Origin: an uncultured Acidobacteriota bacterium | Lineage (GTDB): Bacteria > Acidobacteriota > JAQAZP01 | DNA: 64,000 bases | Assembly (NCBI GenBank): GCA_963836075.1 | Contig: CAWIIB010000009.1 | Span: 3,104,001-3,168,000 of the forward strand | Direction: 5' to 3' | Part shown: in pieces, positions 1-64,000 of the stretch | Layout of the letters: each line of letters begins with the position of its first letter | Numbering within the stretch: position 1 is the stretch's first letter | Translations under genes and position numbers: made by a program | Notes under the pieces: model-generated | Database searches by the model: none | Seen by the model: the letters and a program-made list of their open reading frames with translations, nothing else | Told to the model about the DNA's origin: nothing

Positions 1-1854
1 CCGTCCCCGCTGTTCCTCGCCGTTCCGGATGTAGGCCGTGCCGAGGTTGAGGTAGGCCGGCGCAAACCCGGGGGCCAGATCCACGGCTCGGCGGAAGGCC
101 CGGATCGCCTCCTCCGTCCGCCCCAGCTTGCCCAGCGCCGCCCCCATGGCCACCCAGCTGTCCGGGTTCCCCTCCACCGCGGCAACCGACTGCCGCAGCC
201 GTTTCAGCGCCTCGTCGTAGCGCCCACGGGAGAACTCCACCTTGCCCCAGTCGGCCAGGGCCTGGGCCTTGCGCTGCAGCGCGTCGGCGGATTCCGGGAC
301 GATGGCCAGGGTCCGGTTGTAGTTTTCCACCGCCGCGGCGTACTCCCCCCGCAGGTACGCGGCATCCCCCAGACCGGTCCAGGCCTGGGTGTATTCGGGG
401 TAGATGCGCACCGCCTCCTCCAGGTGCCCGGCGGCCTGTTCTATCATCTCCACCCGAAGAGCGGCATTTTCCGGTCTGGACGATTCGATCAACATCTCGC
501 AGCCCAGGGCGTTCTGCAGTTTGGCGCTGCGCGCCGACACGTTGATGTCGGTGGAGAAGAGGGTGAAGTTGTCCTTCCAGGCCTGCTCCCGGTGCAGGGC
601 CTTCAGGCTGAAAGGGATGATGACCAGCAGGGCCAGCAGCAGGGCGGCGCTGACCGGCGCCATCCGGCGGCCCCCGACCCGGACCAGGGCCAGGGCGGTG
701 GCAATGCAGAAGGCCAGCGAGGGCATGTAGAGGAAACGCTCGGCCATATTTGTCCCCACGGTGAAGGGGATGTTGGAGACGATGAAGAGGGTCAGCAGGT
801 AAAAGAGCGCCAGGAAGGAGATGCGGCAGCGCGACCTGAACGTCCAGACGGCCCAGCCCAGGGCCCCGAGATGGAGAGCCAGGCTGGCGATCACCGACCA
901 GTGGGCCCACGACATCAGCGGGATGGTTTTCGGGTAGTAGTCGTGGGTCAGCGGGTGGGGGAAGACCAGCAGCAGCAGGTAGCGGCCCAGGGTGTGGGTG
1001 ATGGTGGCGTATTTTTGCGCCACGGTCATCCCCAGGAACGGGTTGTTGAGGATACTCTCCGCCGCACCGGGGGAGCCGGAGCCGAACCCCAGGACGGCAA
1101 AGCGGACGGCCAGGTAGAGGCCGGCGGTGGCGCCCAGCCAGGGGACCAGCTTCCGCAGCATCGCCGCCGGCGGCCACTGGGGTCGGAAAAAGTAGATGGC
1201 CAGGGGGATCACCACGAGGAAGGCGAAGGCGTTCTCCTTGGCCAGGATGGCCAGGAAGAGCAGCGCCGAGCCCACTGCGGCGGGCCATACCTTGCTCCGT
1301 CGGCCGGCCTCGAGGAACAGCAGCAGGGCGGCCAGGGCCAGAAAGAGCGCCAGCAGTTCGTCGCGTCCCTTGATGTTGGCCACCGCCTCGCTATGCACCG
1401 GGTGGGCGAGGAAGATCAGTGCCGCCAGCAGTGAAACCAGCCGGGCCCAGTGGGGGGCCGAATTCTCCGGAGCGGTGAACAGGCTGAGCAGCAGGAGATA
1501 GATCAGCGCTCCGGTGAGGGCGTAGAGCAGGATGTTCACCAGGTGGTTCACCGCCGGGTTTTCCCCGAACAGCGCGTGCTCCACGGCGAAGGTGACCAGC
1601 GACAGGGGGCGGTAACGGCCGCCGGGCAGCAGTTCCACGCCCTCGCCGAAATAGCCGTGCCAGGTGTCGGTGGTCAGGATGGGAACGATGCCGGCAAAGC
1701 CCTGGTTGGTGAAGCGGTTGCCGGCAATGGCCATGTCATCGTCCAGGGCAAAGCCGTGGAACAGGGTGGGAGCGTAGAGCGCCAGCCCGAAAATGAAAAT
1801 GATCAGCAGGTGCGATCTCTCGGTTTTGTGAACTGCGCTGATCACCTGGTCCAT
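1..1854 (-). CDS. TMTC-like multi-pass membrane protein with C-terminal TPR repeats (putative O-mannosyltransferase family); 3' end runs off the window
   Basis: Not in the ORF track. Hand translation of both ends: MDQVISAVHKTERSHLLIIFIFGLALYAPTLFHGFALDDDMAI...YRPLSLVTF...HLVNILLY at the start and the TPR segment PAYLNLGTAY at the window edge, in the same frame. An alternative in-frame ATG is at 1926. Confidence 0.8.
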   Translation of the reverse strand, partial: MDQVISAVHKTERSHLLIIFIFGLALYAPTLFHGFALDDDMAIAGNRFTNQGFAGIVPILTTDTWHGYFGEGVELLPGGRYRPLSLVTFAVEHALFGENPAVNHLVNILLYALTGALIYLLLLSLFTAPENSAPHWARLVSLLAALIFLAHPVHSEAVANIKGRDELLALFLALAALLLFLEAGRRSKVWPAAVGSALLFLAILAKENAFAFLVVIPLAIYFFRPQWPPAAMLRKLVPWLGATAGLYLAVRFAVLGFGSGSPGAAESILNNPFLGMTVAQKYATITHTLGRYLLLLVFPHPLTHDYYPKTIPLMSWAHWSVIASLALHLGALGWAVWTFRSRCRISFLALFYLLTLFIVSNIPFTVGTNMAERFLYMPSLAFCIATALALVRVGGRRMAPVSAALLLALLVIIPFSLKALHREQAWKDNFTLFSTDINVSARSAKLQNALGCEMLIESSRPENAALRVEMIEQAAGHLEEAVRIYPEYTQAWTGLGDAAYLRGEYAAAVENYNRTLAIVPESADALQRKAQALADWGKVEFSRGRYDEALKRLRQSVAAVEGNPDSWVAMGAALGKLGRTEEAIRAFRRAVDLAPGFAPAYLNLGTAYIRNGEEQRGR

Positions 1855-2006
1855 CCTGGAGCGGCGGGAAACAACGGCAGGCCGCGGACCGGGCCGGCCG
1901 CACTTCCGGGTGCGAGAGGAATCCATGGTAGGGGATTGGCCGCTGGAGAGTCAACCGGGACAGGTGTCAGGGCCTGGTTCAGAGGTGAAATCCAGCCGGT
2001 CTGTTT

Positions 2007-4363
<2,357 letters not shown>

Positions 4364-4364
<1 letters not shown>

Positions 4365-4939
4365 TATCGCTCTCCTCCCTGCTCCAGCTCGCGGAAGAGC
4401 CAGGCGCGGGCGAAGTTCCAGCGCCGGCGCACCGTCCGTTCGGACATCCCGGTCAACTCGGCGATTTCCCCCTCGGTGAGGCCGGCAAAAAACTTCAGCT
4501 CGACGATCCGGCGGTCCTCGGGGGACCTGGCGTCGAGCTTGTTCAGGGCTTCGTCCAGACCGAGGAGGTCAACATCCGGCCCGGGGCTGGCCATGCCCTC
4601 GTCGAGGGTCACCCGCAGCAGCTGGCCATCCCTTTTCTGCCGGTTCCGACCCCGGGCGTGGTCCACCAGCACCCGCCTGATCTGCCGGGCGGCCACCCGG
4701 AAGAAGTGGGTGCGGCCCTGCCAGTCCACCGACTGCTGTTCGATCAGACGCACGTAGGCTTCATGGACCAGGGCGGTGGGCTGCAGGGTGTGGCCCCGCC
4801 GTTCCTTCCTCAACTGGTAGGCGGCCAGGGCGCGCAGTTCCTTGTAGACCAGCTCCATCAGCTGTTCCAGCGCCTGCTCGTCACCGAGACCGGTGGCTTC
4901 CAGGAGCCGGGCCATATTCTGTTCACTGTAGTCGCCCAA
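4364..4939 (-). CDS. ECF-type RNA polymerase sigma factor (TIGR02999-like, kinase-associated)
   Basis: LVYKELRALA...HTLQPTALVHEAYVRL...VELKFFAGLT..EIA...RTVRRRW signature; stop overlaps the kinase start; probable TTG start at 4939 after GAGG. Confidence 0.9.
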
Positions 4940-5034
4940 TACTGCCTCTTGGGATGGCGGAGGGTCCACTCTTTCCTCAACCTTAGCAAGAGTTTCCCGG
5001 CAATTCAAGAGGTGCCGCATCCCTGAATAATCAT

Positions 5035-5048
5035 TTTTCATGGACAAT
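5035..5048 (+). promoter_or_regulatory. Conserved upstream motif TTTTCATGGACAAT (copy 1)
   Basis: Related motif recurs at 29330-29342, 47482-47495, 49662-49675, 54233-54246 and 61452-61465, always in the orientation of the downstream gene. Confidence 0.6.
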
Positions 5049-5107
5049 AGAACATGATGTAATATCAGGCTGCTGTCTGTCCTTCTGAAATGCTCGGAGG
5101 TGACGCA

Positions 5108-8083
5108 ATGCGTGTGCCCGAACGGCAAACCGGATTCCTCGGCCTTTTCGTTGTTCTCTCGATCCTTTACTGCCCCTTGCTCGGCGCCGCTATGATCCAT
5201 GTACCCGGTGACCAGCCCACCATCCAGGAGGGGATCGATGCCGCCCAGAACGGCGACACGGTGCTGGTGGCTGCCGGGACCTGGGTGGAAAACATCAACT
5301 TCCAGGGCAAGTCGATCTCCGTGACCAGTGAATCCGGTCCGGCGGTTACCACCATCGAATCAGGTGCATTCAGAAGCGTGGTCACCTTTGCCGGCGGCGA
5401 AACCCTGGACGCCCTGCTCGAGGGGTTCACCATCACCGGAGGAAGCGGGACGGAAATCAACGGGGACGTGTTCGGCGGCGGGATCCTCTGCCGTCTGGCC
5501 AGCTCGCCGACGATATCGGGGAACATCATTTTCTCCAACAGCACCTTGGACGGCGGCGGTGGCATCGCCTGCATCGAGCAGTCCGCCCCCCTGATCGCCG
5601 GGAACACGATCCGTTTGAATGATGCTATTTACAACGGCGGCGGGATCGTCTGTCGGGACTCCTCCCCGGTGATCAGCGACAATACCATCAGCCGTAACAG
5701 CTGCTTCTTCGGCGGCGGTGTACCTATCTACGGCCTGTCATCCCAGCCACAGGTGACCGGCAATACGATCAGTTACAACGAGGCGGAGTATGTCGGGGCC
5801 GGCGTCATCTGCAGCCAATATTCATCGCCCACCCTGGCCAACAACATCATCCAGGGAAATATATCCCAGGGGGAAGGCGGAGGCATCAATTGCAACAGCT
5901 GGAGTACACCCCTGATCACCGGCAACCTGATCACCGGGAACCGGGCCGGTTTCGGCCCGAATTTCGGCGGGGCGGGGATCGTGGTCTGGCTAGAGGCGTT
6001 TGCCACCATTACCAACAACACGGTCACCAACAACGTTTCGGGACATGAAGGCGGCGGGATCTGGATTACCGACTCCGGCTACGCATCGATCTCGGGAAAC
6101 ATCATCACCGGTAACAGCGCCGTATACAGCAGGGGCGGCGGGATATGCTTCTCCGTTCCCGAGACATTCGATTCCGCACTGGCCCCGGTTCAGGACGGCG
6201 CCGTCCCAACGGACGAGGTGCCGTTGATGGCTGTTGAATACGGTCCCTCTGTTGGGTCCGGCCATCGTTGGGAAACCGGTGAGGATTCACGCGGCGGGAT
6301 CCGGGAGGTGGTCAACAATCTCGTGCTGGGCAATGTCGGCAGCTATGGCGGCGGTATTCACCGCAGCAATGCCGGCACGGTGCCGCTGATCAACAACACG
6401 ATCATTGGCAACACATCGGGAGGCGGTATTGACGGGGAAACGGGACCGACGATCCGCAACAACATCGTTCGCGGCAATTTTCCGACACAGATCGACACGG
6501 GGATCGTGGCCACCTACTGCAATGTCGAGGGCGGCTGGCCGGGAACGGGGAACATCGATGCCGACCCGCTCTTTGTCACCGGGTCGCAAGGGGAGTTTTA
6601 TTTGAGCCAGATCGCCGCCGGCCAGGACGAGGACAGCCCCTGCGTGGATGCGGGACGCCCGGACAGCGGGATGATCATCGGCACCACGCGTACGGATGGT
6701 GTCCAGGACGGCGGGGTGGTGGACATGGGATTTCACTATCCGCTGACCGATGGCGTCTACATCTGCTACGAGCCGTCATCGCTCAACCTGCACGCGGAGT
6801 TGCCATCCGGAACCTCGGCAATCCGGGATCTCTCCATCTGGTCCTGCGGCAATGAGCTGCTGGAGTGGTCGGTGAGCAGCGAGGCGGAGTGGCTGACCCT
6901 CGACCCGCGCTCGGGATACTCGGAAGGCGAGGTGGATCTGGTGACGGTGGGTGTGGACGTGGATGCCGTCGCCCCCGGCAGCTATGAGACCGCTATCCGT
7001 ATCCTGGGCATCGGGGCCGAGAACTCGCCGCAATGGGTGCCGGTTTCACTGAATGTCTCCTACCTGGGCAATATCCGGATGATCGTGGGGCCCGGTCCCG
7101 CCCCGGACAACCAGCCCCTGGTCCGGGTTTTCCGGCCCTATGGTGAAACCCACCTGTACGAATTCAACGCATACGGTCCGCCTCACTTCGGTGTCAACGT
7201 CAGCACCGGTGACGTGGATGGCGATTTCGGCTCCGACATTCTCACCGGCGCCGGGCCGGGCGCGGTCTTCGGCCCCCACGTGCGGGGCTTCCATGAGGAC
7301 GGTACCCCCATGCCCGGGTTGAGCTTTCTCGCCTATGGCACCAACAAGTACGGGGTCAACGTGGCCGCCGGCGACCTGGACGGCGACGCGGTGGAGGAGA
7401 TCATCACCGGTGCCGGTCCGGGTGCTGTCTTCGGCCCCCACGTGCGGGCGTTCTCCTATGACGGTTCAGCGGTGGCGCCTGTCCCCGGGGTCAGCTTCTT
7501 TGCCTACGGCACGCAGAAGTGGGGCGTGAACGTGGCAGCAGGGGACATCGACGGCGACGGGATGGACGAAATTGTCACCGGTGCCGGTCCGGGTGCCGTG
7601 TTCGGCTCCCACGTGCGCGGCTGGAACGTGGACGGTGGTGTCGCGGCCGCCATCCCCGGGGTCAGCTTCTTCGCCTACGGCACTCCGCGCTACGGGGTCG
7701 AGGTGGCCTGCGGGGACGTGGACGGCGACGGGACTGCCGAGATCATCACCGCCCCGGGCCCTTCGCCCGCCTTTGGCGCTCATGTCCGCGGCTGGAAATA
7801 CAACGGTGTCTCGACCAGTGAGATGACCTACCTCAATTTCTTTGCCTGGCCTCCTGAAGAGGCTCGATACGGGGCAAAAGTCTGGGCGGCCACCGAACTT
7901 ACTTCCGGTGCCCGCGACAATATCGTCGTGGGCCCGGGCCCGGACCCGTCAATGCCGGCCACGGTGCGGGTCTACAGCTACCTGGTCACCTATGTTTCGC
8001 TCGATGTCTCCCTGGACGCCTTCGATCCGGACGTGACCCACGGAGCCAATGTCGCCGCAGGTGTCTTCTCCCCCGAAAACTAG
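5108..8083 (+). CDS. Secreted right-handed beta-helix protein with BACON-like domain and C-terminal FG-GAP-like module (CTD-A)
   Basis: GGAGG RBS, signal peptide, IHVPGDQPTIQEGIDAA start, GGGI/N-rich repeats, WSVSSEAEWLTL (BACON-like), repeated GDxDGDG..EIxTGAGPGAVFGPHVR. Confidence 0.85.
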   Translation: MRVPERQTGFLGLFVVLSILYCPLLGAAMIHVPGDQPTIQEGIDAAQNGDTVLVAAGTWVENINFQGKSISVTSESGPAVTTIESGAFRSVVTFAGGETLDALLEGFTITGGSGTEINGDVFGGGILCRLASSPTISGNIIFSNSTLDGGGGIACIEQSAPLIAGNTIRLNDAIYNGGGIVCRDSSPVISDNTISRNSCFFGGGVPIYGLSSQPQVTGNTISYNEAEYVGAGVICSQYSSPTLANNIIQGNISQGEGGGINCNSWSTPLITGNLITGNRAGFGPNFGGAGIVVWLEAFATITNNTVTNNVSGHEGGGIWITDSGYASISGNIITGNSAVYSRGGGICFSVPETFDSALAPVQDGAVPTDEVPLMAVEYGPSVGSGHRWETGEDSRGGIREVVNNLVLGNVGSYGGGIHRSNAGTVPLINNTIIGNTSGGGIDGETGPTIRNNIVRGNFPTQIDTGIVATYCNVEGGWPGTGNIDADPLFVTGSQGEFYLSQIAAGQDEDSPCVDAGRPDSGMIIGTTRTDGVQDGGVVDMGFHYPLTDGVYICYEPSSLNLHAELPSGTSAIRDLSIWSCGNELLEWSVSSEAEWLTLDPRSGYSEGEVDLVTVGVDVDAVAPGSYETAIRILGIGAENSPQWVPVSLNVSYLGNIRMIVGPGPAPDNQPLVRVFRPYGETHLYEFNAYGPPHFGVNVSTGDVDGDFGSDILTGAGPGAVFGPHVRGFHEDGTPMPGLSFLAYGTNKYGVNVAAGDLDGDAVEEIITGAGPGAVFGPHVRAFSYDGSAVAPVPGVSFFAYGTQKWGVNVAAGDIDGDGMDEIVTGAGPGAVFGSHVRGWNVDGGVAAAIPGVSFFAYGTPRYGVEVACGDVDGDGTAEIITAPGPSPAFGAHVRGWKYNGVSTSEMTYLNFFAWPPEEARYGAKVWAATELTSGARDNIVVGPGPDPSMPATVRVYSYLVTYVSLDVSLDAFDPDVTHGANVAAGVFSPEN

Positions 8084-8141
8084 CGACAGCCGAAATTGGG
8101 GAGAATCGCAATGACAGAAACTGGCACGCCTGACTAGAGCA

Positions 8142-8870
8142 CTATCTCGGGCGGGTCTGGCGCCAGACCTTGAACAGGCCCAGGCCGTTGCGCATGGCGA
8201 TGCGGGGCACCTTGGACATTTTGAAGACCACGGTGGACCCGGCGGTGCGCAGGCGGTGCTGGATGGGGAACTCCATGATGACCAGACCGGCGTTGGTGGC
8301 CCGGCCCACAAACTCCCACCAGAACCCCTCGGTTAGCAGGCCCAGGTCGGGGAGCAGCCGCTCCAGGGCGGGCCTCTTGATCAGCAGGTAGGGGCAGCTG
8401 GGGTCGTGGATCGAGTGGGAGAAGAGGGTCTTGTGCAGCAGCTTGAACGACCCGGACATGATTTTCCGGGTGATGGAGTCCTGGCGGTTGGTGCGCCAGC
8501 CGATGCCGATGTCGAACTCGTCCTTCCGTTCCCAGAACTGCCAGAAATCGGACGGGGCGCACTGCCCGTCGGAGTCGACCGGGAGGACGTAGGGTGCGGT
8601 GGAGTGGCGGAAGGCGTCCACCACCGCGCCGGCATAGCCCCGCCGGCGGTCCACCATGTCGAGGAGTATGGGCAGTTCTTTCTCGAGGCGGGTCAACACC
8701 TCCTTGGTATTGTCCCGGCTGCCGTCCTCGCAGACGATGAACTGGATGTTCAGCCGTGGTGACAGTTCGTCGTACCATTCCCGGAGGGTCGACTCGATGC
8801 TCTCACCTTCATTGTGCACCGGCATGATGATCTGAAGATCGAAGTTCCCCTGCTCGGACATCGGCGCCAC
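8142..8870 (-). CDS. Glycosyltransferase family 2 (DPM1-like)
   Basis: IIMPVHNE, EDGSRDNT, DSDGQ motifs. Confidence 0.85.
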   Translation of the reverse strand: MAPMSEQGNFDLQIIMPVHNEGESIESTLREWYDELSPRLNIQFIVCEDGSRDNTKEVLTRLEKELPILLDMVDRRRGYAGAVVDAFRHSTAPYVLPVDSDGQCAPSDFWQFWERKDEFDIGIGWRTNRQDSITRKIMSGSFKLLHKTLFSHSIHDPSCPYLLIKRPALERLLPDLGLLTEGFWWEFVGRATNAGLVIMEFPIQHRLRTAGSTVVFKMSKVPRIAMRNGLGLFKVWRQTRPR

Positions 8871-9258
8871 TCCCCGTACAGATACAACCGCTCCTCTCCG
8901 GCCAGCGGGGGAGCGGCAGTGGTCATTGTCTGAAAACGGTTGTAAGGATAGTGGTTTTACACTTGGGAGTCAAAGCGTCCGGCCGGCGCCCGGAACTCCG
9001 GCAGACCCAGGGGTAGCCATACCGTACGACACAGCATTCACCTGCCGCCATGCCCCTCGCATCCAGAGGTATGATTTGGGGCCTATGCCGTATGTCCCCT
9101 TGCTTGCCCGCATTGGCGGGTTTCTATATCATGACAGGAAATAACTTGATCTGCAGAACCCGTTTGCTTGACCATACGGACAGTTGAATTCCGCCCCTGC
9201 ACCAGGTACGAACAGGTCCGGTAGCCCGGTAACCAGGACTCTGAGGAGGACTGGAATA

Positions 9259-11151
9259 GTGAACGACGAAGATAAAGCCGCTTCCGGCAAAGGGAAATGG
9301 TGGACCTGGGTCTGCCGCATCATCATTGTCCTCCTGGGCATCGAAGTGGGATGGCTGATCGTCGCCCACCTGTTCCTCAACACGCCGCTGGGGCCGTGGG
9401 CCATCAACCGCAAGCCGGAGAAGTGGTCGGTGACCTGGGAACGCGTCCTGACGCCCTATCCGGCCAAGGTCTATGTCAAGGGGTTCACCCTGAACCAGAA
9501 GACTCCCAAGATGGGGGTGACCATCACCGCGGACAAGGTCAATGCCCGGATCGGGATCCTGCCGTTTTTCATGAAAACCCTGCGGGCCACCGGCGTGGAC
9601 GTTCATGGGATATCAGTGGTGCTGGACCGCAGTGCCGGGTCCGGCCTGCCACCGTCCACCAAGACGAAACCGGGGTTCAAGATCAAGCTGCTGGGCATCA
9701 CGGTCAACGATCTCAAGGAGTTCCGTTTCGACCAGATGTCGATGGTGGAAGGCGAGGCCGTGGTCTCCGGAGACTTCGAGATACAGGTCCGCTCCCACAT
9801 GGTGGTCCGCGACGCCGACCTGCGCTGGAACGATGCCAGAATATACCTGGAAGAAGAAACCCTTGCCGAAGCGCTGGACCTCGGGTTCCGCGGCGGGTTC
9901 TCGCCGTTCAATCCCAAGGTCGAGAAGGGGCTGGCCATGCTGGCCCATCTCAGTGGCGACATCGACGTCAACGGCCACGTGGGCAGCCTGGTGCCGTTGA
10001 AGGTCTTCTTCGCGGGCACGAAGTGGATCGAGAAGCTGGATGGAGAGGGTGATGCGGCGGTGGCGTTGAAGGTCGCGGACGGTCTGCTGCAGCCGGGAAC
10101 GGTCATCGATGTCGATGCCCACGAACTGCTCCTCGATTTCATGGGCTTCCGGGCCACCGGAGTTGGGCGTGTGGACGGCCAGGTCGACACGGGAGAAGAA
10201 ACTCGCGAGGCATTCATCACCGTCAAATTCGATGATTTCCAGTTCGGGCGCCGGACCGAGGAGCAGCCGATGGCCCGGGGCACCGGTCTGGTTCTGGCGA
10301 CCCGCAGCGAAGGCATAGACGCCGCGGCGATGCTCAGCGGCATGAACATCACCCTCGACCTTCCGGAAGCCAATGTTCCCGACATTTCCTTTCTGGGCCG
10401 GGCGCTTCCCCAGGGCATGGGAATTTCCGTCACCGGCGGTCTGGCCAAACTGGCAGTGCACATGGAGGCTTTTGCCGGCAAGGAGGAGGCAGAGGGGACC
10501 ATCAAGATCAAGGGAGAAGATCTTTCGGGGAGCTTCCAGGACTTCGATTTCCAGACCGACCTCGATTTCACCACCCGTATTTCGGGGAGTGACTGGGATA
10601 ATTTTGAAGTGCGGCTGGAGGGTAGCGAACTGAAGCTGCTGGACGGAGTGTTCAACCACCCGGAGATCGAGGTGGCCCGGGGGTGGTGGATGACCCTTGA
10701 TGTGCCCGAGGGCCGGGCCAACTTCGCCGTGCCGCTGGAGGCCGAGGCCGAAGTGGATCTCTCCATGCGTGACACCCGGGTCATCGTGGCGATGTTCGCC
10801 GAGATGAAGAGCTGGGTCAAACACATCGATGGCCTGCTGACGGTGGAGGACGTGGTGGGGCACACCAGCGCCACCCTTTCCGACAAGCATGTGTCGCTCC
10901 GCGAGCTTTCCCTGAAGGGCGACAAGCTTGAAGCCCTGGGCGAACTGGAACTGGGCCAGCAGGGAGAGCGGAGCGGTATCATCTGGGTCCGCTACAAGAT
11001 CCTCAAACTCGCCCTGGAGCGGATCGGCGACCAGCGGGAGTGGAAGATGATCAACGCCCGGGAGTGGTACGACGAGAAACGGTCGGTCAACTGGGTCTCC
11101 GCCGAAGGCGAGGCGCTGGTTCCCGAGGCCGAGCCTGCCCCGGAGGAATAG
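9259..11151 (+). CDS. Membrane-anchored beta-rich hypothetical protein (possibly AsmA-like)
   Basis: Long ORF, GAGGAG RBS before GTG 9259, single N-terminal TM segment; family assignment weak. Confidence 0.6.
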   Translation: MNDEDKAASGKGKWWTWVCRIIIVLLGIEVGWLIVAHLFLNTPLGPWAINRKPEKWSVTWERVLTPYPAKVYVKGFTLNQKTPKMGVTITADKVNARIGILPFFMKTLRATGVDVHGISVVLDRSAGSGLPPSTKTKPGFKIKLLGITVNDLKEFRFDQMSMVEGEAVVSGDFEIQVRSHMVVRDADLRWNDARIYLEEETLAEALDLGFRGGFSPFNPKVEKGLAMLAHLSGDIDVNGHVGSLVPLKVFFAGTKWIEKLDGEGDAAVALKVADGLLQPGTVIDVDAHELLLDFMGFRATGVGRVDGQVDTGEETREAFITVKFDDFQFGRRTEEQPMARGTGLVLATRSEGIDAAAMLSGMNITLDLPEANVPDISFLGRALPQGMGISVTGGLAKLAVHMEAFAGKEEAEGTIKIKGEDLSGSFQDFDFQTDLDFTTRISGSDWDNFEVRLEGSELKLLDGVFNHPEIEVARGWWMTLDVPEGRANFAVPLEAEAEVDLSMRDTRVIVAMFAEMKSWVKHIDGLLTVEDVVGHTSATLSDKHVSLRELSLKGDKLEALGELELGQQGERSGIIWVRYKILKLALERIGDQREWKMINAREWYDEKRSVNWVSAEGEALVPEAEPAPEE

Positions 11152-11200
11152 GGTACAACCCGGGAGGTGTTCCCAGACCCCGGGCAGCCTGTTCCAACTC

Positions 11201-14122
11201 TCAGGTGCCGGTGCGGACGTCCAGGCGGCAGCGCATCCGCTCGCCGCTTGCGGCGGCGGCCGGTACCGGCTCCGTGACCTCGATGCGCCCGGAATCTACG
11301 CCGGCCGTGTCAACCAGGTAAGAGCGTACCGCCTGGCCCCGGGCCTCACCCAGGGCCCGCAAGGCATCCTGATCCACCACCTGTGAAGCCACCAGTGCGG
11401 CTCGGAGGTCTCGCCGGTAAGCCTCTTCGTCGAGCCGGGGTTCGACGGCTGCCTCGCCCTGGGTCAGGTGGGGCGCCCGCAGCGCCGCCAGTTCCTCGTC
11501 GGTGTGGCCCTCCCTGAAAAGCGATTCCAGCAGTTCCAGGGTTTCCGGCCGCTCTGCCAGCAGCGCGTTGAACTTCGCCTCCCGCAGCGGGACCGGGTCC
11601 GATTCACCATCCCAGACACCTTCCACCAGCAGGATCAGCGAGGGGCGCTGTTCCAGCCCCGAGGCCAGGATCTTCAGCCGGTCAATGGCCGCGACATCGA
11701 GCCGGCTGCCGCCGGCCTCGAACTCGACGAAACCGAGGTCCTCCTCTCCTGACCCGCCTCCGAGTTTGCCCAGCAGGCTGAACGGGGCACTGACGATATT
11801 GCCGATGATCGTTTTTGTGGCCTGGCCCACAGCCGAGCCGATGCCGAAGCCCGGATCGTCCAGACTGCCGCTGACCGGGACCTCGAGGGTGATCAGACCT
11901 TCGCTGTCGGTGAGCAGGGAGACTCCCAGAGCGATGGGCAGGTCCAATTTGCCCTGGCCTTCGACTTTCTCCCCCAGCGTGAGGTTTTTGGTCACCACCT
12001 GGTTGTCGCCTTCGAGGTTCGCGTCAGTGATCCGGTAGTCCAGGTCGAGGTCGGCGCGCCCCATGTCGAGGGGGTAGCCGATGAAGAGAACCGACATCGG
12101 CGACATGGGCGGCAGGTTGGTCCGCCGGACGTCGATGGAGATGTCGGTGGCCCGGGTCGGGTCGAAGAGGTCCATCTCTCCCTTGAGCTCCACCGCTCCA
12201 CCCGATTCCACCGAGCCCTCGATCTCCAGGCTGGCCCTGCTCCCGGCGGTGGAGGATACCCCCGTTACCCGTCCGTTCACCGCCTGGAGCGCGAGAGTGA
12301 ACGGCGGGGTCAGGGTGCGGTCGGTATACGCTGCGGTGCAGTCGTGCAGGTTGATCTCCGCGATCTCGATCGGGGGCATCTCATCGGAGCCTGGGGCCTG
12401 ATCTGTCGTCTGTGCCCCGGCCTCCTGTCCCCCGGTCTGTTCTGCCAGGGCGGCCACCAACTCCAGCAGGTTGACCCTGCCGTCCTCCAATATCAGGCCA
12501 TCGATCCTGGCGCCATGGATATCGACGGTGTCCACCGCCAGGGAGATCGGCCCGTAAGCAGCTTCCATGCCTCCGGCCTTCACCAGGTCCCACCGTGTGA
12601 GCCGGGAGCCGGCCGCGGTCTCCTCGAGCCCGAACTGCTCTACCGCCAGTTGGCCGGTCACCTGGGCCAGCGGTCCCTCCCCGCCGGGGGAGAGGATGCC
12701 CTTGACGGAGGAAGACATGGTTCCCGAAAGAAGCCGGACCGGAGCGAACCGGGCGACGTAGGGCTGGGCGCGGGAGATGTCGAGATCGTTGACGTTCACC
12801 TGGGCCTCAAGGTGCAGCGGCTCCATCTGGAAGAAGCCCTCGGCGTCGGTGGGCGATTCACCGAACAGCTGGACCGAGCCTGACAAACCCCATTCCCTTT
12901 CAGGTTCGGTGATCACGTCGGTGAGCACCAGGTTGGCCTCCTCCACCCACAACTCCACCGGCGGATCGAATGTGCGATCCTCATAGCGGGCGCTGGAAGA
13001 GATGATCTCGAAACGGTCGACGGAAGCGACCCAGGCTGCGGCTTCGGATACATCCTTGTAGACCTTTTTCACGTGTACACGGGTATCCTCGGGAATCAGC
13101 GACTGCCACGCGGGGGTACCGTCGGCCCCGAGCCAGCCCAGGGCCTTGGCCCCATCGACGGTTACCACCGCAGCCCCCACCCGGCCATCGGGCCAGAGGA
13201 AGTGGCCACCGGCAACGACGAGGGACGGCATCTCGAGGACATCGACCTCGGAATCACGGAGCTTTATCGCCAGTTCTTGCACCCGGCTGTCAAAATCAGT
13301 CACCGTGACGTGCAGGCCGTCAGCCTCTAGATGGGCTGAGTAGCTCAACTCCCCGGAGGCGGTTCCCGACACCACATCGAATTCGAACTTTTCCCGAATC
13401 GCTTCCCAGGGGTGGGCGAGAGAGATCCCTTCCAGGGCCGCCGTGCCGTTGATGCCGAACGGTTCCACCACCAGTTCGCCGGTCACGCGCAGCGTCCCCC
13501 CGCGCTCCAGGCTGATATTGAGTTCGTTGGTCCCCTTCCGGTTCGGGAGCGTGCTGATGTGGTGGAGTTCGAGTTTACCGGGGCCAATTTTTTCCAAAAC
13601 CGGTTCTTCCTGAGCCAGATCCTGGTATTCGGCCCTGATATCCTGGACCAGGATCTTGTACAGCAGCGCCCGGGGCAGGCCTCCCTCTTCTTCGTCCTTT
13701 TCAGGGGCCCGTTCCTCGATGTCCTCCAGCAGTTGGAGGATATTGAACGTGCCGTCCTCAAACCGGCGCAGCGCCACAAAGGGACTGGTGACCCGCAGTT
13801 CCTTCAGTGTCGCAGCCCAGCGGAAGATGCTGGAGAGCTGGGCGTTGGCGTAGAATTCCTCGAAGGAGACCATGGTCGAGTTCGGCCGGTCCGGCATGGA
13901 AAAGCCGCGAACGGTGAAGGTTAGGGCAAATGGGTTGCAGCGCACCTTTCCCACTGTCACCTCACGGCCCGTCAAATCGAAGACGGTGTCGACGATAAGT
14001 TTTTTTGCCACAGCCGGTACCACCAGGAACCCGGCAATGGTATAGATCAGGAACGCTGCCACGGCAGCACTCCGCAGGCTCACCAGCTTCCAGGCCTTGA
14101 ACCACTTGACCAGTCTGTCCAT
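11201..14122 (-). CDS. DUF748 domain-containing protein (AsmA-like superfamily)
   Basis: YTIAGFLVVP...CNPFALT N-terminus; LPIALGVSLLTDSEGLITLEVPVSGSLDDPGF...APFSLLG C-terminal signature. Confidence 0.8.
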   Translation of the reverse strand: MDRLVKWFKAWKLVSLRSAAVAAFLIYTIAGFLVVPAVAKKLIVDTVFDLTGREVTVGKVRCNPFALTFTVRGFSMPDRPNSTMVSFEEFYANAQLSSIFRWAATLKELRVTSPFVALRRFEDGTFNILQLLEDIEERAPEKDEEEGGLPRALLYKILVQDIRAEYQDLAQEEPVLEKIGPGKLELHHISTLPNRKGTNELNISLERGGTLRVTGELVVEPFGINGTAALEGISLAHPWEAIREKFEFDVVSGTASGELSYSAHLEADGLHVTVTDFDSRVQELAIKLRDSEVDVLEMPSLVVAGGHFLWPDGRVGAAVVTVDGAKALGWLGADGTPAWQSLIPEDTRVHVKKVYKDVSEAAAWVASVDRFEIISSSARYEDRTFDPPVELWVEEANLVLTDVITEPEREWGLSGSVQLFGESPTDAEGFFQMEPLHLEAQVNVNDLDISRAQPYVARFAPVRLLSGTMSSSVKGILSPGGEGPLAQVTGQLAVEQFGLEETAAGSRLTRWDLVKAGGMEAAYGPISLAVDTVDIHGARIDGLILEDGRVNLLELVAALAEQTGGQEAGAQTTDQAPGSDEMPPIEIAEINLHDCTAAYTDRTLTPPFTLALQAVNGRVTGVSSTAGSRASLEIEGSVESGGAVELKGEMDLFDPTRATDISIDVRRTNLPPMSPMSVLFIGYPLDMGRADLDLDYRITDANLEGDNQVVTKNLTLGEKVEGQGKLDLPIALGVSLLTDSEGLITLEVPVSGSLDDPGFGIGSAVGQATKTIIGNIVSAPFSLLGKLGGGSGEEDLGFVEFEAGGSRLDVAAIDRLKILASGLEQRPSLILLVEGVWDGESDPVPLREAKFNALLAERPETLELLESLFREGHTDEELAALRAPHLTQGEAAVEPRLDEEAYRRDLRAALVASQVVDQDALRALGEARGQAVRSYLVDTAGVDSGRIEVTEPVPAAAASGERMRCRLDVRTGT

Positions 14123-14191
14123 AATTGTCCCCTCGGTTGAATCCGATATTCACATACTATCAAACCGGTCGAACCAGGGACAATAAATGGC

Positions 14192-14947
14192 ATGAACATT
14201 CTCATCGAGGCCTGTGTCAATTCGGTGGAGTCGGCCGTGGAGGCCCGGCACGGCGGCGTCCACCGGGTGGAACTCTGTGACAACCTCTATGACGGGGGCA
14301 CCACGCCCAGCCTCGGCGCCGTTCGCGCCGCACGCGGGAAATTGCCCGTCATCGGCCTCAATGTCATGATCCGGCCGCGGGGAGGGGACTTCTGTTACTC
14401 CCTCCTCGAACTGGAGATCATGAAAGCCGACCTGCTGGCCGCGGGGGAGGCGGGCGCCGACGGGGTGGTGTTCGGCATCCTCGACCGGCAGGGCGCCGTC
14501 CAGGAGCAGCAGTGCCGGGAACTGGTGGAGCTGGCCCGGCCGATGAGCGTCACCTTCCACCGCGCCTTTGACATGACCTTCGATCCCTTTGCCGCGCTGG
14601 AAACCCTCATCGGGCTTGGTGTCGACCGTATCCTGACCTCCGGCCAGCGGGCTTCAGCCCATGACGGAGCGAAACTGCTGGCCGAACTGGTGCAGCTGGC
14701 CGGCGACCGGATCGTCATCATGCCCGGTGTGGGAATCGACGAGACCAACATCTCCCCGCTCATCGAGGCCACCGGCGCTACGGAATACCACGTGCTGGCC
14801 GAGAAAAGGCTGCCCAGCCCGATGGTCTTCCGCAACGAAGAGGCTTTCATGGGATCGGATCCCCAGGTCTCCGAGTACGAGCGTCTCATCACCGACCGGG
14901 AGCGTATCCGGGCCATCTGTGACGCCGCGGCCGGAGGACGCCCCTGA
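14192..14947 (+). CDS. cutC: Copper homeostasis protein CutC family
   Basis: EAC...RVELC..L..GGTTPS, VMIRPRGGDF, TFHRAFD, RILTSG motifs. Confidence 0.95.
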   Translation: MNILIEACVNSVESAVEARHGGVHRVELCDNLYDGGTTPSLGAVRAARGKLPVIGLNVMIRPRGGDFCYSLLELEIMKADLLAAGEAGADGVVFGILDRQGAVQEQQCRELVELARPMSVTFHRAFDMTFDPFAALETLIGLGVDRILTSGQRASAHDGAKLLAELVQLAGDRIVIMPGVGIDETNISPLIEATGATEYHVLAEKRLPSPMVFRNEEAFMGSDPQVSEYERLITDRERIRAICDAAAGGRP

Positions 14948-16374
14948 TGCGGATCGGGATCGGCGGGCTCAGTTGCGAGTGTTCCACCTTTTCCCCGCTG
15001 GCCACTGATGAGCATGACTTCACGGTCCTCGCCGGTGACGAGCTGCTCAAGCAGTACGGGTTCCTCGCTGATTTCCCCGATCTGCAGTTTATTCCCCTGT
15101 TGCGGGCCAGGGCCCTCCCCGGCGGCCGCATCGATCGATGTTTTTACGACGATTTCCTCCACGACCTGCTGGGCGAGGTTCACCGGCAGGAACCGCTGGA
15201 CGGCCTCCTGCTGCCGATGCACGGCGCGGCCAGCGTCTTCGGACTGGAGGACGCCGAGGCGCACTTCTTCACCTCGATCCGGCAGGCGGTGGGACCCGGC
15301 TGTCTCATCTCGGCCAGCTACGACCTGCACGGGAATCTCTCCCCCGGGGCGCTGGCCAACCTCGACCTGCTCACCGCCTACCGCACCGCGCCCCATGACG
15401 ACTGGTACGAGACCGTCCAGCGGGCCTGCCGGTTGCTGGTGCAGTGCCTGGATCGCAGGGAGACGCCGGTGAAAGCCCACATCCCTGTCCCGATCCTCCT
15501 GCCCGGGGAGATGACCGGCACCGGCTGGGAGCCGGCGGCCGGCCTCTACCGTATGATCCCCCAGGTCATCGAACAGTTCGGCCTCCTCGACGCCTCGATC
15601 CTGGTGGGCTACCCCTGGGCCGACGAGCCCCGGGCTTCCGCATCGGTAGTGACCCTCGGGGCAGATCCTGGACAGGTGCGCCGGGCGGCACAGGCCCTGG
15701 CCCAGCGGTTCTGGGACCTGCGCCGCGAGTTCAGGTTCGGGGTCTTCGCCGGGCCGGTGGACCGGTGCATCGCAAAAGCCCTGGCCGAACCCGGGGCCCC
15801 GGTATTTATCAGTGACTCGGGGGACAACCCCACCGCCGGCGGGGCAGGGGATATCCCCTATGCCCTGGGGCGAATGCTGGAGCTGGGTATCGACGACGTG
15901 CTCTATGCCGGCATCGCCGACCCGGCGGCGGTGGCCGCCAGTGAACAGGCCGGTCAGGGGGAACTGGTGGCGCTGGAACTGGGCGGCAAGCTGGACCCGG
16001 TGAACGGTTCACCACTGCAGGTCACCGGCCGGGTGGTCAGCCTCCACGACACCGTTCTTCAGCCATCCGGCCGGGAGAACAGGATGGCGCTGGTGCAGTG
16101 CGGGGGTGTGCGGGTGATCATCACCGAACAGAGGACCCCGTTCCACCACCGCGAGCAGTTCCTGGAACTGAACCTCGACCCCGAAGCATTCAAGATCGTG
16201 ATGGTGAAAATCGGCTACCTGGTGCCCGAGCTGCAGGCGATGGCTGCACTGTCCCTCCTTGCCCTGACCCCCGGCGCGGTGGACCAGAACTTCACCGGCC
16301 TGCCTTTCCGCAGGCTCAAGCGCCCGCTCTACCCCTTTGACCCGGACATGGAATGGATGGGGACAGCTACCTGA
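14947..16374 (+). CDS. M81 family metallopeptidase (MlrC-like)
   Basis: MRIGIGGLSCECSTFSP, MHGA, DLHGN, YRTAPHDD, DSGDNPTAGGAGD; TGATG overlap with cutC. Confidence 0.9.
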   Translation: MRIGIGGLSCECSTFSPLATDEHDFTVLAGDELLKQYGFLADFPDLQFIPLLRARALPGGRIDRCFYDDFLHDLLGEVHRQEPLDGLLLPMHGAASVFGLEDAEAHFFTSIRQAVGPGCLISASYDLHGNLSPGALANLDLLTAYRTAPHDDWYETVQRACRLLVQCLDRRETPVKAHIPVPILLPGEMTGTGWEPAAGLYRMIPQVIEQFGLLDASILVGYPWADEPRASASVVTLGADPGQVRRAAQALAQRFWDLRREFRFGVFAGPVDRCIAKALAEPGAPVFISDSGDNPTAGGAGDIPYALGRMLELGIDDVLYAGIADPAAVAASEQAGQGELVALELGGKLDPVNGSPLQVTGRVVSLHDTVLQPSGRENRMALVQCGGVRVIITEQRTPFHHREQFLELNLDPEAFKIVMVKIGYLVPELQAMAALSLLALTPGAVDQNFTGLPFRRLKRPLYPFDPDMEWMGTAT

Positions 16375-16425
16375 TGAAATAAGCGGCTGGATATCAAGCG
16401 GTTAGCAATTCAAGGGACAGCTACC
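16360..16425. repeat. 12-bp direct repeat GGGACAGCTACC (16360-16371, 16414-16425)
   Basis: Read directly; a related GGGGACAGC occurs at the 3' end of the SSS gene (~18157). Confidence 0.5.
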
Positions 16426-16441
16426 ACCAAGGATCTGAAAC

Positions 16442-18169
16442 GTGTCGACACTGGACTGGACCATCGTCATCGGCTACCTCTTCCTGGCCCTCGGCCTGGG
16501 GCTCTACCACATGCGCGCGGCCACCAGGGGGATGGAGAACTACTTCCTTTCCGGCCGCAAGGCCTCCTGGTGGCTGCTGGGTACCAGCATGGCCGCCACC
16601 TCCTTTGCCGCCGACACACCGCTGGCGGTGAGCGGCTTCATCATCAAGAGCGGCATCTCCTGGAACTGGTACTGGTGGTCTTCGGCCATGGCCGGCATGG
16701 TGGCGCTCTACTTCTTCTCCCGCCTCTGGCGGCGCAGCCGACTGCTCACCGACGCCGAGTTCATCGAACTGCGCTACAGCGGCCGGCCGGCCCGCATCCT
16801 CCGGGCCTACCTCTCGATCCACTCCGGGGTGCTCTGCAACTGCATCGTCATCGGCTGGGTCAACCTGGCGATGGTCAAGGTACTGGCCAACACCATCGAG
16901 ATCGATGAAACGGTGGCGCTTTACTTCTGTTTCGGCTTCAGCCTGGTCTACACCATGATGGCGGGGCTGCGGGGCGTGATGGCCACCGACTTCATCCAGT
17001 TTTTCATCGCCATGTTCGGCAGCATCTATCTTGCCGTGGTGGCGGTGCAGGGCGTGGGCGGCCTGAGTCAGTTGCACACCAGGCTGATCGAAGTCCACGG
17101 CGCCGCACGGGCCGCGGAGATCACCGCCTTCTTCCCCGGCTCCGGCTCCCAGCTCTTCGTGCCGGTGATGGCTTTCATTTTCTTCCAGTGGTGGGCGGCG
17201 GCCAACCCGGCCGGCGGGGGAGGGAGCACCGGCCACCTGGTGCAGCGGATGCTCAGCGCCAAAAACGAGAAGCACGCCTTCTTCGGCGTGCTGTGGTACA
17301 ACATCGCCCAGTACTGTCTCCGCTCCTGGCCCTGGATCATGGCCGGTCTCTGCGCGGCCATCCTCTACCCGGCCATCGAAGACCCCGAGATCGGCTACAT
17401 TCTGCTGATGAACCGCTTCCTGCCCTCGGGCATGCTGGGCCTGGTGGTGGCCTCCTTTTTCGCCGCCTACATGTCCACCATCGACACCCACCTCAACTGG
17501 GGCGCCTCCTACCTGGTCAACGACATCTACAAGCGCTTCATCAGACCCGACGCCACGCCCCGGCAGTGCATCGTTGCCGCCATGGTGATGACCGTGGCCC
17601 TGGCCATTCTCGGCATGCTGGTGACCACGGTGATGTCCTCCATCCGCGACGGCTGGTACATCATCACCTCCATCGGCGGGGGCGTGTCGATCATCTACGT
17701 CCTGCGCTGGTACTGGTGGCGGATCAACGCCTGGACCGAGATCGCGGCGATGATCTCGGCCCTGGCCTGCACCATCTACTTCAGGATGGGGCTGGGCTAC
17801 GACTACCCCCAGGTGCTCTTCTGGGTGGTGCCGATCAGTGTCGCTTTTGCCCTGGTCGCCACTTTCCTCACCCGGCCAGTGGACCGGGAACACCTCATCG
17901 CCTTCTACCGCAAGATCAGGCCCGGCGGCCGGCTCTGGCGGCCCATCGCCCGTATGGTCCCCGGCGCCGACAAAGACCCCGGCCCGAAAAAAGCGCTCCC
18001 CGCCTTTGTCCTCTCCATCATCGCCATCTACTGCGCCCTCTTCGGCGTGGGCAAGCTGCTGCTGGGACCTCAGTGGCTGGGAGGGTTGCTGCTCGCAGTA
18101 TGTGTCATCTGCGCCGCGCTGGTCTGGCGCCATGTGGCCGGGCTGAAGTGGGGGGAGGGGACAGCGTAA
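16442..18169 (+). CDS. Sodium:solute symporter (SSS) family transporter
   Basis: YFLSGR..WWLLGTSMAATSFAADTPL, QRMLSAK, AAYMSTIDTHLNWGASYLVND; many TM helices. Confidence 0.92.
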   Translation: MSTLDWTIVIGYLFLALGLGLYHMRAATRGMENYFLSGRKASWWLLGTSMAATSFAADTPLAVSGFIIKSGISWNWYWWSSAMAGMVALYFFSRLWRRSRLLTDAEFIELRYSGRPARILRAYLSIHSGVLCNCIVIGWVNLAMVKVLANTIEIDETVALYFCFGFSLVYTMMAGLRGVMATDFIQFFIAMFGSIYLAVVAVQGVGGLSQLHTRLIEVHGAARAAEITAFFPGSGSQLFVPVMAFIFFQWWAAANPAGGGGSTGHLVQRMLSAKNEKHAFFGVLWYNIAQYCLRSWPWIMAGLCAAILYPAIEDPEIGYILLMNRFLPSGMLGLVVASFFAAYMSTIDTHLNWGASYLVNDIYKRFIRPDATPRQCIVAAMVMTVALAILGMLVTTVMSSIRDGWYIITSIGGGVSIIYVLRWYWWRINAWTEIAAMISALACTIYFRMGLGYDYPQVLFWVVPISVAFALVATFLTRPVDREHLIAFYRKIRPGGRLWRPIARMVPGADKDPGPKKALPAFVLSIIAIYCALFGVGKLLLGPQWLGGLLLAVCVICAALVWRHVAGLKWGEGTA

Positions 18170-18232
18170 GGGGGATTTCGGTCATTTCAATTGTATTGTG
18201 GGGAAGTTACGAGTTCGATTATACTTAACACC

Positions 18233-18532
18233 ATGAACCGCAACGATATTATCGATCGTTTAAAGGCCCGAGTGCCGGATCTCCGCAAGCGATTCGGAGT
18301 GAATCGGATAGGTCTCTTCGGATCAGCCCTGACAGACACGTTTTCAGATCAAAGCGATATCGACCTCATCGTCGAGTTCGAGCGCCCCATCGGTTTCGCA
18401 TTCTTCGATCTCGTAGAATATCTTGAAGATATTCTCGGAAGAAGGGTAGATATCCTTACCCCCGATGGGGTCGGTTCGATCCGTATCCCGGAGATCGCTG
18501 AATCTATCAGGAAGAGTACCGTTTATGTCTGA
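18233..18532 (+). CDS. MNT-family nucleotidyltransferase (antitoxin of an MNT/HEPN pair)
   Basis: GLFGS...SDIDL motif, ~99 aa, overlaps the downstream HEPN gene. Confidence 0.9.
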
Positions 18533-18866
18533 ACGAGCGCCAGAAACTCTGCTGCAGGACATACTCGAGGCTATCCGGCGGGTTGGTGAATACTCCAAGG
18601 GATTGGAGTATGACCAGTTCGTTGCCGACACAAGGACCCAGGATGCCGTCATCCGCAATCTCGAAATCATCGGCGAAGCTACAAAAAAGATCCCGGATGA
18701 AGTGAAGGCCCGTCTTGTGGAAATACCCTGGCACCGGATAGCGGGCACCCGGGACCGACTGATTCACGACTACTTCGGCGTAAACCTGGAAATCGTCTGG
18801 AACATCATCCAGGAAGAACTGCCTGCCCTGTCCCCCCGACTCAAGAGTTTTCTCGAGTCCGAATAA
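18525..18866 (+). CDS. HEPN/DUF86 ribonuclease toxin
   Basis: [13 protein letters not shown]...[15 protein letters not shown] (RxxxxH) motif. Confidence 0.9.
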
Positions 18867-18915
18867 CTCACTGATCAGGGGCTGGGGATGCGAATTGTGC
18901 ATCGACTGAACAACG

Positions 18916-18945
18916 GCCCCTCTTCCCGAGGGGCTTTTGCTTTTT
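18916..18945 (+). terminator. Rho-independent terminator after the TA pair
   Basis: GCCCCTC-TTCCC-GAGGGGC followed by a T-rich tail. Confidence 0.7.
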
Positions 18946-18959
18946 CTATTACCAGTTGT

Positions 18960-18998
18960 TGGTCTGGCGATATGCGGCCGGGCTCAAGTGGGGTGAGG
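18960..18998 (+). repeat. Diverged duplicate of the SSS gene 3' end (18120-18158)
   Basis: 34/39 identical by eye; LVWRYAAGLKWGE vs LVWRHVAGLKWGE. Confidence 0.8.
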
Positions 18999-19015
18999 CT
19001 CGAAACCGGCTCACT

Positions 19016-20959
19016 TCACGGCAGCTCGGTGGAATAGATACTGCCGCCGGCCATGCCGGCATGGATGCTCCCCGGGCTGCTTCCCTCGATGGCCAGGCAC
19101 CGGACATCGGTGATCGGCAGATCGTGGTTCATCGCCGCCCAGGTCGTCCCCCCGTCGCTGCTGCGGAACACGCCGTGGAAGGCGCCGGCAAAGACCTGGC
19201 CGTCGCGGGACGAGACCACCACGGCATTAACCTCATCGTCCTCCAGGCCGCTGGTCACCCGGCTCCAGCTGCCGCCGCCGTCCGTGCTGCGATAGAGGCC
19301 CTTTTCCGTGGCGGCGAACATGCGCGCCGGGGTCGTGGGGTCGATGGCCAACTGCTTGATCTCGTCATCGGGCAGCCCGGATCCGATCTTGCTCCAGCTC
19401 TCCCCGCCATTGGTGGTGCGGTAGAGGCCGTTCTTCTCCACCAGCGCAATAACGGTGCCCGATTGGTCAGACCAGAGCATGCTCACCGCCGCGATGGGCA
19501 GGCCGGTGCCGGACGGGAGCCACTTCTTGCCGTCATTGGTGGTCTTGAACACCGCCGTTCCCGGGTCCCGGTTGGACCGGGAGCCGGCATAGAAGGTCTT
19601 CGGGTCGGCCGGGTCCTGAACCACGCTGTTGAACTGGACCGTGGACATTTTGCCCTGCATCATCGCTTTCATGCCGGGCTGCTTGACCTCGAACTCGGTC
19701 CAACTTGATCCCCCATCCCTGGAGCGCCAGAAACCGGAGCCGTCGAAACCATACACCGTGCCGGCTGCGGTGCGGTCGAAGAAGATACTGTTTGCTCCCG
19801 GCGACCAGCGGTCAGCGAATGGAGGTTTGATCTTTGTCCACCCACCCGACCCATCCCGGCGAAACAGGCCCACCCCCATCTGGGCAAAGGTTAGTCCAGG
19901 CTGACGCGGTGAAGCATAGATCTGTTTGGACCAGCCGCCGGTAAAACCCTCATTGGAGGCTATCCAGTGTGCGCCGCCGTCCGTGCTGCGGAAGAAACCG
20001 TTTCCGGGACAACCGGCATAGAGCGTGCCGGGACGCTGCGGATCAAAGACCAGGTCGTGGCAGAAGTAGCCTTCAATGGTGCGGACCACCCTGGTCCATT
20101 TCACACCACCGTCCGTGCTCTTCATCAGCCCTTCTTCGGTAGCGGCAAACAGCACCTTGCTGTCCCTCGGGTCCATCACCAGCCGGAACAGTTCACTGGT
20201 CCCCTGCAGCTCCAGTCCCAGCCTGCTCCAGGTGTCACCCGAGTTTGTGCTCTTGTACAGCTCACCGAAACTGACGACAGCGTAGATGGTGGATGGTGAC
20301 GAGTGATCCACCAGCAGTGACTTGATGCTCTTGGCCGGCAGTCCATCCCCGGTCTGGGTCCAGGTTTTTCCGCCGTCCTCGCTGCGGCTGAAGTGCTTCT
20401 CCGATCCCCTCCCTCCGGCAAAGACGATCTGCGGATTCTCCGGGTGGATGGCGAAGGTGTAGACATCCTGACCATCTACACGGAATTCGGTCCAGCTCTT
20501 CCCCCCGTCGCTGCTGCGGTAGTGCAGGTTGGTGGTGGGAAGGAAGATGACCTCCGGCTGGGACGGAGCAATAACCAACTGGCGGTCCAGCGACCTGATC
20601 GGCACCACCTTCCAGCTCTTTCCCCGGTCCGTGGATTGCCAGAGCCCCGGCCCGCCCGATTTTTTCACCCCCGCCCAGACGATGGAGGGGTTTGCCCGGT
20701 CCACCTCAACCCAGAACACTTTTCGACTGGTCAACTCATCGCCCGGCAGGGTCCAGGTGAGGCCCCGGTCATCACTGCGCCACACGCCGGCATAGGAAGT
20801 GGCGATGTAGATGGTATCAGGCCGGGCCGGGTCGATGGCCACGCAGTTTATCTGGCCGCAGAACGGCCCCTCGCTCCGCCAACCGGCCTGGGTGATGCCA
20901 CCGACCGTGAGCAGGATAAGAACAGACACAAACACGGTCTTCACTCGAAATGAATTCAT
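19016..20959 (-). CDS. Secreted BNR/Asp-box repeat beta-propeller protein (YCF48/VPS10-like)
   Basis: Signal peptide; many (R/K)S.DGG..W Asp-box repeats; GGAGG RBS before ATG 20959. Confidence 0.88.
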   Translation of the reverse strand: MNSFRVKTVFVSVLILLTVGGITQAGWRSEGPFCGQINCVAIDPARPDTIYIATSYAGVWRSDDRGLTWTLPGDELTSRKVFWVEVDRANPSIVWAGVKKSGGPGLWQSTDRGKSWKVVPIRSLDRQLVIAPSQPEVIFLPTTNLHYRSSDGGKSWTEFRVDGQDVYTFAIHPENPQIVFAGGRGSEKHFSRSEDGGKTWTQTGDGLPAKSIKSLLVDHSSPSTIYAVVSFGELYKSTNSGDTWSRLGLELQGTSELFRLVMDPRDSKVLFAATEEGLMKSTDGGVKWTRVVRTIEGYFCHDLVFDPQRPGTLYAGCPGNGFFRSTDGGAHWIASNEGFTGGWSKQIYASPRQPGLTFAQMGVGLFRRDGSGGWTKIKPPFADRWSPGANSIFFDRTAAGTVYGFDGSGFWRSRDGGSSWTEFEVKQPGMKAMMQGKMSTVQFNSVVQDPADPKTFYAGSRSNRDPGTAVFKTTNDGKKWLPSGTGLPIAAVSMLWSDQSGTVIALVEKNGLYRTTNGGESWSKIGSGLPDDEIKQLAIDPTTPARMFAATEKGLYRSTDGGGSWSRVTSGLEDDEVNAVVVSSRDGQVFAGAFHGVFRSSDGGTTWAAMNHDLPITDVRCLAIEGSSPGSIHAGMAGGSIYSTELP

Positions 20960-21330
20960 GGGAGATCCTCCCGTTGAGTGTGTGACGTAGTTTGGCAATA
21001 GTCGGTTGCCAAAGCGACTGAATAAGTATTGTAGTTCAATATAGACGATGCCAGGCAAGGGAGAAGTCTGACTCGACTCGGTGGGGGCAGTGCGCCCTTT
21101 CCAACGTGAGACCCCATCGGTAGCCGTCAGTCTGGCAGCAGGTGCCCAACTCCATCACGCGAGGCACATCCGGCTGAATACTTGTCTTTCATTCCTCAAG
21201 CCGATCGCTATGCTCGTTACGAAAAATATATTCTAAATAGCCTTGACTTTATCTGTGCAGGCCATATCTATTCATGCACCGGCATTCCACAAATGCTTTT
21301 TGCTGCCTCTGGGGGATAAGGAGGTGAGCC

Positions 21331-23799
21331 ATGAAATGGGCCGTGCTTTCGCTTCTGCTGCTGTGCTGCCCCGCAGTGGTCTGGGCCGATGACATCCACG
21401 TCCCCATCGACCAGCCCACCATCCAGGCCGGAATCGACGCGGCCGTGGACGGGGATAGTGTCATCGTTCTCGACGGTACGTACACCGGTGAGGGCAACAA
21501 GAACCTCGACTTTTACGGCAAGGCGATCACGGTCCGCTCCCTGACCAATCCGTGGGATTGCTGGATCGACTGCGAAGGAGAGGGCCGCGCCTTTGTATTT
21601 CAGCACAATGAAGGACCCGACTCGGTGGTTTCCGGTTTCACCATCGCCAACGGGAGGGCCCCCGACACCCCCGGCGACTATGGCGGCGGCGGGATTCGGA
21701 GTGAATACGCCTCTCCCACCATTCGCGGCAACACTTTCCAGGACTGTCAGGGGGGATTGGGTGGCGGCGACGCCATCCTTTGTTATGACGGCAATCCAGT
21801 AATTTCCCGCAATGTGATCCGTTCAAACGGCCAGGACGAAAACGATGAAGCGGTGTTGTTGCGATGGAGCGTCGCACTGGTGGAAGGGAACCGTATCGAG
21901 CAAAACTTCGGAAGCGGTATTGAACTGGACTTCGACTATTTCACTGGCAGCGATGCACCTACACTGACTGGAAACACGATTTGTGAAAACGGCGGGGACG
22001 GGATCAGGGTCGTAGGCGATTACAACGGTGTTCAGTCCAAACTGGTCTATAACGAGATCTGCCTCAACGGGGGCAGCGGAATACTGCTACGGGGCGATTC
22101 GAGACCGACCATCTCGTGGAACCGGATCCATGACAATGGAAACGGCGGCATCCTCGTGGACGGCGGTGAATCCGGAGGAACCATCAGCCACAACTACATC
22201 GCCGCAAACGAAGCCGACGAGGGCGGTGGAATTTACATCGACGGCTACTGCGAGTTCACCATCAGCAGTAACCTGATCGTTGACAACCGGGCCCAACTCC
22301 TCGGCGGCGGGATATACGCTCTGGCCTTTAACACGCTGATCAGGGGCAATACCATTGTCGGGAACAGCGCCCTCCAGGACGCAGCCGGTATCTGGTGCAT
22401 TGGCCGGGACAACACCACGATCATCGACAGCATCATCTGGGACAACACCTGCCCCACCGGCATCCAGGTTTACGGTGCCGAGGAGTGGTATGAACCGACG
22501 CTCAATATCAGCTACTGCAACATCGACGGGGGAGCGGCGGCCATAGAGGTGGAGCCGGGCTGCACGTATAACCTGGGGGCGGGCCTGATCGACGCCGATC
22601 CGCTCTTTGTCACCGGCCCGGCAGGCGATCTCCAGACCGGCAGCTATTACCTTTCGCAAGTGATCGCCGGACAGTCCGTCGACAGTCCGTGCGTGGATTC
22701 AGGCGACCCGACGGTCGATCCGGCCTGGGGCACCACCCGTACGGACCTGGTGTTCGACCAGCAACGGGCGGACATGGGTTTTCACCGCTCCGGCCCCTGC
22801 CGGCTGGTTACGGGACCGGGGCCATCAGTGAGCAATCCGCCCCTGGTCCGCATCTTTTACCCCCTGGACAGTGTCCACCTGGCCGAGTTCAGCGCCTATG
22901 GAGCGTCGGCTTACGGCGTCAACGTCAGTTGCGGTGACGTCGATGGCGACGGCGTGGACGAGATCATCACCGGCGCCGGCCCCGGGGCGATCTATGGCCC
23001 GCACGTACGCTGCTTCGGGAAGAGTGAATCCGGCAACTTCCTGCCCTTGGTGGATTTTCTTGCGTACGGAACGCTCAAATTCGGAGTGAACGTGGCCGCC
23101 GGCGACATCGACGGTGACGGCGCCGACGAATTTATCACCGGCGCCGGTCCCGGTGCGGTTTTTGGCCCCCACGTGCGAGCTTTCAATTTTGTCGATCCGG
23201 ATGATGTGATGCCGGTTCCCCGGGTGAGCTATTTCGCCTACGGCACGCCCAAGTGGGGGGTGAACGTCTCGGCGGGTGACATCGACGGCGACGGCTATGA
23301 CGAGATCGTCACTGGAGCAGGCCCCGGGGCTGTCTATGGGCCACACGTCAGGGGATGGAACGTGGACGGGGGACCGGCAACGTCCATGCCCGGCTGCAGC
23401 TTTTTTGCTTACGGCACCCTGAAATATGGTGTGAACGTCACCTGCGGCGATGTGGATGGGGACGGCATTGACGAGATCGTCACCGGCCCAGGACCCTCCT
23501 CCTTTTTCGGGGCCCACGTGCGGGCCTTTGACATGAATGGCACACCACTGCCCGGATTGAGCTTTTTTGCCTGGGATTCAGCTATTGCCCGATATGGCGC
23601 CAAGGTTTTTGCCGGTGCCGACCTGGACGGAGACGGCCGGGACGAGATCATGGTGGGCTGCGGGCCGGATCCAGACCCGGATGTGGGCACACCGGTCAAG
23701 GTCTATCGCTACACGGGATCAGGGGAGGCCGAGTGGTTCTCGCTGGAAGCTTTCCCAGGCATGACCCACGGAACCACTGTGGCAGCGGGGAGGTTCTGA
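21331..23799 (+). CDS. Secreted right-handed beta-helix protein with CTD-A module
   Basis: Signal peptide, IHVPIDQPTIQAGIDAA, GTTRTD..DMGFH linker, GAGPG..GPHVR repeats, ends AAGRF. Confidence 0.88.
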   Translation: MKWAVLSLLLLCCPAVVWADDIHVPIDQPTIQAGIDAAVDGDSVIVLDGTYTGEGNKNLDFYGKAITVRSLTNPWDCWIDCEGEGRAFVFQHNEGPDSVVSGFTIANGRAPDTPGDYGGGGIRSEYASPTIRGNTFQDCQGGLGGGDAILCYDGNPVISRNVIRSNGQDENDEAVLLRWSVALVEGNRIEQNFGSGIELDFDYFTGSDAPTLTGNTICENGGDGIRVVGDYNGVQSKLVYNEICLNGGSGILLRGDSRPTISWNRIHDNGNGGILVDGGESGGTISHNYIAANEADEGGGIYIDGYCEFTISSNLIVDNRAQLLGGGIYALAFNTLIRGNTIVGNSALQDAAGIWCIGRDNTTIIDSIIWDNTCPTGIQVYGAEEWYEPTLNISYCNIDGGAAAIEVEPGCTYNLGAGLIDADPLFVTGPAGDLQTGSYYLSQVIAGQSVDSPCVDSGDPTVDPAWGTTRTDLVFDQQRADMGFHRSGPCRLVTGPGPSVSNPPLVRIFYPLDSVHLAEFSAYGASAYGVNVSCGDVDGDGVDEIITGAGPGAIYGPHVRCFGKSESGNFLPLVDFLAYGTLKFGVNVAAGDIDGDGADEFITGAGPGAVFGPHVRAFNFVDPDDVMPVPRVSYFAYGTPKWGVNVSAGDIDGDGYDEIVTGAGPGAVYGPHVRGWNVDGGPATSMPGCSFFAYGTLKYGVNVTCGDVDGDGIDEIVTGPGPSSFFGAHVRAFDMNGTPLPGLSFFAWDSAIARYGAKVFAGADLDGDGRDEIMVGCGPDPDPDVGTPVKVYRYTGSGEAEWFSLEAFPGMTHGTTVAAGRF

Positions 23800-23812
23800 A
23801 CGGAGATATCCC

Positions 23813-24103
23813 GCTGATGAACCGCTTCCTGCCCCGGGCGTCCTCGGCCTGGTGGAAAACTGTATTGCCGCGAACAACAGCAAGCCCAGCTATGGGGGTG
23901 GGATCTCGATCCTGCCGGACAACACATCGGGCGGTACCACCGATTGTGACATCATTATTCCCGGCCTTGGGTCGGTGCTGGGGGACAACACCTTCAGCCT
24001 GGTGGCCGAGGACGTGACCCCGGCGCCATACAATCAGCCGCCCTATGCGCCGGCCGGGGATACGGATTCGGCGCAGTGCGTGGTGACGGCTGCGGCACCT
24101 TGA
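23813..24103 (+). pseudogene. Mosaic remnant: SSS-like fragment + beta-helix-like fragment + tail of CTD-B
   Basis: GCTGATGAACCGCTTCCTGCCC matches 17404-17425; then ENCIAANN..YGGGI; then IPGLGSVLGDNTFSLVAEDVTPAPYNQPPYAPAGD...CVVTAAAP*. Confidence 0.7.
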
Positions 24104-24128
24104 CGCCAGGCCCCCAGGTTCCTATATT
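24100..24128 (+). promoter_or_regulatory. Sigma70-like promoter upstream of the peptide/radical SAM operon
   Basis: TTGACG-N17-TATATT. Confidence 0.55.
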
Positions 24129-24244
24129 TAAAACAAATTGTCTGCTGAGAGCGACGTCCGATCAAATCTTAATCTTTCCGACTGCTGGGCCCGGATATTT
24201 CCGCAGGATGTCAATCGTCAAGGTATTTCCTGAACAGGAGGTAA

Positions 24245-24506
24245 ATGAAGACATATAAGAAACCATCAATTACCTCTGAAAGTTCTTCGAAACCAACGCG
24301 CTGGCCTGCGGAAAAACACCGACCCCCCGCTGGGATCACATCATTTTGCCGATGGCTATGACACATTCACCGGTCATCTCGGAGTGGGTTTCAGCACGCA
24401 GGAGTCGGTTACCGGCCAGGCCGGTATCGGATTCGGGCCCGGGAGCACCAGTATGGCCTACGGCTATTTCGGCATGTGCACCAACTGGGTCACCCTCGCG
24501 TCCTGA
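24245..24506 (+). CDS. Putative RiPP precursor peptide 1 (two 1-nt homopolymer deletions as sequenced)
   Basis: AGGAGG RBS. Restoring one A (run 24279-24281) and one C (run 24323-24328) gives 264 nt, the same length as copy 2: MKTYKKPSITSEKFFETNALACGKTPTPPLGSHHFADGYDTFTGHLGVGFSTQESVTGQAGIGFGPGSTSMAYGYFGMCTNWVTLAS. Confidence 0.8.
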
Positions 24507-24565
24507 TCACTGCATTCACTGATGGTGGACGGCAGACACAACGGGATCTTCAGGAAGGGGATACA

Positions 24566-24829
24566 ATGAAGAAATACCGGAAACCGGCCATTACGTCGGA
24601 CAAGTTCTTCGAAACCAGTGCGCTGGCCTGCGGGAAAACGGCGACCCCTCCATCAGGTTCACATCATTTTGCCGGTGGATATGACACCTTCACCGGTCAT
24701 CTCGGGGTTGGTTTCGGTACCCAGGAATCCATTACAGGACAGGGTGGCGTTGGGCTCGGGGCTGGAGGGACCAGCTCGAGTTACTGGATAGGAGGTCTGT
24801 GCACCAACTGGGTTTCCCTCGCCTCCTGA
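24566..24829 (+). CDS. Putative RiPP precursor peptide 2 (87 aa)
   Basis: Intact ORF MKKYRKPAITSDKFFETSALACGKTATPPSGSHHFAGGYDTFTGHLGVGFGTQESITGQGGVGLGAGGTSSSYWIGGLCTNWVSLAS; 24 nt upstream of the radical SAM gene. Confidence 0.85.
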   Translation: MKKYRKPAITSDKFFETSALACGKTATPPSGSHHFAGGYDTFTGHLGVGFGTQESITGQGGVGLGAGGTSSSYWIGGLCTNWVSLAS

Positions 24830-24853
24830 TCGAATACCGACAGCGTCACCGCA

Positions 24854-27116
24854 ATGAGCCGTTCAGTCCAGCGAACGATACTCGCCCAGCTGGCCCACCC
24901 GCTGGGCGACCGGAATCCCTCTTTCTGTAACCGGGAGAATATCCCACTGGCCGGCGGGTATCTGCGTGCGGCGACCAGGGCACGTGGAGGACTCTCTGCC
25001 GAAGATATCTCGATTCTCGATCCGATATTAGCCGAGCACGCCGGCGATGCGTATTTGATCAATGTCCTGGTTGAACGCCGGCCCGATGTTCTCGCCCTTT
25101 CCCTCTACCCCTGGAACCTGGTGCGCAGTGTCCGTCTGGCTCGGGAACTCCATGCCCGGCTTCCCGGATTGACGGTGGTGGCCGGCGGGCCGGAGGTCAA
25201 CGAGGTTAGCCTGCCGCTGCTGTTCGACCGTGGTGCGGTGGACTTCGCTGTTCCGGGTGAGGGCGAAGTCACCTTTCCGGATCTCCTTGCGGCGCTGGCT
25301 GACGGGCGGGACCCGGCCACTGTTGCCGGTCTGGCCCTGAGACGGAACGGGGCGATCGTCCACACACCGCCCCGCCCGACGCTGAGCGATCTGGACCAGA
25401 TCCCCTCGCCCTATCTGGAGGGTGACATCGACCCAAATGCCTGGCGTCAGGCACATGTGATTCTGGAGCGGGGGTGCGCCCACGCCTGCAAGTACTGCCA
25501 CTGGTGGCCCGATTCCCGGTCAAAGGGCGCTTTCTCCATCAAGCGTCTGGAAGAGGAGCTTGAACTGCTTCACTCATCGGCGGTGGAGGAGGTGATCTTT
25601 CTCGATGCCGCGTTGAACGCCAGCCCCCGGTTCGATGAGATATGCACCGTGCTGCAGCGGGTCAATGCCGACGGGAAGCTCAATATCAACGCGCAGATTC
25701 TCTTTGATCGCCTGGACCGCACCCAGGCGGAAAAGCTCGCTGCCGCGGGCATCCGCCGCATCGAACTGGGCCTGCAGACAGCGGACGCCGAAGTGCTGAT
25801 GAACAACAACCGGCCCCTGGAGGTGGACCGGTTCATGGAAGCCGTGCGGGCTCTGGACGGCCTGCCGATCAGTCCCCAGATCGATCTGTTCACCGGCCTC
25901 CCTGGAGATACTCCGGGATCGATCATTGCCACGGCCGGCTGGATCCGGAAGAACCTGATCCCCCATCTCTTCGCGCAGAAAAAAGCGGCCAACCTGATGA
26001 TGTTCATCCTCTCCGTGGGCTCACCCACCCAGCTTCGTCACGAGGCCGAGGCTCTGGGGCTCCGTTTCCAGCCTGAACCGCCGTACCGGGTGCTGAGCAC
26101 GGCCAACCTCGATTTCAAGGCCATCCGCTCGATGCGCATGGAGTTTTCGTGGTTGCTGGGGCTGGCCAAACACCCGCTGGATGAATTTGACCGCCCGCAC
26201 TATTCGGTCAATCTGTTCCATCCCGAGCTGGCATCCTGGTCGGCTCCCACACCAGGGAGGAATGTCGCGAAGGGTGACTCAGCGTCAGGGAGTTCGGATT
26301 GTCTGATCGATGCCGTCCGGATCGACTGCCGGGGGACGGCTTCCGGACCCGGCCACCCGTTCTCTGCCAAGGCGCTGGCCTCCCGACTGGCACAGGTGGT
26401 GCAGGTCTGGTTCCGGGTTGACGATCCTTCTTCCTGCCGGCAGCACATGTCCCAGACACTGGAAACCCTCTCCTCTCCGAACCGCCACGGCATCTGGGAC
26501 CTGGTCCTGGAAACGGACCGGGAGTTCGACCCGGATCTTGTCGACCAACTCCTCGCTGCGGTTCGAACCGAGGTGAGCGTTGTGGACTGGGACTGCTACT
26601 TCATCAATCCGGAGGAGGGGCCGGGCCACGCCAGGGTTTCGGTGCGCCCTTTCATCATTGTGCCCCTCGGCGCCGTTTCACCCCGCTGGCTCGAAATCGT
26701 GGCGCCACGCTTCCCGGTGGTGCATGCCGTCACCGTGGGCCCGGACAATCTCGAAGAGGTGCTGGACCGGGTGAGCCGCCTGCCGGGGGAGGGGATGCTG
26801 GCCGAAGTCGCCCGGGATGCCGGGTACTGCAGCGGTTCGGCCCCTGCTGGGCGGGATGCTCTCACTGGACAAGCGTGTGCTGGCTTTCCGCAACGCGGCC
26901 CTCCAGACACTGTTCGACAGGGAACGGCTGCACAAGCCGTTCATGAACAGCATGCTCAATCCGCGGATCCCGTACCGCGACCGGACCGTATTCCGGGCGG
27001 GACCGGACGGGAGTATCGGGGAGCGGAAGATCACAGTGGAACAGGTGCTCCGGGACGCAGACAGCCTGGTCAGGGCCATCGGTATTCAGCAGGGCACAAA
27101 TCGTCCCCGGATATGA
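24854..27116 (+). CDS. B12-binding radical SAM enzyme with long C-terminal extension (probable frameshift near 26812)
   Basis: Cobalamin-binding-type N-domain (LSLYPWN, VVAGGPEV, GEGEVTF); RGCAHACKYC CxxxCxxC; ELGLQT; GLPGDT. Protein-like sequence continues in ORF 26817..27116. Confidence 0.88.
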
Positions 27117-27145
27117 GGATCGGGGGTATATGAGGGAGTAAAAGC

Positions 27146-27168
27146 CTGGTGCCGAAGGGGGGATTCGA
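27146..27168 (-). repeat. att-like duplicate of the tRNA-Leu 3' end
   Basis: CTGGTGCCGAAGGGGGGATTCGA identical to 29472-29494. Confidence 0.9.
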
Positions 27169-27431
27169 GACCGAGGCGCTATCCACGAAGAAGAGCGCAA
27201 ACATTCTCTCCAGCCGTTTCGGTGGACGCCGACACCATTCGTGCTCCCAACGGCCAACCCACCATCCCGGCCGGATCGATTCGGCCGTGGCGCTGTGCAC
27301 AGTACGGAAAATATCTTGCCGTTAAGGGAGGCGGGTAGTAGACTAATATCAGTATTCATAGGCACTCATCTGCTGATCGGTCCGAGCCGATCAATCAGCC
27401 GCGCCATTATCTAAATATGAAGGAAAGTGAA

Positions 27432-28915
27432 ATGAGCACTTCCTGTTTCATCTGCTCTGTCATTCTGGTGCTCTGCTGTCTTTCCGCGGCGACCACTGAA
27501 GCACAGTTGTTCAATCCCAGCTTGGAATACGCTGCCGGCAACTATCCCTGTTCGATCGCCATCGGTGATCTGGACGGCGACAGCTTCCCGGACCTGGCCA
27601 CGGCAATCAGTGATGACGACAATGTAGCGGTGCTGTTCGGCAATGGCGACGGCACCTTTCAGCCTGCCGTATCATCTCGAGATCGGAAGCTCTCCATATG
27701 CTGTTGCCCTCGATGACCTGGATGGCGACGCCGACCTCGACCTGGTTGTGGCGAATCATGGGGATGACAATGTCACGGTGCTGCTGGGCATTGGGGACGG
27801 CACTTTCCTGGAACCCAAAAGTTACGGAATCGGGACCTCTCCCCATTCGGTCGCCATCGGTGATCTGAATGGTGACAGCTTTCCGGACCTGATCACGGTT
27901 AATTGTGATAGCGACAATGTTTCGGTGCTGCTGGGAACTGGGATCGGCACTTTTCACGCCCGCCACGGATTACGAGACTGGTGACGGGCCCACGTCGGTT
28001 GCCATTGGTGACCTGGATGGCGATGCGGTGCCCGATCTTGCCCTGGCGAACAACTACGGAGACGACCTCTCGCTGCTTGTGGGCAATGGGGACGGATCTT
28101 TCCAGGCCAAAGTCGATTTTGAGGATATTTACCAGCCGTATTCGGTAGCCATCGACGACTTGAACGGGGATGGCAACCTCGACCTGGCCGTGGCGAATCA
28201 TCATGGAGGTCACAACCTGTGGGTGTTGCTCGGAAACGGTGACGGTACATTTGAGACCTTCATGATTTACACGGCCTGCTACGCCTCTTATTCAATCGCC
28301 ATCGGTGATCTCACTGGTGACGGGCATCCGGATCTGGCTGTAGCCAGCATTGGGTTCAGCACGATTGAGGTGCTGATGGGCAACGGGGACGGCACCTTTC
28401 AACCTGCCATGCATCATGGGACCGGTGACTATCCTTATTCGGTCGCCATCGGCGACCTGGATGGGGACAGTAAACCGGATCTGGCCGTGGCGAATTACAT
28501 CGGGGACAATGTCTCCGTGTTGATCAATACTGGGGTGCCGGCATGGGAGACAGTATCGGCGGGTCTTGCCTGTCTACCGTCTACGGGCGCGCTTCCGTTC
28601 ACCACCCGGATGTACGTGTTCCTGTCCAACATCCACCCTCAAAACAGACGACGAGTGGCGGCGACGATGAACATCACCCTCGGCGGAGGTGGGCATATCG
28701 CCAACTGGCGGTCTGGATATACCAACATAGATGAAGAGGACACGTACAGCATATCCTGGATCCAGACGATCCCGGATATCGGCAAACTGGTCGGAGACAA
28801 CATCTTCACTCTGGTGGCCGCGGACGTGACACCGGCGCCATACAACCAGCCGCCCTATCCGCCCGCGGGTTTCACCGACTCCCGCTTCTGCACGGTGACG
28901 GGTATCGCGCCCTAA
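27432..28915 (+). CDS. Secreted FG-GAP/VCBS repeat protein with CTD-B (two frameshifts near 27670 and 27955)
   Basis: Signal peptide ..AEAQLF-like; (V/I)AIGDLDGD..PDL...GNGDGTF repeats across three consecutive ORFs; DVTPAPYNQPPYP..CTVTGIAP end. Confidence 0.82.
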
Positions 28916-29012
28916 TCGCTACCACAGCACCGGCTCAGGGAACTACTCGAGCCGGTGTTGCTTTGTACAGTGCATTGACCACGCCCGCCGTGGTGGAAGA
29001 GGTGGTGGACGT

Positions 29013-29280
29013 TCAAGAGCTAAACGTAACCCAATTACCGCACAGGCCAAAGTAGAAATAAGAAATCGATGTTCCACCACCCGGCCCCACACCAACCGAT
29101 CCACTGACAGATTCTGACCCACCAAAACCACTGCCCAAATGACCGGTGAATGTGTCGTAGGCTTGGGTGAAATGATATGAGCCTGGAGGCGGATCAGTTG
29201 TTTTACCGCAAGCCAAAGCTGAGGTTTCGAATGATTTCGTAGAGTGGATGCTAGGGCTTCATGTACTTGGATTTGGTCAT
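29013..29280 (-). CDS. Putative RiPP precursor peptide 3 (one extra base in a homopolymer near 29255)
   Basis: GGAGG RBS; corrected reading MTKSKYMKPSIHSTKSFETSALACGKTTDPPPGSYHFTQAYDTFTGHLGSGFGGSESVSGSVGVGPGGGTSISYFYFGLCGNWVTFSS, homologous to peptides 1 and 2. Confidence 0.8.
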
Positions 29281-29429
29281 GGTTCCTCCCCACGAACTTA
29301 GGTTGGAGACGTTGCCACCAGTTAAGTGCATTGTCCATGAAATCAAATAGTAACCTGAATATAGGGTCTATTGAGGCGAGCCGCAATCATCGGTGGGGGA
29401 GAGATGGTGGTCGTCCATGGGGTGGTCAT

Positions 29430-29458
29430 AAAAAAGCCCCTCTTTCGAGGGGATTTTT
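29430..29458 (-). terminator. Terminator downstream of tRNA-Leu
   Basis: CCCCTC-GAAA-GAGGGG hairpin plus T run on the minus strand. Confidence 0.75.
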
Positions 29459-29472
29459 CATGTACTGATTGC

Positions 29473-29559
29473 TGGTGCCGAAGGGGGGATTCGAACCCCC
29501 ACACCCTTGCGGGCACTGGACCCTGAACCCAGCGCGTCTGCCAATTCCGCCACTTCGGC
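29473..29559 (-). tRNA. tRNA-Leu(CAG)
   Basis: GCCGAAGTGGCGGAATTGGCAGACGCGCTGGGTTCAGGGTCCAGT...GGTTCGAATCCCCCCTTCGGCACCA; long variable arm, encoded CCA; TTGACA upstream at 29599-29604. Confidence 0.97.
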
Positions 29560-29650
29560 ACAAAAGGGAGCCAAGATATAACACTTTGGTTCGATTGTTG
29601 TCAACATTGGGCGGGCCGGGGTATCTGCCCGGTCCGCCCATCGTTGTATA

Positions 29651-30634
29651 ATGGGGGTGACCCGGCGCTTACTGCGCCGGATATCCCGATGGAGACCACG
29701 GTTCATGCGCTTCAGGTCACTGACCCGGATGCCCGGCTTTTTCATCCTCCTGGCGGCCTTTCTCGCGCTTGCCGGCCCCTGGCGCGCCATGGGCCAGGAG
29801 CAGCCCCGGGCGGTGGGGGAGACCTTCGAGATGGCCATCGAGGCCCGTCTGGTCCAGGTCTACGCCACGGTCACCGGGGCGCGGGACAAGGCGATCGATG
29901 ACCTGACCCGGGATGATTTCCTGGTGCTGGAGAACGGGGAACCCCAGGAGATCGTTCACTTCGCCCACGAGCAGACCCCCCTCTCCATCATCCTGCTGGT
30001 GGACAGCAGCGAGAGCATGATGGGCCGCATCGACGAGGCCCGCCGTGGGCTGGCCGATTTCATCGGCTCGGTGCGTCCCATCGACCAGGTGATGCTGGTG
30101 GAGTTCGACCACGAGGCCCGCACGCTCAGCGCCTTCACCAGCGACAAGGGCAAGCTGAAAAAGGCGCTGGAGACGCTGCGGCCGGACGGCTCCACCGCGC
30201 TCTATGACGCGCTGGCCCTCTCCATCGACCAGCTGGCCGCCCGGGCCCATGGCCGGGTGGTGGTGCTCCTTTCCGACGGGATGGACGCCAGCTTCACCGG
30301 CGGCAGCGAGAAGACCTTCGAGCAGGTGCTCCGTCAGGCCCACGAGGCGGACACCCGACTGTTCACCATCGGGCTGGGGGTCAGCGTCGACCGTGCCGAA
30401 CTGGAGCGGCTGGCCGCCGAAACCGGGGGCGAGGCTTACTTCTCCATGCAGCCCGGCGAACTGTCCGGTGTCTACCGGGAGATCGGACGCGAGCTGCACA
30501 ACCAGTATCTCCTTTCCTACCAGCCCAAAGACTTTGTGGCCGACGGCAAATGGCGGAACATCGAGGTCCGGGTCCGCCGGTCAGGATTGGCAGTGATCGC
30601 CCGAAAAGGGTATTATGCGCTGGCGGTTCCCTGA
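29651..30634 (+). CDS. VWA domain protein (acidobacterial VWFA-related type); start uncertain, possibly 29729
   Basis: LVDSSESM MIDAS, TALYDA, LLSDG.D, LAAETGG, QYLLSY.P...DGKWRNIEV. Confidence 0.88.
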   Translation: MGVTRRLLRRISRWRPRFMRFRSLTRMPGFFILLAAFLALAGPWRAMGQEQPRAVGETFEMAIEARLVQVYATVTGARDKAIDDLTRDDFLVLENGEPQEIVHFAHEQTPLSIILLVDSSESMMGRIDEARRGLADFIGSVRPIDQVMLVEFDHEARTLSAFTSDKGKLKKALETLRPDGSTALYDALALSIDQLAARAHGRVVVLLSDGMDASFTGGSEKTFEQVLRQAHEADTRLFTIGLGVSVDRAELERLAAETGGEAYFSMQPGELSGVYREIGRELHNQYLLSYQPKDFVADGKWRNIEVRVRRSGLAVIARKGYYALAVP

Positions 30635-30825
30635 TTCCCGAGTTCCCGGGAGAATTTCGGGTAAACAACGGGGATTGGCCCGTTTTGGGGGCCCGGGGAA
30701 AACAGAGCTTCTTTTCAACAATAGTTGTGTCGATACAGTGATTGGCGGTGTTTTTGGAATGCCGCCTGCCCGAACGAGAATTGTTCTCCAGCGGCAGTGG
30801 GGATTTCTGCGTATTGGGGAGAGTT

Positions 30826-32388
30826 ATGCCACAGCTGTCTGGTTCGGAGAAGAGTGTGGATAAGGAAACCGGATCGAACACCCTTCTTTTCGTGGATGAC
30901 GAGGTTTTGATCCTCGACTTCCTGGTGGATGCCTTTTCCGGGGATTACCATGTGCTCTGTGCCAGAAGCGGCGTGGAAGCATTGCGGATCCTCGGGGAGC
31001 AGCCGGTGGCGGTGATCATCACCGACCAGCGGATGGCCGGGATGTCCGGTGTTGAACTGCTCTCCATCGTCCAGGAGAAGTTCCCCGAGACGGTTCGCCT
31101 GTTGATGACCGCCCACCGGGATGTGGAGGACGTGATCGAGGCGGTGAACCGCGGGCACATCTACCAGTTCCTGCACAAGCCGCTGAAGGACGTGGAGTTG
31201 CGCCAGGTTCTGGACCAGGCCATCCGCTACCGCCGCCTTTCCCAGGAGAACAGCCTGCTGGCCGACGAGCTGATGCGGGTCAACCGGCAGCTGGAGGGGA
31301 AACTCGAGCACGGTTCGATGCAGCTGGCCAGCAAGAACCGCCAGCTGGAGACGCATCTCCGGCAGACCGAGCGGCTGGCCCAGTTCAGCCACCGGATCAA
31401 CCTGCTGAGCTACAACCGGCTCTTCGGCGTGCTTCACGAGGAACTGCCCATCCTGCTGGACATCGATCTCTTCTCGCTCTTTGAGGTCAAGAGACGGCCG
31501 CTGGAGGGGACGGAGGAGGAGCAGGGCGTTGCCGTCTGCCGGATCCACAACCACCCGATGGGGATCGATGACCTGGAGCACCCGTTGCGGGAGGTGAAAC
31601 CCGGGCTGATGCGGGACGTGATCGACGGCAAGCAGCCGATCATGGTGGAAAGCTTCAGCCGGTCCAACTACCACCGGGGATGGGTGCGGCCCAAGTATCG
31701 TGGCGACTCGTGCTGTACGGTGCCGCTGATGATCGACGGCAACCTGATCGGCGTGCTCAACCTCTCAGGCCGCGAGGACCAGCTGTTCAACGACGAATCG
31801 CTGGCCCTGTTCAATCACGTCGGCGAGAACCTGGCCAGCGCCCTGAGCAACTGCGCCCTGCACCTCAAGACCCAGCAGCTGGCGATCACCGACGGCCTGA
31901 CCAGGCTCTACAACATCGGTCATTTCCTCGAGCGGATGGAGGAAGAGATTTCCCGCGCCCGGCGGTTCTCGGCGCCGCTCTCCTGCATCATGATCGACCT
32001 CGACCACTTCAAGCAGATCAACGACCAGTACGGCCACGACGAGGGCAACCAGGTGCTCAAGCGGGTGGCCCGGATCCTGCTGGCCAGCAAACGCAAGATC
32101 GACCTTCTCGGCCGTTTCGGCGGTGAGGAGTTCATCGTCACCCTTCCCGAAACCGGCCGGATCGGCGCCCTCGAGGTGGCCCGCCGGATGCTGGAGAACA
32201 TCAAGGCTCACAAGTTCCTCTGCCGCGGAAAACACGTTCCGATCACCGCCAGCTTCGGCGTGGCCACCATGAACGGCAAGGCAATCAACCGCGACACCCT
32301 GATCCGTTACGCCGACATGGCCCTCTACCGGGCCAAGGACGAGGGACGTGACCGGATCGTCTACCAGCCCCCGCCTCCGGGCATGTAA
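30826..32388 (+). CDS. Response regulator receiver-GAF-GGDEF diguanylate cyclase
   Basis: LLFVDDE/TDQRM receiver domain; VPLMIDGNLIGVLNL GAF; ITDGLTRLYN, DLDHFKQINDQYGH, RFGGEEF. Confidence 0.92.
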   Translation: MPQLSGSEKSVDKETGSNTLLFVDDEVLILDFLVDAFSGDYHVLCARSGVEALRILGEQPVAVIITDQRMAGMSGVELLSIVQEKFPETVRLLMTAHRDVEDVIEAVNRGHIYQFLHKPLKDVELRQVLDQAIRYRRLSQENSLLADELMRVNRQLEGKLEHGSMQLASKNRQLETHLRQTERLAQFSHRINLLSYNRLFGVLHEELPILLDIDLFSLFEVKRRPLEGTEEEQGVAVCRIHNHPMGIDDLEHPLREVKPGLMRDVIDGKQPIMVESFSRSNYHRGWVRPKYRGDSCCTVPLMIDGNLIGVLNLSGREDQLFNDESLALFNHVGENLASALSNCALHLKTQQLAITDGLTRLYNIGHFLERMEEEISRARRFSAPLSCIMIDLDHFKQINDQYGHDEGNQVLKRVARILLASKRKIDLLGRFGGEEFIVTLPETGRIGALEVARRMLENIKAHKFLCRGKHVPITASFGVATMNGKAINRDTLIRYADMALYRAKDEGRDRIVYQPPPPGM

Positions 32389-32480
32389 CCGGCGGGGGGG
32401 GCATCGCGCTTGCCAATGCGCTGTGGTTGTGCTAAGTAAGTGCGGCACTTTACGTTATCCACTTCTCAACAGGACGGACC

Positions 32481-33800
32481 ATGCCGAATATCGTGGTAAT
32501 CGGAACCCAGTGGGGAGATGAGGGCAAGGGGAAGATCGTCGACCTGCTGGCCAATCATTTCCAGATCATCGCTCGCTTCCAGGGCGGTCACAACGCCGGC
32601 CACACAGTGGTTCATGATGGCAAAACCCACTTCCTGCACCTGATTCCCTCGGGCATGGTCCGCGGCAACCTGCTCTGTGTCATCGGCAACGGGGTGGTGG
32701 TGGACCCGGCAGCCCTGCTCAGCGAGATCGAGCGGCTGAAAAAGTCCGGGATCGACGTGGGGAACAACCTCAAGATCAGCGAGCGCTGCCAGGTGATCTT
32801 CCCCTACCACGGGGCCAAGGACTCGGTGAGCGAGGACGCCGCCGGGGACAAGGTGAAGATCGGCACCACCCGCCGGGGGATCGGGCCGACCTACGAGGGC
32901 AAGGCGGCCAGGACCGGTATCCGCATGGTGGACCTGCTGGAAGAGGATGTGCTGCGCGACCTGGTGGGGCGCAACGTGGAGCGCAACAACCGGATCATGT
33001 CCTGCCTCTATCCCGGACAGGCTGATATACTTGACGCGAAGAAAGTCTTCGAGGAGTACCGCGGGATGGCGCAGAAACTCGAGAAGTACATCTGCGACAC
33101 TTCGCTCTTCCTCCATGACCGGATGGCCGCCGGCGAATCGGTGCTCTTCGAGGGTGCCCAGGGCACCCAGCTTGATGTTGATCACGGCACCTTCCCCTTT
33201 GTCACCTCGTCCAACACGGTGGCCTCCGGGGTCGGTTCGGGCTGCGGCGTGGGACCCACCAGGATCGACGGGGTGATGGGGGTGATCAAGGCCTACAGCA
33301 CCCGGGTGGGCGAGGGGCCGTTCCCCACCGAGCAGGATAACGAGGACGGGGCGCTGATCCGCGAGCGGGGCGGTGAGTTCGGCACCACCACCGGCCGGCC
33401 CCGGCGCTGCGGCTGGTTCGACGTGGTGGTGGGGCGCTACGCCGCCCGGGTCAACGGCCTGGACGTGCTGGCGGTGACCATGCTCGACGTGCTCGACGAG
33501 TTCGAGGAGATCCCGGTCTGCACCGGCTACCGCTACCAGGGCAAGATGATCGCGGATTTTCCGGCCTCCCGCCGGGCCCAGGCCGAGGTGGAGCCCGTCT
33601 GGGAGCGCCTGCCGGGCTGGAACAGCAGCACCCGCGGCATCTCGACCTACGGGGATTTGCCCCAGGCGGCCAGGGACTATCTCGATTTTATTGCCGAGCA
33701 GCTGGGCTGCCCGGTGGGGCTGGCCTCCACCGGACCGGAACGGAACTCCACGGCCCGGGTTCCCGGCACGGTTCTGGACAACTGGTTCGGTAAACTATAA
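32481..33800 (+). CDS. purA: Adenylosuccinate synthetase
   Basis: GTQWGDEGKGKIVD, GGHNAGHT, FEGAQG..LDVDHGTFPFVTSS, TTGRPRRCGW. Confidence 0.99.
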   Translation: MPNIVVIGTQWGDEGKGKIVDLLANHFQIIARFQGGHNAGHTVVHDGKTHFLHLIPSGMVRGNLLCVIGNGVVVDPAALLSEIERLKKSGIDVGNNLKISERCQVIFPYHGAKDSVSEDAAGDKVKIGTTRRGIGPTYEGKAARTGIRMVDLLEEDVLRDLVGRNVERNNRIMSCLYPGQADILDAKKVFEEYRGMAQKLEKYICDTSLFLHDRMAAGESVLFEGAQGTQLDVDHGTFPFVTSSNTVASGVGSGCGVGPTRIDGVMGVIKAYSTRVGEGPFPTEQDNEDGALIRERGGEFGTTTGRPRRCGWFDVVVGRYAARVNGLDVLAVTMLDVLDEFEEIPVCTGYRYQGKMIADFPASRRAQAEVEPVWERLPGWNSSTRGISTYGDLPQAARDYLDFIAEQLGCPVGLASTGPERNSTARVPGTVLDNWFGKL

Positions 33801-33804
33801 TTGG

Positions 33805-33834
33805 TTGACAGCACTGAAAAACGGCCCTTATAAT
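33805..33834 (+). promoter_or_regulatory. Consensus sigma70 promoter of the tRNA-Lys/Glu pair
   Basis: TTGACA-N18-TATAAT. Confidence 0.85.
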
Positions 33835-33851
33835 GTGCGCTCTTTCTGGGA

Positions 33852-33927
33852 GGGCCGTTAACTCAGTTGGTAGAGTATCTGCCTTTTAAGCAGAGAGTCG
33901 CTGGTTCGAGTCCAGCACGGCTCACCA
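33852..33927 (+). tRNA. tRNA-Lys(TTT)
   Basis: Cloverleaf, anticodon arm TCTGC-CTTTTAA-GCAGA, GTTCGAG, CCA end. Confidence 0.97.
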
Positions 33928-33968
33928 ACCTCACCGGCCGTTCCGGTGAGTGAAAAATTTACACCTGC

Positions 33969-34045
33969 GACCCCATCGTCTAGTCAGGTCAGGACACCGG
34001 CCTTTCACGCCGGCAGCACGGGTTCAAATCCCGTTGGGGTCGCCA
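33969..34045 (+). tRNA. tRNA-Glu(TTC)
   Basis: GACCCCA/TGGGGTC acceptor stem, CCGGC-CTTTCAC-GCCGG anticodon arm, CCA end. Confidence 0.96.
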
Positions 34046-34062
34046 TTTTTTTGTACGCGTGC

Positions 34063-34086
34063 CGGGAACCGGAATCCCGGTTCCCG
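34063..34086. terminator. Hairpin between the tRNAs and the convergent FG-GAP gene
   Basis: CGGGAACCGG-AATC-CCGGTTCCCG perfect 10-bp stem. Confidence 0.55.
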
Positions 34087-34130
34087 TTTCGCTGTTGTGG
34101 ATAGCTGTCCCTGGTCGGCGGTGGCAACGT

Positions 34131-35639
34131 TCAGGGTATTTGCGCGTAGATGATGACGCTGGACTCAGCCCCGTAGCCGGATGCCGGGAATGGCGGCTGG
34201 TTCCAGGGGGCCGGGGTCACATCCTCGACGACCAGTGTGAACATGTTCTTCCCGATCAGTGATCCCAGGGGCGGGATCCTGTAATGCCAGGACGTTGTGG
34301 TGTGGCCGCCGCCGACGATGTTCTGATATCCGGCTTTCCAGTTGTCAATCTTGTACCCCTTGGCCAGCTGCACCTCGATCCGGGCCGCCACCCGCCGCGT
34401 TTGATCGGGAACCCTGTTCAACAGACTCACCGACATGCTGGTCATAAAAGGTACGGTGCCCGAGGTGGGCACGCAGGAATATTCGCTAAACAGGGTTACC
34501 GGCAACCCACGATTGATCAGCACCGCAATATTATCTTCACCGAAACTTGCGGCCGCCAGATCCTGGCTGCCGTCGCCGTCCAGGTCACCAATGGCGACGG
34601 ATTTCCCCTGTCCAGAGGTATCGACCCAGAGAGGCGGCAGGAACGTCCCATTGCCGTTGCCCAAAAGCACCGCAGTGGTGCCAGGATTTGAGTAGCCCTG
34701 GCCGGTGGTGACCAGATCCGGGATGCCGTCTCCATCCAGGTCTCCGATGGCCACCGACTCAGGCCAGCCGCTATATCCGTAACTGATGGCCTCCTGGAGA
34801 GTGCCGTCGCCGTTGCCCAGCAGTACCGATACACTGACGATATTCCCATCAACGGACGTTGCCAGATCCGGAAAGCCGTCTCCATTCAGGTCGCCAATGG
34901 CGACATCATTATATCCATCATCCCCGACTGAGTAGGCGACGGCGGCCTGGAAGGTGGCGTCTCCGTTGCCCAGCAGGACGAATACTCTCTCATCGTCATC
35001 AACCCAGTAAGACCCCACCACAAGGTCCGGGGCGCTGTCCTGATCGAGGTCGCCGATGGCGATTGAAGTACAAGCGACATCAAGCACCTGCCCCGTACCG
35101 AGTTGGAAAGTGCCGTCGCCATTGCCAATCAGCACAAAAACGCTTTTGCTGTCATACGTGCATACGGCAATGTCCGTGTCACCGTCGCCGTCCAGGTCGC
35201 CGGTGACGACGTCGCTTGCGCCACCGACCCAGTAGTTGACGCATGCCTGGAAGGTGCCGTCACCGTTGCCCAGCAGCACCGAAACATCTTCACTGCCGGG
35301 ATTAGCCGTTACCAGGTCTGGAACCCCATCGCCGTTCAGCTCATCAACCGCAATCGCATTCGGAAACTCACCAGTCCCGTAATCCACTGCAGCCTGAAAC
35401 GTGCCGTCACCGTTGCCCAGCAGCACCGAGACATTGTCAATCCAGCCAACACAGGTCGCTGCGAGGTCCGGGTGGCCGTCGCCGTTCAGATCGGCGATGG
35501 CCACGTCAGTGGGACGTTCAACGATTACGTCATACTCCACGGCTGGTTCGAACAGCTGAGCTTCCGCAGTCGCTGAGGGATAGATGCAGAGCGCTACCAG
35601 CAGTGCGATGATGACAAGACTGATGTTTCGGTTTCTCAT
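34131..35639 (-). CDS. Secreted FG-GAP/VCBS repeat protein with CTD-B
   Basis: Signal peptide ..AEAQLF; DLNGDG..DL...GNGDGTF repeats; EDVTPAPWNQPPFP tail. Confidence 0.88.
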   Translation of the reverse strand: MRNRNISLVIIALLVALCIYPSATAEAQLFEPAVEYDVIVERPTDVAIADLNGDGHPDLAATCVGWIDNVSVLLGNGDGTFQAAVDYGTGEFPNAIAVDELNGDGVPDLVTANPGSEDVSVLLGNGDGTFQACVNYWVGGASDVVTGDLDGDGDTDIAVCTYDSKSVFVLIGNGDGTFQLGTGQVLDVACTSIAIGDLDQDSAPDLVVGSYWVDDDERVFVLLGNGDATFQAAVAYSVGDDGYNDVAIGDLNGDGFPDLATSVDGNIVSVSVLLGNGDGTLQEAISYGYSGWPESVAIGDLDGDGIPDLVTTGQGYSNPGTTAVLLGNGNGTFLPPLWVDTSGQGKSVAIGDLDGDGSQDLAAASFGEDNIAVLINRGLPVTLFSEYSCVPTSGTVPFMTSMSVSLLNRVPDQTRRVAARIEVQLAKGYKIDNWKAGYQNIVGGGHTTTSWHYRIPPLGSLIGKNMFTLVVEDVTPAPWNQPPFPASGYGAESSVIIYAQIP

Positions 35640-35705
35640 GATTTATCTCCAAAATGACTATTCGTATGAATACAGCGGCACATCTTTCCTGTTCAGCGGC
35701 AATGC

Positions 35706-37209
35706 TCAGGGCCGTACCGCGATGATGGTGCAGCCATTGATATCCCTGTAGCCGGATACCGGGTATGGCGGCTGGTTCCAGGGGGCCGGGGTCACATCCT
35801 CGGCAACCAGGGTGAATCGGTTGCGCCCGATCAGTGATCCCAGGGCCGGAATGGTCTGATCCCAGGTCCACCTGGTCTCAGCGTCGCCGACGATGTTTGT
35901 ATATCCGGACCTCCAGTTGGCGATGAATTCCCCATTGGCCAGGTTAAAATGAATCCTGGTCGCCACACGGCGGGTTTGATCGGAAACCCTGTTCAACAGG
36001 GTCATTGACATGCGGGTGTCAAAGGGCATGGTGCCGTGCATCGGCACGCAGGAGAAATCGGTGATAAACAGCGTAATGCCAGGCTCCCGCCTGTTGATCA
36101 GCACCGAAATACGAGGGTCCTGGACATTTGTCACCACCGCATCCGGGCCGCCGTCGTTGTTCAGGTCACCCACGGTTGCAGATCCCACCCTTAAACCGGT
36201 TTCATGATAGATTGGCGGCAGAAAAGTCCCGTCACCGTCCCCCAGCATCACCGAAACGGTGTTGCCATAGAAATGATCCACACCATACCGGTTGGCCGTG
36301 ACGAGATCCGGAATGGAGTCCCCATCATGGTCCGCGATGGCCACTGAATACGGATAGCCCACAACGTCGTAGGTCGTGGGTTCCTGGAACGTGCCGTCCC
36401 CGTTGCCCAGGGATACGAGGACGCATTCATTGACGCTGTTGGCGGTGACCAGATCCGGAATGCCGTCGCCATTCAGGTCGTCAGTGGCGATTGAAGCTAT
36501 GCCGTAAACAACCGAGTAGATAATTGCACTCCGGAAGGTGGCATCGCCGTTACCCAGCAAAATCCTGACCTGGCCCAGATATGAACTCACCGCCAGGTCC
36601 GCATGGCCATCACCGTCAAAGTCGTTCCATGACGATTCTGCTGGGGCTGTCCATCGTCCAGTAATTCACCGCGGCCTGGAAGGTGCCGTCCCCGTTGCCC
36701 AGCAGCACTGAGATATTGTTGTGCCCCTCATTGACCACGGCCAGATCCGGGATACTATCACCGTCCAGGTCACCGATGGCCACATCCTTGGGATAGTCAC
36801 CGACTCTGTAGCGGACTTCGGTCTGGAAGGTGCCGTCTCCGTTGCCCAGCCAGACCGAGATCTTGTCACTGAGTTTATTCACTATGATAAGGTCCGGAAT
36901 GCCATCACCGTTCAGATCACCCACCGCAACCTTTTCGGGTTGAAGCCCAGCAGAATACTCCATGGCAGTCTGGAAGGTGCCGTCTCCGTTGCCTAACAGC
37001 ACCGAAATACGGGAGGTGTAAAAACCACTGGCGAAGATAAGATCCTGGGCGCCATCGCCATCCAGATCAGCGATGACCGCGGGCCGGACAATTTCCTCGA
37101 TCTCATAGTCCACTCTTGGTTCGTACAGCTCTGCTTTCGTCGTCGCTGAAGGACAAATACAAAGCGTAACCAGGGCGATGCTGAAAAGACTGATGATTCG
37201 GTAGTTCAT
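35706..37209 (-). CDS. Secreted FG-GAP/VCBS repeat protein with CTD-B (frameshift near 36625)
   Basis: ORFs 36616..37209 and 35706..36590 join through DFDGDGHADLAVSSY; tandem paralog of 34131..35639. Confidence 0.82.
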
Positions 37210-37463
37210 CTTTCATCTCCAAAATGAATATTTGTATGAAAACAGAGGACTATTGTTCGTATTCCTAACGGTCTTATCGGCATGCGGGCCGTACGGGATA
37301 AAATATGTTTCCTGAATGACAATCAAGCCCCAAAACAGTTGTTCGCCAGCACTTGAATATGTGATCCGCAGAAACTATATTGAAAAACATACGTGGCGCA
37401 TCAATGCCATAACATTGGGCAACTCACTAAAAACTTTAAGCAGGTCTCATGGGGGGATTCCAG

Positions 37464-40185
37464 ATGAGGAAAAGTGTACTTTTCATTGCAGGGTTGTTTG
37501 TGCTTGGCATCATGACGGGGCCGGTGCTCGCCTGGTACCCGTCCACGGAAACGGTGGAGCTGGGGACGGCCACCTGGTGAGGGTATTGCCCAAGGGCTGC
37601 TTCAGGGATTGAAGCGAACAGAGGCTGGTTCGACTCGAATGAATTTGTTTCCCTCGCCTATTTCGCCAGTTCGGGAGATCTGGGAAACGACGACGCTACT
37701 GCACGTATCGGCTACTACTCCGTATCCGCCTACCCCACCCTGGTCTGGCACGGCACCGTCCAGTTTTCAGGGGCCAGCGTGGATGACGCCACCGGTATGC
37801 CCTATCGGGCCAGAATCCTGAGCCAGATGGGCAGACCGTCCGCCTTCAAAATCACCGTCAACTCCGTCAGCCTGACGGCGCCCACCGGCTCCATCGATCT
37901 CGACATCGAGGTGATGGAGGGCGGGGTGGACATCAGCAACATGTTCCTGCGGATCGCCATCACCGAGGACGCTGTCACTTCCGGCGCGGAGGATTTCGAC
38001 GATGTCACCCGCGGCATGGTGGACGACGTGGCCGTCACGGTGAGCAGTCTGGGAGAGATCCAGAACGTGGTTCGCAGCTTCCCCTTCGATGCGGGCTGGG
38101 TTGCGGGAAATACCGAAGTCATCGCCTTTCTCCAGGACGACACCGACAAGAGGATTCATGCCGCCGCGTCCTCCCTGCCCAAGCCGGACTACAGCCTGGG
38201 GTTTTACTACCTCGGTGAACGCCAGCAGATCGGACCGGCGAAAGGGGAACACCACTTCGATAATTTTGCCGTCTTCAACATGGGGGAGATGACCGATACC
38301 TTCACCGTCGACCTGACCGGTCACATCCCCGATGACTGGGTGGTGGAGATCTGTGACGATGTGGACTGCTACGGCTCGACTTACTCCCAGCAGCTGGCTC
38401 CCGGCGAATCGATGGAGCTGCACATCAAGGTCGAGCCTGGATCGAGCGGGTACGCGGCGATCTCGGTGGATATGAGCCAGGCCAGCCTGATGCACAAGTT
38501 CCCCCGCAACATCGACTACATCTACAACACGGATGACCTGGATGTGCTGCTGGTGGACGATGACGGCGGGGAGACATACGAGGACTATTTCATCGATGCG
38601 CTGGAGCAGAGCGGATACACTTTCGGCTTACTGAAGCGCCTGGAGGGCGGTTTGCCGGCCGGCGCCATCGACAACTTCCCGATGGTCGTCTGGAACGTCG
38701 GCTGGTCCTTCCCGACCCTCGATGCGCAGGACCGGGAGTCGTTGGGCGCCTTCCTCGACGCCGGCGGCTCGCTGTTCATCAGCGGCCAGGACATCGGTTA
38801 CGATCTGAACGACCAGGGTGCGGAAGCCTACCAGTGGTACCAGGACTATCTCCACGCGATCTACGTCTCGGACGACACCAACGATTACACGCTCGACGGC
38901 GTGGCCGGCGACCCGGTCTCCGGCGGAATCGACCTCGTCATCCAGGGCGGGGATGGTGCGGACAACCAGGAATATCCCAGCGATATCGATCCGGCGGATG
39001 GATCCACGGCGGTCATCTGGAGTTACGATGCGGACCGCAATGGCGCGGTGCGTGCCGACACCGGAACACACCGGGTGATCTACCTCGCCTTCGGTTTCGA
39101 GGGGATCGACAACGCCGACGACCGTCGTGCCGTCATGCAGAGCAGTATCACCTGGCTCGATCCCGAGAGCGAATCTGCGTCCAAACGTCTGCTGACCGGT
39201 CCCGGGCCCGGGTTCGACAACCCGCCGCAGGTCAGGGTGTTTCCCCCGGAGCAGGATGCGGCGGCACTCTACGATTTCCCCGCGTACGGAGCCTCCAGTT
39301 ACGGGGTAAACGTGGCCTGCGGCAATGTCACCGGCAGCGGGCTGGATACGATCATCACCGGCGCCGGCCCGGGGGACATCTACGGCCCCCATGTCCGGGG
39401 CTTCTCCGTCGACGGCACGCCGCTGTCCGCGCTCAATTTCCTGGCCTACGGCACGAACAAGTATGGCGTCAACGTGGCGGCGGGTGATATCGACGCCGAC
39501 GGGTACGACGAGATCATCACCGGTGCCGGTCCGGGCGCCGTTTTCGGCCCCCACGTCCGCGGCTGGGACCATGACGGCGGGTCGGGAGTCACCTCGATCG
39601 GAGGGGTGAACTACTTCGCCTACGGTACGCCGAAGTGGGGGGTCAATGTGGCGTGCGGTGACATCGACGGTGACGGCTACGACGAGATCGTCACCGGTGC
39701 CGGACCCGGCGCGGTGTACGGCCCGCACGTCCGCGGCTGGAACGTGGACGGCGGCACCGCCGCCTCGATCCCCGCGGTGAGCTTCTTCGGCTACGGCACG
39801 CTGAAGTACGGCGTGAACGTCACCTGCGGCGACCTGGACGGCGACGGCATCGACGAGATCGTCACCGGCGCGGGGCCGGGAGCGGTTTTCGGCCCCCACG
39901 TTCGCGGCTGGAACTATGACGGCGGCACGGTGGTGTCGATGACCGGGATCAACTTCTTCGCCTGGGACCCGGACGATGCGCGTTTCGGGGCCAGGGTTTT
40001 CGCCGGCGCCGATCTGAACAACGACGGCACGGGATGAGCTGGTTGTGGGGTGCGGACCCGATCCCGATCTGGGCACACCGGTCAAGGTCTATCTCTATGA
40101 CGGAGCAGTTTTGACCGATTGGTTCTCCCTGACCGCCTACACGGACCTGACCCACGGGACCAGTGTCTCGGCTGGAGGGTTCTAG
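37464..40185 (+). CDS. Putative secreted selenoprotein: Omp28/thioredoxin-like UxxC domain + middle domains + CTD-A (UGA 37578-37580; frameshift near 40030)
   Basis: MRKSVLFIAGLFVLGIMTGPVLAWYPSTETVELGTATW-U-GYCP...YPTLVW, in frame with ORF 37779..40037; hairpin GCTTCA-GGGAT-TGAAGC at 37599-37615; tail DELVVGCGPDP...SAGGF* in a shifted frame. Confidence 0.82.
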
Positions 40186-40363
40186 AAGCGGTTCCAGGAT
40201 CAAGTGGCAGTGCGGGAGTCAGCCCGGGAACAGCCTTCCCGGGCGCTCCCGGCCGTTGCGGGTGTCGATGCCCATACGGTTTGCCCGGGCAACTCCAGTT
40301 CTTTCAGCCATTCCTCGATCTGGTTCCAACCGGGAACCACGTGGGTCGCATTTTATTTCGGAT

Positions 40364-42472
40364 TCAGAACCTGCCCGCCGCCACGTTGGTTCCATGGGTC
40401 ATCTCGGGGAATGCCTCCAGTGAGATCCACTGGGTCACCGCTATCCCATCGTAGGTAAAGACCTTCACCTCGGTATCGGCCGTGGGATCAGGACCACGGC
40501 CGGCCACAAGCTCATCTCGGCCATTACCGTTCAGGTCGGCTCCGGCGAAGACATTGACCCCGTAGCTCTGTGATCCGGTCAGCCAGGCGAAGAAGCTGAA
40601 ACCGGGCAGGGGGGTGACGGAGGTGTCGTCAAAGTCCCAGCCGCGGACGTGGGGGCCGAAGACCGCCCCCGGACCGGCACCGGTGACGATCTCGTCGATG
40701 CCGTCGCCGTCCACGTCGCCACAGCTGACGTTGACGCCATACTTCAGGGTGCCGTAGGCAAAGAAGCTGACACCGGTGATCGACGAGACTGTCGGGTTGC
40801 CGTCGACGTTCCAGCCGCGGACGTGGGGGCCGTACACTGCTCCGGGGCCAGCTCCCGAGACGATCTCGTCAAAGCCGTCACCATCGATATCACCGGCTGA
40901 AACATTCACGCCCCATTTGGGCGTGCCGTAGGCAAAGTAGCTGACCCCCGGGTATGGCGCAACTCCCGAAGTGCCGTTGAAGGTCCATGCACGGACGTGG
41001 GGACCGAATACCGCACCCGGGCCGGCACCGGTGATGATCTCGTCGGTTCCGTCGCCGTCCAGGTCGCCGGCGGTCACGTTCGCACCGTATTTGTTCGTGC
41101 CGTAGGCGAGGAAACTGAGGCCGGGTATGGTGCTGCCATCCTTGTTGAAACCCCTCACATGGGGGCCATAGATGTCGCCAGGTCCGGGCCCGGTGAGGAT
41201 CTCGTCGAGCCGGTCGCCGTCAATGTCACCACAACTTACGTTGACCCCGTAATGATCCGGCCCATACGCCTGGAACTGGTATTCATGCGCTGCATGGTGC
41301 TCTGTGGGGAACACCCGCACGTGGGGAGGATTATCGTATGCCGGACCGGTGCAGGTTACGAGAAAATATACTGGAAGGGGATAATGGGACCCCATATCCA
41401 CAACCCCGGCATCCTCAACGAAATCGGTGCGCGTTGTTCCCTCCACCATGTCGCTCAGCGGATCACCCGTATCGATGCACGGACTGTTTTCGGCCTGACC
41501 TGCAGCGAGATGGCTCAGGCAGTACTCCCCCAAAGGACCGCTGACGAACAGCGGGTCGATATCGATGTTGCCTTCTCCGGACCAGCCGTTCTGGATGTCG
41601 GAAAAGGTGACAACCCCCGTTCCGCCGGAGGCAAACCTCAACTGGTCCCAGGCGTTGCCCCAGACTATCGAGTTTTCAATCAATACCGTCGAGTTGGAGC
41701 TGTAGATCCCGCCAGTGTTGGTGTTCGTGTTGTTCGACGCGACGGTGCAGTTGGTCATGGCCAGTGTGGAGGTAAAATAACAGGCGATTCCACCGCCGCT
41801 CCTGTCGGAGAAATTCCCCGCGATCACATTGTTGAGGACGGTCAGTGAACTGCTGAAATCACAGAAGATGCCGCCACCGTTATTCTCCGCCGTGTTTCCC
41901 GAAATGGTGTTATTGCGTATGGTCGCTTCAGACTCCCTGCAGGAGATACCTCCACCCCAGTTTGCCGAATTGGCCGTAATCGTGTTCCCGTCGATCACTG
42001 CCGAGGAGTTGAAACAGCAGATTCCACCGCCATAAAAGTCACAACTATTTCCGGTAATGAGATTGTCTTTGATGGTGGGGGAGGCCTGGTTACAGAAGAT
42101 GGCGCCCCCGTGAGTCGAGGGTCCGGCTTCACCGTTCCGAATCGTGAATCCCTGGACCACCGATTTTTCATCTTCGCCACTGTGGAAGTAGAACCCTCTG
42201 TGTTCGGCAGCCACACTTCCCTGGCAATCGACGATGCAGTTGGCCGCACCATTTTCAGACCGGACCTTGATCGCCTTTCCGTGGAAGTCGATGTCCCGGT
42301 TGCCTTCACCGCTGTAAGTGCCATCAGCCACCAGCACCGTGTCGCCGTCCAGGGCGGCGTCGATGCCGGCCTGGATGGTGGGCTGGTCAGCCGGGACATG
42401 GATGGTGGCGGCAGGGAGGGGAAGGGACAGAAAGAGGCCCAGGGCGATGAACAGCGTTGTGGGGAATCTCAT
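40364..42472 (-). CDS. Secreted beta-helix protein with CTD-A
   Basis: Signal peptide, IHVPADQPTIQAGIDAA, GTTRTD..DMGSHY, GAGPG repeats, ends AAGRF. Confidence 0.88.
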   Translation of the reverse strand: MRFPTTLFIALGLFLSLPLPAATIHVPADQPTIQAGIDAALDGDTVLVADGTYSGEGNRDIDFHGKAIKVRSENGAANCIVDCQGSVAAEHRGFYFHSGEDEKSVVQGFTIRNGEAGPSTHGGAIFCNQASPTIKDNLITGNSCDFYGGGICCFNSSAVIDGNTITANSANWGGGISCRESEATIRNNTISGNTAENNGGGIFCDFSSSLTVLNNVIAGNFSDRSGGGIACYFTSTLAMTNCTVASNNTNTNTGGIYSSNSTVLIENSIVWGNAWDQLRFASGGTGVVTFSDIQNGWSGEGNIDIDPLFVSGPLGEYCLSHLAAGQAENSPCIDTGDPLSDMVEGTTRTDFVEDAGVVDMGSHYPLPVYFLVTCTGPAYDNPPHVRVFPTEHHAAHEYQFQAYGPDHYGVNVSCGDIDGDRLDEILTGPGPGDIYGPHVRGFNKDGSTIPGLSFLAYGTNKYGANVTAGDLDGDGTDEIITGAGPGAVFGPHVRAWTFNGTSGVAPYPGVSYFAYGTPKWGVNVSAGDIDGDGFDEIVSGAGPGAVYGPHVRGWNVDGNPTVSSITGVSFFAYGTLKYGVNVSCGDVDGDGIDEIVTGAGPGAVFGPHVRGWDFDDTSVTPLPGFSFFAWLTGSQSYGVNVFAGADLNGNGRDELVAGRGPDPTADTEVKVFTYDGIAVTQWISLEAFPEMTHGTNVAAGRF

Positions 42473-42487
42473 GAAATCCGCCTTTCA

Positions 42488-45358
42488 TCAGAAGCGGCCC
42501 GCCGTTACGTTCGCCCCGTAGGTCCACCCGTCGGGGAAGGCCTGCAGCGAGAACCAGAGCGTGGTCTGGGACCCGTCATAGGTGTAGACCTTGAGCAGTG
42601 TGTTGACTGCCGGGTCCGGGCCGGCGCCCACCACGATCTCGTCCCGGCCGTTGCCGTTCAGGTCGGCTCCGGACGAGATGCTGCTGCCGTAGCGGACCTC
42701 ATCCGGCGGCCAGGCAAAGAAGTTCACCCCGGGCATGTCGGTGATCGTCAACCCGTCATGGTTCCACCCGCGAATGTGGGTCCCGAAGGCCGGGGACGGT
42801 CCCGGCGCGGTGACGATCTCGTCCACGCCGTCGCCATCAATGTCGCCGCAGCTGACCCGCACACCGTAGCGCGGGGTGTTGTAAGCGAAATAGCTGATCC
42901 CGGGGATTGACACGGCCGTTCCACCATCCACGTTCCAGCCCCGCACATGGGCGCCGTAGATCGGTCCGGGCCCCGCGCCGGTTATGATCTCGTCGAAGCC
43001 ATCGCCGTCGATGTCGCCGGCCGCCACGTTGACGCCCCACTGCGGCGCGCCGTAGGCGAAGAAATTGACGCCGGCCACCGGTGACACGGCACCGGTGACA
43101 TCGTAGTTCCACCCCCGCACATGCGGGCCGAAGACAGCGCCCGGCCCGGCGCCGGTGATGACCTCGTCGAACCCGTCACCGTCGATGTCGCCGCCGGCCA
43201 CGTTAACGCCGAACTTGTTGGAGCTGTAGGCCAGAAAGCTCAAGCCGGGGAGGGGGGTGCCGTCCACGGCGAAGCCCCGCACGTGGGGGCCGAACACGTC
43301 GCCCGGTCCGGCACCGGTGAGGATCTCGTCCCTGAGATCTCCGTCCACATTGGCGCAGCTGAGGTTTACCCCGTGGTGCGGGGGATCATAGGCCTGGAAG
43401 GCATAGGTCCGGATCGCCCCTTCCTCCGGGGGAAAGACCCGGACCCGGGGCGGGTTGGCCGGTCCCGGCCCCAGTCCGGCAATGATAAATGGCAGGGTGG
43501 CGATCTCGCCGAGGGGGTAGTGATAGCCCATGTCCGCAACGCCTTCGTCAACACCTTCGTCGGTGCGGGTGGTCCCGTCCACGATCCCCGCCGAGGGGTC
43601 TCCGGCATCGACGCAGGGGCTGGTTGCCGGCTGACCGGCCACGGTGTGGCTGAGGTAGAAGTCCCCCGCAAGACCGCTGGCGAAGAGCGGATCGGCGTCG
43701 ATCATGCCGTCCCACCAGTTGAGAATGCATCCGGAGTCAACGGCCACGCCGGCCTGTCCGCCCGCAACATTGCTGTACTTGATGGTCAGCCGGCTGATGG
43801 CACCGTCATCATCGCTGACAAAGATCTCATTGCCATCTGGTGCGCTGTTGCCCCAGAAGATGGAGTTGACCACACGAAAATGGGCCTGGGTGAAGGTGTA
43901 CAGACCGCCGCCCTTTTGGGTGGCAACGTTCCCGGCAACGGTGGTATTCCAGAACCAGGGATCCGCGTCTCTGCCGGCGATACCGCCTCCTCTTCCGGCG
44001 CTGTTGCCGATCACCAGGTTATTGATATATGAATTGGTGGAGTCGGGTCCGGCACAGATGCCGCCCCCCCGGTCGGCCGAGTTGCCGATGATCGTATTGT
44101 TTGAGATGGCAGTGGAGTGGCAGACATAGGTGTAGATGCCGCCCCCGTCACGGGTTGCCACATTGTCCGAGATCAGGTTTCCGGTGATCTGCCCGTTGTC
44201 GTCCCGGACATAAATGCCCCCGCCGTTATAGCCCTGATTTCCGGTGATGGTGTTGTTCGAGATGACTGTTGCATATCCACTGCACGCGATTCCGCCGCCG
44301 GCACCCTCATTGGAGTTCCCGGTGATGATGTTGTTGGTGATCGTGTTTCGACTGTTGGCATCGATGCCGGGACCTTCCGTATTGTCACTGATCGTGTTCC
44401 CGGTGATCAGGAGGCTGCCGCCGCAATAGAGCCCGCAACCGATATTGTTCTGGATCAGGTTGTCGGCGATCTGTCCGGCCGGCGCCGAGCAATAGAGCCC
44501 ACCGCGTTTGCTGCCGGTCGTGTACAGCGATGCATTCTCGATGAAACTGCAATCGGTGAAATCCATCGATTGTGATGAATAGCAGTATGCGCCGGCGCCC
44601 CAGACCCCCGCCGTGTTAGATTGGAAGAGGCAATCCCGGACCACCACCACCGCACAGTCTGCACAATACAGCCCGCCCCCGTGGTTGTCGGCGTTGTTTC
44701 CGGTGAAGGTGGTTCCGGTGATGGTCGGCGAGGAACTGGCAAAAAATGCTATACCTCCCCCGTATCCCTCATAGGGATAGTGCTCGGTGTTGTCGTTGTT
44801 GGAGATGGTGCAGTTGGTGATCGTCGGCGAGGAATCGAGGCCGTAGATGCCGCCACCGTTGTAGTCGGAGAGGCAGCCGTCGACAACGCAGCCGGTAATC
44901 TCGGCGGTCGAGTTCTCGAGATAGATGCCGCCGCCCTGGTCCGTGCCCCGGCAATTGCTTACGACCATGTTGCGGATAGTGGGGGAGGACTCGAAGCAGT
45001 GGATGGCCCCACCCTGACTGTGAAGCCCGTTGGCGATGGTGAAACCCTGCAGCACTGCTGTCTGGTCTTCGCTCGACTGGAAGATAAACGCCCGCCCGTC
45101 GTTCTGACAGTCGAGGATGCAGGCCGCCGGCCCATTCTCCGATTCTACGGTGATTGACTTGCCGAGGAAGTCGAGGTCCTTGTTCCAGAACCCGGTCCAT
45201 GTGCCGTCGGCCACCCGCACCGTGTCACCGTTGACAGCGGCCTCCATGGCGTGACGAATGGTGGGCTGGTCGGCAGGGACATGAATCACTGCGGCCGCTG
45301 CGCCAAAGGAGCAGCCGAGCAATGCGGTGAGCACAATGGCCATCTGCTGCTTCATCAT
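42488..45358 (-). CDS. Secreted beta-helix protein (long) with CTD-A
   Basis: Same architecture; GAGGAG RBS before 45358; ends TAGRF. Confidence 0.88.
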   Translation of the reverse strand: MMKQQMAIVLTALLGCSFGAAAAVIHVPADQPTIRHAMEAAVNGDTVRVADGTWTGFWNKDLDFLGKSITVESENGPAACILDCQNDGRAFIFQSSEDQTAVLQGFTIANGLHSQGGAIHCFESSPTIRNMVVSNCRGTDQGGGIYLENSTAEITGCVVDGCLSDYNGGGIYGLDSSPTITNCTISNNDNTEHYPYEGYGGGIAFFASSSPTITGTTFTGNNADNHGGGLYCADCAVVVVRDCLFQSNTAGVWGAGAYCYSSQSMDFTDCSFIENASLYTTGSKRGGLYCSAPAGQIADNLIQNNIGCGLYCGGSLLITGNTISDNTEGPGIDANSRNTITNNIITGNSNEGAGGGIACSGYATVISNNTITGNQGYNGGGIYVRDDNGQITGNLISDNVATRDGGGIYTYVCHSTAISNNTIIGNSADRGGGICAGPDSTNSYINNLVIGNSAGRGGGIAGRDADPWFWNTTVAGNVATQKGGGLYTFTQAHFRVVNSIFWGNSAPDGNEIFVSDDDGAISRLTIKYSNVAGGQAGVAVDSGCILNWWDGMIDADPLFASGLAGDFYLSHTVAGQPATSPCVDAGDPSAGIVDGTTRTDEGVDEGVADMGYHYPLGEIATLPFIIAGLGPGPANPPRVRVFPPEEGAIRTYAFQAYDPPHHGVNLSCANVDGDLRDEILTGAGPGDVFGPHVRGFAVDGTPLPGLSFLAYSSNKFGVNVAGGDIDGDGFDEVITGAGPGAVFGPHVRGWNYDVTGAVSPVAGVNFFAYGAPQWGVNVAAGDIDGDGFDEIITGAGPGPIYGAHVRGWNVDGGTAVSIPGISYFAYNTPRYGVRVSCGDIDGDGVDEIVTAPGPSPAFGTHIRGWNHDGLTITDMPGVNFFAWPPDEVRYGSSISSGADLNGNGRDEIVVGAGPDPAVNTLLKVYTYDGSQTTLWFSLQAFPDGWTYGANVTAGRF

Positions 45359-45371
45359 CCTGGGCGTCTCC

Positions 45372-47384
45372 TCAGGGGGAATCGGCCTCAATCCAGCAGT
45401 TGACTTCTTTGCTGTCACCGGATGCCGGATATGGCGGTTGGTTGTACGGGGCGGGGGTCACGTCCACGGCCAACAGCTTGAAGCTGTTGCTGCCGATGAG
45501 GGCCGGGCTTTGGGGAATCAGCTGGTTCCAGGTGGTGGTGTGCAGCCCCCCGGCAGTTATATTGGTGTAGCCCGATCGCCAGTTGCTGATGGTCTGGCCC
45601 CCGGCGGTCTCGATGTCGATGCGTCCGGCGACCCGTCGCGTCTGGACGGCGGAGCGGTTGTGCAGGATCACCGAGAACTGAATGATAAACGGCAGGGTGC
45701 CGGAATCGGGTGCGCAGGTGAAGGACGCGTCAACCGTGTGAGTGAGCGGGTAGTGGAATCCCATGTCGGGTGTGCCATCATCCTGCACGCCATCAGTGCG
45801 GGTGGTGCCCGTGGGAGGCGATCCGGCCGGGTTGCCGGTATCGACGCAGGGGCTGTCGGCCGGCTGGCCGGCCGACACCTGGGCCAGGTAGTGGCTGCCT
45901 TCCGGGCCGGTGGCAAACAGCGGGTCGTCCTCGATGGCCCCGGCCCCCCAGGTGAGCGTGCCGCCGGAGCCGAGAGGGATGCCGGCCTCGCCGCCCTGCA
46001 CCGTGGAATAGGAGATCAGCAGGTCCGAGCTATAACTGCTGTATGACAGTTGCGGCCCGCTGGGCGCCGTGTTACCCCAGGCGATGGAATCGGTGAGCGA
46101 GCAGGCTCCGGCGATGTCGAAACAGATACCGCCCCCCTGGATCCCCGCCGTGTTGCCGACGATGGTCATGGCGGCAAGGTCGAGGGGAGAACTCGTCCAC
46201 AACCCACCGCCATCCTCACCGGCTTCGTTGCCCACCAGCAGGTTTTGCGATACGTCGCCGTTCCAGAAGCGGAGGAATAGACCGCCGCCATGGCGATCGG
46301 CGCTGTTATTCTCGAACCGGTTGTTGGTCAGGGCACAGTTGTCGGTGTCGTAGGCCATCAGCCCGCCGCCATGGCGGAGGGTGCTGTTGCCGCTGATGGT
46401 GTTGCCGGAGACCACGGTGCCGTCGCCGTAGCGGAGGAAGATACCGCCGCCGTCCTGGTCCACGAGGTCCGGCTCCACCACCGCATTGCCGGTTATCGAG
46501 TTGTCAACGATTTCTGCGGTGCCCTCGACATAGACCCCGCCGCCGCGAAACGCTGCCTGGTTCCCGTAGATGGTATTCTCGCGGATCGTTACCGTGGAGA
46601 ATTCCATCGCGATCCCCCCGCCCTTCCAGGCCGAAAAGTTGTCATTGATGGTGTTGTGCTCGATCACCACCGTGCAGCCCGTATGGGCATTGACCGCCCC
46701 GCCGCCGAAGGAAAATGCTTCTGTGCTGAGCGCCGTATTGTGACTCAGGGTGTTTCCGGTGATCAGGACTGTGCTGGCGGCGCAGTGAATGGCCCCGCCT
46801 TCGAAGTCGGCCGTATTCCAGGTAATCGTGTTCTCCTCGATCAACGGTGAAGCATTCTCGATGTAGATCGCCCCGCCAAAACTGGCAGCGGCCAGGTTGT
46901 TGGTCAGTGTGTTGCCAATGATCAGCGGCTCGGCGCCGTCGACACAGTGAATCGCCCCGCCGCCCCCGGTATCGGCCGTGCAGTCCAGGATCACGCAGCC
47001 GGTGATCGTCGGAGAAGCGCCCGAACAGCGGATGCCGCCACCGCTGTAGCGATTGCCGTTCTGGATGGTGAAGCCCCGGACCACGGATTCGGATCCCTCA
47101 CCCCCGGCGAAGGTGAAACCGCGGCCCAGGCCTTCGCAGTCGATGATACAGGCCGCCGGCCCGTTCTCAGATTCGACGGTGATGGCCTTGCCGAGGAAAT
47201 CGAGTTCCTTGTTGCCGTAGCCGGTCCAGACACCGTCGGCCACCAGCACGATGTCGCCGTCGACGGCCGCATCGATGCCGGCCTGGATCGTTGGCTGGTC
47301 GCCTGGGATGTGGAAGGTGGCGGCTGAGAGGGGCAGGGTCAGAAAGAGTACAAGCCATATGAAGGGTGCTGAAGAGATCTTCAT
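45372..47384 (-). CDS. Secreted beta-helix protein with CTD-B
   Basis: Same passenger and linker (GTTRTD..DMGFHYP), then FTCAPDSGTLPF...DVTPAPYNQPPYP..CWIEADSP. Confidence 0.88.
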   Translation of the reverse strand: MKISSAPFIWLVLFLTLPLSAATFHIPGDQPTIQAGIDAAVDGDIVLVADGVWTGYGNKELDFLGKAITVESENGPAACIIDCEGLGRGFTFAGGEGSESVVRGFTIQNGNRYSGGGIRCSGASPTITGCVILDCTADTGGGGAIHCVDGAEPLIIGNTLTNNLAAASFGGAIYIENASPLIEENTITWNTADFEGGAIHCAASTVLITGNTLSHNTALSTEAFSFGGGAVNAHTGCTVVIEHNTINDNFSAWKGGGIAMEFSTVTIRENTIYGNQAAFRGGGVYVEGTAEIVDNSITGNAVVEPDLVDQDGGGIFLRYGDGTVVSGNTISGNSTLRHGGGLMAYDTDNCALTNNRFENNSADRHGGGLFLRFWNGDVSQNLLVGNEAGEDGGGLWTSSPLDLAAMTIVGNTAGIQGGGICFDIAGACSLTDSIAWGNTAPSGPQLSYSSYSSDLLISYSTVQGGEAGIPLGSGGTLTWGAGAIEDDPLFATGPEGSHYLAQVSAGQPADSPCVDTGNPAGSPPTGTTRTDGVQDDGTPDMGFHYPLTHTVDASFTCAPDSGTLPFIIQFSVILHNRSAVQTRRVAGRIDIETAGGQTISNWRSGYTNITAGGLHTTTWNQLIPQSPALIGSNSFKLLAVDVTPAPYNQPPYPASGDSKEVNCWIEADSP

Positions 47385-47541
47385 GGTATCCCCCTGGCTA
47401 TTGCATTGGATCGGCAGACATGGCGTGCTTCGGATGCACCCATTATTATTCTTAAAGTAATAATACTAACAAGGGGGTGTGAAAGTCCATGAAAAAGAAC
47501 ATTGACTCAGGCTTTGCTGGGGCCTGGATGCGACCTTCGTC

Positions 47542-49593
47542 TCAGAACCTTCCCGCCGCAATTTCCGTTCCGTATAGCTGATCGGTTGCATAGCCGTCAT
47601 AGAGAAACCACAGGGTCATATCTCCATCACGATAGCTGTAGATATAGATCTGCTGGTTCGCTTCGGGGTCCGGTCCCGGACCCGCCAGCAGGTCGTCACG
47701 GCCGTCCCCATCCAGGTCGGTGCCGGAATAGACATTGGCCCCGAAATGCCAGAAATAGGCCAGGGCCAGCGGGAAACTGAAGTTCGGCAACTCGGTGACC
47801 GCGGTTCCGTCGTAGTTCCATCCCTTGACCCACGGTATGACCAGGGGGTCGGGTCCGGGGCCGGTGACCAGTTCGGCCATCCCGTCGCCATCCAGGTCAC
47901 CACAGGCCACATTGACTCCGTGTTTTGCAGTCTCAAAGGCGAAGAAACTGAGGTTGGGAATGGCGGTGACTGAGCCCCCGTCCACGTTCCAACCACGGAC
48001 GTGGGGACCGAAGTGTGCCCCCGGCCCGGCGCCGGTGATGATTTCGTCATAGCCGTCGCCGTCGATGTCGCCGCAGCAGACATTGACACCCCATTTCGGC
48101 GTGCCGTAGGCGAAATAGCTCACTCCGGGCACGGCCGTGACCGCCGGTCCGCCGTCATAGTCGAATGCCCGGACGTGCGAGCCAAAGACCGCGCCCGGTC
48201 CGGCGCCGGTGACGATCTCGTCGAAGCCGTCATTGTCGATGTCGCCGGCGGCCACGTTGACGCCATATTTCAGTGTGCCGTAGGCAAAGAAGCTAAGGCC
48301 GGGCAGGGGAGTGCCGTCCACGGTGAACCCGCGGACGTGGGGGCCGTATACCGCACCGGGACCCGGGCCGGTGAGGATTTCGTCGAAACGGTCCCCGGCG
48401 AGGTTGCCGCAGGCCAGGTTCACGCCATACCCGGTGGCGCCGTAAGCCGTGAACTCATACTGCAGGACCGGCACGATGAGCAGATCGACCGAATAGACCT
48501 TCACCAGCGGCGGGTTGGCCGGCCCGGCTCCCGGAGCGGCCACCACCCAGGGGTTCCCTGTGGGGTAGTGATACCCCAGGTCAATGATGTTGCTGTCGGG
48601 TACGGAGTCGGTACGGGTGGTGCCGTGGTGAAGTTCGGAGGCCGGATTTCCGGCATCGGCACAGGGGCTTTCCGCTGCCTGTCCGGCGGCAACCTGGCTC
48701 AGGTACCAGGGACCCTGGGGGCCGTCGACGAACAGGGGGTCGGCATTGATCAGACCGGGGCCGTATTCAACGAGTGCTCCGGGTTCCGCGTAGAGCTTGT
48801 CGATGTCCGACCAGGAGAGGTTTGCCGAGCCTCCCAGGTAGAGGTCCTCACCCACCCCGTCGGATTCGTTGCCCCAGATAACCGAGTTGGAGACCACGAT
48901 GTTCGCCGCATGAATTCCAGCGGCCAGGAATCCGGCCCAGTTGTCGGTAACGGTGCACCCATCTACCGTTGCCCCGCCAATCTCCAGGCCGCCGCCCGTA
49001 TCGAAGGCGGTGTTGCCATTCACCAGGTTGTCCCGGAACAGCACACCGCCCCTCAGCCAGGCGCCGCCGCCGGTATTCGCGAGGTTGCCGAGAAAGCGGT
49101 TGCCGGCCACCAGACCACTGCCGTTGTAGTAGAGCGCTCCGCCTCCATATCCGATGATCGAATAGTCGGCAGAATTATTGATGAGGATGTTGTCGAGGAT
49201 CGTGGGGGAACAGTTCTGCACCTTGATGGCGCCGCCGCTGTCGGATATGCAGTGACAGTTCTTGATGGTGAAGCCCTGCATGACGGCGTCGGGCCCCTCG
49301 TCGTTCTCGAAGACAAAACCCCGGTAGCCCTGGCAGTCGATGATGCACGCTGCAGCCCCGCCGGCAGATCTCACGGTGATCGCCTTGCCGTTGAAGGTGA
49401 CCTCCCGGTTCCCACCCCCGGTGTAGGACCCGTCGGCCACCAGCACCGTGTCGCCGTCAACTGCGGCATCGATCCCGGCCTGGATCGTGGGCTGGTCGTC
49501 AGGGACGTGGATAGTGGCGGCAGGGGCGGAGAGGGGGGCAAGCAGCGTTAAGCAGATAATAAGGCCGCAGGAGAGTGGGACAGGATGCTTCAC
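47542..49593 (-). CDS. Secreted beta-helix protein with CTD-A
   Basis: GGAGG RBS before GTG 49593; same architecture; ends AAGRF. Confidence 0.86.
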   Translation of the reverse strand: MKHPVPLSCGLIICLTLLAPLSAPAATIHVPDDQPTIQAGIDAAVDGDTVLVADGSYTGGGNREVTFNGKAITVRSAGGAAACIIDCQGYRGFVFENDEGPDAVMQGFTIKNCHCISDSGGAIKVQNCSPTILDNILINNSADYSIIGYGGGALYYNGSGLVAGNRFLGNLANTGGGAWLRGGVLFRDNLVNGNTAFDTGGGLEIGGATVDGCTVTDNWAGFLAAGIHAANIVVSNSVIWGNESDGVGEDLYLGGSANLSWSDIDKLYAEPGALVEYGPGLINADPLFVDGPQGPWYLSQVAAGQAAESPCADAGNPASELHHGTTRTDSVPDSNIIDLGYHYPTGNPWVVAAPGAGPANPPLVKVYSVDLLIVPVLQYEFTAYGATGYGVNLACGNLAGDRFDEILTGPGPGAVYGPHVRGFTVDGTPLPGLSFFAYGTLKYGVNVAAGDIDNDGFDEIVTGAGPGAVFGSHVRAFDYDGGPAVTAVPGVSYFAYGTPKWGVNVCCGDIDGDGYDEIITGAGPGAHFGPHVRGWNVDGGSVTAIPNLSFFAFETAKHGVNVACGDLDGDGMAELVTGPGPDPLVIPWVKGWNYDGTAVTELPNFSFPLALAYFWHFGANVYSGTDLDGDGRDDLLAGPGPDPEANQQIYIYSYRDGDMTLWFLYDGYATDQLYGTEIAAGRF

Positions 49594-49715
49594 GTGGCCT
49601 CCCATGCATTTCGAACTGCGCTCTATCCCCTGTCGTGCGCGAAAGGGCTCTGCACGGGGTTATTATCCATGAAAAAGTCATCAAAAGGGAATTGTGCCGT
49701 CCAAACATCAGCTGA

Positions 49716-49744
49716 TTGACTTGCGGTTCAATGATCGATACTCT
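49716..49744 (+). promoter_or_regulatory. Sigma70-like promoter upstream of the peroxiredoxin gene
   Basis: TTGACT-N17-TACTCT. Confidence 0.5.
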
Positions 49745-49863
49745 TGGCGTGAAAGGCGTAAGTCTAATGTAGGCAACGAAATATATGGTTTTTGTTGTCT
49801 ATGGTGGTCTGGGCTTTGCTCAAGGTTACTTCTGTCGCGGGATACGACCGAAAGGAGTGAATC

Positions 49864-50565
49864 ATGTCGCAGGAGAAGGACGGATGCGTCAAACCGGCCA
49901 GGGGGCCGATTGTGCAGGCCGGAGAGGAAGACGAATCAGGCGCCAACACTGAACGGAAGGGGGGAGAGCGTATGCAGGCACGGGTAGGACAGGAAGCTCC
50001 GGATTTCGAGGCCAACGCCTATGTGGCCGGAGAAGGGTTCAAGACGGTAAGGCTTTCCAGTTTCAAGGGTAAATGGATCGTGCTCTGCTTCTATCCCGGT
50101 GATTTTACCTTTGTCTGACCCACCGAGTTGGCGGCGGTCGCCGCCCGTTATGAAGAGTTGAAGGGATTGGGGGTTGAAGTGCTGGCCATGAGCACCGACA
50201 GCCGATTCGTGCACCAGATCTGGCAGCGCGAGGAACTGGTAAAAATGGTTGAGGGTGGGGTTCCTTTCCCCATGCTCTCCGATGCCGGTGGCTTGATCGG
50301 CAAGCTGTATGGCGTTTATGACGAATCCGCCGGTGTGGATATTCGAGGCCGGTTCATCATCGATCCCGATTTCGTTCTCCGGGCGATGGAGGTGCTGACC
50401 CCCGAGGTCGGCCGCAGCCCCGAGGAACTGACTCGCCAGGTCAAGGCGTTCCAGCACGTCGCGGCCACCGGCGAAGTGACCCCCTCCGGGTGGCAGCCCG
50501 GGGACACAACCCTCACCCCGGGTCCCGACCTGGTTGGCAAGGTCTGGGAGGTCTGGAAAGTCTGA
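49864..50565 (+). CDS. prxU: Selenocysteine-containing peroxiredoxin (PrxU/AhpC type), UGA at 50116-50118
   Basis: [14 protein letters not shown] with UGA at the peroxidatic Cys position; the two ORF-track pieces are in one frame; [15 protein letters not shown] motifs. Confidence 0.93.
50130..50145 (+). promoter_or_regulatory. Bacterial SECIS-like hairpin of prxU
   Basis: GGCGGC-GGTC-GCCGCC beginning 11 nt after the UGA. Confidence 0.75.
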
Positions 50566-50586
50566 ATCTGTCGTCGGGATCATCCC

Positions 50587-50624
50587 TGCCCGGAACGCGG
50601 TTCGACCCCTGTTCCGGGCATTTT
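50587..50624 (+). terminator. Terminator after prxU
   Basis: TGCCCGGAAC...GTTCCGGGCA followed by TTTT. Confidence 0.65.
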
Positions 50625-50728
50625 CATAACGGTTGTCTCCCTTTAATGGTTGTGAGATGATCGGCCATCTGAAAATGGTTTGCTGCACGCACTTTTATCA
50701 AGATGCACACGTCTGGAGGAAGTATCAA

Positions 50729-51283
50729 ATGATCACGGTTCTGCGCACTCTGCTCGTCTGCCTCATCCTCGTTTCACTGCCCGTGCTGGGAATCGCCTGC
50801 GGTGGTTCGGACTCCGCCGAAACTGCCGCCGGAGAGACCGCGGATGTCGCCACGCCGGGCAGCCCGGACGCCACAGAGGAGAAAAAAGCTGAATCCTCGG
50901 ATGATTCATTGAGTTCGCCGGAAGCCGCCATGATGGTGGCAAAATACAAAGAAATGGCGGCCAGTGAAGGCATCTACTTTGGCGAGGTGCCCGAGGGCTT
51001 CCCGCTCGACTTCATCCCCCTGCACCCTGACGGCAAGATCGACAAGTCTTCCACGGGCGGTGGTGATTTCACCCTGCTGCAGAACGTGCCTGCGGAAAAG
51101 GACACCGTCTTCGCCTGGTTCAAAGATTTTTATAGCGACATGGGCTGGACCGTTGGCGATCCCTTCACCATGGGCAATCGGACCATGACCGGCATCGATG
51201 GGAACAGTGGAGAGGTCTCCATGACCATGATTACCCAGGATGACGGATCGACATTCGTTGCCCTGGTGCTGAGCCCGAGGTAG
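50729..51283 (+). CDS. Hypothetical lipoprotein
   Basis: GGAGG RBS, hydrophobic signal ending GIA-C, low-complexity acidic linker. Confidence 0.75.
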   Translation: MITVLRTLLVCLILVSLPVLGIACGGSDSAETAAGETADVATPGSPDATEEKKAESSDDSLSSPEAAMMVAKYKEMAASEGIYFGEVPEGFPLDFIPLHPDGKIDKSSTGGGDFTLLQNVPAEKDTVFAWFKDFYSDMGWTVGDPFTMGNRTMTGIDGNSGEVSMTMITQDDGSTFVALVLSPR

Positions 51284-51299
51284 CGATCCCGCGGAGATC

Positions 51300-52367
51300 A
51301 TGAGCCATCGAACGGACAGGGGGCGCCGGCCCCGCCGGCTGGTCAACATCGTCCTGCTGCTGGCCAGCCTGGCCTGTTGCCTCCTGGCCCTCGAACTGTT
51401 CTGCCGGCTTGGCCCGGCCGACTCCGGTGAGGTCAAGCTCAACGATCCCCACCGCCATGTGAAGACCATCGGCCGGCCCAGGCGGTTCGCCCCCCTGCAC
51501 ACGTATCGCGAGCGGGTCCCCCTGGAATATGACCACCAGGGATACTATGCCCCTTCAAAGGGCCTGGTCAGCTTCCACTCCAACCAGTTCGGCGCCCGCT
51601 GGACCGCGCCGGAAGAACAACCGCTGGCCGAGCAACCCGTCCTTGTTCTCGGCGATTCCTTCACCTATGGCCACGGCCTGCGCTACGAGGACGCTTTTAT
51701 TTTCCGCCTGCAGCAGTTGCTGGTAGAGGAGGGGGCCGGTGTCAGTTTCATCAACTTCTCCCACCGTGGCGCCAATGCCAAACAGGTTTTGAGGAACTAC
51801 GAAGACGTGCGGACACGGGCCCCGCACCAGGAGGTGCTCTACGGTCTGAACATCAACGACCTGGTCTGGTTCCCGGCCAGCCACTTTGTCGTTGGCCCGG
51901 ACGCCCTGACCGGTCTCGCCGAGCACTGGAAGGGCTACGCCTTCATCTCGGGCCGGGTCCACCGCTGGCTGATCCGCCGTCAGCGGATCCGGCAGCTCCT
52001 CTCACCCTCCTCACTGGAGAGCGATGCCTTTGCCGCCAATATGGATGCACTGGTGCGGCTGAACCGGGCGGCATCGGCCCACGGTACGCCGCTCCGCGTG
52101 GCTCTCCTGCCCATCATGGTGGATCTGCAACAGGGGACCCTCCACCCGCTCTACGACGGAATCCGGGAACGGGTGGAAGCCGCAGGGATTGAATGCATCG
52201 ACCTCACCCGCTGCCTTGACGGACGTGCGGACCGCGACCTCTGGGTCCTGCCCTTTGACCAGCATCCCAATGCCGTGGCCAACCAGGTCTTTGCCCGGGA
52301 GCTGTTGGAACAGTACCCGGTGAACTCAGGGTGTGAGCCCGGTCACCTGGCAGCTGTCGGTGGCTGA
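51300..52367 (+). CDS. Membrane-anchored SGNH/GDSL hydrolase family protein
   Basis: VLGDSFTYG, NIND, DQHPN motifs; N-terminal TM segment. Confidence 0.85.
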   Translation: MSHRTDRGRRPRRLVNIVLLLASLACCLLALELFCRLGPADSGEVKLNDPHRHVKTIGRPRRFAPLHTYRERVPLEYDHQGYYAPSKGLVSFHSNQFGARWTAPEEQPLAEQPVLVLGDSFTYGHGLRYEDAFIFRLQQLLVEEGAGVSFINFSHRGANAKQVLRNYEDVRTRAPHQEVLYGLNINDLVWFPASHFVVGPDALTGLAEHWKGYAFISGRVHRWLIRRQRIRQLLSPSSLESDAFAANMDALVRLNRAASAHGTPLRVALLPIMVDLQQGTLHPLYDGIRERVEAAGIECIDLTRCLDGRADRDLWVLPFDQHPNAVANQVFARELLEQYPVNSGCEPGHLAAVGG

Positions 52368-54157
52368 GTCCCCTGACGGAGGGTATGGCGGTTGGTTGTA
52401 TGGTGCCGCGGTCACGTCCTCCACCACCAGGGTGAATATATTGTGTCCGGTCAGTGAGCCGAGGGCCGGGATGGTCCGGGCCCAGGAATGATCAGTCGCC
52501 TCCGGTCACCAGGTTGGCGTTGGCGGCCCGCCAGTTGCCGTAGGTCAGGCCTCCGGCCAGCTGGACATTGATCCGGGCGGCCATGGTGCGGGTGGGGCCG
52601 GCGTAGCGGTTGGCCATTCCGGCGGTGATCACAGTCTGGAAGGGCAGGGCGCCAGATTCCGGGACGCAGGTCAGGGATGCTGCCGCCGACGACCAGCCGT
52701 AATGGAATCCCATGTCGGCCTGGCCGGCTGTCGTCCACCCTATCGGTGCGGGTGGTCAGGTCGGCAAGGCTGACCGGACCGTAAGGGGTCTCGTAACCGA
52801 TGTTTGCCGCGGCGTCGTTTCCCGCATCGACACAGGGGCTCTGTCCGGGCTGCCCGGCGGCGGTCTGGCTCAGGTAAAAGTCGCCGGCGGAACCGGACAC
52901 GAAAAGCGGGTCACTCTCCAGCATCCCGTCGCCCCAGATTACCTCGCATTGGGTGCAGACGTCGATGGCCGCCAGGCCGCCCTCCAGGGTGCTGTGGCCG
53001 ATCTGCAGGATGGGCGGGTTGTAGTGCGACACGTTGTATTCCATCCTGATCTCGTATCCACCGGGAGCGCTGTTGCCCCAGATAACGTTGTCGGCGAAGG
53101 TGATCACCGAGTCGGAGAAGTAGCTGTCGAGAATCAGGATGCCGCCCGTGTTCTGGCCCGATATGTTCCCGGTGATGGTGTTGCAGATCACCGTTGACTC
53201 GGAGTGTTGGAACTGCAAGCCGCCGCAGTCACCGGCGGCGATGTTGCCGGCCACCAGGTTGTTGATCATCAGCCCGCCGTCACCGATCATATCCGAACCA
53301 AAAGCCATCCCCCCCACGTCACCGTCGGTCTGGTTGTCGAGTACCACGTTGTTGGCGGCCAGGACCTCACGCCCGGTGGCCGTCATCCCGCCGACCCAGG
53401 TGACCGAACTGTTGTTGGCCACGAGGTTGTCGATGACGATGGCGTTGCCGCTGGAGACCGCCATTCCGCCCACCGTGCCCGCCGACTGGTTGCCGGTGAT
53501 CGTATTCCCGGTGACCACCGCCTGGTCGCCGCGGCACTGGACACCGCCGGCGGCCACGATGGCGCTGTTTCCGGAGACCAGATTGTCGATGATTTCCACC
53601 ATCGATGAGGGGGCGCCATAGATGCCGCCGCCATATTCGGCCTGGTTCTTCTCGATGCGGTTCTCGATGATCAGCGGGTTCACCGTGCTGAAACAGGCGA
53701 TTCCCCCGCCGTAATCAGATGTATTGCCGGTGATCAGGTTGCCCCGGATGGTCGGGTCCGCGCCGCCGGAGACCATGATCCCTCCGCCATACTGGCCGAA
53801 CTCGTCGAGGTAGCCGTTCCTGATGGTGAAGCCCTCGAGCAGCGCATCGCGGGTCTCGTTTTCGTGGAAGAAGAAACCGCGGTGCTGTTCGGACGGACTC
53901 CCCTGGCAGTCGACGATGCAGTCATCCGGTCCGTGCTCCGAGCGGACAATAATCGCCTTACCGCGGAATTCGATGTCCCGGTTGCCTGCACCGGTGTAGA
54001 TACCGTCAGCCACCAATACCGTGTCGCCGTTCACGGCAGTGTCGATCCCGGCCTGGATCGTGGTTTGGTCCGCTGGAACATGGATCACGGCAGCGGTGGA
54101 ATGTGCAGCTGATGCGAGCAGGAAGACGGCGCTGGCCAGCAGGATGATGTTTTTCAT
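52326..54157 (-). CDS. Secreted beta-helix protein with CTD-B (frameshifts near 52725 and 52490-52500)
   Basis: GGAGG RBS, signal peptide, passenger and linker; CTD-B DNA closely matches 54287-54720; ends CQVTGLTP*. Confidence 0.8.
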
Positions 54158-54286
54158 GACCCCTCCCAGGATGAGTCCGGCACGGACGGCGATATGCATG
54201 AAGACATGTATGGCAATAATCGCTATTGAGTTATTGTACATGAAAAGTATACATGCATAAGGAAAACACGGGGGGGGTATCTGTGA

Positions 54287-56555
54287 TCAGGGAGCGATCC
54301 CGGTCACCTGGCAGCTGTCGGTGGCTGAGTCCCCTGACGGGGGGTAGGGCGGCTGGTTGTATGGCGCCGCGGTCACGTCCTCCACCATCAGGGTGAAAAT
54401 ATTGAGTCCGGTCAGTGAGCCGAGGGCCGGGATGGTCTGGGCCCAGGAACTGATCAGGTCGGCCTCCGGTGCCAGGTTGGCATGGCCGGCCCGCCAGTTG
54501 CCGTAGCTCTGTCCTCCGGCCAGCTGGACGTTGATCCGGGCGGCCATGGTGCGGGTGAAGCCGGCGTAGCGGTTGGCCATTCCAGCGGTGATCAGAGTCT
54601 GGAAGGGCAGGGTGCCCGATTCCGGCAGGCAGGTCAGGGATGCTGCAGCCGACGTCCAGCCGTAGTGGAACCCCATGTCGGCCTGGCCCGTATCGTTCAC
54701 CCGGTCGGTGCGGGTGGTGCAGCGGCCGATACGGGGGACGCTTGCTGCCACCGGTGGACAGGTCTCTTCCGCCAGGTTGCTGCCGGCATCGAGACAGGGG
54801 CTGTCGGCCAGCTGTCCGGCTGCCCGTTGGCTGAGATAGAACGGACCGTCCGGGCCGCTGAGGAAAAGCGGGTTGGCGTCGATGTTGCCGTTGGTCAGCG
54901 TGCCGGCCTCGATGTTGTTGAACCGGGTGTACCAGTCCCTGCCCTGCCAGACCTGGCTGTGGAGGTACGGCTGGTCGGGGGCGTTGTTGCGGATGATGTT
55001 GTTGGTCAGCGCCGGCTTGGAGAGGAAGCAGAGGATGGCTGCCGTCTCCTCGTAGGGGTACTCCTGGTTGTGCACCGGGTTGCCGGAGATGGTGTTGCTG
55101 ATCAGCCGGGGGTAGGAGTAGGCGCAGTAGATGGCCGAGGCGTTGACCAGCACATGGTTGTCGGTGAAAAGACTGTTGTAGATCACCGGTGAAGCGTCGT
55201 AGAGATACACGGCGCCGCCGTATTCGGCGAGGTTGCTGCTGAAGACGCAGCCGGCAATGGTCAGCCTGGAAAACCCGATGGCCGAGACCGCCCCGCCGCC
55301 GAACTCGTAGTCTTCCAGTGTGGCGTCCACCGCCTTGCCGTATTCGATGCGGCAGTATTCCAGCCGGCTGCCCGGGTTGGTGGCCGCCGTGCCGTGGAAG
55401 CGGATACCGTTCCAGCAGCCGGTGAGCGTGCGGTCCAGGTTGAAATCCGCCGGCCGGTCGGTGGTGAAGGTGATCATCGACCGGGGTGAGCCCACGGCAA
55501 TGAGTGTCCCCTGGACCGCGAGGCGGTGGAATCCTTCGAACTCCACCCGGGTGCCGGGGGTGACAGTCAGGGTCACCCCGTCATCCACGGTGACGTCGCC
55601 CACCACCCGCACCAGGTCGGCGTTCCAGGTGGTGTTCACCGCTACCGGGCCGGAGACGACCATCTCGTCACGCCGCGGGATGGTCAGGGGTAGCGGTGGT
55701 TCCTTGCTGTCCGGCCTGGCGGCACGATTGTCCCGGGTAAAGGTCTGGCAGCCGTACCCGGCGGCCGGCGATCCGGGGGCCAGGCTGTAGTCGCCGTTCG
55801 CCGGGTCGGCCAGCTGGGGGTCGGTGCCCACCACGTTGTTCCAGGGGGCCGAACCGGCCCCGTCCCATGGCTGGGGGGCGAATCAGCCGTAGTCGCAGAG
55901 CAGGCCGTAGTGCCGCAGGGCGTTGCTGTTGACCGCCGGGTCGGAGAACCAGGTCCAGTTGTGGTGCACATCCGGGCCGTTGATCCACCCCGGCAGCTCA
56001 CTCATGGCAACGGCCAGGCCGGTGGGCAGCCAGTCGTTGGCCGAGCCGTTGAGGTAGTGCACATCGGGACCCGTGTCCAGCGGATCGACCACGATGTTGT
56101 GGTCCAGTTCGATGTTCCGTGCGCTGGAGAGCAGCCGCACCGCGTAGTCGTGGGGCTGGTAGAAAGTGACGTTGCGCACGAAGCCGGCCGGCCAGTGGTC
56201 GGTGGAGCTGTCCTGATAGCCGCGGTAGCGGATATTGCCGCCCAGGATCACACAGTCGTCGATGTCCAGCCGGTTGCTGCAGTAGGAGATGCAGACCTCC
56301 GCCCCCTGCAGGTCGAGGATCGCCCCGTTACCCACGATCCGCACGTCCTCGCCGCCCGGCTAGAAACTGGGCGGTGATGCGGTTGAAGGTCCCGCCGATG
56401 AGCAGCCCGCCGGTATAGGTCACCCCGGTTTCCAGCACGATGTAGCGGTCGTAGCCCATGGCCGGAGACGCGGCGTCATGCATCTCTTTCAGCGTGGTGG
56501 CGAAGAGCGGCTGGCACAGGGCCAGGGCGAGGATGAAGGGGAGAATTGTGCGCAT
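54287..56555 (-). CDS. Putative selenoprotein of a family I do not recognise: secreted protein with CDYG-U motif, second beta-helix domain and CTD-B (UGA 55883-55885; frameshift near 56360)
   Basis: ORFs 55883..56344 and 54287..55834 are in the same frame, separated only by TGA plus 16 sense codons (LLCDYG-U-FAPQPWDGAGSAPWNNVVGTDP); hairpin at 55845-55861. Confidence 0.7.
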
Positions 56556-56632
56556 CGAACATCCAGTGCGGTTTAAGGACAGAACACACCCTCAATATAG
56601 GGTGTTTCGGTCGGGATGGCAAACAGGGGAGC

Positions 56633-59123
56633 TCAGGGGGAAATGGCCGCCACCGCGGCATTGCTCCCGTGGGTCCAGTCCCCGGGATAGGCCTCGAGGG
56701 AGAAGAGCAGGGAGAGATTCCCTTCCTGGTAGCTGTAGACCTTGACCGTCGATCCCATCCGGGGATCGGGCCCGGGGCAGACCACGAACTCGTCCCGGCC
56801 GTCACCGTTCAGGTCGGTGCAGGGGCCGACCCGGGCTCCAAAGCGTGCTTCAGCCGGGTCCCAGGCGAAGAAACCGAACCCGTCCAGTTCGCCCACCGCG
56901 AGACCGTCGAAGTTCCAGCCCCGGATGTGCGCGCCGAATGCCGGGGATGGTCCGGGTGCGGTGACCATCTCGTCGATCCCGTCACCGTCCACATCGCAGC
57001 AGGTGACATTGAGCCCGTATCTTGGTGTGTTGTAGGCGAAGAAACTCACCGCCGGGATGGCCGCGGCGGTTGCGCCGTCCACGTTCCAGCCCCGGACGTG
57101 CGCTCCGTAGATCGGGCCCGGACCGGCGCCGGTGACGATCTCGTCAAAGCCGTCGCCGTCGATATCGCCGGCGCTGACCTTAACCCCCCATTTGGGTGTG
57201 CCGTAGGCGAAGTAGCTGACCCCGGGCACTGCGGAAACAGTGGTATCTGGTGTAGGAGAAAGCACGGACGTGCGGGCCGAACACCGCCCCGGGGCCCGCG
57301 CCGGTGATGATCTCGTCCTTGCCGTCGCCATCGAGGTCGCCGGCCGCCACGTTGACCCCCCACTTGTTGGTGCCGTAGGCCAGGAAGTTGAGGCCGTCCA
57401 CGGGCTCGCCGTCGATGGTAAAGCCGCGCACATGGGGGCCGTAGATGGCTCCGGGGCCGGCGCCGGTGAGCAGTTCGCTCCCCGGGTACCGTCCACGTCG
57501 CCGGTGGCCACGTTGACCCCGAAATTCGACGCGCCGTAGGCTGCGAACTCGAGGGTGTGTGCGGCATCCTGCACTGCAGGGAAGACACGGACCAGGGGCG
57601 GGTTGTCCTCGGCCGGGCCCGGCCCGGTGATAATCATCGCGCTGCCCAGACCCGGGTAGTGAAACCCCATGTCCACCATGCCGACGATCGGTCACCCGGT
57701 CGGTGCGGGTGGACAACGTGGAGAGGGAGACCAGCCCGTCGGGGGTGTCGAAGCTGATGTCGGCGGCAGGTTCGCTTCCCGTGTCCACGCAGGGGCTCTC
57801 CTCGGCTTGCCCGGCTGCAAGCTGGCTCAGGTAGTGGTCGCCGTCGGGCCCGGTTGTAAAGAGAGGGTCGGCGTCGATCATGCCGTCGCCCCAGGTCAGA
57901 TTGCACTGGGGGCAGACATCAACGGCGTCGATTCCGCCCATGATATCGGAGTGACCGATCTCCATGTAGGGCGGGCCCCAGGTATCGCTGACTTCCAGCT
58001 TGATCTTGTACCCCTCTGGGGCAGATGTTGTCCCAGACGATGTTGTTGACGAACTCCAGGGGCCGGTCGTCATAGTTGCTGCCGTGGACCATCACCCCGC
58101 CCACTTCCTGGCCTTCGTTCCCGATGAAGGTGTTGTTCGTCACCGTGGCCCAGGCCAGGCTGAACCAGGCCCCACCGACAGGCGCCCGCGGCCCGGTTGC
58201 GGGCGACCACGTTGTTGATGAACACGCCGTAGTCCACCGGGTAGGTGGAAAAGGAGACCCCGCCGAGGAAGCCCTGGTCTCGTTGTCCACGATCACGTTG
58301 TCGGCCACCAGACTGGTTCTCGCCGCCCACCGCCATGCCGCCTACCCACCGTCTACGGACTGGTTGCCGGCGATCAGGTTGCCGATGATCGAGGCCCCCG
58401 GTTCGGCCAGCACATGAAGCCCGCCGACCGCCGTCCACGGCATCGTTGTTGGTGATCGTGTTGTCGGTGATGAACGGGGCGGCTGAACTCGGATCCGGAT
58501 ACCCCCGCCGGAGTATGAGGCGCTGTTCCCGCTGATCACGTTGTCCATGATGACTGGAACACGTCGGCGCCACCGTAGATCCCGCCGCCCGCGAAGCGCC
58601 TGATTGCCTACGATCCGGTTCCCTGTGATCAGCGGGCCTGCATTGCCGTAAAGGGAGATGCCGCCGCCGCTGCTTCACCGAAGTTACCGGTGATGATGTT
58701 GTTGCGGATAGTTGGGCTGGCGTGGTTTTGAACTGGCGATGCCACCGCCGTAGTTGGCGTCCGGGCTGTTGTAGCCGTTTCTGATGGTGAAGCCTTCCAA
58801 TACGGATCCCCGGCTCTCGCGCTCGTGGAAGAAGAAGCCCGCGGTGGGGATCCGCCTCGCTGCCCTGGCAGTCGATGATGCAGCTTTCCGGGCCGTTCTC
58901 CGAGCGGACGGTGATTGCCTTGCCGAGGAAGTCGATGTCCCGGTTGCCCTCACCGGTGTAGATCCCGTCGGCCACCAGCACCACGTCCTCGAGTCTGGCG
59001 GCATCGATGCCGGCCTGGATGGTGGGCTGGTCGCCGGGGACATGGATGATGTCGGCGTGCAAAACAACAGATAAAACGAGAAGGATAAGAAATGTGATCG
59101 GAACAAGTGCCTTGTCGCATCAT
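56633..59123 (-). CDS. Secreted beta-helix protein with CTD-A (many frameshifts, probably sequencing error)
   Basis: Colinear fragments in alternating frames: HADIIHVPGDQPTIQAG, DADPLF..YLSQ, TRTD..DMGFHY, GAGPG..GPHVR, HGSNAAVAAISP*. Confidence 0.7.
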
Positions 59124-59131
59124 CGTCTCTC

Positions 59132-61386
59132 CTATCTCATCCACCCGGCGGTGGCGTTGCTGCCGTGACTCCAGCCGGCGGGGAAGGTGTCAAAACTGAG
59201 AATCTGTTCTATGTCATCATCGACATAACGGTAGATTCCTGCCGGTGAGCCACATGTCCGGGTCGGGGCCGGCGGTGACCAGGAACTCGTCGCGGCCGTC
59301 GAAGTCGAGGTCGGCGGCTTTGCCCACCCGTGCTCCGTAGCGCGCTTCCGCCGGGTCCCAGGCAAAGAAACTGAAATTGGGCATGGCGGTGGTCTCCTGG
59401 CCGTCCCAGCGCCAGCCGCGGATGTGGGCGCCGAACTGGCTCGAGGGACCGGGAGAGGTGATCATCTCGTCCACCCCGTCGCCGTTGACGTCGGCGCAGC
59501 AGACGTTGACCCCGTATTTCCAGGTGCCGTAGGCCATGAAGCCCATGTTGTGGATCACTTCGGCCGTGCCCCCGTCCACATTCCAGCCCCGGACGTGGGG
59601 GCCGAATACAGCACCCGGGCCGGGACCGGTGACGATCTCGTCGAAACCGTCGCCGTCGATGTCGCCGGCGGTGAGGTTGACGCCCCACTTCAGCGTGGAG
59701 TAGGCGAAGAAGTTGACGCCGGAAAGCGAGGAGACGCCGCTGCCGGGTGTGTAGGAGAAGGCCCGGACGTGGGGGCCGAACACATCGCCCGGTCCGGCGC
59801 CGGTGATGATCTCGTCTCTGCCATTGCCGTCCAGGTCACCCAGTGCCACGTTGACACCGAATTTGAGTGTGCCGTAGGCCATGAAGTTGAGGTCCTGGAT
59901 CGGGGTGCTGTCCGATTCGAAGCCCCGCACGTGGGGGCCGTAGATGTCGCCCGGTCCGGGGCCGGTGATGATCTCCAGGGCCAGGTCGCCGTCCGGGTCG
60001 CCGCAGGCCACGTTTACTCCGTAACTCGATGCGCCGTACGCCGCAAACTCCCGGATGGGCAGTGGGATGTCTCCCTGGGACATGACCCGGACCAGCGGCG
60101 GATTCAGTTCCGAGGGCCCGGGGCCGGCCACGATGCCCAGGGCCGGGTAGTGGTAGCCGATATCAATGGTGCCGGTATCCGGGTAACCGTCGGTGCGGGT
60201 GACGCCCAGCGGGACCTCGGTGGCCGGGTCGCCGGCATCGACACAGGGGCTGTCCACGGGCTGGCCGGCAGCCTCCTGGCCCAGGTAATACCCGCCCTGC
60301 GGCCCATTGACAAAGAGCGGGTCGGCGCTGATCATGCCCGGCCCCCAGGTGTAGGACGCATCGTCCTCCACCTGGATCGCCGATTCGCCGTTGATCAGGT
60401 TGGAGTAACGGATGTCGAGAGTCTGGTTGTTGTCGATAAGGATGTGTCCGGTGATGATGCAGTTGGTGACCCGGAGATGGTCGCTGTACCGAGGATTCGA
60501 TGTTGGTGATGATATTGCCGTCAAGAATCAGGTCGCCGCTGCCCCGCATCGACATGAGGTCGCTGCAGCTCAGCGTGTCATTGATGAAAATGTTGTTGCG
60601 CACGGTGCCGGAGCAGGTCCAGAGCCCGTCACCGTAGTGGGCACTGTTACCGATGAAGACGTTCCCCTCGACCAGCCTTCCATACTTCACTCCGCCGCCG
60701 TAGCCCTCACCCTGCCCACCCCCTGCGCGGTTGCTCTCGATGAGATTACCGATGATCATGCAGTCGCCGCGCGCAAGAATGCCCCCACCATCGGAATCCG
60801 AATATCGTTGAGTGGTTGAGTTGTCGTAGATCCAGTTGTCTGCGATCAGTGGCGATCCACCATAGGTGTCAATGCCCCCACCCGATCCCCAGGCTCCGTT
60901 CCTGGAGATGGTGTTATTGAAGATTTTCGGTGATCCCCCGAAATTTTTTATTCCGGCTCCGGACACGAGAACATCTACCCAATATTCCCCCCAGCCGTTG
61001 AGGGAAATGATATTGCCGGTAATGGTTGGAGAGGAGTCCTCACAGTAGATCCCTCCGCCCACGGCGTTGGTGATAGTGAATCCCCCGATGAATGCACTGG
61101 GGCCTTCACCATTGGCAAAGGTCACCGCCCTTTCCTCATGGAAACTCCCGTCTATCATTGTCAGTACAGGTCCGGCTGAACTGCGGACGACGATGTTCTT
61201 CCCCAGAAAACTGATGGGGTCATAATAGGTGCCGGGGCCCACCATTACCGTGTCACCGTCCACCGCCGCGTCGATGCCGGCCTGGATCGTGGGCTGGTCG
61301 CCGGGAACGTGGATGGTGGCGGCGGGGAGCTGAACCGCCGGAATGAGGAGGATGAGTATCCAGACGATGATCAGCAGCCGGGCCAT
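59132..61386 (-). CDS. Secreted beta-helix protein with CTD-A (frameshifts near 60495 and 59240)
   Basis: ORFs 60163..61407, 59217..60524 and 59132..59365 are consecutive parts of the family architecture. Confidence 0.78.
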
Positions 61387-61483
61387 GGCGTTCTCCGTAG
61401 TTTTCATGCAGTGATGAGACGGAGCACTGACGCAATTCTACCGCATTTGTGATTGTCCATGAAAAATAATGCAGGTGCCGGAA

Positions 61484-62257
61484 TTACCCGTGCACGTAAT
61501 CCCCGATGTGGCGGATGCGGTCCAGTTCGTCCGCGGTGAGCGGGCCCTGGTTGAGGGCCTGGAGCCCCTGGTCCATCTCCTCCTCGCTGCGCGGGCCGGC
61601 CAGGCAGACATCCACTGCGGGGTGGCTGAGGACAAAGCGGTAACACTCGGCGGCGGTGAGGGCGGTTGCGCCGGGCGGCATCTTTCGCTGCTTGAGCAGC
61701 CGGCCCCAGCGGGTGGCGGTGTAGGTGACGATGCCCGGGGGCCGGTCGGGGAGACCGTCGAAGATCTCGCTTTCCGCGCCACGGTGGGCGGCGCTGTAGC
61801 GGATCATCTGTACGTCGAAGGGCGAGTCGGGGTCGCGGGCGGTTGCGCCGTGGAACTGCCGGTTGTGGCCGGTGAAACCGAGGAAGCGGACCTTGCCCTC
61901 TTCCTTCAGCTTTTGTGCCATGTCGAGCAGCCGGGCGGGCGGCATGCGGTTGAACCAGCCGAGAAAAAGGAGTTCCGCCTGTTCGATGCCCAGGGTGCGG
62001 AGTGCACTCTCCACCGAGCGGTTGAGCCACAGGCCCAGGTGGTCGTAACTCTGGATGGCCACCACCAGGTTGTCCCGCTGTGATGTGAGCAGGGGGCGCA
62101 GGGCGTCACGCATGCCCGGTTTGCGGGTTTCCCAGTAGAAGAAGTTGATCCCGTAGTCGTTAAAGGCGCGCTCCACCGCTTTTTGCGGCGCTTTGTATCC
62201 CCCGGCCAGACCGATCCGGCTGACGGCCAGCCCGGTCCGGCCGAGGGTTGTTTTCAA
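61484..62257 (-). CDS. Aldo/keto reductase family protein (start uncertain)
   Basis: TLGRTGLAVSRIGL, SVESALRTLG, KEEGKVRFLGFTGH, RFVLSHPAVDVCLAGP. Confidence 0.85.
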   Translation of the reverse strand: MKTTLGRTGLAVSRIGLAGGYKAPQKAVERAFNDYGINFFYWETRKPGMRDALRPLLTSQRDNLVVAIQSYDHLGLWLNRSVESALRTLGIEQAELLFLGWFNRMPPARLLDMAQKLKEEGKVRFLGFTGHNRQFHGATARDPDSPFDVQMIRYSAAHRGAESEIFDGLPDRPPGIVTYTATRWGRLLKQRKMPPGATALTAAECYRFVLSHPAVDVCLAGPRSEEEMDQGLQALNQGPLTADELDRIRHIGDYVHG

Positions 62258-62282
62258 CTGGAAGGTCGAATCCGAAATACAC

Positions 62283-63584
62283 CTACTCCTGGCTGGCAGG
62301 GGCCTTGTCCATGTCTTCCTTGATCTTCTCGATCCGTTCCACATACTGGGTGTTTTTGCCGCCGCTCATCTCCAGGGCCTGCTGTTCGGTCTCCAGGGCC
62401 AGCTGGTGGTCGCCCATCATCCACTGGACCATGCTCATGGTGTCCAGCAGGTTGTCGTCCGCCGGGTCGATCTCGGTTGCACGCTGGATCGCCTGGAGCG
62501 CGCTGTCGAGGTTTTTCTCCTGCAGGGCCCAGAACCAGGCGTAGCCGTTCAGCGTGGGGGCGTCATCGGCCATGAACGGCGCGATGTAGTCCTCACCGTA
62601 GACCGCCAGTGCCTTCTCGTCCAGGCCGGCCTTGATATAGAGCCGGGCCAGCTCGGGATTGATGTGGGAATCAGGTTCGAATGTCTCCAGCGATGTGAGG
62701 TGGTCGGCCAGTTCAACAGCCCGTTCGGTATTGTATCCGGTCTGGGTGCTGGCGCTGATGTAGGTGCTGAGCAGCGGGATCTCGTCGGGATACTGTTCAA
62801 TGAGCATCTCGGCCACGCCGAAGCCCCCTTCGCGGGTGGCGTCCCGGCTCATCTCGCGCCGCAGGAGATCGAACGCCGTGCCCCGCAGGCTGCTCTCCGG
62901 GTAGTCGGCCAGCGTTTCCGGGATCCGTTCCGGCTTCTCGTAGAGCTGCATGAACCGGGCGAACTCCAGGGCGTTGATCTCTTCGTGGTTGTCGCCCAGG
63001 GGCAGGGTGAGGGCCGCCGTCTCATCCGCCCGCTGGACCAGGGTTCGGACAAAAGGCGCCATGTCGTCATAGCTGTAGTTGCCCTTGTGCTTGCGGGCCA
63101 GCCGGGCCACGGTGGCCAAATCTTCCGGGTTCTCGGCAAAGGCCCGGCGCAGGGCCAGCAGGGTGTACTCTCCGGTGTAGGCCTGCTCCAGCCTGGTGCG
63201 GTATTCGGCCGCTGGCGGGCCGTATCCCACCAACCGGTCGATCTCCTCGCCCTGGTCATTGAGCACCAGCACCGCGGGGGTGCCGCGGATCTTGAACTTC
63301 TCGAAGAGCGTCTTGCCCAGATCCTCGGTGGAGTCGGCGTGGACCAGGACAAAGGTGCTGCTGAGGTATTCGGCGAACTCGCTGTTGTTGAAAAATTGCT
63401 GATCCAGCAATTTGCAGGGGCCTCACGTGGGTGAATAGAAGTCGATGAGGATCAGCTTGTTCTCGGCCCGGGCCTGCTCCTGTGCCGCCTCGAAGGTTTC
63501 CCCTTCGAACCAGAACGGCGCCTGCTGGCAACCCGCGGCGGTGAGCAGCATCAGGATTGAAAGTAGTGTGAGGCCTTTTCGCAT
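62283..63584 (-). CDS. Putative selenoprotein: lipoprotein with UxxC thioredoxin-like domain and TPR region (UGA 63423-63425)
   Basis: AGGAG RBS; lipobox-like TAAG-C; KLILIDFYSPT-U-GPCKLLD in frame with ORF 62283..63410; GTP cis-Pro loop; hairpin AAATTGCTG-GAT-CAGCAATTT at 63393-63413. Confidence 0.88.
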
Positions 63585-63770
63585 GGTACGGATGCTCCTT
63601 TTTGATGTTCTATTCATTTCCCTGCGTAATTTTTGTCATTGCTTCGCTGGCAATGACGGTGCGGGGCAAGGTCGACTCTCCTCGCTTTTAAAATTGCCAG
63701 CTGTTCCTCTTGCGGAACAGATGCAACAAACGGTGACCCCATTCTGTTGCACACCCCTTCTATAACGAGA

Positions 63771-64000
63771 TCACTCCCCCTGAAGTTTGCCTGTTTCGGG
63801 CCGGATCTCGAAAAGGTAGCCGTAGCCGTCAACCGACCGGGCGGTGAATTTCAACAGTTCGGGGTGCGTCTGGTCCGGGCGGCCCTGGCGGAACCAGCCG
63901 GCATTGGCGTAGAGCGCGGCCTGCTCCAGCGAAGAGGGATCCCTGGTGACCAGCAGCCACCGGGCCCCGGTCTTTCTGGCGTAGGTCACGGTCTGGGCCA
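63771..64000 (-). CDS. 3' end of a hypothetical protein entering from beyond the window
   Basis: Open frame to the window edge; no recognisable motif. Confidence 0.5.
   Translation of the reverse strand, partial: AQTVTYARKTGARWLLVTRDPSSLEQAALYANAGWFRQGRPDQTHPELLKFTARSVDGYGYLFEIRPETGKLQGE

Follow-up and report, generated by a model that had tools for sequence, protein, structure and literature searches.

Several described peptide systems share parts of their organization with the genes reported here. In the proteusins, the polytheonamide precursor PoyA is accompanied by the class-B radical SAM C-methyltransferases PoyB and PoyC, and in the prochlorosins many dispersed precursor genes are served by one maturase, a lanthionine synthetase. 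Radical SAM/SPASM enzymes also mature peptides that are not natural products; examples are the precursors of mycofactocin and PQQ and, in quinohemoprotein amine dehydrogenase, the small subunit with its cross-links. In sactipeptides and ranthipeptides such enzymes (AlbA, PapB, StsB, CrpC) join Cys sulfur to a carbon of a different residue. SynChlorMet, an uncharacterised radical SAM/SPASM cassette, is represented in NCBIfam by ScmC, ScmD, ScmE and ScmF; no paper on 'SynChlorMet' was found in published full text. The tailoring module of lasso peptide clusters (paeninodin, pseudomycoidin, BsfA) consists of B1, a PqqD-type RRE, K, an HPr-kinase homolog, and N, a nucleotidyltransferase. In the available excerpts, a YxxPxL-type lasso leader motif is described as bound by a PqqD-like RRE (PMC10368454), and lasso kinases as phosphorylating the C-terminal Ser (PMC8498205, PMC10368454).

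The window, a 64-kb stretch of the genome of an uncultured Acidobacteriota bacterium, was examined because of three small genes near a radical SAM gene (Table 1). An earlier note had described three homologous genes for peptides of about 87 aa, and all three were recovered at their positions. The motifs it had listed as shared proved invariant or nearly so in a 40-member alignment (Y4, P7, A19, L20, C22, K24, G31, H34, TFTGH at 41-45, and C79). The note had not recognised the precursor family, and neither did the databases: the peptide matched no Pfam or NCBIfam family and no PDB sequence at E up to 1, its matches in the ESM Atlas were 'hypothetical protein' clusters only (scores 0.85-0.88), and a homolog search returned 76 proteins of 76-137 aa, none of them named.

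Table 1. Features of the peptide locus, in window coordinates
Feature	Position	Strand	Description
Sigma70-like promoter candidate, TTGACG-17-TATATT	24100-24128	+	10/12 matches; 117 bp upstream of peptide 1
Precursor copy 1	24245-24506	+	Long-core type, GSHH...WVTLAS subclade; three-frame reading
Precursor copy 2	24566-24829	+	Intact ORF, 87 aa; core from Cys22 to C-terminal Ser87
Class-B (cobalamin-binding) radical SAM gene	24854-27116	+	About 754 aa; starts 24 bp after peptide 2
23-nt exact copy of tRNA-Leu(CAG) 3' end	27146-27168	.	100% identical to 29472-29494
Precursor copy 3	29013-29280	-	Long-core type, GSYH...WVTFSS; outside the subclade of copies 1 and 2
tRNA-Leu(CAG) gene	29473-29559	-	tRNA search

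Copy 2 can be read directly, with the leader MKKYRKPAITSDKFFETSALA preceding its core. Peptide 1, whose ATG is preceded at 5 nt by AGGAGG, is readable as MKTYKKPSITSE in frame one, KFFETNALACGKTPTP in frame two and ...GSHHFADGYDTFTGH...CTNWVTLAS* in frame three, so the frame changes twice, each time by 1 base, near 24281 and near 24322. Peptide 3 begins MTKSKYMKP and passes by a single shift near 29254 into SIHSTKSFETSALACGK...GNWVTFSS*. Together with those in the radical SAM gene and an FG-GAP gene, six frame changes fall within 5 kb. The region was compared with related marine-sediment short-read contigs from several runs, including X1, X3, X4 and X6. Both peptide 1 shifts were absent in the two covering runs (X3 and X4), whose contigs carry one extra base at each site and so restore a single frame. 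The extra base near 26822 in the radical SAM gene was absent in 4 of 4 runs, one of them from a near-identical strain, and 2 to 3 runs lacked the FG-GAP shifts. Long-read errors typically fall in single-base runs, and such runs contain at least three of the shifts (24322, 26822 and 29254). At the peptide 3 site the base is missing in one X4 contig, so that this run lacks the shift, but contigs from X1, X3 and X6 span the site without that deletion. Since this shift comes directly after MTKSKYMKP, it may mark a real pseudogene. The suggestion that homopolymer indels hide copies 1 and 3 agrees with the run data for copy 1 and with the single-base runs at 24322 and 29254, but may not account for copy 3.

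The same data bear on whether anything at this locus is functional. The clustered frame changes, the 23-nt tRNA-Leu repeat enclosing the FG-GAP gene and peptide 3, and the recurrence of the peptide 3 shift in contigs of three runs are what one would expect of a decaying remnant: an island inserted at tRNA-Leu in which peptides 1 and 3 and the radical SAM and FG-GAP genes have become pseudogenes. We regard this as very improbable given that most of the shifts disappear in related runs or have the signature of long-read error, that peptide 2 is intact, and that a relative of the enzyme with 70% identity is intact at 753 aa. Rfam models detected only the tRNA, and no riboswitch, over 23500-30000. 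The promoter proposed earlier is present as a sequence and is the sole sigma70-like site in 23800-29700 (5.9 kb), but shuffled sequences contain 1.9 on average, so the count is not above chance and it is position that makes the site a candidate.

The leader places these peptides in a far larger family. Hundreds of unnamed peptides, 38-100 aa long and with differing cores, share the first 25 or so residues (YxKPxIxSExxFETxALxC); a profile search collected 321 proteins (198 representatives at 50% identity), most of which match the leader alone. In an alignment the leader is kept across seven lineages, with Tyr and Pro invariant and Ile, Val or Leu two residues past the Pro, while cores span 13 to 95 residues. 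Exactly two Cys are found from Cys1 onward in 241 of 274 leader-motif peptides, and the C-terminal residue is Ser in 236 and Thr in 25 more. The three residues ahead of Cys1 are ALA in 193 and ALS, ALT or ALG in 58. A precursor begins with a leader of about 21 residues, YxKPx(I/V)xSExxFETxAL(A/S/T); two invariant Cys then enclose a variable stretch of 6 to about 55 residues, and a short tail with Ser at its end follows. The reading of 'ALAC' as a lipoprotein signal was rejected because the residues before it include no hydrophobic stretch and cytoplasmic-type RiPP cassettes conserve this segment.

Within this family the window peptides are of a long-core type whose core, unlike the hypervariable cores of many RiPPs, is conserved over its full length. 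The genome encodes 16 paralogs, three of them in the window, and counts range from 9 to 16 per genome in one marine-sediment genus. Published full text yielded no paper on the leader family or on the cassette described below (subscription journals and supplements lie outside that scope). A compendium of radical SAM RiPP enzymes (PMC10288494) may include the SPASM enzymes concerned.

Genes around leader-family peptides form a recurrent cassette comprising an HprK/ScmC-like P-loop protein, a PqqD chaperone, a radical SAM/SPASM enzyme and, in many cases, a signal-peptidase-like protease. This cassette is not covered by any curated family. Among 80 metagenome loci, 18 have at least 3 kb on both sides, and in 15 of these the peptide lies inside such a cassette, with none of its proteins in the other three. 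SPASM enzymes were found at 14 of the 18, PqqD at 15, ScmC-like proteins at 15, S26-like proteases at 9 and NTP_transf_5 at 5; the corresponding counts over all 80 loci are 40, 39, 45, 50 and 13. At 11 genome loci drawn from several phyla (L024, L027 and L036-L044) the peptide also has PqqD and a radical SAM/SPASM gene beside it; with the 15 metagenome loci, this supports an association of the YxKP leader with a PqqD-type recognition protein. The SPASM enzymes constitute one family; identities are 28-46% between phyla and about 90% inside the genus.

In the genome under study the cassette (L024) lies at G000:C9:2.12 Mb, approximately 1.0 Mb from the window, and carries three more precursors. 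It encodes a PqqD protein (77.3 bits, cutoff 23.4), a radical SAM/SPASM enzyme, a ScmC/HprK-like protein and a 182-aa protein with the motif GGSMMP that matches signal peptidase I. A second SPASM paralog (C1:90284-91324, 41% identity) has no leader-family peptide nearby. With profiles built from the cassette proteins, neither PqqD nor SPASM, nor any protease or exporter gene, was found across the 64 kb of the window; this extends the earlier observation that neither a protease nor an exporter is adjacent. A self-contained system of three peptides plus a B12 radical SAM enzyme, as first proposed, does not fit these results: the window holds 3 of 16 dispersed copies, and the conserved machinery is elsewhere.

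The RiPP-precursor reading of the peptides is strongly supported. We further consider it likely that the three genes are long-core precursors of a widespread, undescribed RiPP family whose maturases are encoded elsewhere, the adjacent class-B enzyme being an accessory.

Of the known systems, the lasso tailoring module shares several parts with this family. A YxxPx(L/I) leader motif is common to both at the sequence level; here, too, there is a stand-alone PqqD-family protein, whose best NCBIfam match is the lasso PqqD chaperone (57.6 bits, below the cutoff of 80), an HprK-related P-loop protein and, in some clusters, NTP_transf_5. The near-invariant C-terminal Ser corresponds to the residue that lasso kinases phosphorylate (PMC8498205 and PMC10368454, in excerpt). 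The lasso cyclase (asparagine-synthetase-like) and the B2 transglutaminase-type cysteine protease were absent from Pfam scans of 217 neighbouring ORFs at 28 loci; the radical SAM/SPASM enzyme and the signal-peptidase-I-like protease stand in their place. The cores contain two Cys and lack the Gly1...Asp/Glu ring pattern of lasso peptides.

SynChlorMet has the same gene content (a ScmC-like protein, a PqqD relative and radical SAM/SPASM), but with two SPASM enzymes rather than one, and its models (TIGR04248-04251) are among the named hits, all far below their curated cutoffs: ScmC scored 46.1 against a cutoff of 125, ScmD 42.7 against 100, ScmE 115.5 against 400 and ScmF 86.7 against 400, and likewise in the metagenome cassettes. 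Sactipeptides and ranthipeptides also pair a radical SAM/SPASM enzyme with a Cys-containing precursor. The SPASM domain is present here (PF13186, 46.7 bits), and the families of those maturases are among the scan matches, although below cutoff (StsB 132 vs 625, AlbA 88 vs 850, PapB 66 vs 340). The present family differs in having just two Cys and an RRE on a protein of its own, and its cross-linking is a prediction. With proteusins the likeness lies in a long precursor encoded alongside a class-B cobalamin enzyme. Since the peptide had no NCBIfam or Pfam match, no nitrile-hydratase-like leader family was detected in this library-wide (not model-by-model) scan, and class-B enzymes are here optional additions to a SPASM-centred cassette. 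The 16 scattered paralogs, with a conserved leader and far from a single maturase set, recall the prochlorosins, from which the family differs in enzyme class and in its conserved rather than hypervariable long cores.

The conservation of the long core raises the question of whether the 87-aa products are natural products at all. They could instead be small functional proteins, or precursors of a cofactor or subunit, matured by the radical SAM/SPASM enzyme for an intracellular or periplasmic role. The core is conserved over its whole length, with C22, H34, H45 and C79 invariant in the long-core group, and these two Cys and two His could bind metal. A thioether-installing radical SAM/SPASM enzyme acting on a protein-sized substrate has been published (PMC13692751, in excerpt), the SPASM enzymes score 133 bits on the mycofactocin maturase model (MftC, cutoff 265), and genes with a repeated C-terminal module occur within 1 kb of 3 of 10 copies. 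The mycofactocin score is nevertheless below cutoff, as is that for PqqE (110 vs 381), and mycofactocin and PQQ precursors carry a C-terminal Val-Tyr or Glu...Tyr where the present peptides end in Ser. Sixteen paralogs per genome and cores of 13 to 95 residues are more in keeping with diversifying products than with a cofactor. The His residues are missing from the short relatives, AlphaFold2 predicted no confident fold for peptide 2 (mean pLDDT 41.6), and ABC-2 exporters occur in two clusters (L040 and L041). We therefore judge a functional-protein role improbable.

For the preferred RiPP reading, the gene content suggests the following pathway. The stand-alone PqqD-family chaperone would bind the YxxPx(I/L) leader and hand the peptide to the dedicated radical SAM/SPASM enzyme, which would cross-link the core, most likely via its two Cys. 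By analogy with the kinase and transferase of lasso clusters, the HprK/ScmC-like P-loop protein and, in some clusters, the NTP_transf_5 nucleotidyltransferase may decorate the invariant C-terminal Ser. The signal-peptidase-I-like protease would then cut off the leader after the A-x-(A/S/T/G) site before Cys1. This machinery would be encoded once in the genome, at the 2.12-Mb cluster with its three precursors, and would serve thirteen other copies scattered elsewhere, three of them in the window. The window enzyme would be a lineage-specific accessory, most likely a cobalamin-dependent C-methyltransferase acting on GSHH...TLAS precursors.

More tentatively, the family may represent a new RiPP class that joins the leader, PqqD, kinase and nucleotidyltransferase logic of lasso clusters to a radical SAM/SPASM cross-linker and a signal-peptidase-type protease, and that yields Cys-bridged products whose C-terminal Ser is phosphorylated or glycosylated. 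Such a class would, in one marine-sediment genus, have expanded into 9-16 paralogs with a Gly-rich, two-His core of about 66 residues and recruited at least four methylase-type radical SAM enzymes, the window enzyme with its nearly unique C-terminal domain tailoring one subclade.

The adjacent enzyme is, as had been claimed, a cobalamin-binding radical SAM protein, with an N-terminal PF02310 B12-binding domain (41.5 bits, cutoff 32.1) and a PF04055 radical SAM domain (61.8 bits, cutoff 29.5). Its core motif is C208-x3-C212-x2-C215, and all three Cys are invariant. Among structures, its model is closest to those of the methylases CysS, TokK and TsrM (E = 4e-20 to 1e-17). The top NCBIfam match is KedN5 (125 bits, cutoff 700), and the cutoffs of named RiPP class-B methylases were missed (TIGR03975 rSAM_ocin_1, 63.4 vs 281.85; ApyD, 60.5 vs 750). 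The enzyme also has a rare extension at its C terminus, about 370 aa long, whose modelled pLDDT stays under 50; residues 383-662 and the frame-shifted C-terminal piece match nothing in Pfam or NCBIfam. The RRE sought in this extension was not detected by Pfam or NCBIfam, and hhalign of the enzyme against PqqD gave a probability of 0.7%. No ortholog was found beside peptides: no leader-family peptide lies near the nearest relatives in two sister genomes (34-35% identity) or near those in five other genomes of the phylum (32-34%).

Evidence on whether this enzyme acts on the peptides points both ways. The co-occurrence with class-B enzymes that the earlier note's proposal called for was not seen at large: such enzymes were found at 0 of 80 metagenome loci, with a profile that detected 14 of 14 control loci, and the closest relatives (32-35%) are not beside such peptides. 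Within genomes, by contrast, the order of precursor followed by class-B enzyme recurs at L025 (5-bp gap), L043 and L044, and convergent class-B genes adjoin L024 and L030. In the genome under study, a class-B gene occurs within 1.5 kb of 2 of the 10 peptide loci, against a random mean of 0.27 (permutation, P = 0.03 only); as the genome holds 37 class-B ORFs, chance adjacency is not negligible. In a tree of 28 long-core peptides, a GSHH...TLAS clade of moderate support (83/70) unites window peptides 1 and 2, L025, L028 and the main-cluster copy nearest a convergent B12 enzyme. A methylase-type radical SAM gene adjoins all five assessable members of this clade, with four non-orthologous enzymes involved, although related sequences share such labels by descent.

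These results can be set against the possibility that the peptides are RiPP precursors but the class-B enzyme is unrelated to them, a cobalamin radical SAM paralog for a small molecule or other substrate that came to lie there by chance or recent rearrangement. The number of class-B ORFs, the metagenome result, the surroundings of the nearest relatives and the absence of a detected RRE all favour this; so do the best curated and structural matches to small-molecule methylases (KedN5; CysS, TokK) and the signs of rearrangement in the repeated tRNA-Leu end and frameshift cluster. The enzyme gene is, however, on the same strand as peptides 1 and 2, follows after 24 bp and shares with them the sole upstream promoter-like site; the arrangement recurs with other class-B enzymes, the subclade pattern is consistent, and the adjacency exceeds the permuted expectation. 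We consider an unrelated enzyme rather unlikely; the adjacent enzyme is not the primary maturase but a probable accessory methylase. The earlier view of the peptides as its substrates thus stays plausible for a tailoring step, but not for primary maturation, for which the enzyme is encoded elsewhere. If so, cobalamin radical SAM enzymes have been recruited repeatedly and independently to one precursor subclade.

If the model is true, a primary maturase can sit a megabase from its precursor, so that a neighbouring enzyme can mislead annotation, and modules can move between RiPP classes, with lasso-type recognition and a kinase module coupled to radical SAM chemistry. The unnamed small ORFs that number in the hundreds in bacteria of soil and sediment, including Acidobacteriota, Fermentibacteria and Eisenbacteria, would then be precursors of one peptide family, which a defined leader, predicted cleavage site and defined enzyme set make directly expressible and assayable. 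An aminotransferase gene by the Fermentibacteria and Eisenbacteria loci was considered as a further part of the system and set aside, being an ornithine aminotransferase equivalog (549 bits, cutoff 378).

The idea of a RiPP system was right in kind and the finding is real, but the window holds only satellite precursors together with, probably, an add-on enzyme. All three homologous small genes reported in the earlier note are present. Rather than forming a three-peptide system, they belong to a set of 16 precursor copies, including a 34-aa fragment, spread over nine places in a genome of 6.2 Mb (10 contigs). The family had not been recognised, and database comparison bears this out: the peptide has no relative in Pfam, NCBIfam or the PDB, its 76 homologs (76-137 aa) in a collection of 5.8 billion proteins are all named 'hypothetical protein', and a full-text literature search (subscription literature and supplements outside it) found no mention of the leader or the cassette. 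A survey of 61 genomes from the phylum placed the full-length form in the window's genus alone, where three genomes carry 16, 11 and 9 copies; in four others the match covers just residues 1 to about 30. The family is large and has no name, and in the genomes searched the long-core, 16-copy form does not extend beyond one genus.

Features of the window and of the main cluster
Feature	Position	Strand	Remarks
TTGACG-17-TATATT site	24100-24128		sequence match
Peptide 1	24245-24506	+	readable only with two frame changes, near 24281 and 24322
Peptide 2	24566-24829	+	intact 87-aa ORF
Class-B radical SAM gene	24854-27116	+	one frame change near 26822
FG-GAP gene	27417-28915		two frame changes, at 27672 and 27959
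Peptide 3	29013-29280	-	one frame change needed, directly past MTKSKYMKP, at 29254
tRNA-Leu(CAG) repeats	27146-27168, 29472-29494		exact 23-nt direct repeat of the tRNA 3' end
C-terminal module	23976-24057, 28788-28869		in both FG-GAP/beta-helix genes flanking the peptide locus
Main cluster L024, gene 1	G000:C9:2.12 Mb	-	ScmC/HprK-like protein
L024, gene 2		-	PqqD protein, 91 aa, Pfam 77.3 bits
L024, gene 3		-	radical SAM (rSAM)/SPASM enzyme, 371 aa
L024, gene 4		-	182-aa protein, GGSMMP motif, match to archaeal-type signal peptidase I
L024, last in order		-	three precursor copies
Stand-alone SPASM paralog	G000:C1:90284-91324 (L053:6186-7367)		41% identity over 350 aa to the cassette enzyme

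The window is not a self-contained pairing of peptide and enzyme; the core machinery lies in the main cluster, L024, about 1.0 Mb away. A scan of the window found no cassette core protein, the S26-like peptidase included, in agreement with the report that no protease is adjacent. Two class-B rSAM genes are oriented convergently to the last L024 precursor. A search of the genome revealed no second PqqD and no close second peptidase of the L024 kind. The stand-alone SPASM paralog has a tRNA-like stretch on one side and a large sensor kinase on the other, with no leader-family peptide, PqqD or peptidase nearby.

The first 25 or so residues, YxKPx(I/V)xSExxFETxALxC, also occur in peptides of 38-100 aa found by genome and metagenome scans and by profile search, in MAGs labelled Acidobacteriota or Terriglobia, Fermentibacteria, Eisenbacteria and a PVC-group bacterium. 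At least 601 pattern matches came from the metagenome scan, and among the matches listed 236 were confirmed and 80 kept; an exhaustive profile search with an E limit of 0.001 gave 198 representatives. The leader motif was present in 274 of the 291 proteins compared, with long cores in 147 (median 66 residues from Cys1) and short cores in 127 (median 18; CGKVQTTQSGCHQNRKTS is typical). Exactly two Cys occur from Cys1 onward in 241/274, the C-terminal residue is Ser in 236 and Thr in 25, and the tripeptide preceding Cys1 is A-L-A in 193 and A-L-S, A-L-T or A-L-G in 58. AlphaFold2 predicted no confident fold for peptide 2 (pLDDT 41.6, 40 sequences), which agrees with a substrate peptide, though as weak evidence. 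One 131-aa protein from the representative search, P0190, contains four tandem copies of a unit starting MFETEAIACGLT, in which the leader end and Cys1 segment are copied within one ORF.

In 11 genome loci, Pfam and NCBIfam neighbour scans showed that the peptide adjoins an rSAM/SPASM gene of 350-412 aa. Examples of a complete cassette are L043 (ScmC/HprK-like, PqqD, rSAM/SPASM, peptide, class-B rSAM, S24/S26 peptidase) and L041 (NTP_transf_5, ABC-2 transporter, peptide, peptidase, ScmC-like, PqqD, rSAM/SPASM). Profiles built from the cassette proteins were then used to score the 80 metagenome loci, and three of the 18 well-flanked loci among the matches listed had no cassette protein. All the SPASM enzymes belong to a single family, with 28-46% identity between phyla and about 90% inside the genus, and no cassette protein reaches a curated equivalog cutoff in NCBIfam.

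Cassette proteins at metagenome loci, among the matches listed (many of the 80 have short flanks; well-flanked loci have at least 3 kb on each side)
Protein	Well-flanked loci	All loci
rSAM/SPASM	14/18	40/80
PqqD	15/18	39/80
ScmC-like	15/18	45/80
S26-like peptidase	9/18	50/80
NTP_transf_5	5/18	13/80
Class-B rSAM	0/18	0/80

In its workings the system resembles an RRE-dependent rSAM RiPP pathway. It shares the leader motif, a PqqD chaperone, a kinase-like protein and a nucleotidyltransferase with lasso clusters, but Pfam neighbour scans found neither the lasso cyclase nor the B2 protease. SynChlorMet, an uncharacterised NCBI cassette, is closest in gene content, although every score here is far below its cutoff. 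By curated thresholds the system falls in none of the named sactipeptide, ranthipeptide, mycofactocin, PQQ or RiPP-methylase families.

Precursor anatomy and gene linkage are direct observations, and beside them we propose the following pathway. The PqqD protein would bind the YxxPx(I/L) leader, as a PqqD-type protein does in lasso systems (PMC10368454). The SPASM enzyme may cross-link the core, probably via the two invariant Cys. The HprK-like protein, with the nucleotidyltransferase where present, would act on the invariant C-terminal Ser, by analogy with lasso kinases and a transferase that PMC8498205 and PMC10368454 describe as phosphorylating and glycosylating a Ser at the C-terminus. Finally, the signal-peptidase-like enzyme would cleave after the A-x-(A/S/T/G) site preceding Cys1.

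The earlier note took the peptides to be substrates of the adjacent class-B enzyme, and we consider it somewhat probable that this enzyme is an accessory tailoring enzyme for them. Its B12-binding domain and radical SAM core each score above the Pfam cutoff, and it matches no NCBIfam model at cutoff (the top one, the KedN5 methylase family, scores 125 bits vs 700). In favour of a link, it lies on the same strand as peptide 2 after a gap of 24 bp, the order precursor then class-B rSAM recurs in L025 (5-bp gap), L043 and L044, and convergent class-B rSAMs occur at L024 and L030. For two of 10 peptide loci, one of the 37 class-B rSAMs in the genome is no more than 1.5 kb away (random mean 0.27, P = 0.03). 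A GSHH...WVTLAS clade (support 83/70) in the tree built from 28 long-core peptides unites peptides 1 and 2 of the window with three other copies: L025, the copy in the main cluster that lies closest to the convergent enzyme, and L028, a PVC-group copy that adjoins a HemN-like rSAM. Methylase-type rSAMs neighbour 5/5 assessable members of this clade; they are four non-orthologous enzymes (22-29% identity). A truncated ...VTLAS remnant in a third genome also adjoins the convergent enzyme.

Against a link, class-B rSAM was found at none of the 80 metagenome loci among the matches listed; the same profile found 14/14 control loci. In 151 genomes, the closest relatives of the window enzyme (34-35% identity in two sister genomes, 32-34% in five others) are not beside leader-family peptides. 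Its C-terminal extension occurs in just two other proteins of 5.8 billion (70% identity, 753 aa; and 53%), and the search for an RRE detected no PqqD-like domain in the enzyme. Its model is confident for residues 1 to about 380 only, with the small-molecule methylases CysS and TokK, and TsrM, as best matches. The 37 class-B ORFs, hits to a class-B radical SAM profile with E up to 1e-20, are unusually many for 6.2 Mb.

Within 5 kb (24245-29280) the reading frame changes six times by a single base. Nearby, several genes of 800-1000 codons have no interruption, and related short-read contigs are without most of the six changes. Contigs from four public marine-sediment and soil runs were compared over 24100-29300. 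The extra base in the rSAM gene was absent in 4/4 runs, one with contigs otherwise identical across several hundred bases, and we read it as a long-read consensus error or a strain difference. Both peptide-1 shifts were corrected in 2/2 covering runs (relatives, 94-96% identity) and probably have the same origins; two or three runs correct the FG-GAP shifts. The base at the peptide-3 shift was absent from a single contig, and contigs from three other runs cover the site without that deletion; this shift may be a real lesion. The proposed sigma70-like promoter exists as a sequence match, but its frequency (one site in 5.9 kb vs 1.9 in shuffles) is not above chance.

Several minor observations concern the surroundings of the precursors. 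At L023 (G000:C9:1848472-1849382) and at L026 in a sister genome, a tandem array of three copies is convergent with a very large subtilase gene (2078 and 1727 aa, respectively); at L018 a further copy immediately precedes the gene for a clostripain-family (C11) peptidase. The tRNA-Leu(CAG) repeats bracket a 2.3-kb segment with the FG-GAP gene and peptide 3; it has no integrase inside, and the pair resembles a scar of integration at a tRNA.

Ninety-eight ORFs of the genome end in a common module of about 50 aa, ...WNQxIPALGxLVGDNxFTLVAEDVTPAPYNQPPYPPAGDTDTxxCTVTGIAP, with the stop codon almost always 18 residues past PYNQPPY. The module matches no Pfam family and resembles a sorting or anchoring domain not yet described. 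Metagenome contig depth over its sites was 173-276, vs roughly 5-10 over most of the stretch. The module lies no more than 1 kb from three of 10 peptide loci (random mean 0.36, P about 0.005), but two of these are in the window itself.

Follow-up and report, generated by a model that had tools for sequence, protein, structure and literature searches.

The locus described here lies on the minus strand of the window, by which we mean the whole 64,000-nt stretch of DNA analysed. An ORF running from 56344 to 55883 closes with a TGA (55885..55883) that is preceded by L-L-C-D-Y-G and followed in frame by F-A-P-Q-P-W. Sixteen in-frame sense codons (F A P Q P W D G A G S A P W N N) separate this TGA from a GTG at 55834, which the ORF caller took as the start of a second ORF, 55834..54287, opening with MVGTDPQLADPANGDYSLAPGSPA. 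An initial reading of the DNA letters (hereafter the sequence-only reading) had reported this arrangement, and its coordinates were verified. An ATG at 56555 joins the rest of the gene only when a 1-base frameshift near 56361-56366 is disregarded. Read in this way, the segment 56555..54287 would encode one secreted protein of ~755 residues, with selenocysteine (Sec) inserted at the UGA of 55885..55883, an interpretation that we hold with high confidence on the strength of sequence comparisons. The features of the locus are collected in Table 1.

Table 1. Features of the selenoprotein gene candidate, in window positions.
Feature	Position	Strand	Basis
Whole candidate selenoprotein gene: signal peptide, C-x3-U beta-helix domain, second beta-helix domain, C-terminal module	54287..56555	-	ORF analysis
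ATG start (56555) and signal-peptide-like N-terminus MRTILPFILALALCQPLFA	56499..56555	-	By sequence
One extra base in a TTT run, CAGTTTCTAGCC versus CAGTTCGAGCC; frame broken in this assembly only	56361..56366	-	DNA alignment with G002 and G001
N-terminal right-handed beta-helix domain (family-specific), through the G-Y-G-C-Q-T-F motif	55735..56344	-	AF2, VIA-align, 73-sequence alignment A6
First Cys codon (TGC) of the C-D-Y-G-U motif	55895..55897	-	Codon tally over loci
In-frame TGA taken as selenocysteine	55883..55885	-	Frame and conservation
bSECIS-type hairpin GGGGCCG-GUU-CGGCCCC, loop 55852-55854	55845..55861	-	Folding and comparison
Second beta-helix domain, Pfam PF13229	54980..55363	-	E 3.4e-07, residues 328-455 of P0001
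Terminator codon proper, likewise TGA	54287..54289	-	ORF analysis

The orthologue in genome G002 (L024:1291-3558) is intact, with 755 aa and a single TGA. A tblastn search of the window's own genome with the first 240 residues returned the gene alone. Most homologues have hydrophobic N-termini resembling signal peptides (judged by sequence) and one of them, P0003, carries a Por_Secre_tail; these features point to an exported or extracellular location of the predicted product. When the ORFs in the 1.5-kb flanks of 80 genome loci were clustered, no operon partner was seen, the commonest clusters being an S8-type protease (10/80 loci) and a membrane protein (8/80).

The extra base that breaks the frame of the window copy comes with one substitution relative to both G001 and G002. 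Contigs from three other sequencing runs (X2, X4 and X5) have one base fewer at 56361 or 56364, and the contig from the closest run, X1, breaks exactly at the frameshift site, so that none extends across it. If the frameshift near 56364 is real, the window copy may not be expressed whole, and it would be a pseudogene within a genuine family. Such a state, to which the substitution, the contigs lacking the base and the X1 break could all be ascribed, is in our view unlikely: the remainder of the gene is open, its product is 84% identical to that of the intact G002 orthologue with no further defect, and the extra base sits in a T run, where long-read errors would typically be expected. The frameshift is probably an assembly error. 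A neighbouring gene also appears frameshifted.

The sequence-only reading had warned that the region is rich in errors and that the internal TGA might itself be a miscalled TGG or TGC. What speaks for such an error is the company it keeps, namely a 1-base frameshift 480 nt upstream in the same gene, absent from relatives, and a neighbour that shares the apparent fault. Conservation of the TGA refutes it, and we give it practically no weight. Two more species of the genus, with orthologues 84% and 73% identical, have TGA at the same column; across loci from many assemblies, the codon is TGA in 79/80 genome loci and in every one of the 79 metagenome loci that reach across the column (the remaining locus of 80 ends short), which amounts to 158 TGA versus 1 TGC when both sets are pooled. 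A contig of run X1 also bridges the site, its one difference being located elsewhere; the runs were compared as assembled contigs, and carriage of the TGA is readable from the X1 contig only. The warning therefore falls for the TGA and stands for the frameshift.

Cysteine at the Sec column is rare, being found in 1/80 genome loci (TGC in L083) and 0/79 metagenome loci. Two full-length proteins, P0002 and P0003 (the product of L083), align across the site and read C-E-Y-G-C there; each of these Cys forms is one undivided protein of about 700 aa. In 37 loci (15/80 genome and 22/79 metagenome), the codon of the first motif Cys is also TGA, yielding a U-x-x-x-U motif. The family tree requires at least 6 changes of this state, which means that the double-Sec form arose several times within the family. 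The comparisons proposed along with the sequence-only reading thus turned out in its favour: similarity runs on beyond the TGA in read-through alignments, Cys occupies the site in the rare homologues that lack TGA, and TGA is conserved in other genomes, with selB present in all five of those sampled.

Could the TGA simply be a stop codon, so that the 515-aa ORF past it is a gene distinct from the one for the N-terminal domain, as gene callers annotate them? Many database proteins of 450-520 aa do start 1-2 residues past the Sec column, and one of them, P0078, maps onto locus L039 beginning at the base right after the TGA of that locus; moreover, Sec insertion must surely face some competition from termination at the UGA. 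However, several observations render a true stop extremely unlikely. The frame following the TGA is open for at least 400 codons in 71/80 loci. The residue directly 3' of the TGA varies (F, V, T, A, N or S) and there is thus no conserved restart codon, while the 16-codon stretch past the site is kept as protein (F/V-x-P-x-x-W-x-x-A-G). The downstream ORF opens in the middle of a beta-helix cap motif, D-P-x-L-x-D-P-x-N-G-D-Y, in keeping with the earlier proposal that it completes the upstream domain. Finally, the Cys forms consist of one continuous chain, and AF2 folds both sides of the site as one domain.

The source genome has a full set of Sec genes. Matches to selA (562.8 bits), selB (365.7 bits) and tRNA-Sec (74.7 bits) all lie above the curated cut-offs, as do two copies of selD, each of which contains one TGA. 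In addition, selB exceeded the cut-off in 5/5 other sampled carrier genomes. These data bear on the possibility that, under a variant code or with a near-cognate tRNA, Trp, Cys or Gly is inserted at the UGA instead of Sec. Two proteins, P0004 and P0012, have W at both motif positions, as such decoding would predict; a metagenome scan with P0012 for the DNA of W-x3-W proteins gave no relative, and these entries would most simply represent TGA codons translated under table 4 gene calling. TGA is a stop in the source genome since the gene itself terminates with this codon, and recoded TGAs are confined to two Cys-equivalent columns. This pattern, combined with the Sec machinery and with covarying SECIS-type hairpins past the site, makes insertion of another amino acid very unlikely.

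The hairpin singled out in the sequence-only reading, GGGGCCG/GTT/CGGCCCC, begins 21 nt past the TGA as described. It has a 7-bp stem, a GUU loop and a folding energy of -13.6 kcal/mol; the distance from the UGA to the loop is 28 nt, and the hairpin sequence is identical across three species of the genus. The published bSECIS model (PMC13188914) specifies a loop of 3-9 nt on a stem of 4-16 bp, a G within the first two loop positions, a location 16-37 nt past the UGA and an energy of -7.5 kcal/mol or lower, and the window hairpin lies within all four constraints. Family-wide scoring was carried out with a strict, no-bulge version of this model. Sec sites passed in 38/79 and 44/77 cases, as against 263/3160 and 218/3080 control in-frame sites (8.3% and 7.1%). 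About half of the Sec sites of the family do not pass, which counts against the selenocysteine interpretation. Retention of the same hairpin in the Cys-form locus, L083, also counts against it.

Covariation was analysed within hairpin classes. At the wobble-wobble pair 27-39, the combinations found were CG (8), UA (6), AU (5), GC (5), GU (2) and UG (1), with one sequence unpaired (n = 28); these counts include related, non-independent sequences, and the percentage paired is inflated because the classes were chosen by inspecting hairpins. The covariation score of this pair is 0.233 versus 0.052 in shuffles, with 0/500 shuffles attaining it. A second hairpin class gave a similar outcome. The hairpin of the window thus fits the bSECIS model and covaries in its wider class. 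Global measures of folding energy yielded a weaker signal. Under synonymous-codon resampling, energies are modestly better than expected (mean z -0.60), with 12/80 loci at or below 0.05 and 23/80 worse than the median; ranked against other segments of the same genes, the loci have a median rank of 0.16, with 22/80 in the top 5%. Part of the RNA-structure signal follows simply from the encoded peptide W-x-G-A-G-S-A-P. Because the global tests are weak, the case for a SECIS element is not rested on them. An Rfam scan of the window at the gathering threshold returned three tRNAs and nothing else. The sequence-only reading had also pointed to UGA-hairpin combinations in three other genes of the window; the one gene examined proved real (TGA 63425..63423, motif U-G-P-C).

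The N-terminal domain of the G002 orthologue was modelled with AF2 as an all-beta right-handed helix (pLDDT 91.6). Both sides of the Sec site belong to one domain, with pLDDT values of at least 94 in 10-residue blocks over positions 201-270. A VIA-align search with the model identified 89 chains at Z of 8 or above, mostly beta-helices. The best match was 7dmk_A (Z 14.7, rmsd 3.2, 193 residues aligned); pectate lyases and tailspikes scored at Z 10-12 and NosD (7o0y_A) at Z 10.4. These beta-helix proteins are secreted or located at the surface and act mostly on polysaccharides. Foldseek produced no match in the PDB at E of 0.001 or below, and a sequence-profile search of the PDB gave a single weak match (E 0.076) covering the cap motif only. 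Among 73 N-terminal domains, Pfam reported PF13229 weakly in 32 and DUF5123 in 14. Membership in the beta-helix superfamily is thus indicated by both the VIA-align fold and the PF13229 signature, as had been surmised from the sequence. A thioredoxin-fold oxidoreductase of the CxxU/UxxC kind is ruled out by the all-beta model and by the absence of thioredoxin-family Pfam matches in the window protein and in the 73 N-terminal domains.

Three residues of the putative site (H215, C220 and U224 in G002 numbering) are invariant in 73/73 sequences; further invariant positions are R140, D136, N153, T161 and N199/W200. In the AF2 model, Sec224 lies in a well-ordered loop just past the last strand of the N-terminal beta-helix, four residues after the invariant Cys (or second Sec) and nine after the invariant His. 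The proposed Sec in a CxxxU arrangement draws on a conserved TGA, on Cys homologues and on a SECIS-type hairpin, from which we infer selenium insertion itself. In the mechanism that we envisage, SelB carrying Sec-tRNA(Sec) would bind the hairpin during the ribosome's stay at the UGA, allowing Sec to be inserted, and the protein would then be exported via its N-terminal signal peptide. In the U-x3-U forms, two SECIS hairpins in tandem may serve the decoding. The two residues of the C/U-x3-U pair are most likely joined as a selenylsulfide, or as a diselenide where both are Sec, and the pair would be the working site, either carrying out redox or nucleophilic chemistry with a substrate outside the cell or chelating a soft metal. 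We consider a redox or catalytic role for the pair about as likely as not, and a metal site and a purely structural cross-link each about half as likely as that. The Sco/SenC copper site comprises C-x3-C plus a His within a thioredoxin fold. The beta-helix family shares this spacing and a conserved His nearby but not the fold, and we regard the likeness as a lead only.

TonB-dependent receptor and UshA-like selenoproteins are exported. Like the candidate protein, they are non-thioredoxin proteins with a UGA/bSECIS-decoded Sec and a Cys partner close by, but they have beta-barrel and metallophosphatase folds and CxxU or CxU spacing instead of C-x3-U; their family models did not match the beta-helix protein. 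They are listed in PMC13188914 as an FCYXU motif type (NF049945, CxxU) and as UshA-like (CxU, CxxU), respectively. Both families are reported, in the deep-Sep work, to be rich in Cys homologues, in contrast to the 1/80 loci with Cys in the beta-helix family. The double-Sec families in PMC13188914 are a metal-binding UxxU protein (NF041115), an FmdB-family UxxU protein and the rhodanese/DsbD fusion TsoB (UxxxxU, NF045694). They resemble the 37 U-x3-U loci in having two near Sec residues, presumably paired, and differ from the beta-helix family in sequence, fold and spacing. As to the fold, the N-terminal domain has it in common with the PL6 alginate lyase 7dmk_A, PL1 pectate lyases, phage tailspikes and NosD, at 8-17% sequence identity; none of these is reported as a selenoprotein in the table or literature searched.

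The sequence-only reading had not recognised the family among known selenoproteins, and the catalogue consulted concurs. The family has no counterpart among the 119 prokaryotic selenoprotein families in Table 1 of PMC13188914 (May 2026), which contains neither the PF13229 nor the DUF5123 accession and has no entry with a C-x3-U or U-x3-U motif. NCBIfam 20.0 gave two sub-threshold matches to the full G002 orthologue, neither being a selenoprotein model, and Pfam identified PF13229 only, and no selenoprotein model, in the window protein. Literature searches for CXXXU/UXXXU motifs found no bacterial case, and searches for beta-helix selenoproteins and for selenocysteine in Cloacimon* found nothing relevant. 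According to the deep-Sep paper, homology pipelines need Cys homologues; a family with 158 TGA versus 1 TGC would then escape them. For annotation, the consequence is a gene of ~750 codons with an in-frame TGA in the ~160 loci examined, which pipelines split (P0006, P0011 and P0078 are fragments).

Altogether, the in-frame TGA very probably does encode selenocysteine, in a secreted beta-helix family that is widespread. The fuller proposition, which combines an undescribed and nearly obligate-Sec family, a secreted or surface protein with two beta-helices, and a working site made of a C-x3-U selenylsulfide (a U-x3-U diselenide in roughly one member out of four), stands at about even chances. 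Thioredoxin-like folds predominate among known selenoproteins. A Cys/Sec or Sec/Sec pair on an exported beta-helix protein would broaden the known uses of selenium; if this is true, no earlier selenoenzyme would have had a polysaccharide-lyase-type fold, and this would be a family where, outside the cell, sulfur almost never replaces selenium. The U-x3-U forms, in which 12 nt separate the UGAs and two hairpins are often present, would provide a natural test of how SECIS elements serve close UGAs.

By genome record titles, the family spans about 10 phylum-level groups, including Planctomycetota, Cloacimonadota, Eisenbacteria, Krumholzibacteria, Fibrobacterota, Latescibacterota, Gemmatimonadota, Armatimonadota and Bacteroidota. 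One locus, L038, comes from a record titled Phycisphaera mikurensis, a cultivable species. None of the 20 runs listed for the gene is an RNA run; their labels name sediment and salt-marsh metagenomes, which suggest these habitats for the family.

Our data support reading the in-frame TGA of the gene at 56555..54287 (minus strand) as a genuine selenocysteine (Sec) codon in a conserved beta-helix protein family. All that the sequence-only reading had said of the sequence itself held on re-reading: the TGA, the 16 sense codons in frame between it and the GTG at 55834, the ORF opened by this GTG (55834..54287) and the hairpin. Up to and just past the site the minus-strand codons are CTG CTC TGC GAC TAC GGC TGA TTC GCC CCC CAG CCA TGG, continuing with GAC GGG GCC GGT TCG GCC CCC TGG AAC AAC GTG GTG GGC ACC GAC CCC. 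With TGA taken as Sec (U), nothing interrupts the frame between 56344 and the terminator at 54289..54287. This terminator is likewise TGA; thus, TGA serves as a stop in this organism's code.

Features of the selenoprotein gene, and Sec-related genes of the window and of its genome
Feature	Position	Strand	Remarks
In-frame TGA	55885..55883	minus	End of ORF 56344..55883 (ORF listing)
Hairpin GGGGCCG/GTT/CGGCCCC	55861..55845	minus	From the sequence
Frame-breaking extra base in T run, with neighbouring substitution	56361-56366	minus	Extra base absent from G001 and G002 (two other species of the genus) and from contigs of three other runs
Lipoprotein-like thioredoxin-fold/TPR protein with in-frame TGA	62283-63587, TGA 63423-63425	minus	S-P-T-U-G-P-C (UxxC)
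selB	Own genome		365.7 bits
tRNA-Sec	Own genome		74.7 bits
selA	Own genome		562.8 bits
selD, two copies	G000:C4:17381-18301 and G000:C9:892330-893256		Over cut-off; one in-frame TGA each

When the read-through N-terminal part was searched against 60 related genomes, the gene turned up in both of the genus's only other species, at 84% (G002) and 73% (G001) identity. Exactly one TGA lies within each match, both times in the context L-L-C-D-Y-G-TGA-F-[AS]-P, and the G002 gene is whole, with 755 codons from a signal-peptide-like start through the stop. A word-indexed protein search added three full-length homologues at 49% identity (P0002, P0003 and P0004), whose alignments are continuous over the site; homology therefore extends past the TGA, as had been predicted for a read-through protein. 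Also as predicted, a Cys occupies the TGA column in P0002 and P0003 (C-E-Y-G-C); P0004 has W-E-H-G-W. Two database representatives, P0004 and P0012, show W-E-[HY]-G-W in place of the family's C/U-x3-U, which is most simply explained by a gene caller translating TGA as Trp under table 4; the DNA behind these two records was looked for and not found. HMMER was run exhaustively over 1.84 billion representatives; among the best 150 matches were dozens of 450-520-aa proteins whose residue 1 or 2 aligns just past the Sec column. Their starts (VAPEEW..., MLPQAW... and MIPTPW..., for example) are the footprint of gene callers restarting past an internal TGA. Protein P0078 matches the homologous DNA locus L039 at 98% identity and begins at the base directly after the TGA of that locus.

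At the DNA level, one genome per GTDB species was scanned with an N-domain alignment (A3), and the best 80 of 107 relatives were kept. Record titles among them name Planctomycetota/Phycisphaerales, Candidatus Eisenbacteria, Cloacimonadota, Krumholzibacteriia, Fibrobacter(aceae), Gemmatimonadetes, Armatimonadota, Latescibacterota, Bacteroidia and Acidobacteriota. When the motif region was aligned locally, TGA stood at the Sec column in 78 of these 80 loci and TGC in one (L083, corresponding to P0003), leaving one unaligned (L084); a regex pass read the latter as TGT...TGA, which brings the TGA total to 79/80. At the first Cys column, 65 loci have a Cys codon (TGC or TGT) and the other 15 have TGA. 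In these U-x3-U variants (L036, L059, L065, L071, L075, L076, L085, L086, L092, L093, L095, L098 and L104-L106) the two TGAs are spaced 12 nt. JGI metagenome contigs were scanned as well, with the 73-sequence alignment A6 (best 80 of 123 relatives kept); the Sec column is covered in 79/80 loci, with TGA in 79/79 and at both columns in 22. This set overlaps the first (L108 is identical to L028) and the two are not independent. Judged from these sequences, the family is almost always in the Sec form. The caveat that the TGA might be a miscall in an error-rich region does not hold, the same column being TGA in G001, G002 and nearly all loci. Beyond the TGA, 71/80 genome loci keep an open frame for at least 400 codons; among the remaining nine, L029, L097 and L106 reach the locus end, L036 has a masked stretch, and L061, L077, L080, L084 and L098 show an early stop. 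The residue encoded just past the TGA is F, V, T, A, N or S, hence there is no conserved restart. Since, moreover, alignments span the site, the reading of the TGA as a stop between two genes was rejected.

The window's own genome (6.2 Mb, 10 contigs) was searched for Sec machinery, with the results given in the table; SelD is itself a selenoprotein in this genome, in two copies. selB scored above the curated cut-off in 5/5 other carrier genomes sampled, the Cys-form carrier included. Conservation of the TGA in Sec-using genomes was an outcome that the sequence-only reading had named as support. The thioredoxin-like UxxC protein is of a known selenoprotein type (Thioredoxin_2, PF13098, in Table 1 of PMC13188914), and its gene is probably one of three others in the window previously noted for a UGA followed by a hairpin.

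The bSECIS model, as set out in PMC13188914, has an apical loop of 3-9 nt with a G among its first two positions, an upper stem of 4-16 bp, a UGA-to-loop distance of 16-37 nt and an MFE not above -7.5 kcal/mol. In the window hairpin a 7-bp stem carries a GUU loop, 28 nt separate the UGA from the loop, and the energy is -13.6 kcal/mol; the hairpin's sequence is identical in the genus's three species, whereas synonymous sites nearby differ. The best hairpins of the 80 genome loci were sorted into three classes, assigned after the hairpins had been viewed: loop GUU, GUG or GGUCA from +30 or +31; loop GGA, GGC or GUC from +23; and loop AGUUG from +21, in Cloacimonadota-type sequences, which are three codons shorter. 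When the model as given in that source was applied strictly, with no bulges allowed, 38/79 genome and 44/77 metagenome Sec sites pass, against 263/3160 (8.3%) and 218/3080 (7.1%) in-frame control sites of the same genes. Columns 27 and 39 of the +31 class (28 sequences), both third codon positions, combine as CG (8), UA (6), AU (5), GC (5), GU (2) and UG (1), with one unpaired. Among these mutually related sequences, the covariation score of 0.233 was equalled in 0/500 shuffles and slid registers gave at most 0.093; the +23 class (27 sequences, likewise related) scored 0.254 versus 0.126, equalled in 0/500 shuffles. Global tests gave weak signals, with a median MFE rank of 0.16 relative to other windows of the same genes and a mean z of -0.60 relative to synonymous resampling (23/80 loci worse than the median); thus, much pairing potential comes from the conserved peptide W-x-G-A-G-S-A-P. 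Altogether, decoding by the UGA/SECIS mechanism is well supported. The Cys-form locus L083 retains the hairpin. A proximal hairpin (loop at +8..+18) accompanies the distal one in 11/15 U-x3-U versus 19/64 C-x3-U genome loci (nominal p = 0.03, the sequences not being independent); G is often absent from proximal loops.

The sole Pfam match is a Beta_helix region within the protein's second half (residues 328-455 of P0001), and with the full G002 orthologue as query no NCBIfam 20.0 model exceeded its threshold. The AlphaFold2 model of residues 1-286 of this orthologue, built with 73 homologues (A6), is all-beta (mean pLDDT 91.6, pTM 0.89). Strand 216-219 is followed by an ordered loop in which Sec is predicted to lie; 10-residue blocks over 201-270 have pLDDT 94-98, and cap strands 248-258 come next. 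No match to the N-domain model reached E 0.001 in Foldseek. With VIA-align (48,161 chains), the PL6 alginate lyase 7dmk_A scored Z 14.7 (rmsd 3.2 over 193 aligned residues), while Z was 10-13 for pectate lyases, tailspikes, alginate epimerases and NosD. By these matches the N-terminal domain is a right-handed parallel beta-helix, which agrees with the non-thioredoxin fold proposed earlier. H215, C220, U224, P227, N199, W200, N209 and R140 are invariant in 73/73 sequences of A6; other cysteines are C101 (72), C269 (70), C92 (69) and C88 (61). Homologues close with phylum-specific C-terminal modules, which in P0003 are Por_Secre_tail and FlgD_ig (precomputed Pfam list). Given this Por_Secre_tail and the hydrophobic N-terminus of most homologues, export can reasonably be inferred, and the family is probably secreted. 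The proposal of Sec in a CxxxU arrangement within a beta-helix protein is thus supported by conservation, machinery, hairpin and fold; what the C/U-x3-U pair does chemically is something we infer.

In a quick maximum-likelihood tree of 73 N-domains, motif columns excluded, grouping mostly follows the phylum in the record title. The window's genus (L028, L029) falls within an otherwise Planctomycetota clade (L030-L044; SH-aLRT 99), one congener being titled Acidobacteriota; this means either horizontal transfer or a mislabelled bin. The C-x3-U, U-x3-U and C-x3-C states require at least six changes, so that the first position changed several times from Cys to Sec or the reverse, and on one occasion Cys replaced Sec at the second.

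The family appears uncatalogued. Table 1 of PMC13188914 (May 2026), with domain models and motifs for 119 prokaryotic selenoprotein families, has no beta-helix domain, PF13229, C-x3-U or U-x3-U, in line with the earlier failure to recognize the protein among known families. Full-text searches of the open-access literature for a beta-helix selenoprotein, CXXXU/UXXXU, or Cloacimon* with selenocysteine gave nothing relevant. The kind, a bacterial UGA/SECIS selenoprotein, is already known; what is new is the family, its fold context, its motif and the near absence of Cys forms.

The true start lies upstream of the listed ORF, at an ATG (56555) that precedes MRTILPFILALALCQPLFA; this piece is in a different frame. 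DNA alignment shows CAGTTTCTAGCC in the window and CAGTTCGAGCC in both orthologues, a difference of one extra base and one substitution. Parts of the window are present in 20 sequencing runs, none recorded as RNA. Contigs (not raw reads) of four runs from four studies were compared with 55600-56600. The X1 contig (268 bases, 55694-55961) carries the TGA, as its single difference lies at 55834; no X1 contig crosses 56361-56364. Contigs of X2, X4 and X5, 90-99% alike, are one base shorter there (56361 or 56364), and this puts the gene back in frame. As other runs lack the extra base, the frameshift is particular to this assembly or strain and probably reflects either an error of assembly or a pseudogene specific to the strain.

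Comparison of flanking genes across genomes found no conserved neighbour of the selenoprotein gene. In the window the gene is part of a long series of same-strand genes for beta-helix, NosD-like and FG-GAP repeat proteins at 42.5-61.4 kb (42488-61407, minus), several with the selenoprotein's C-terminal ...TRTDRV.D.G..DMGFHY... module. In one paralogous beta-helix ORF (52451-54241, minus), the C-terminal ~110 residues directly past the shared TRTDRVDD motif are of low complexity and R/P/G-rich, a composition that suggests another frameshift in the assembly.
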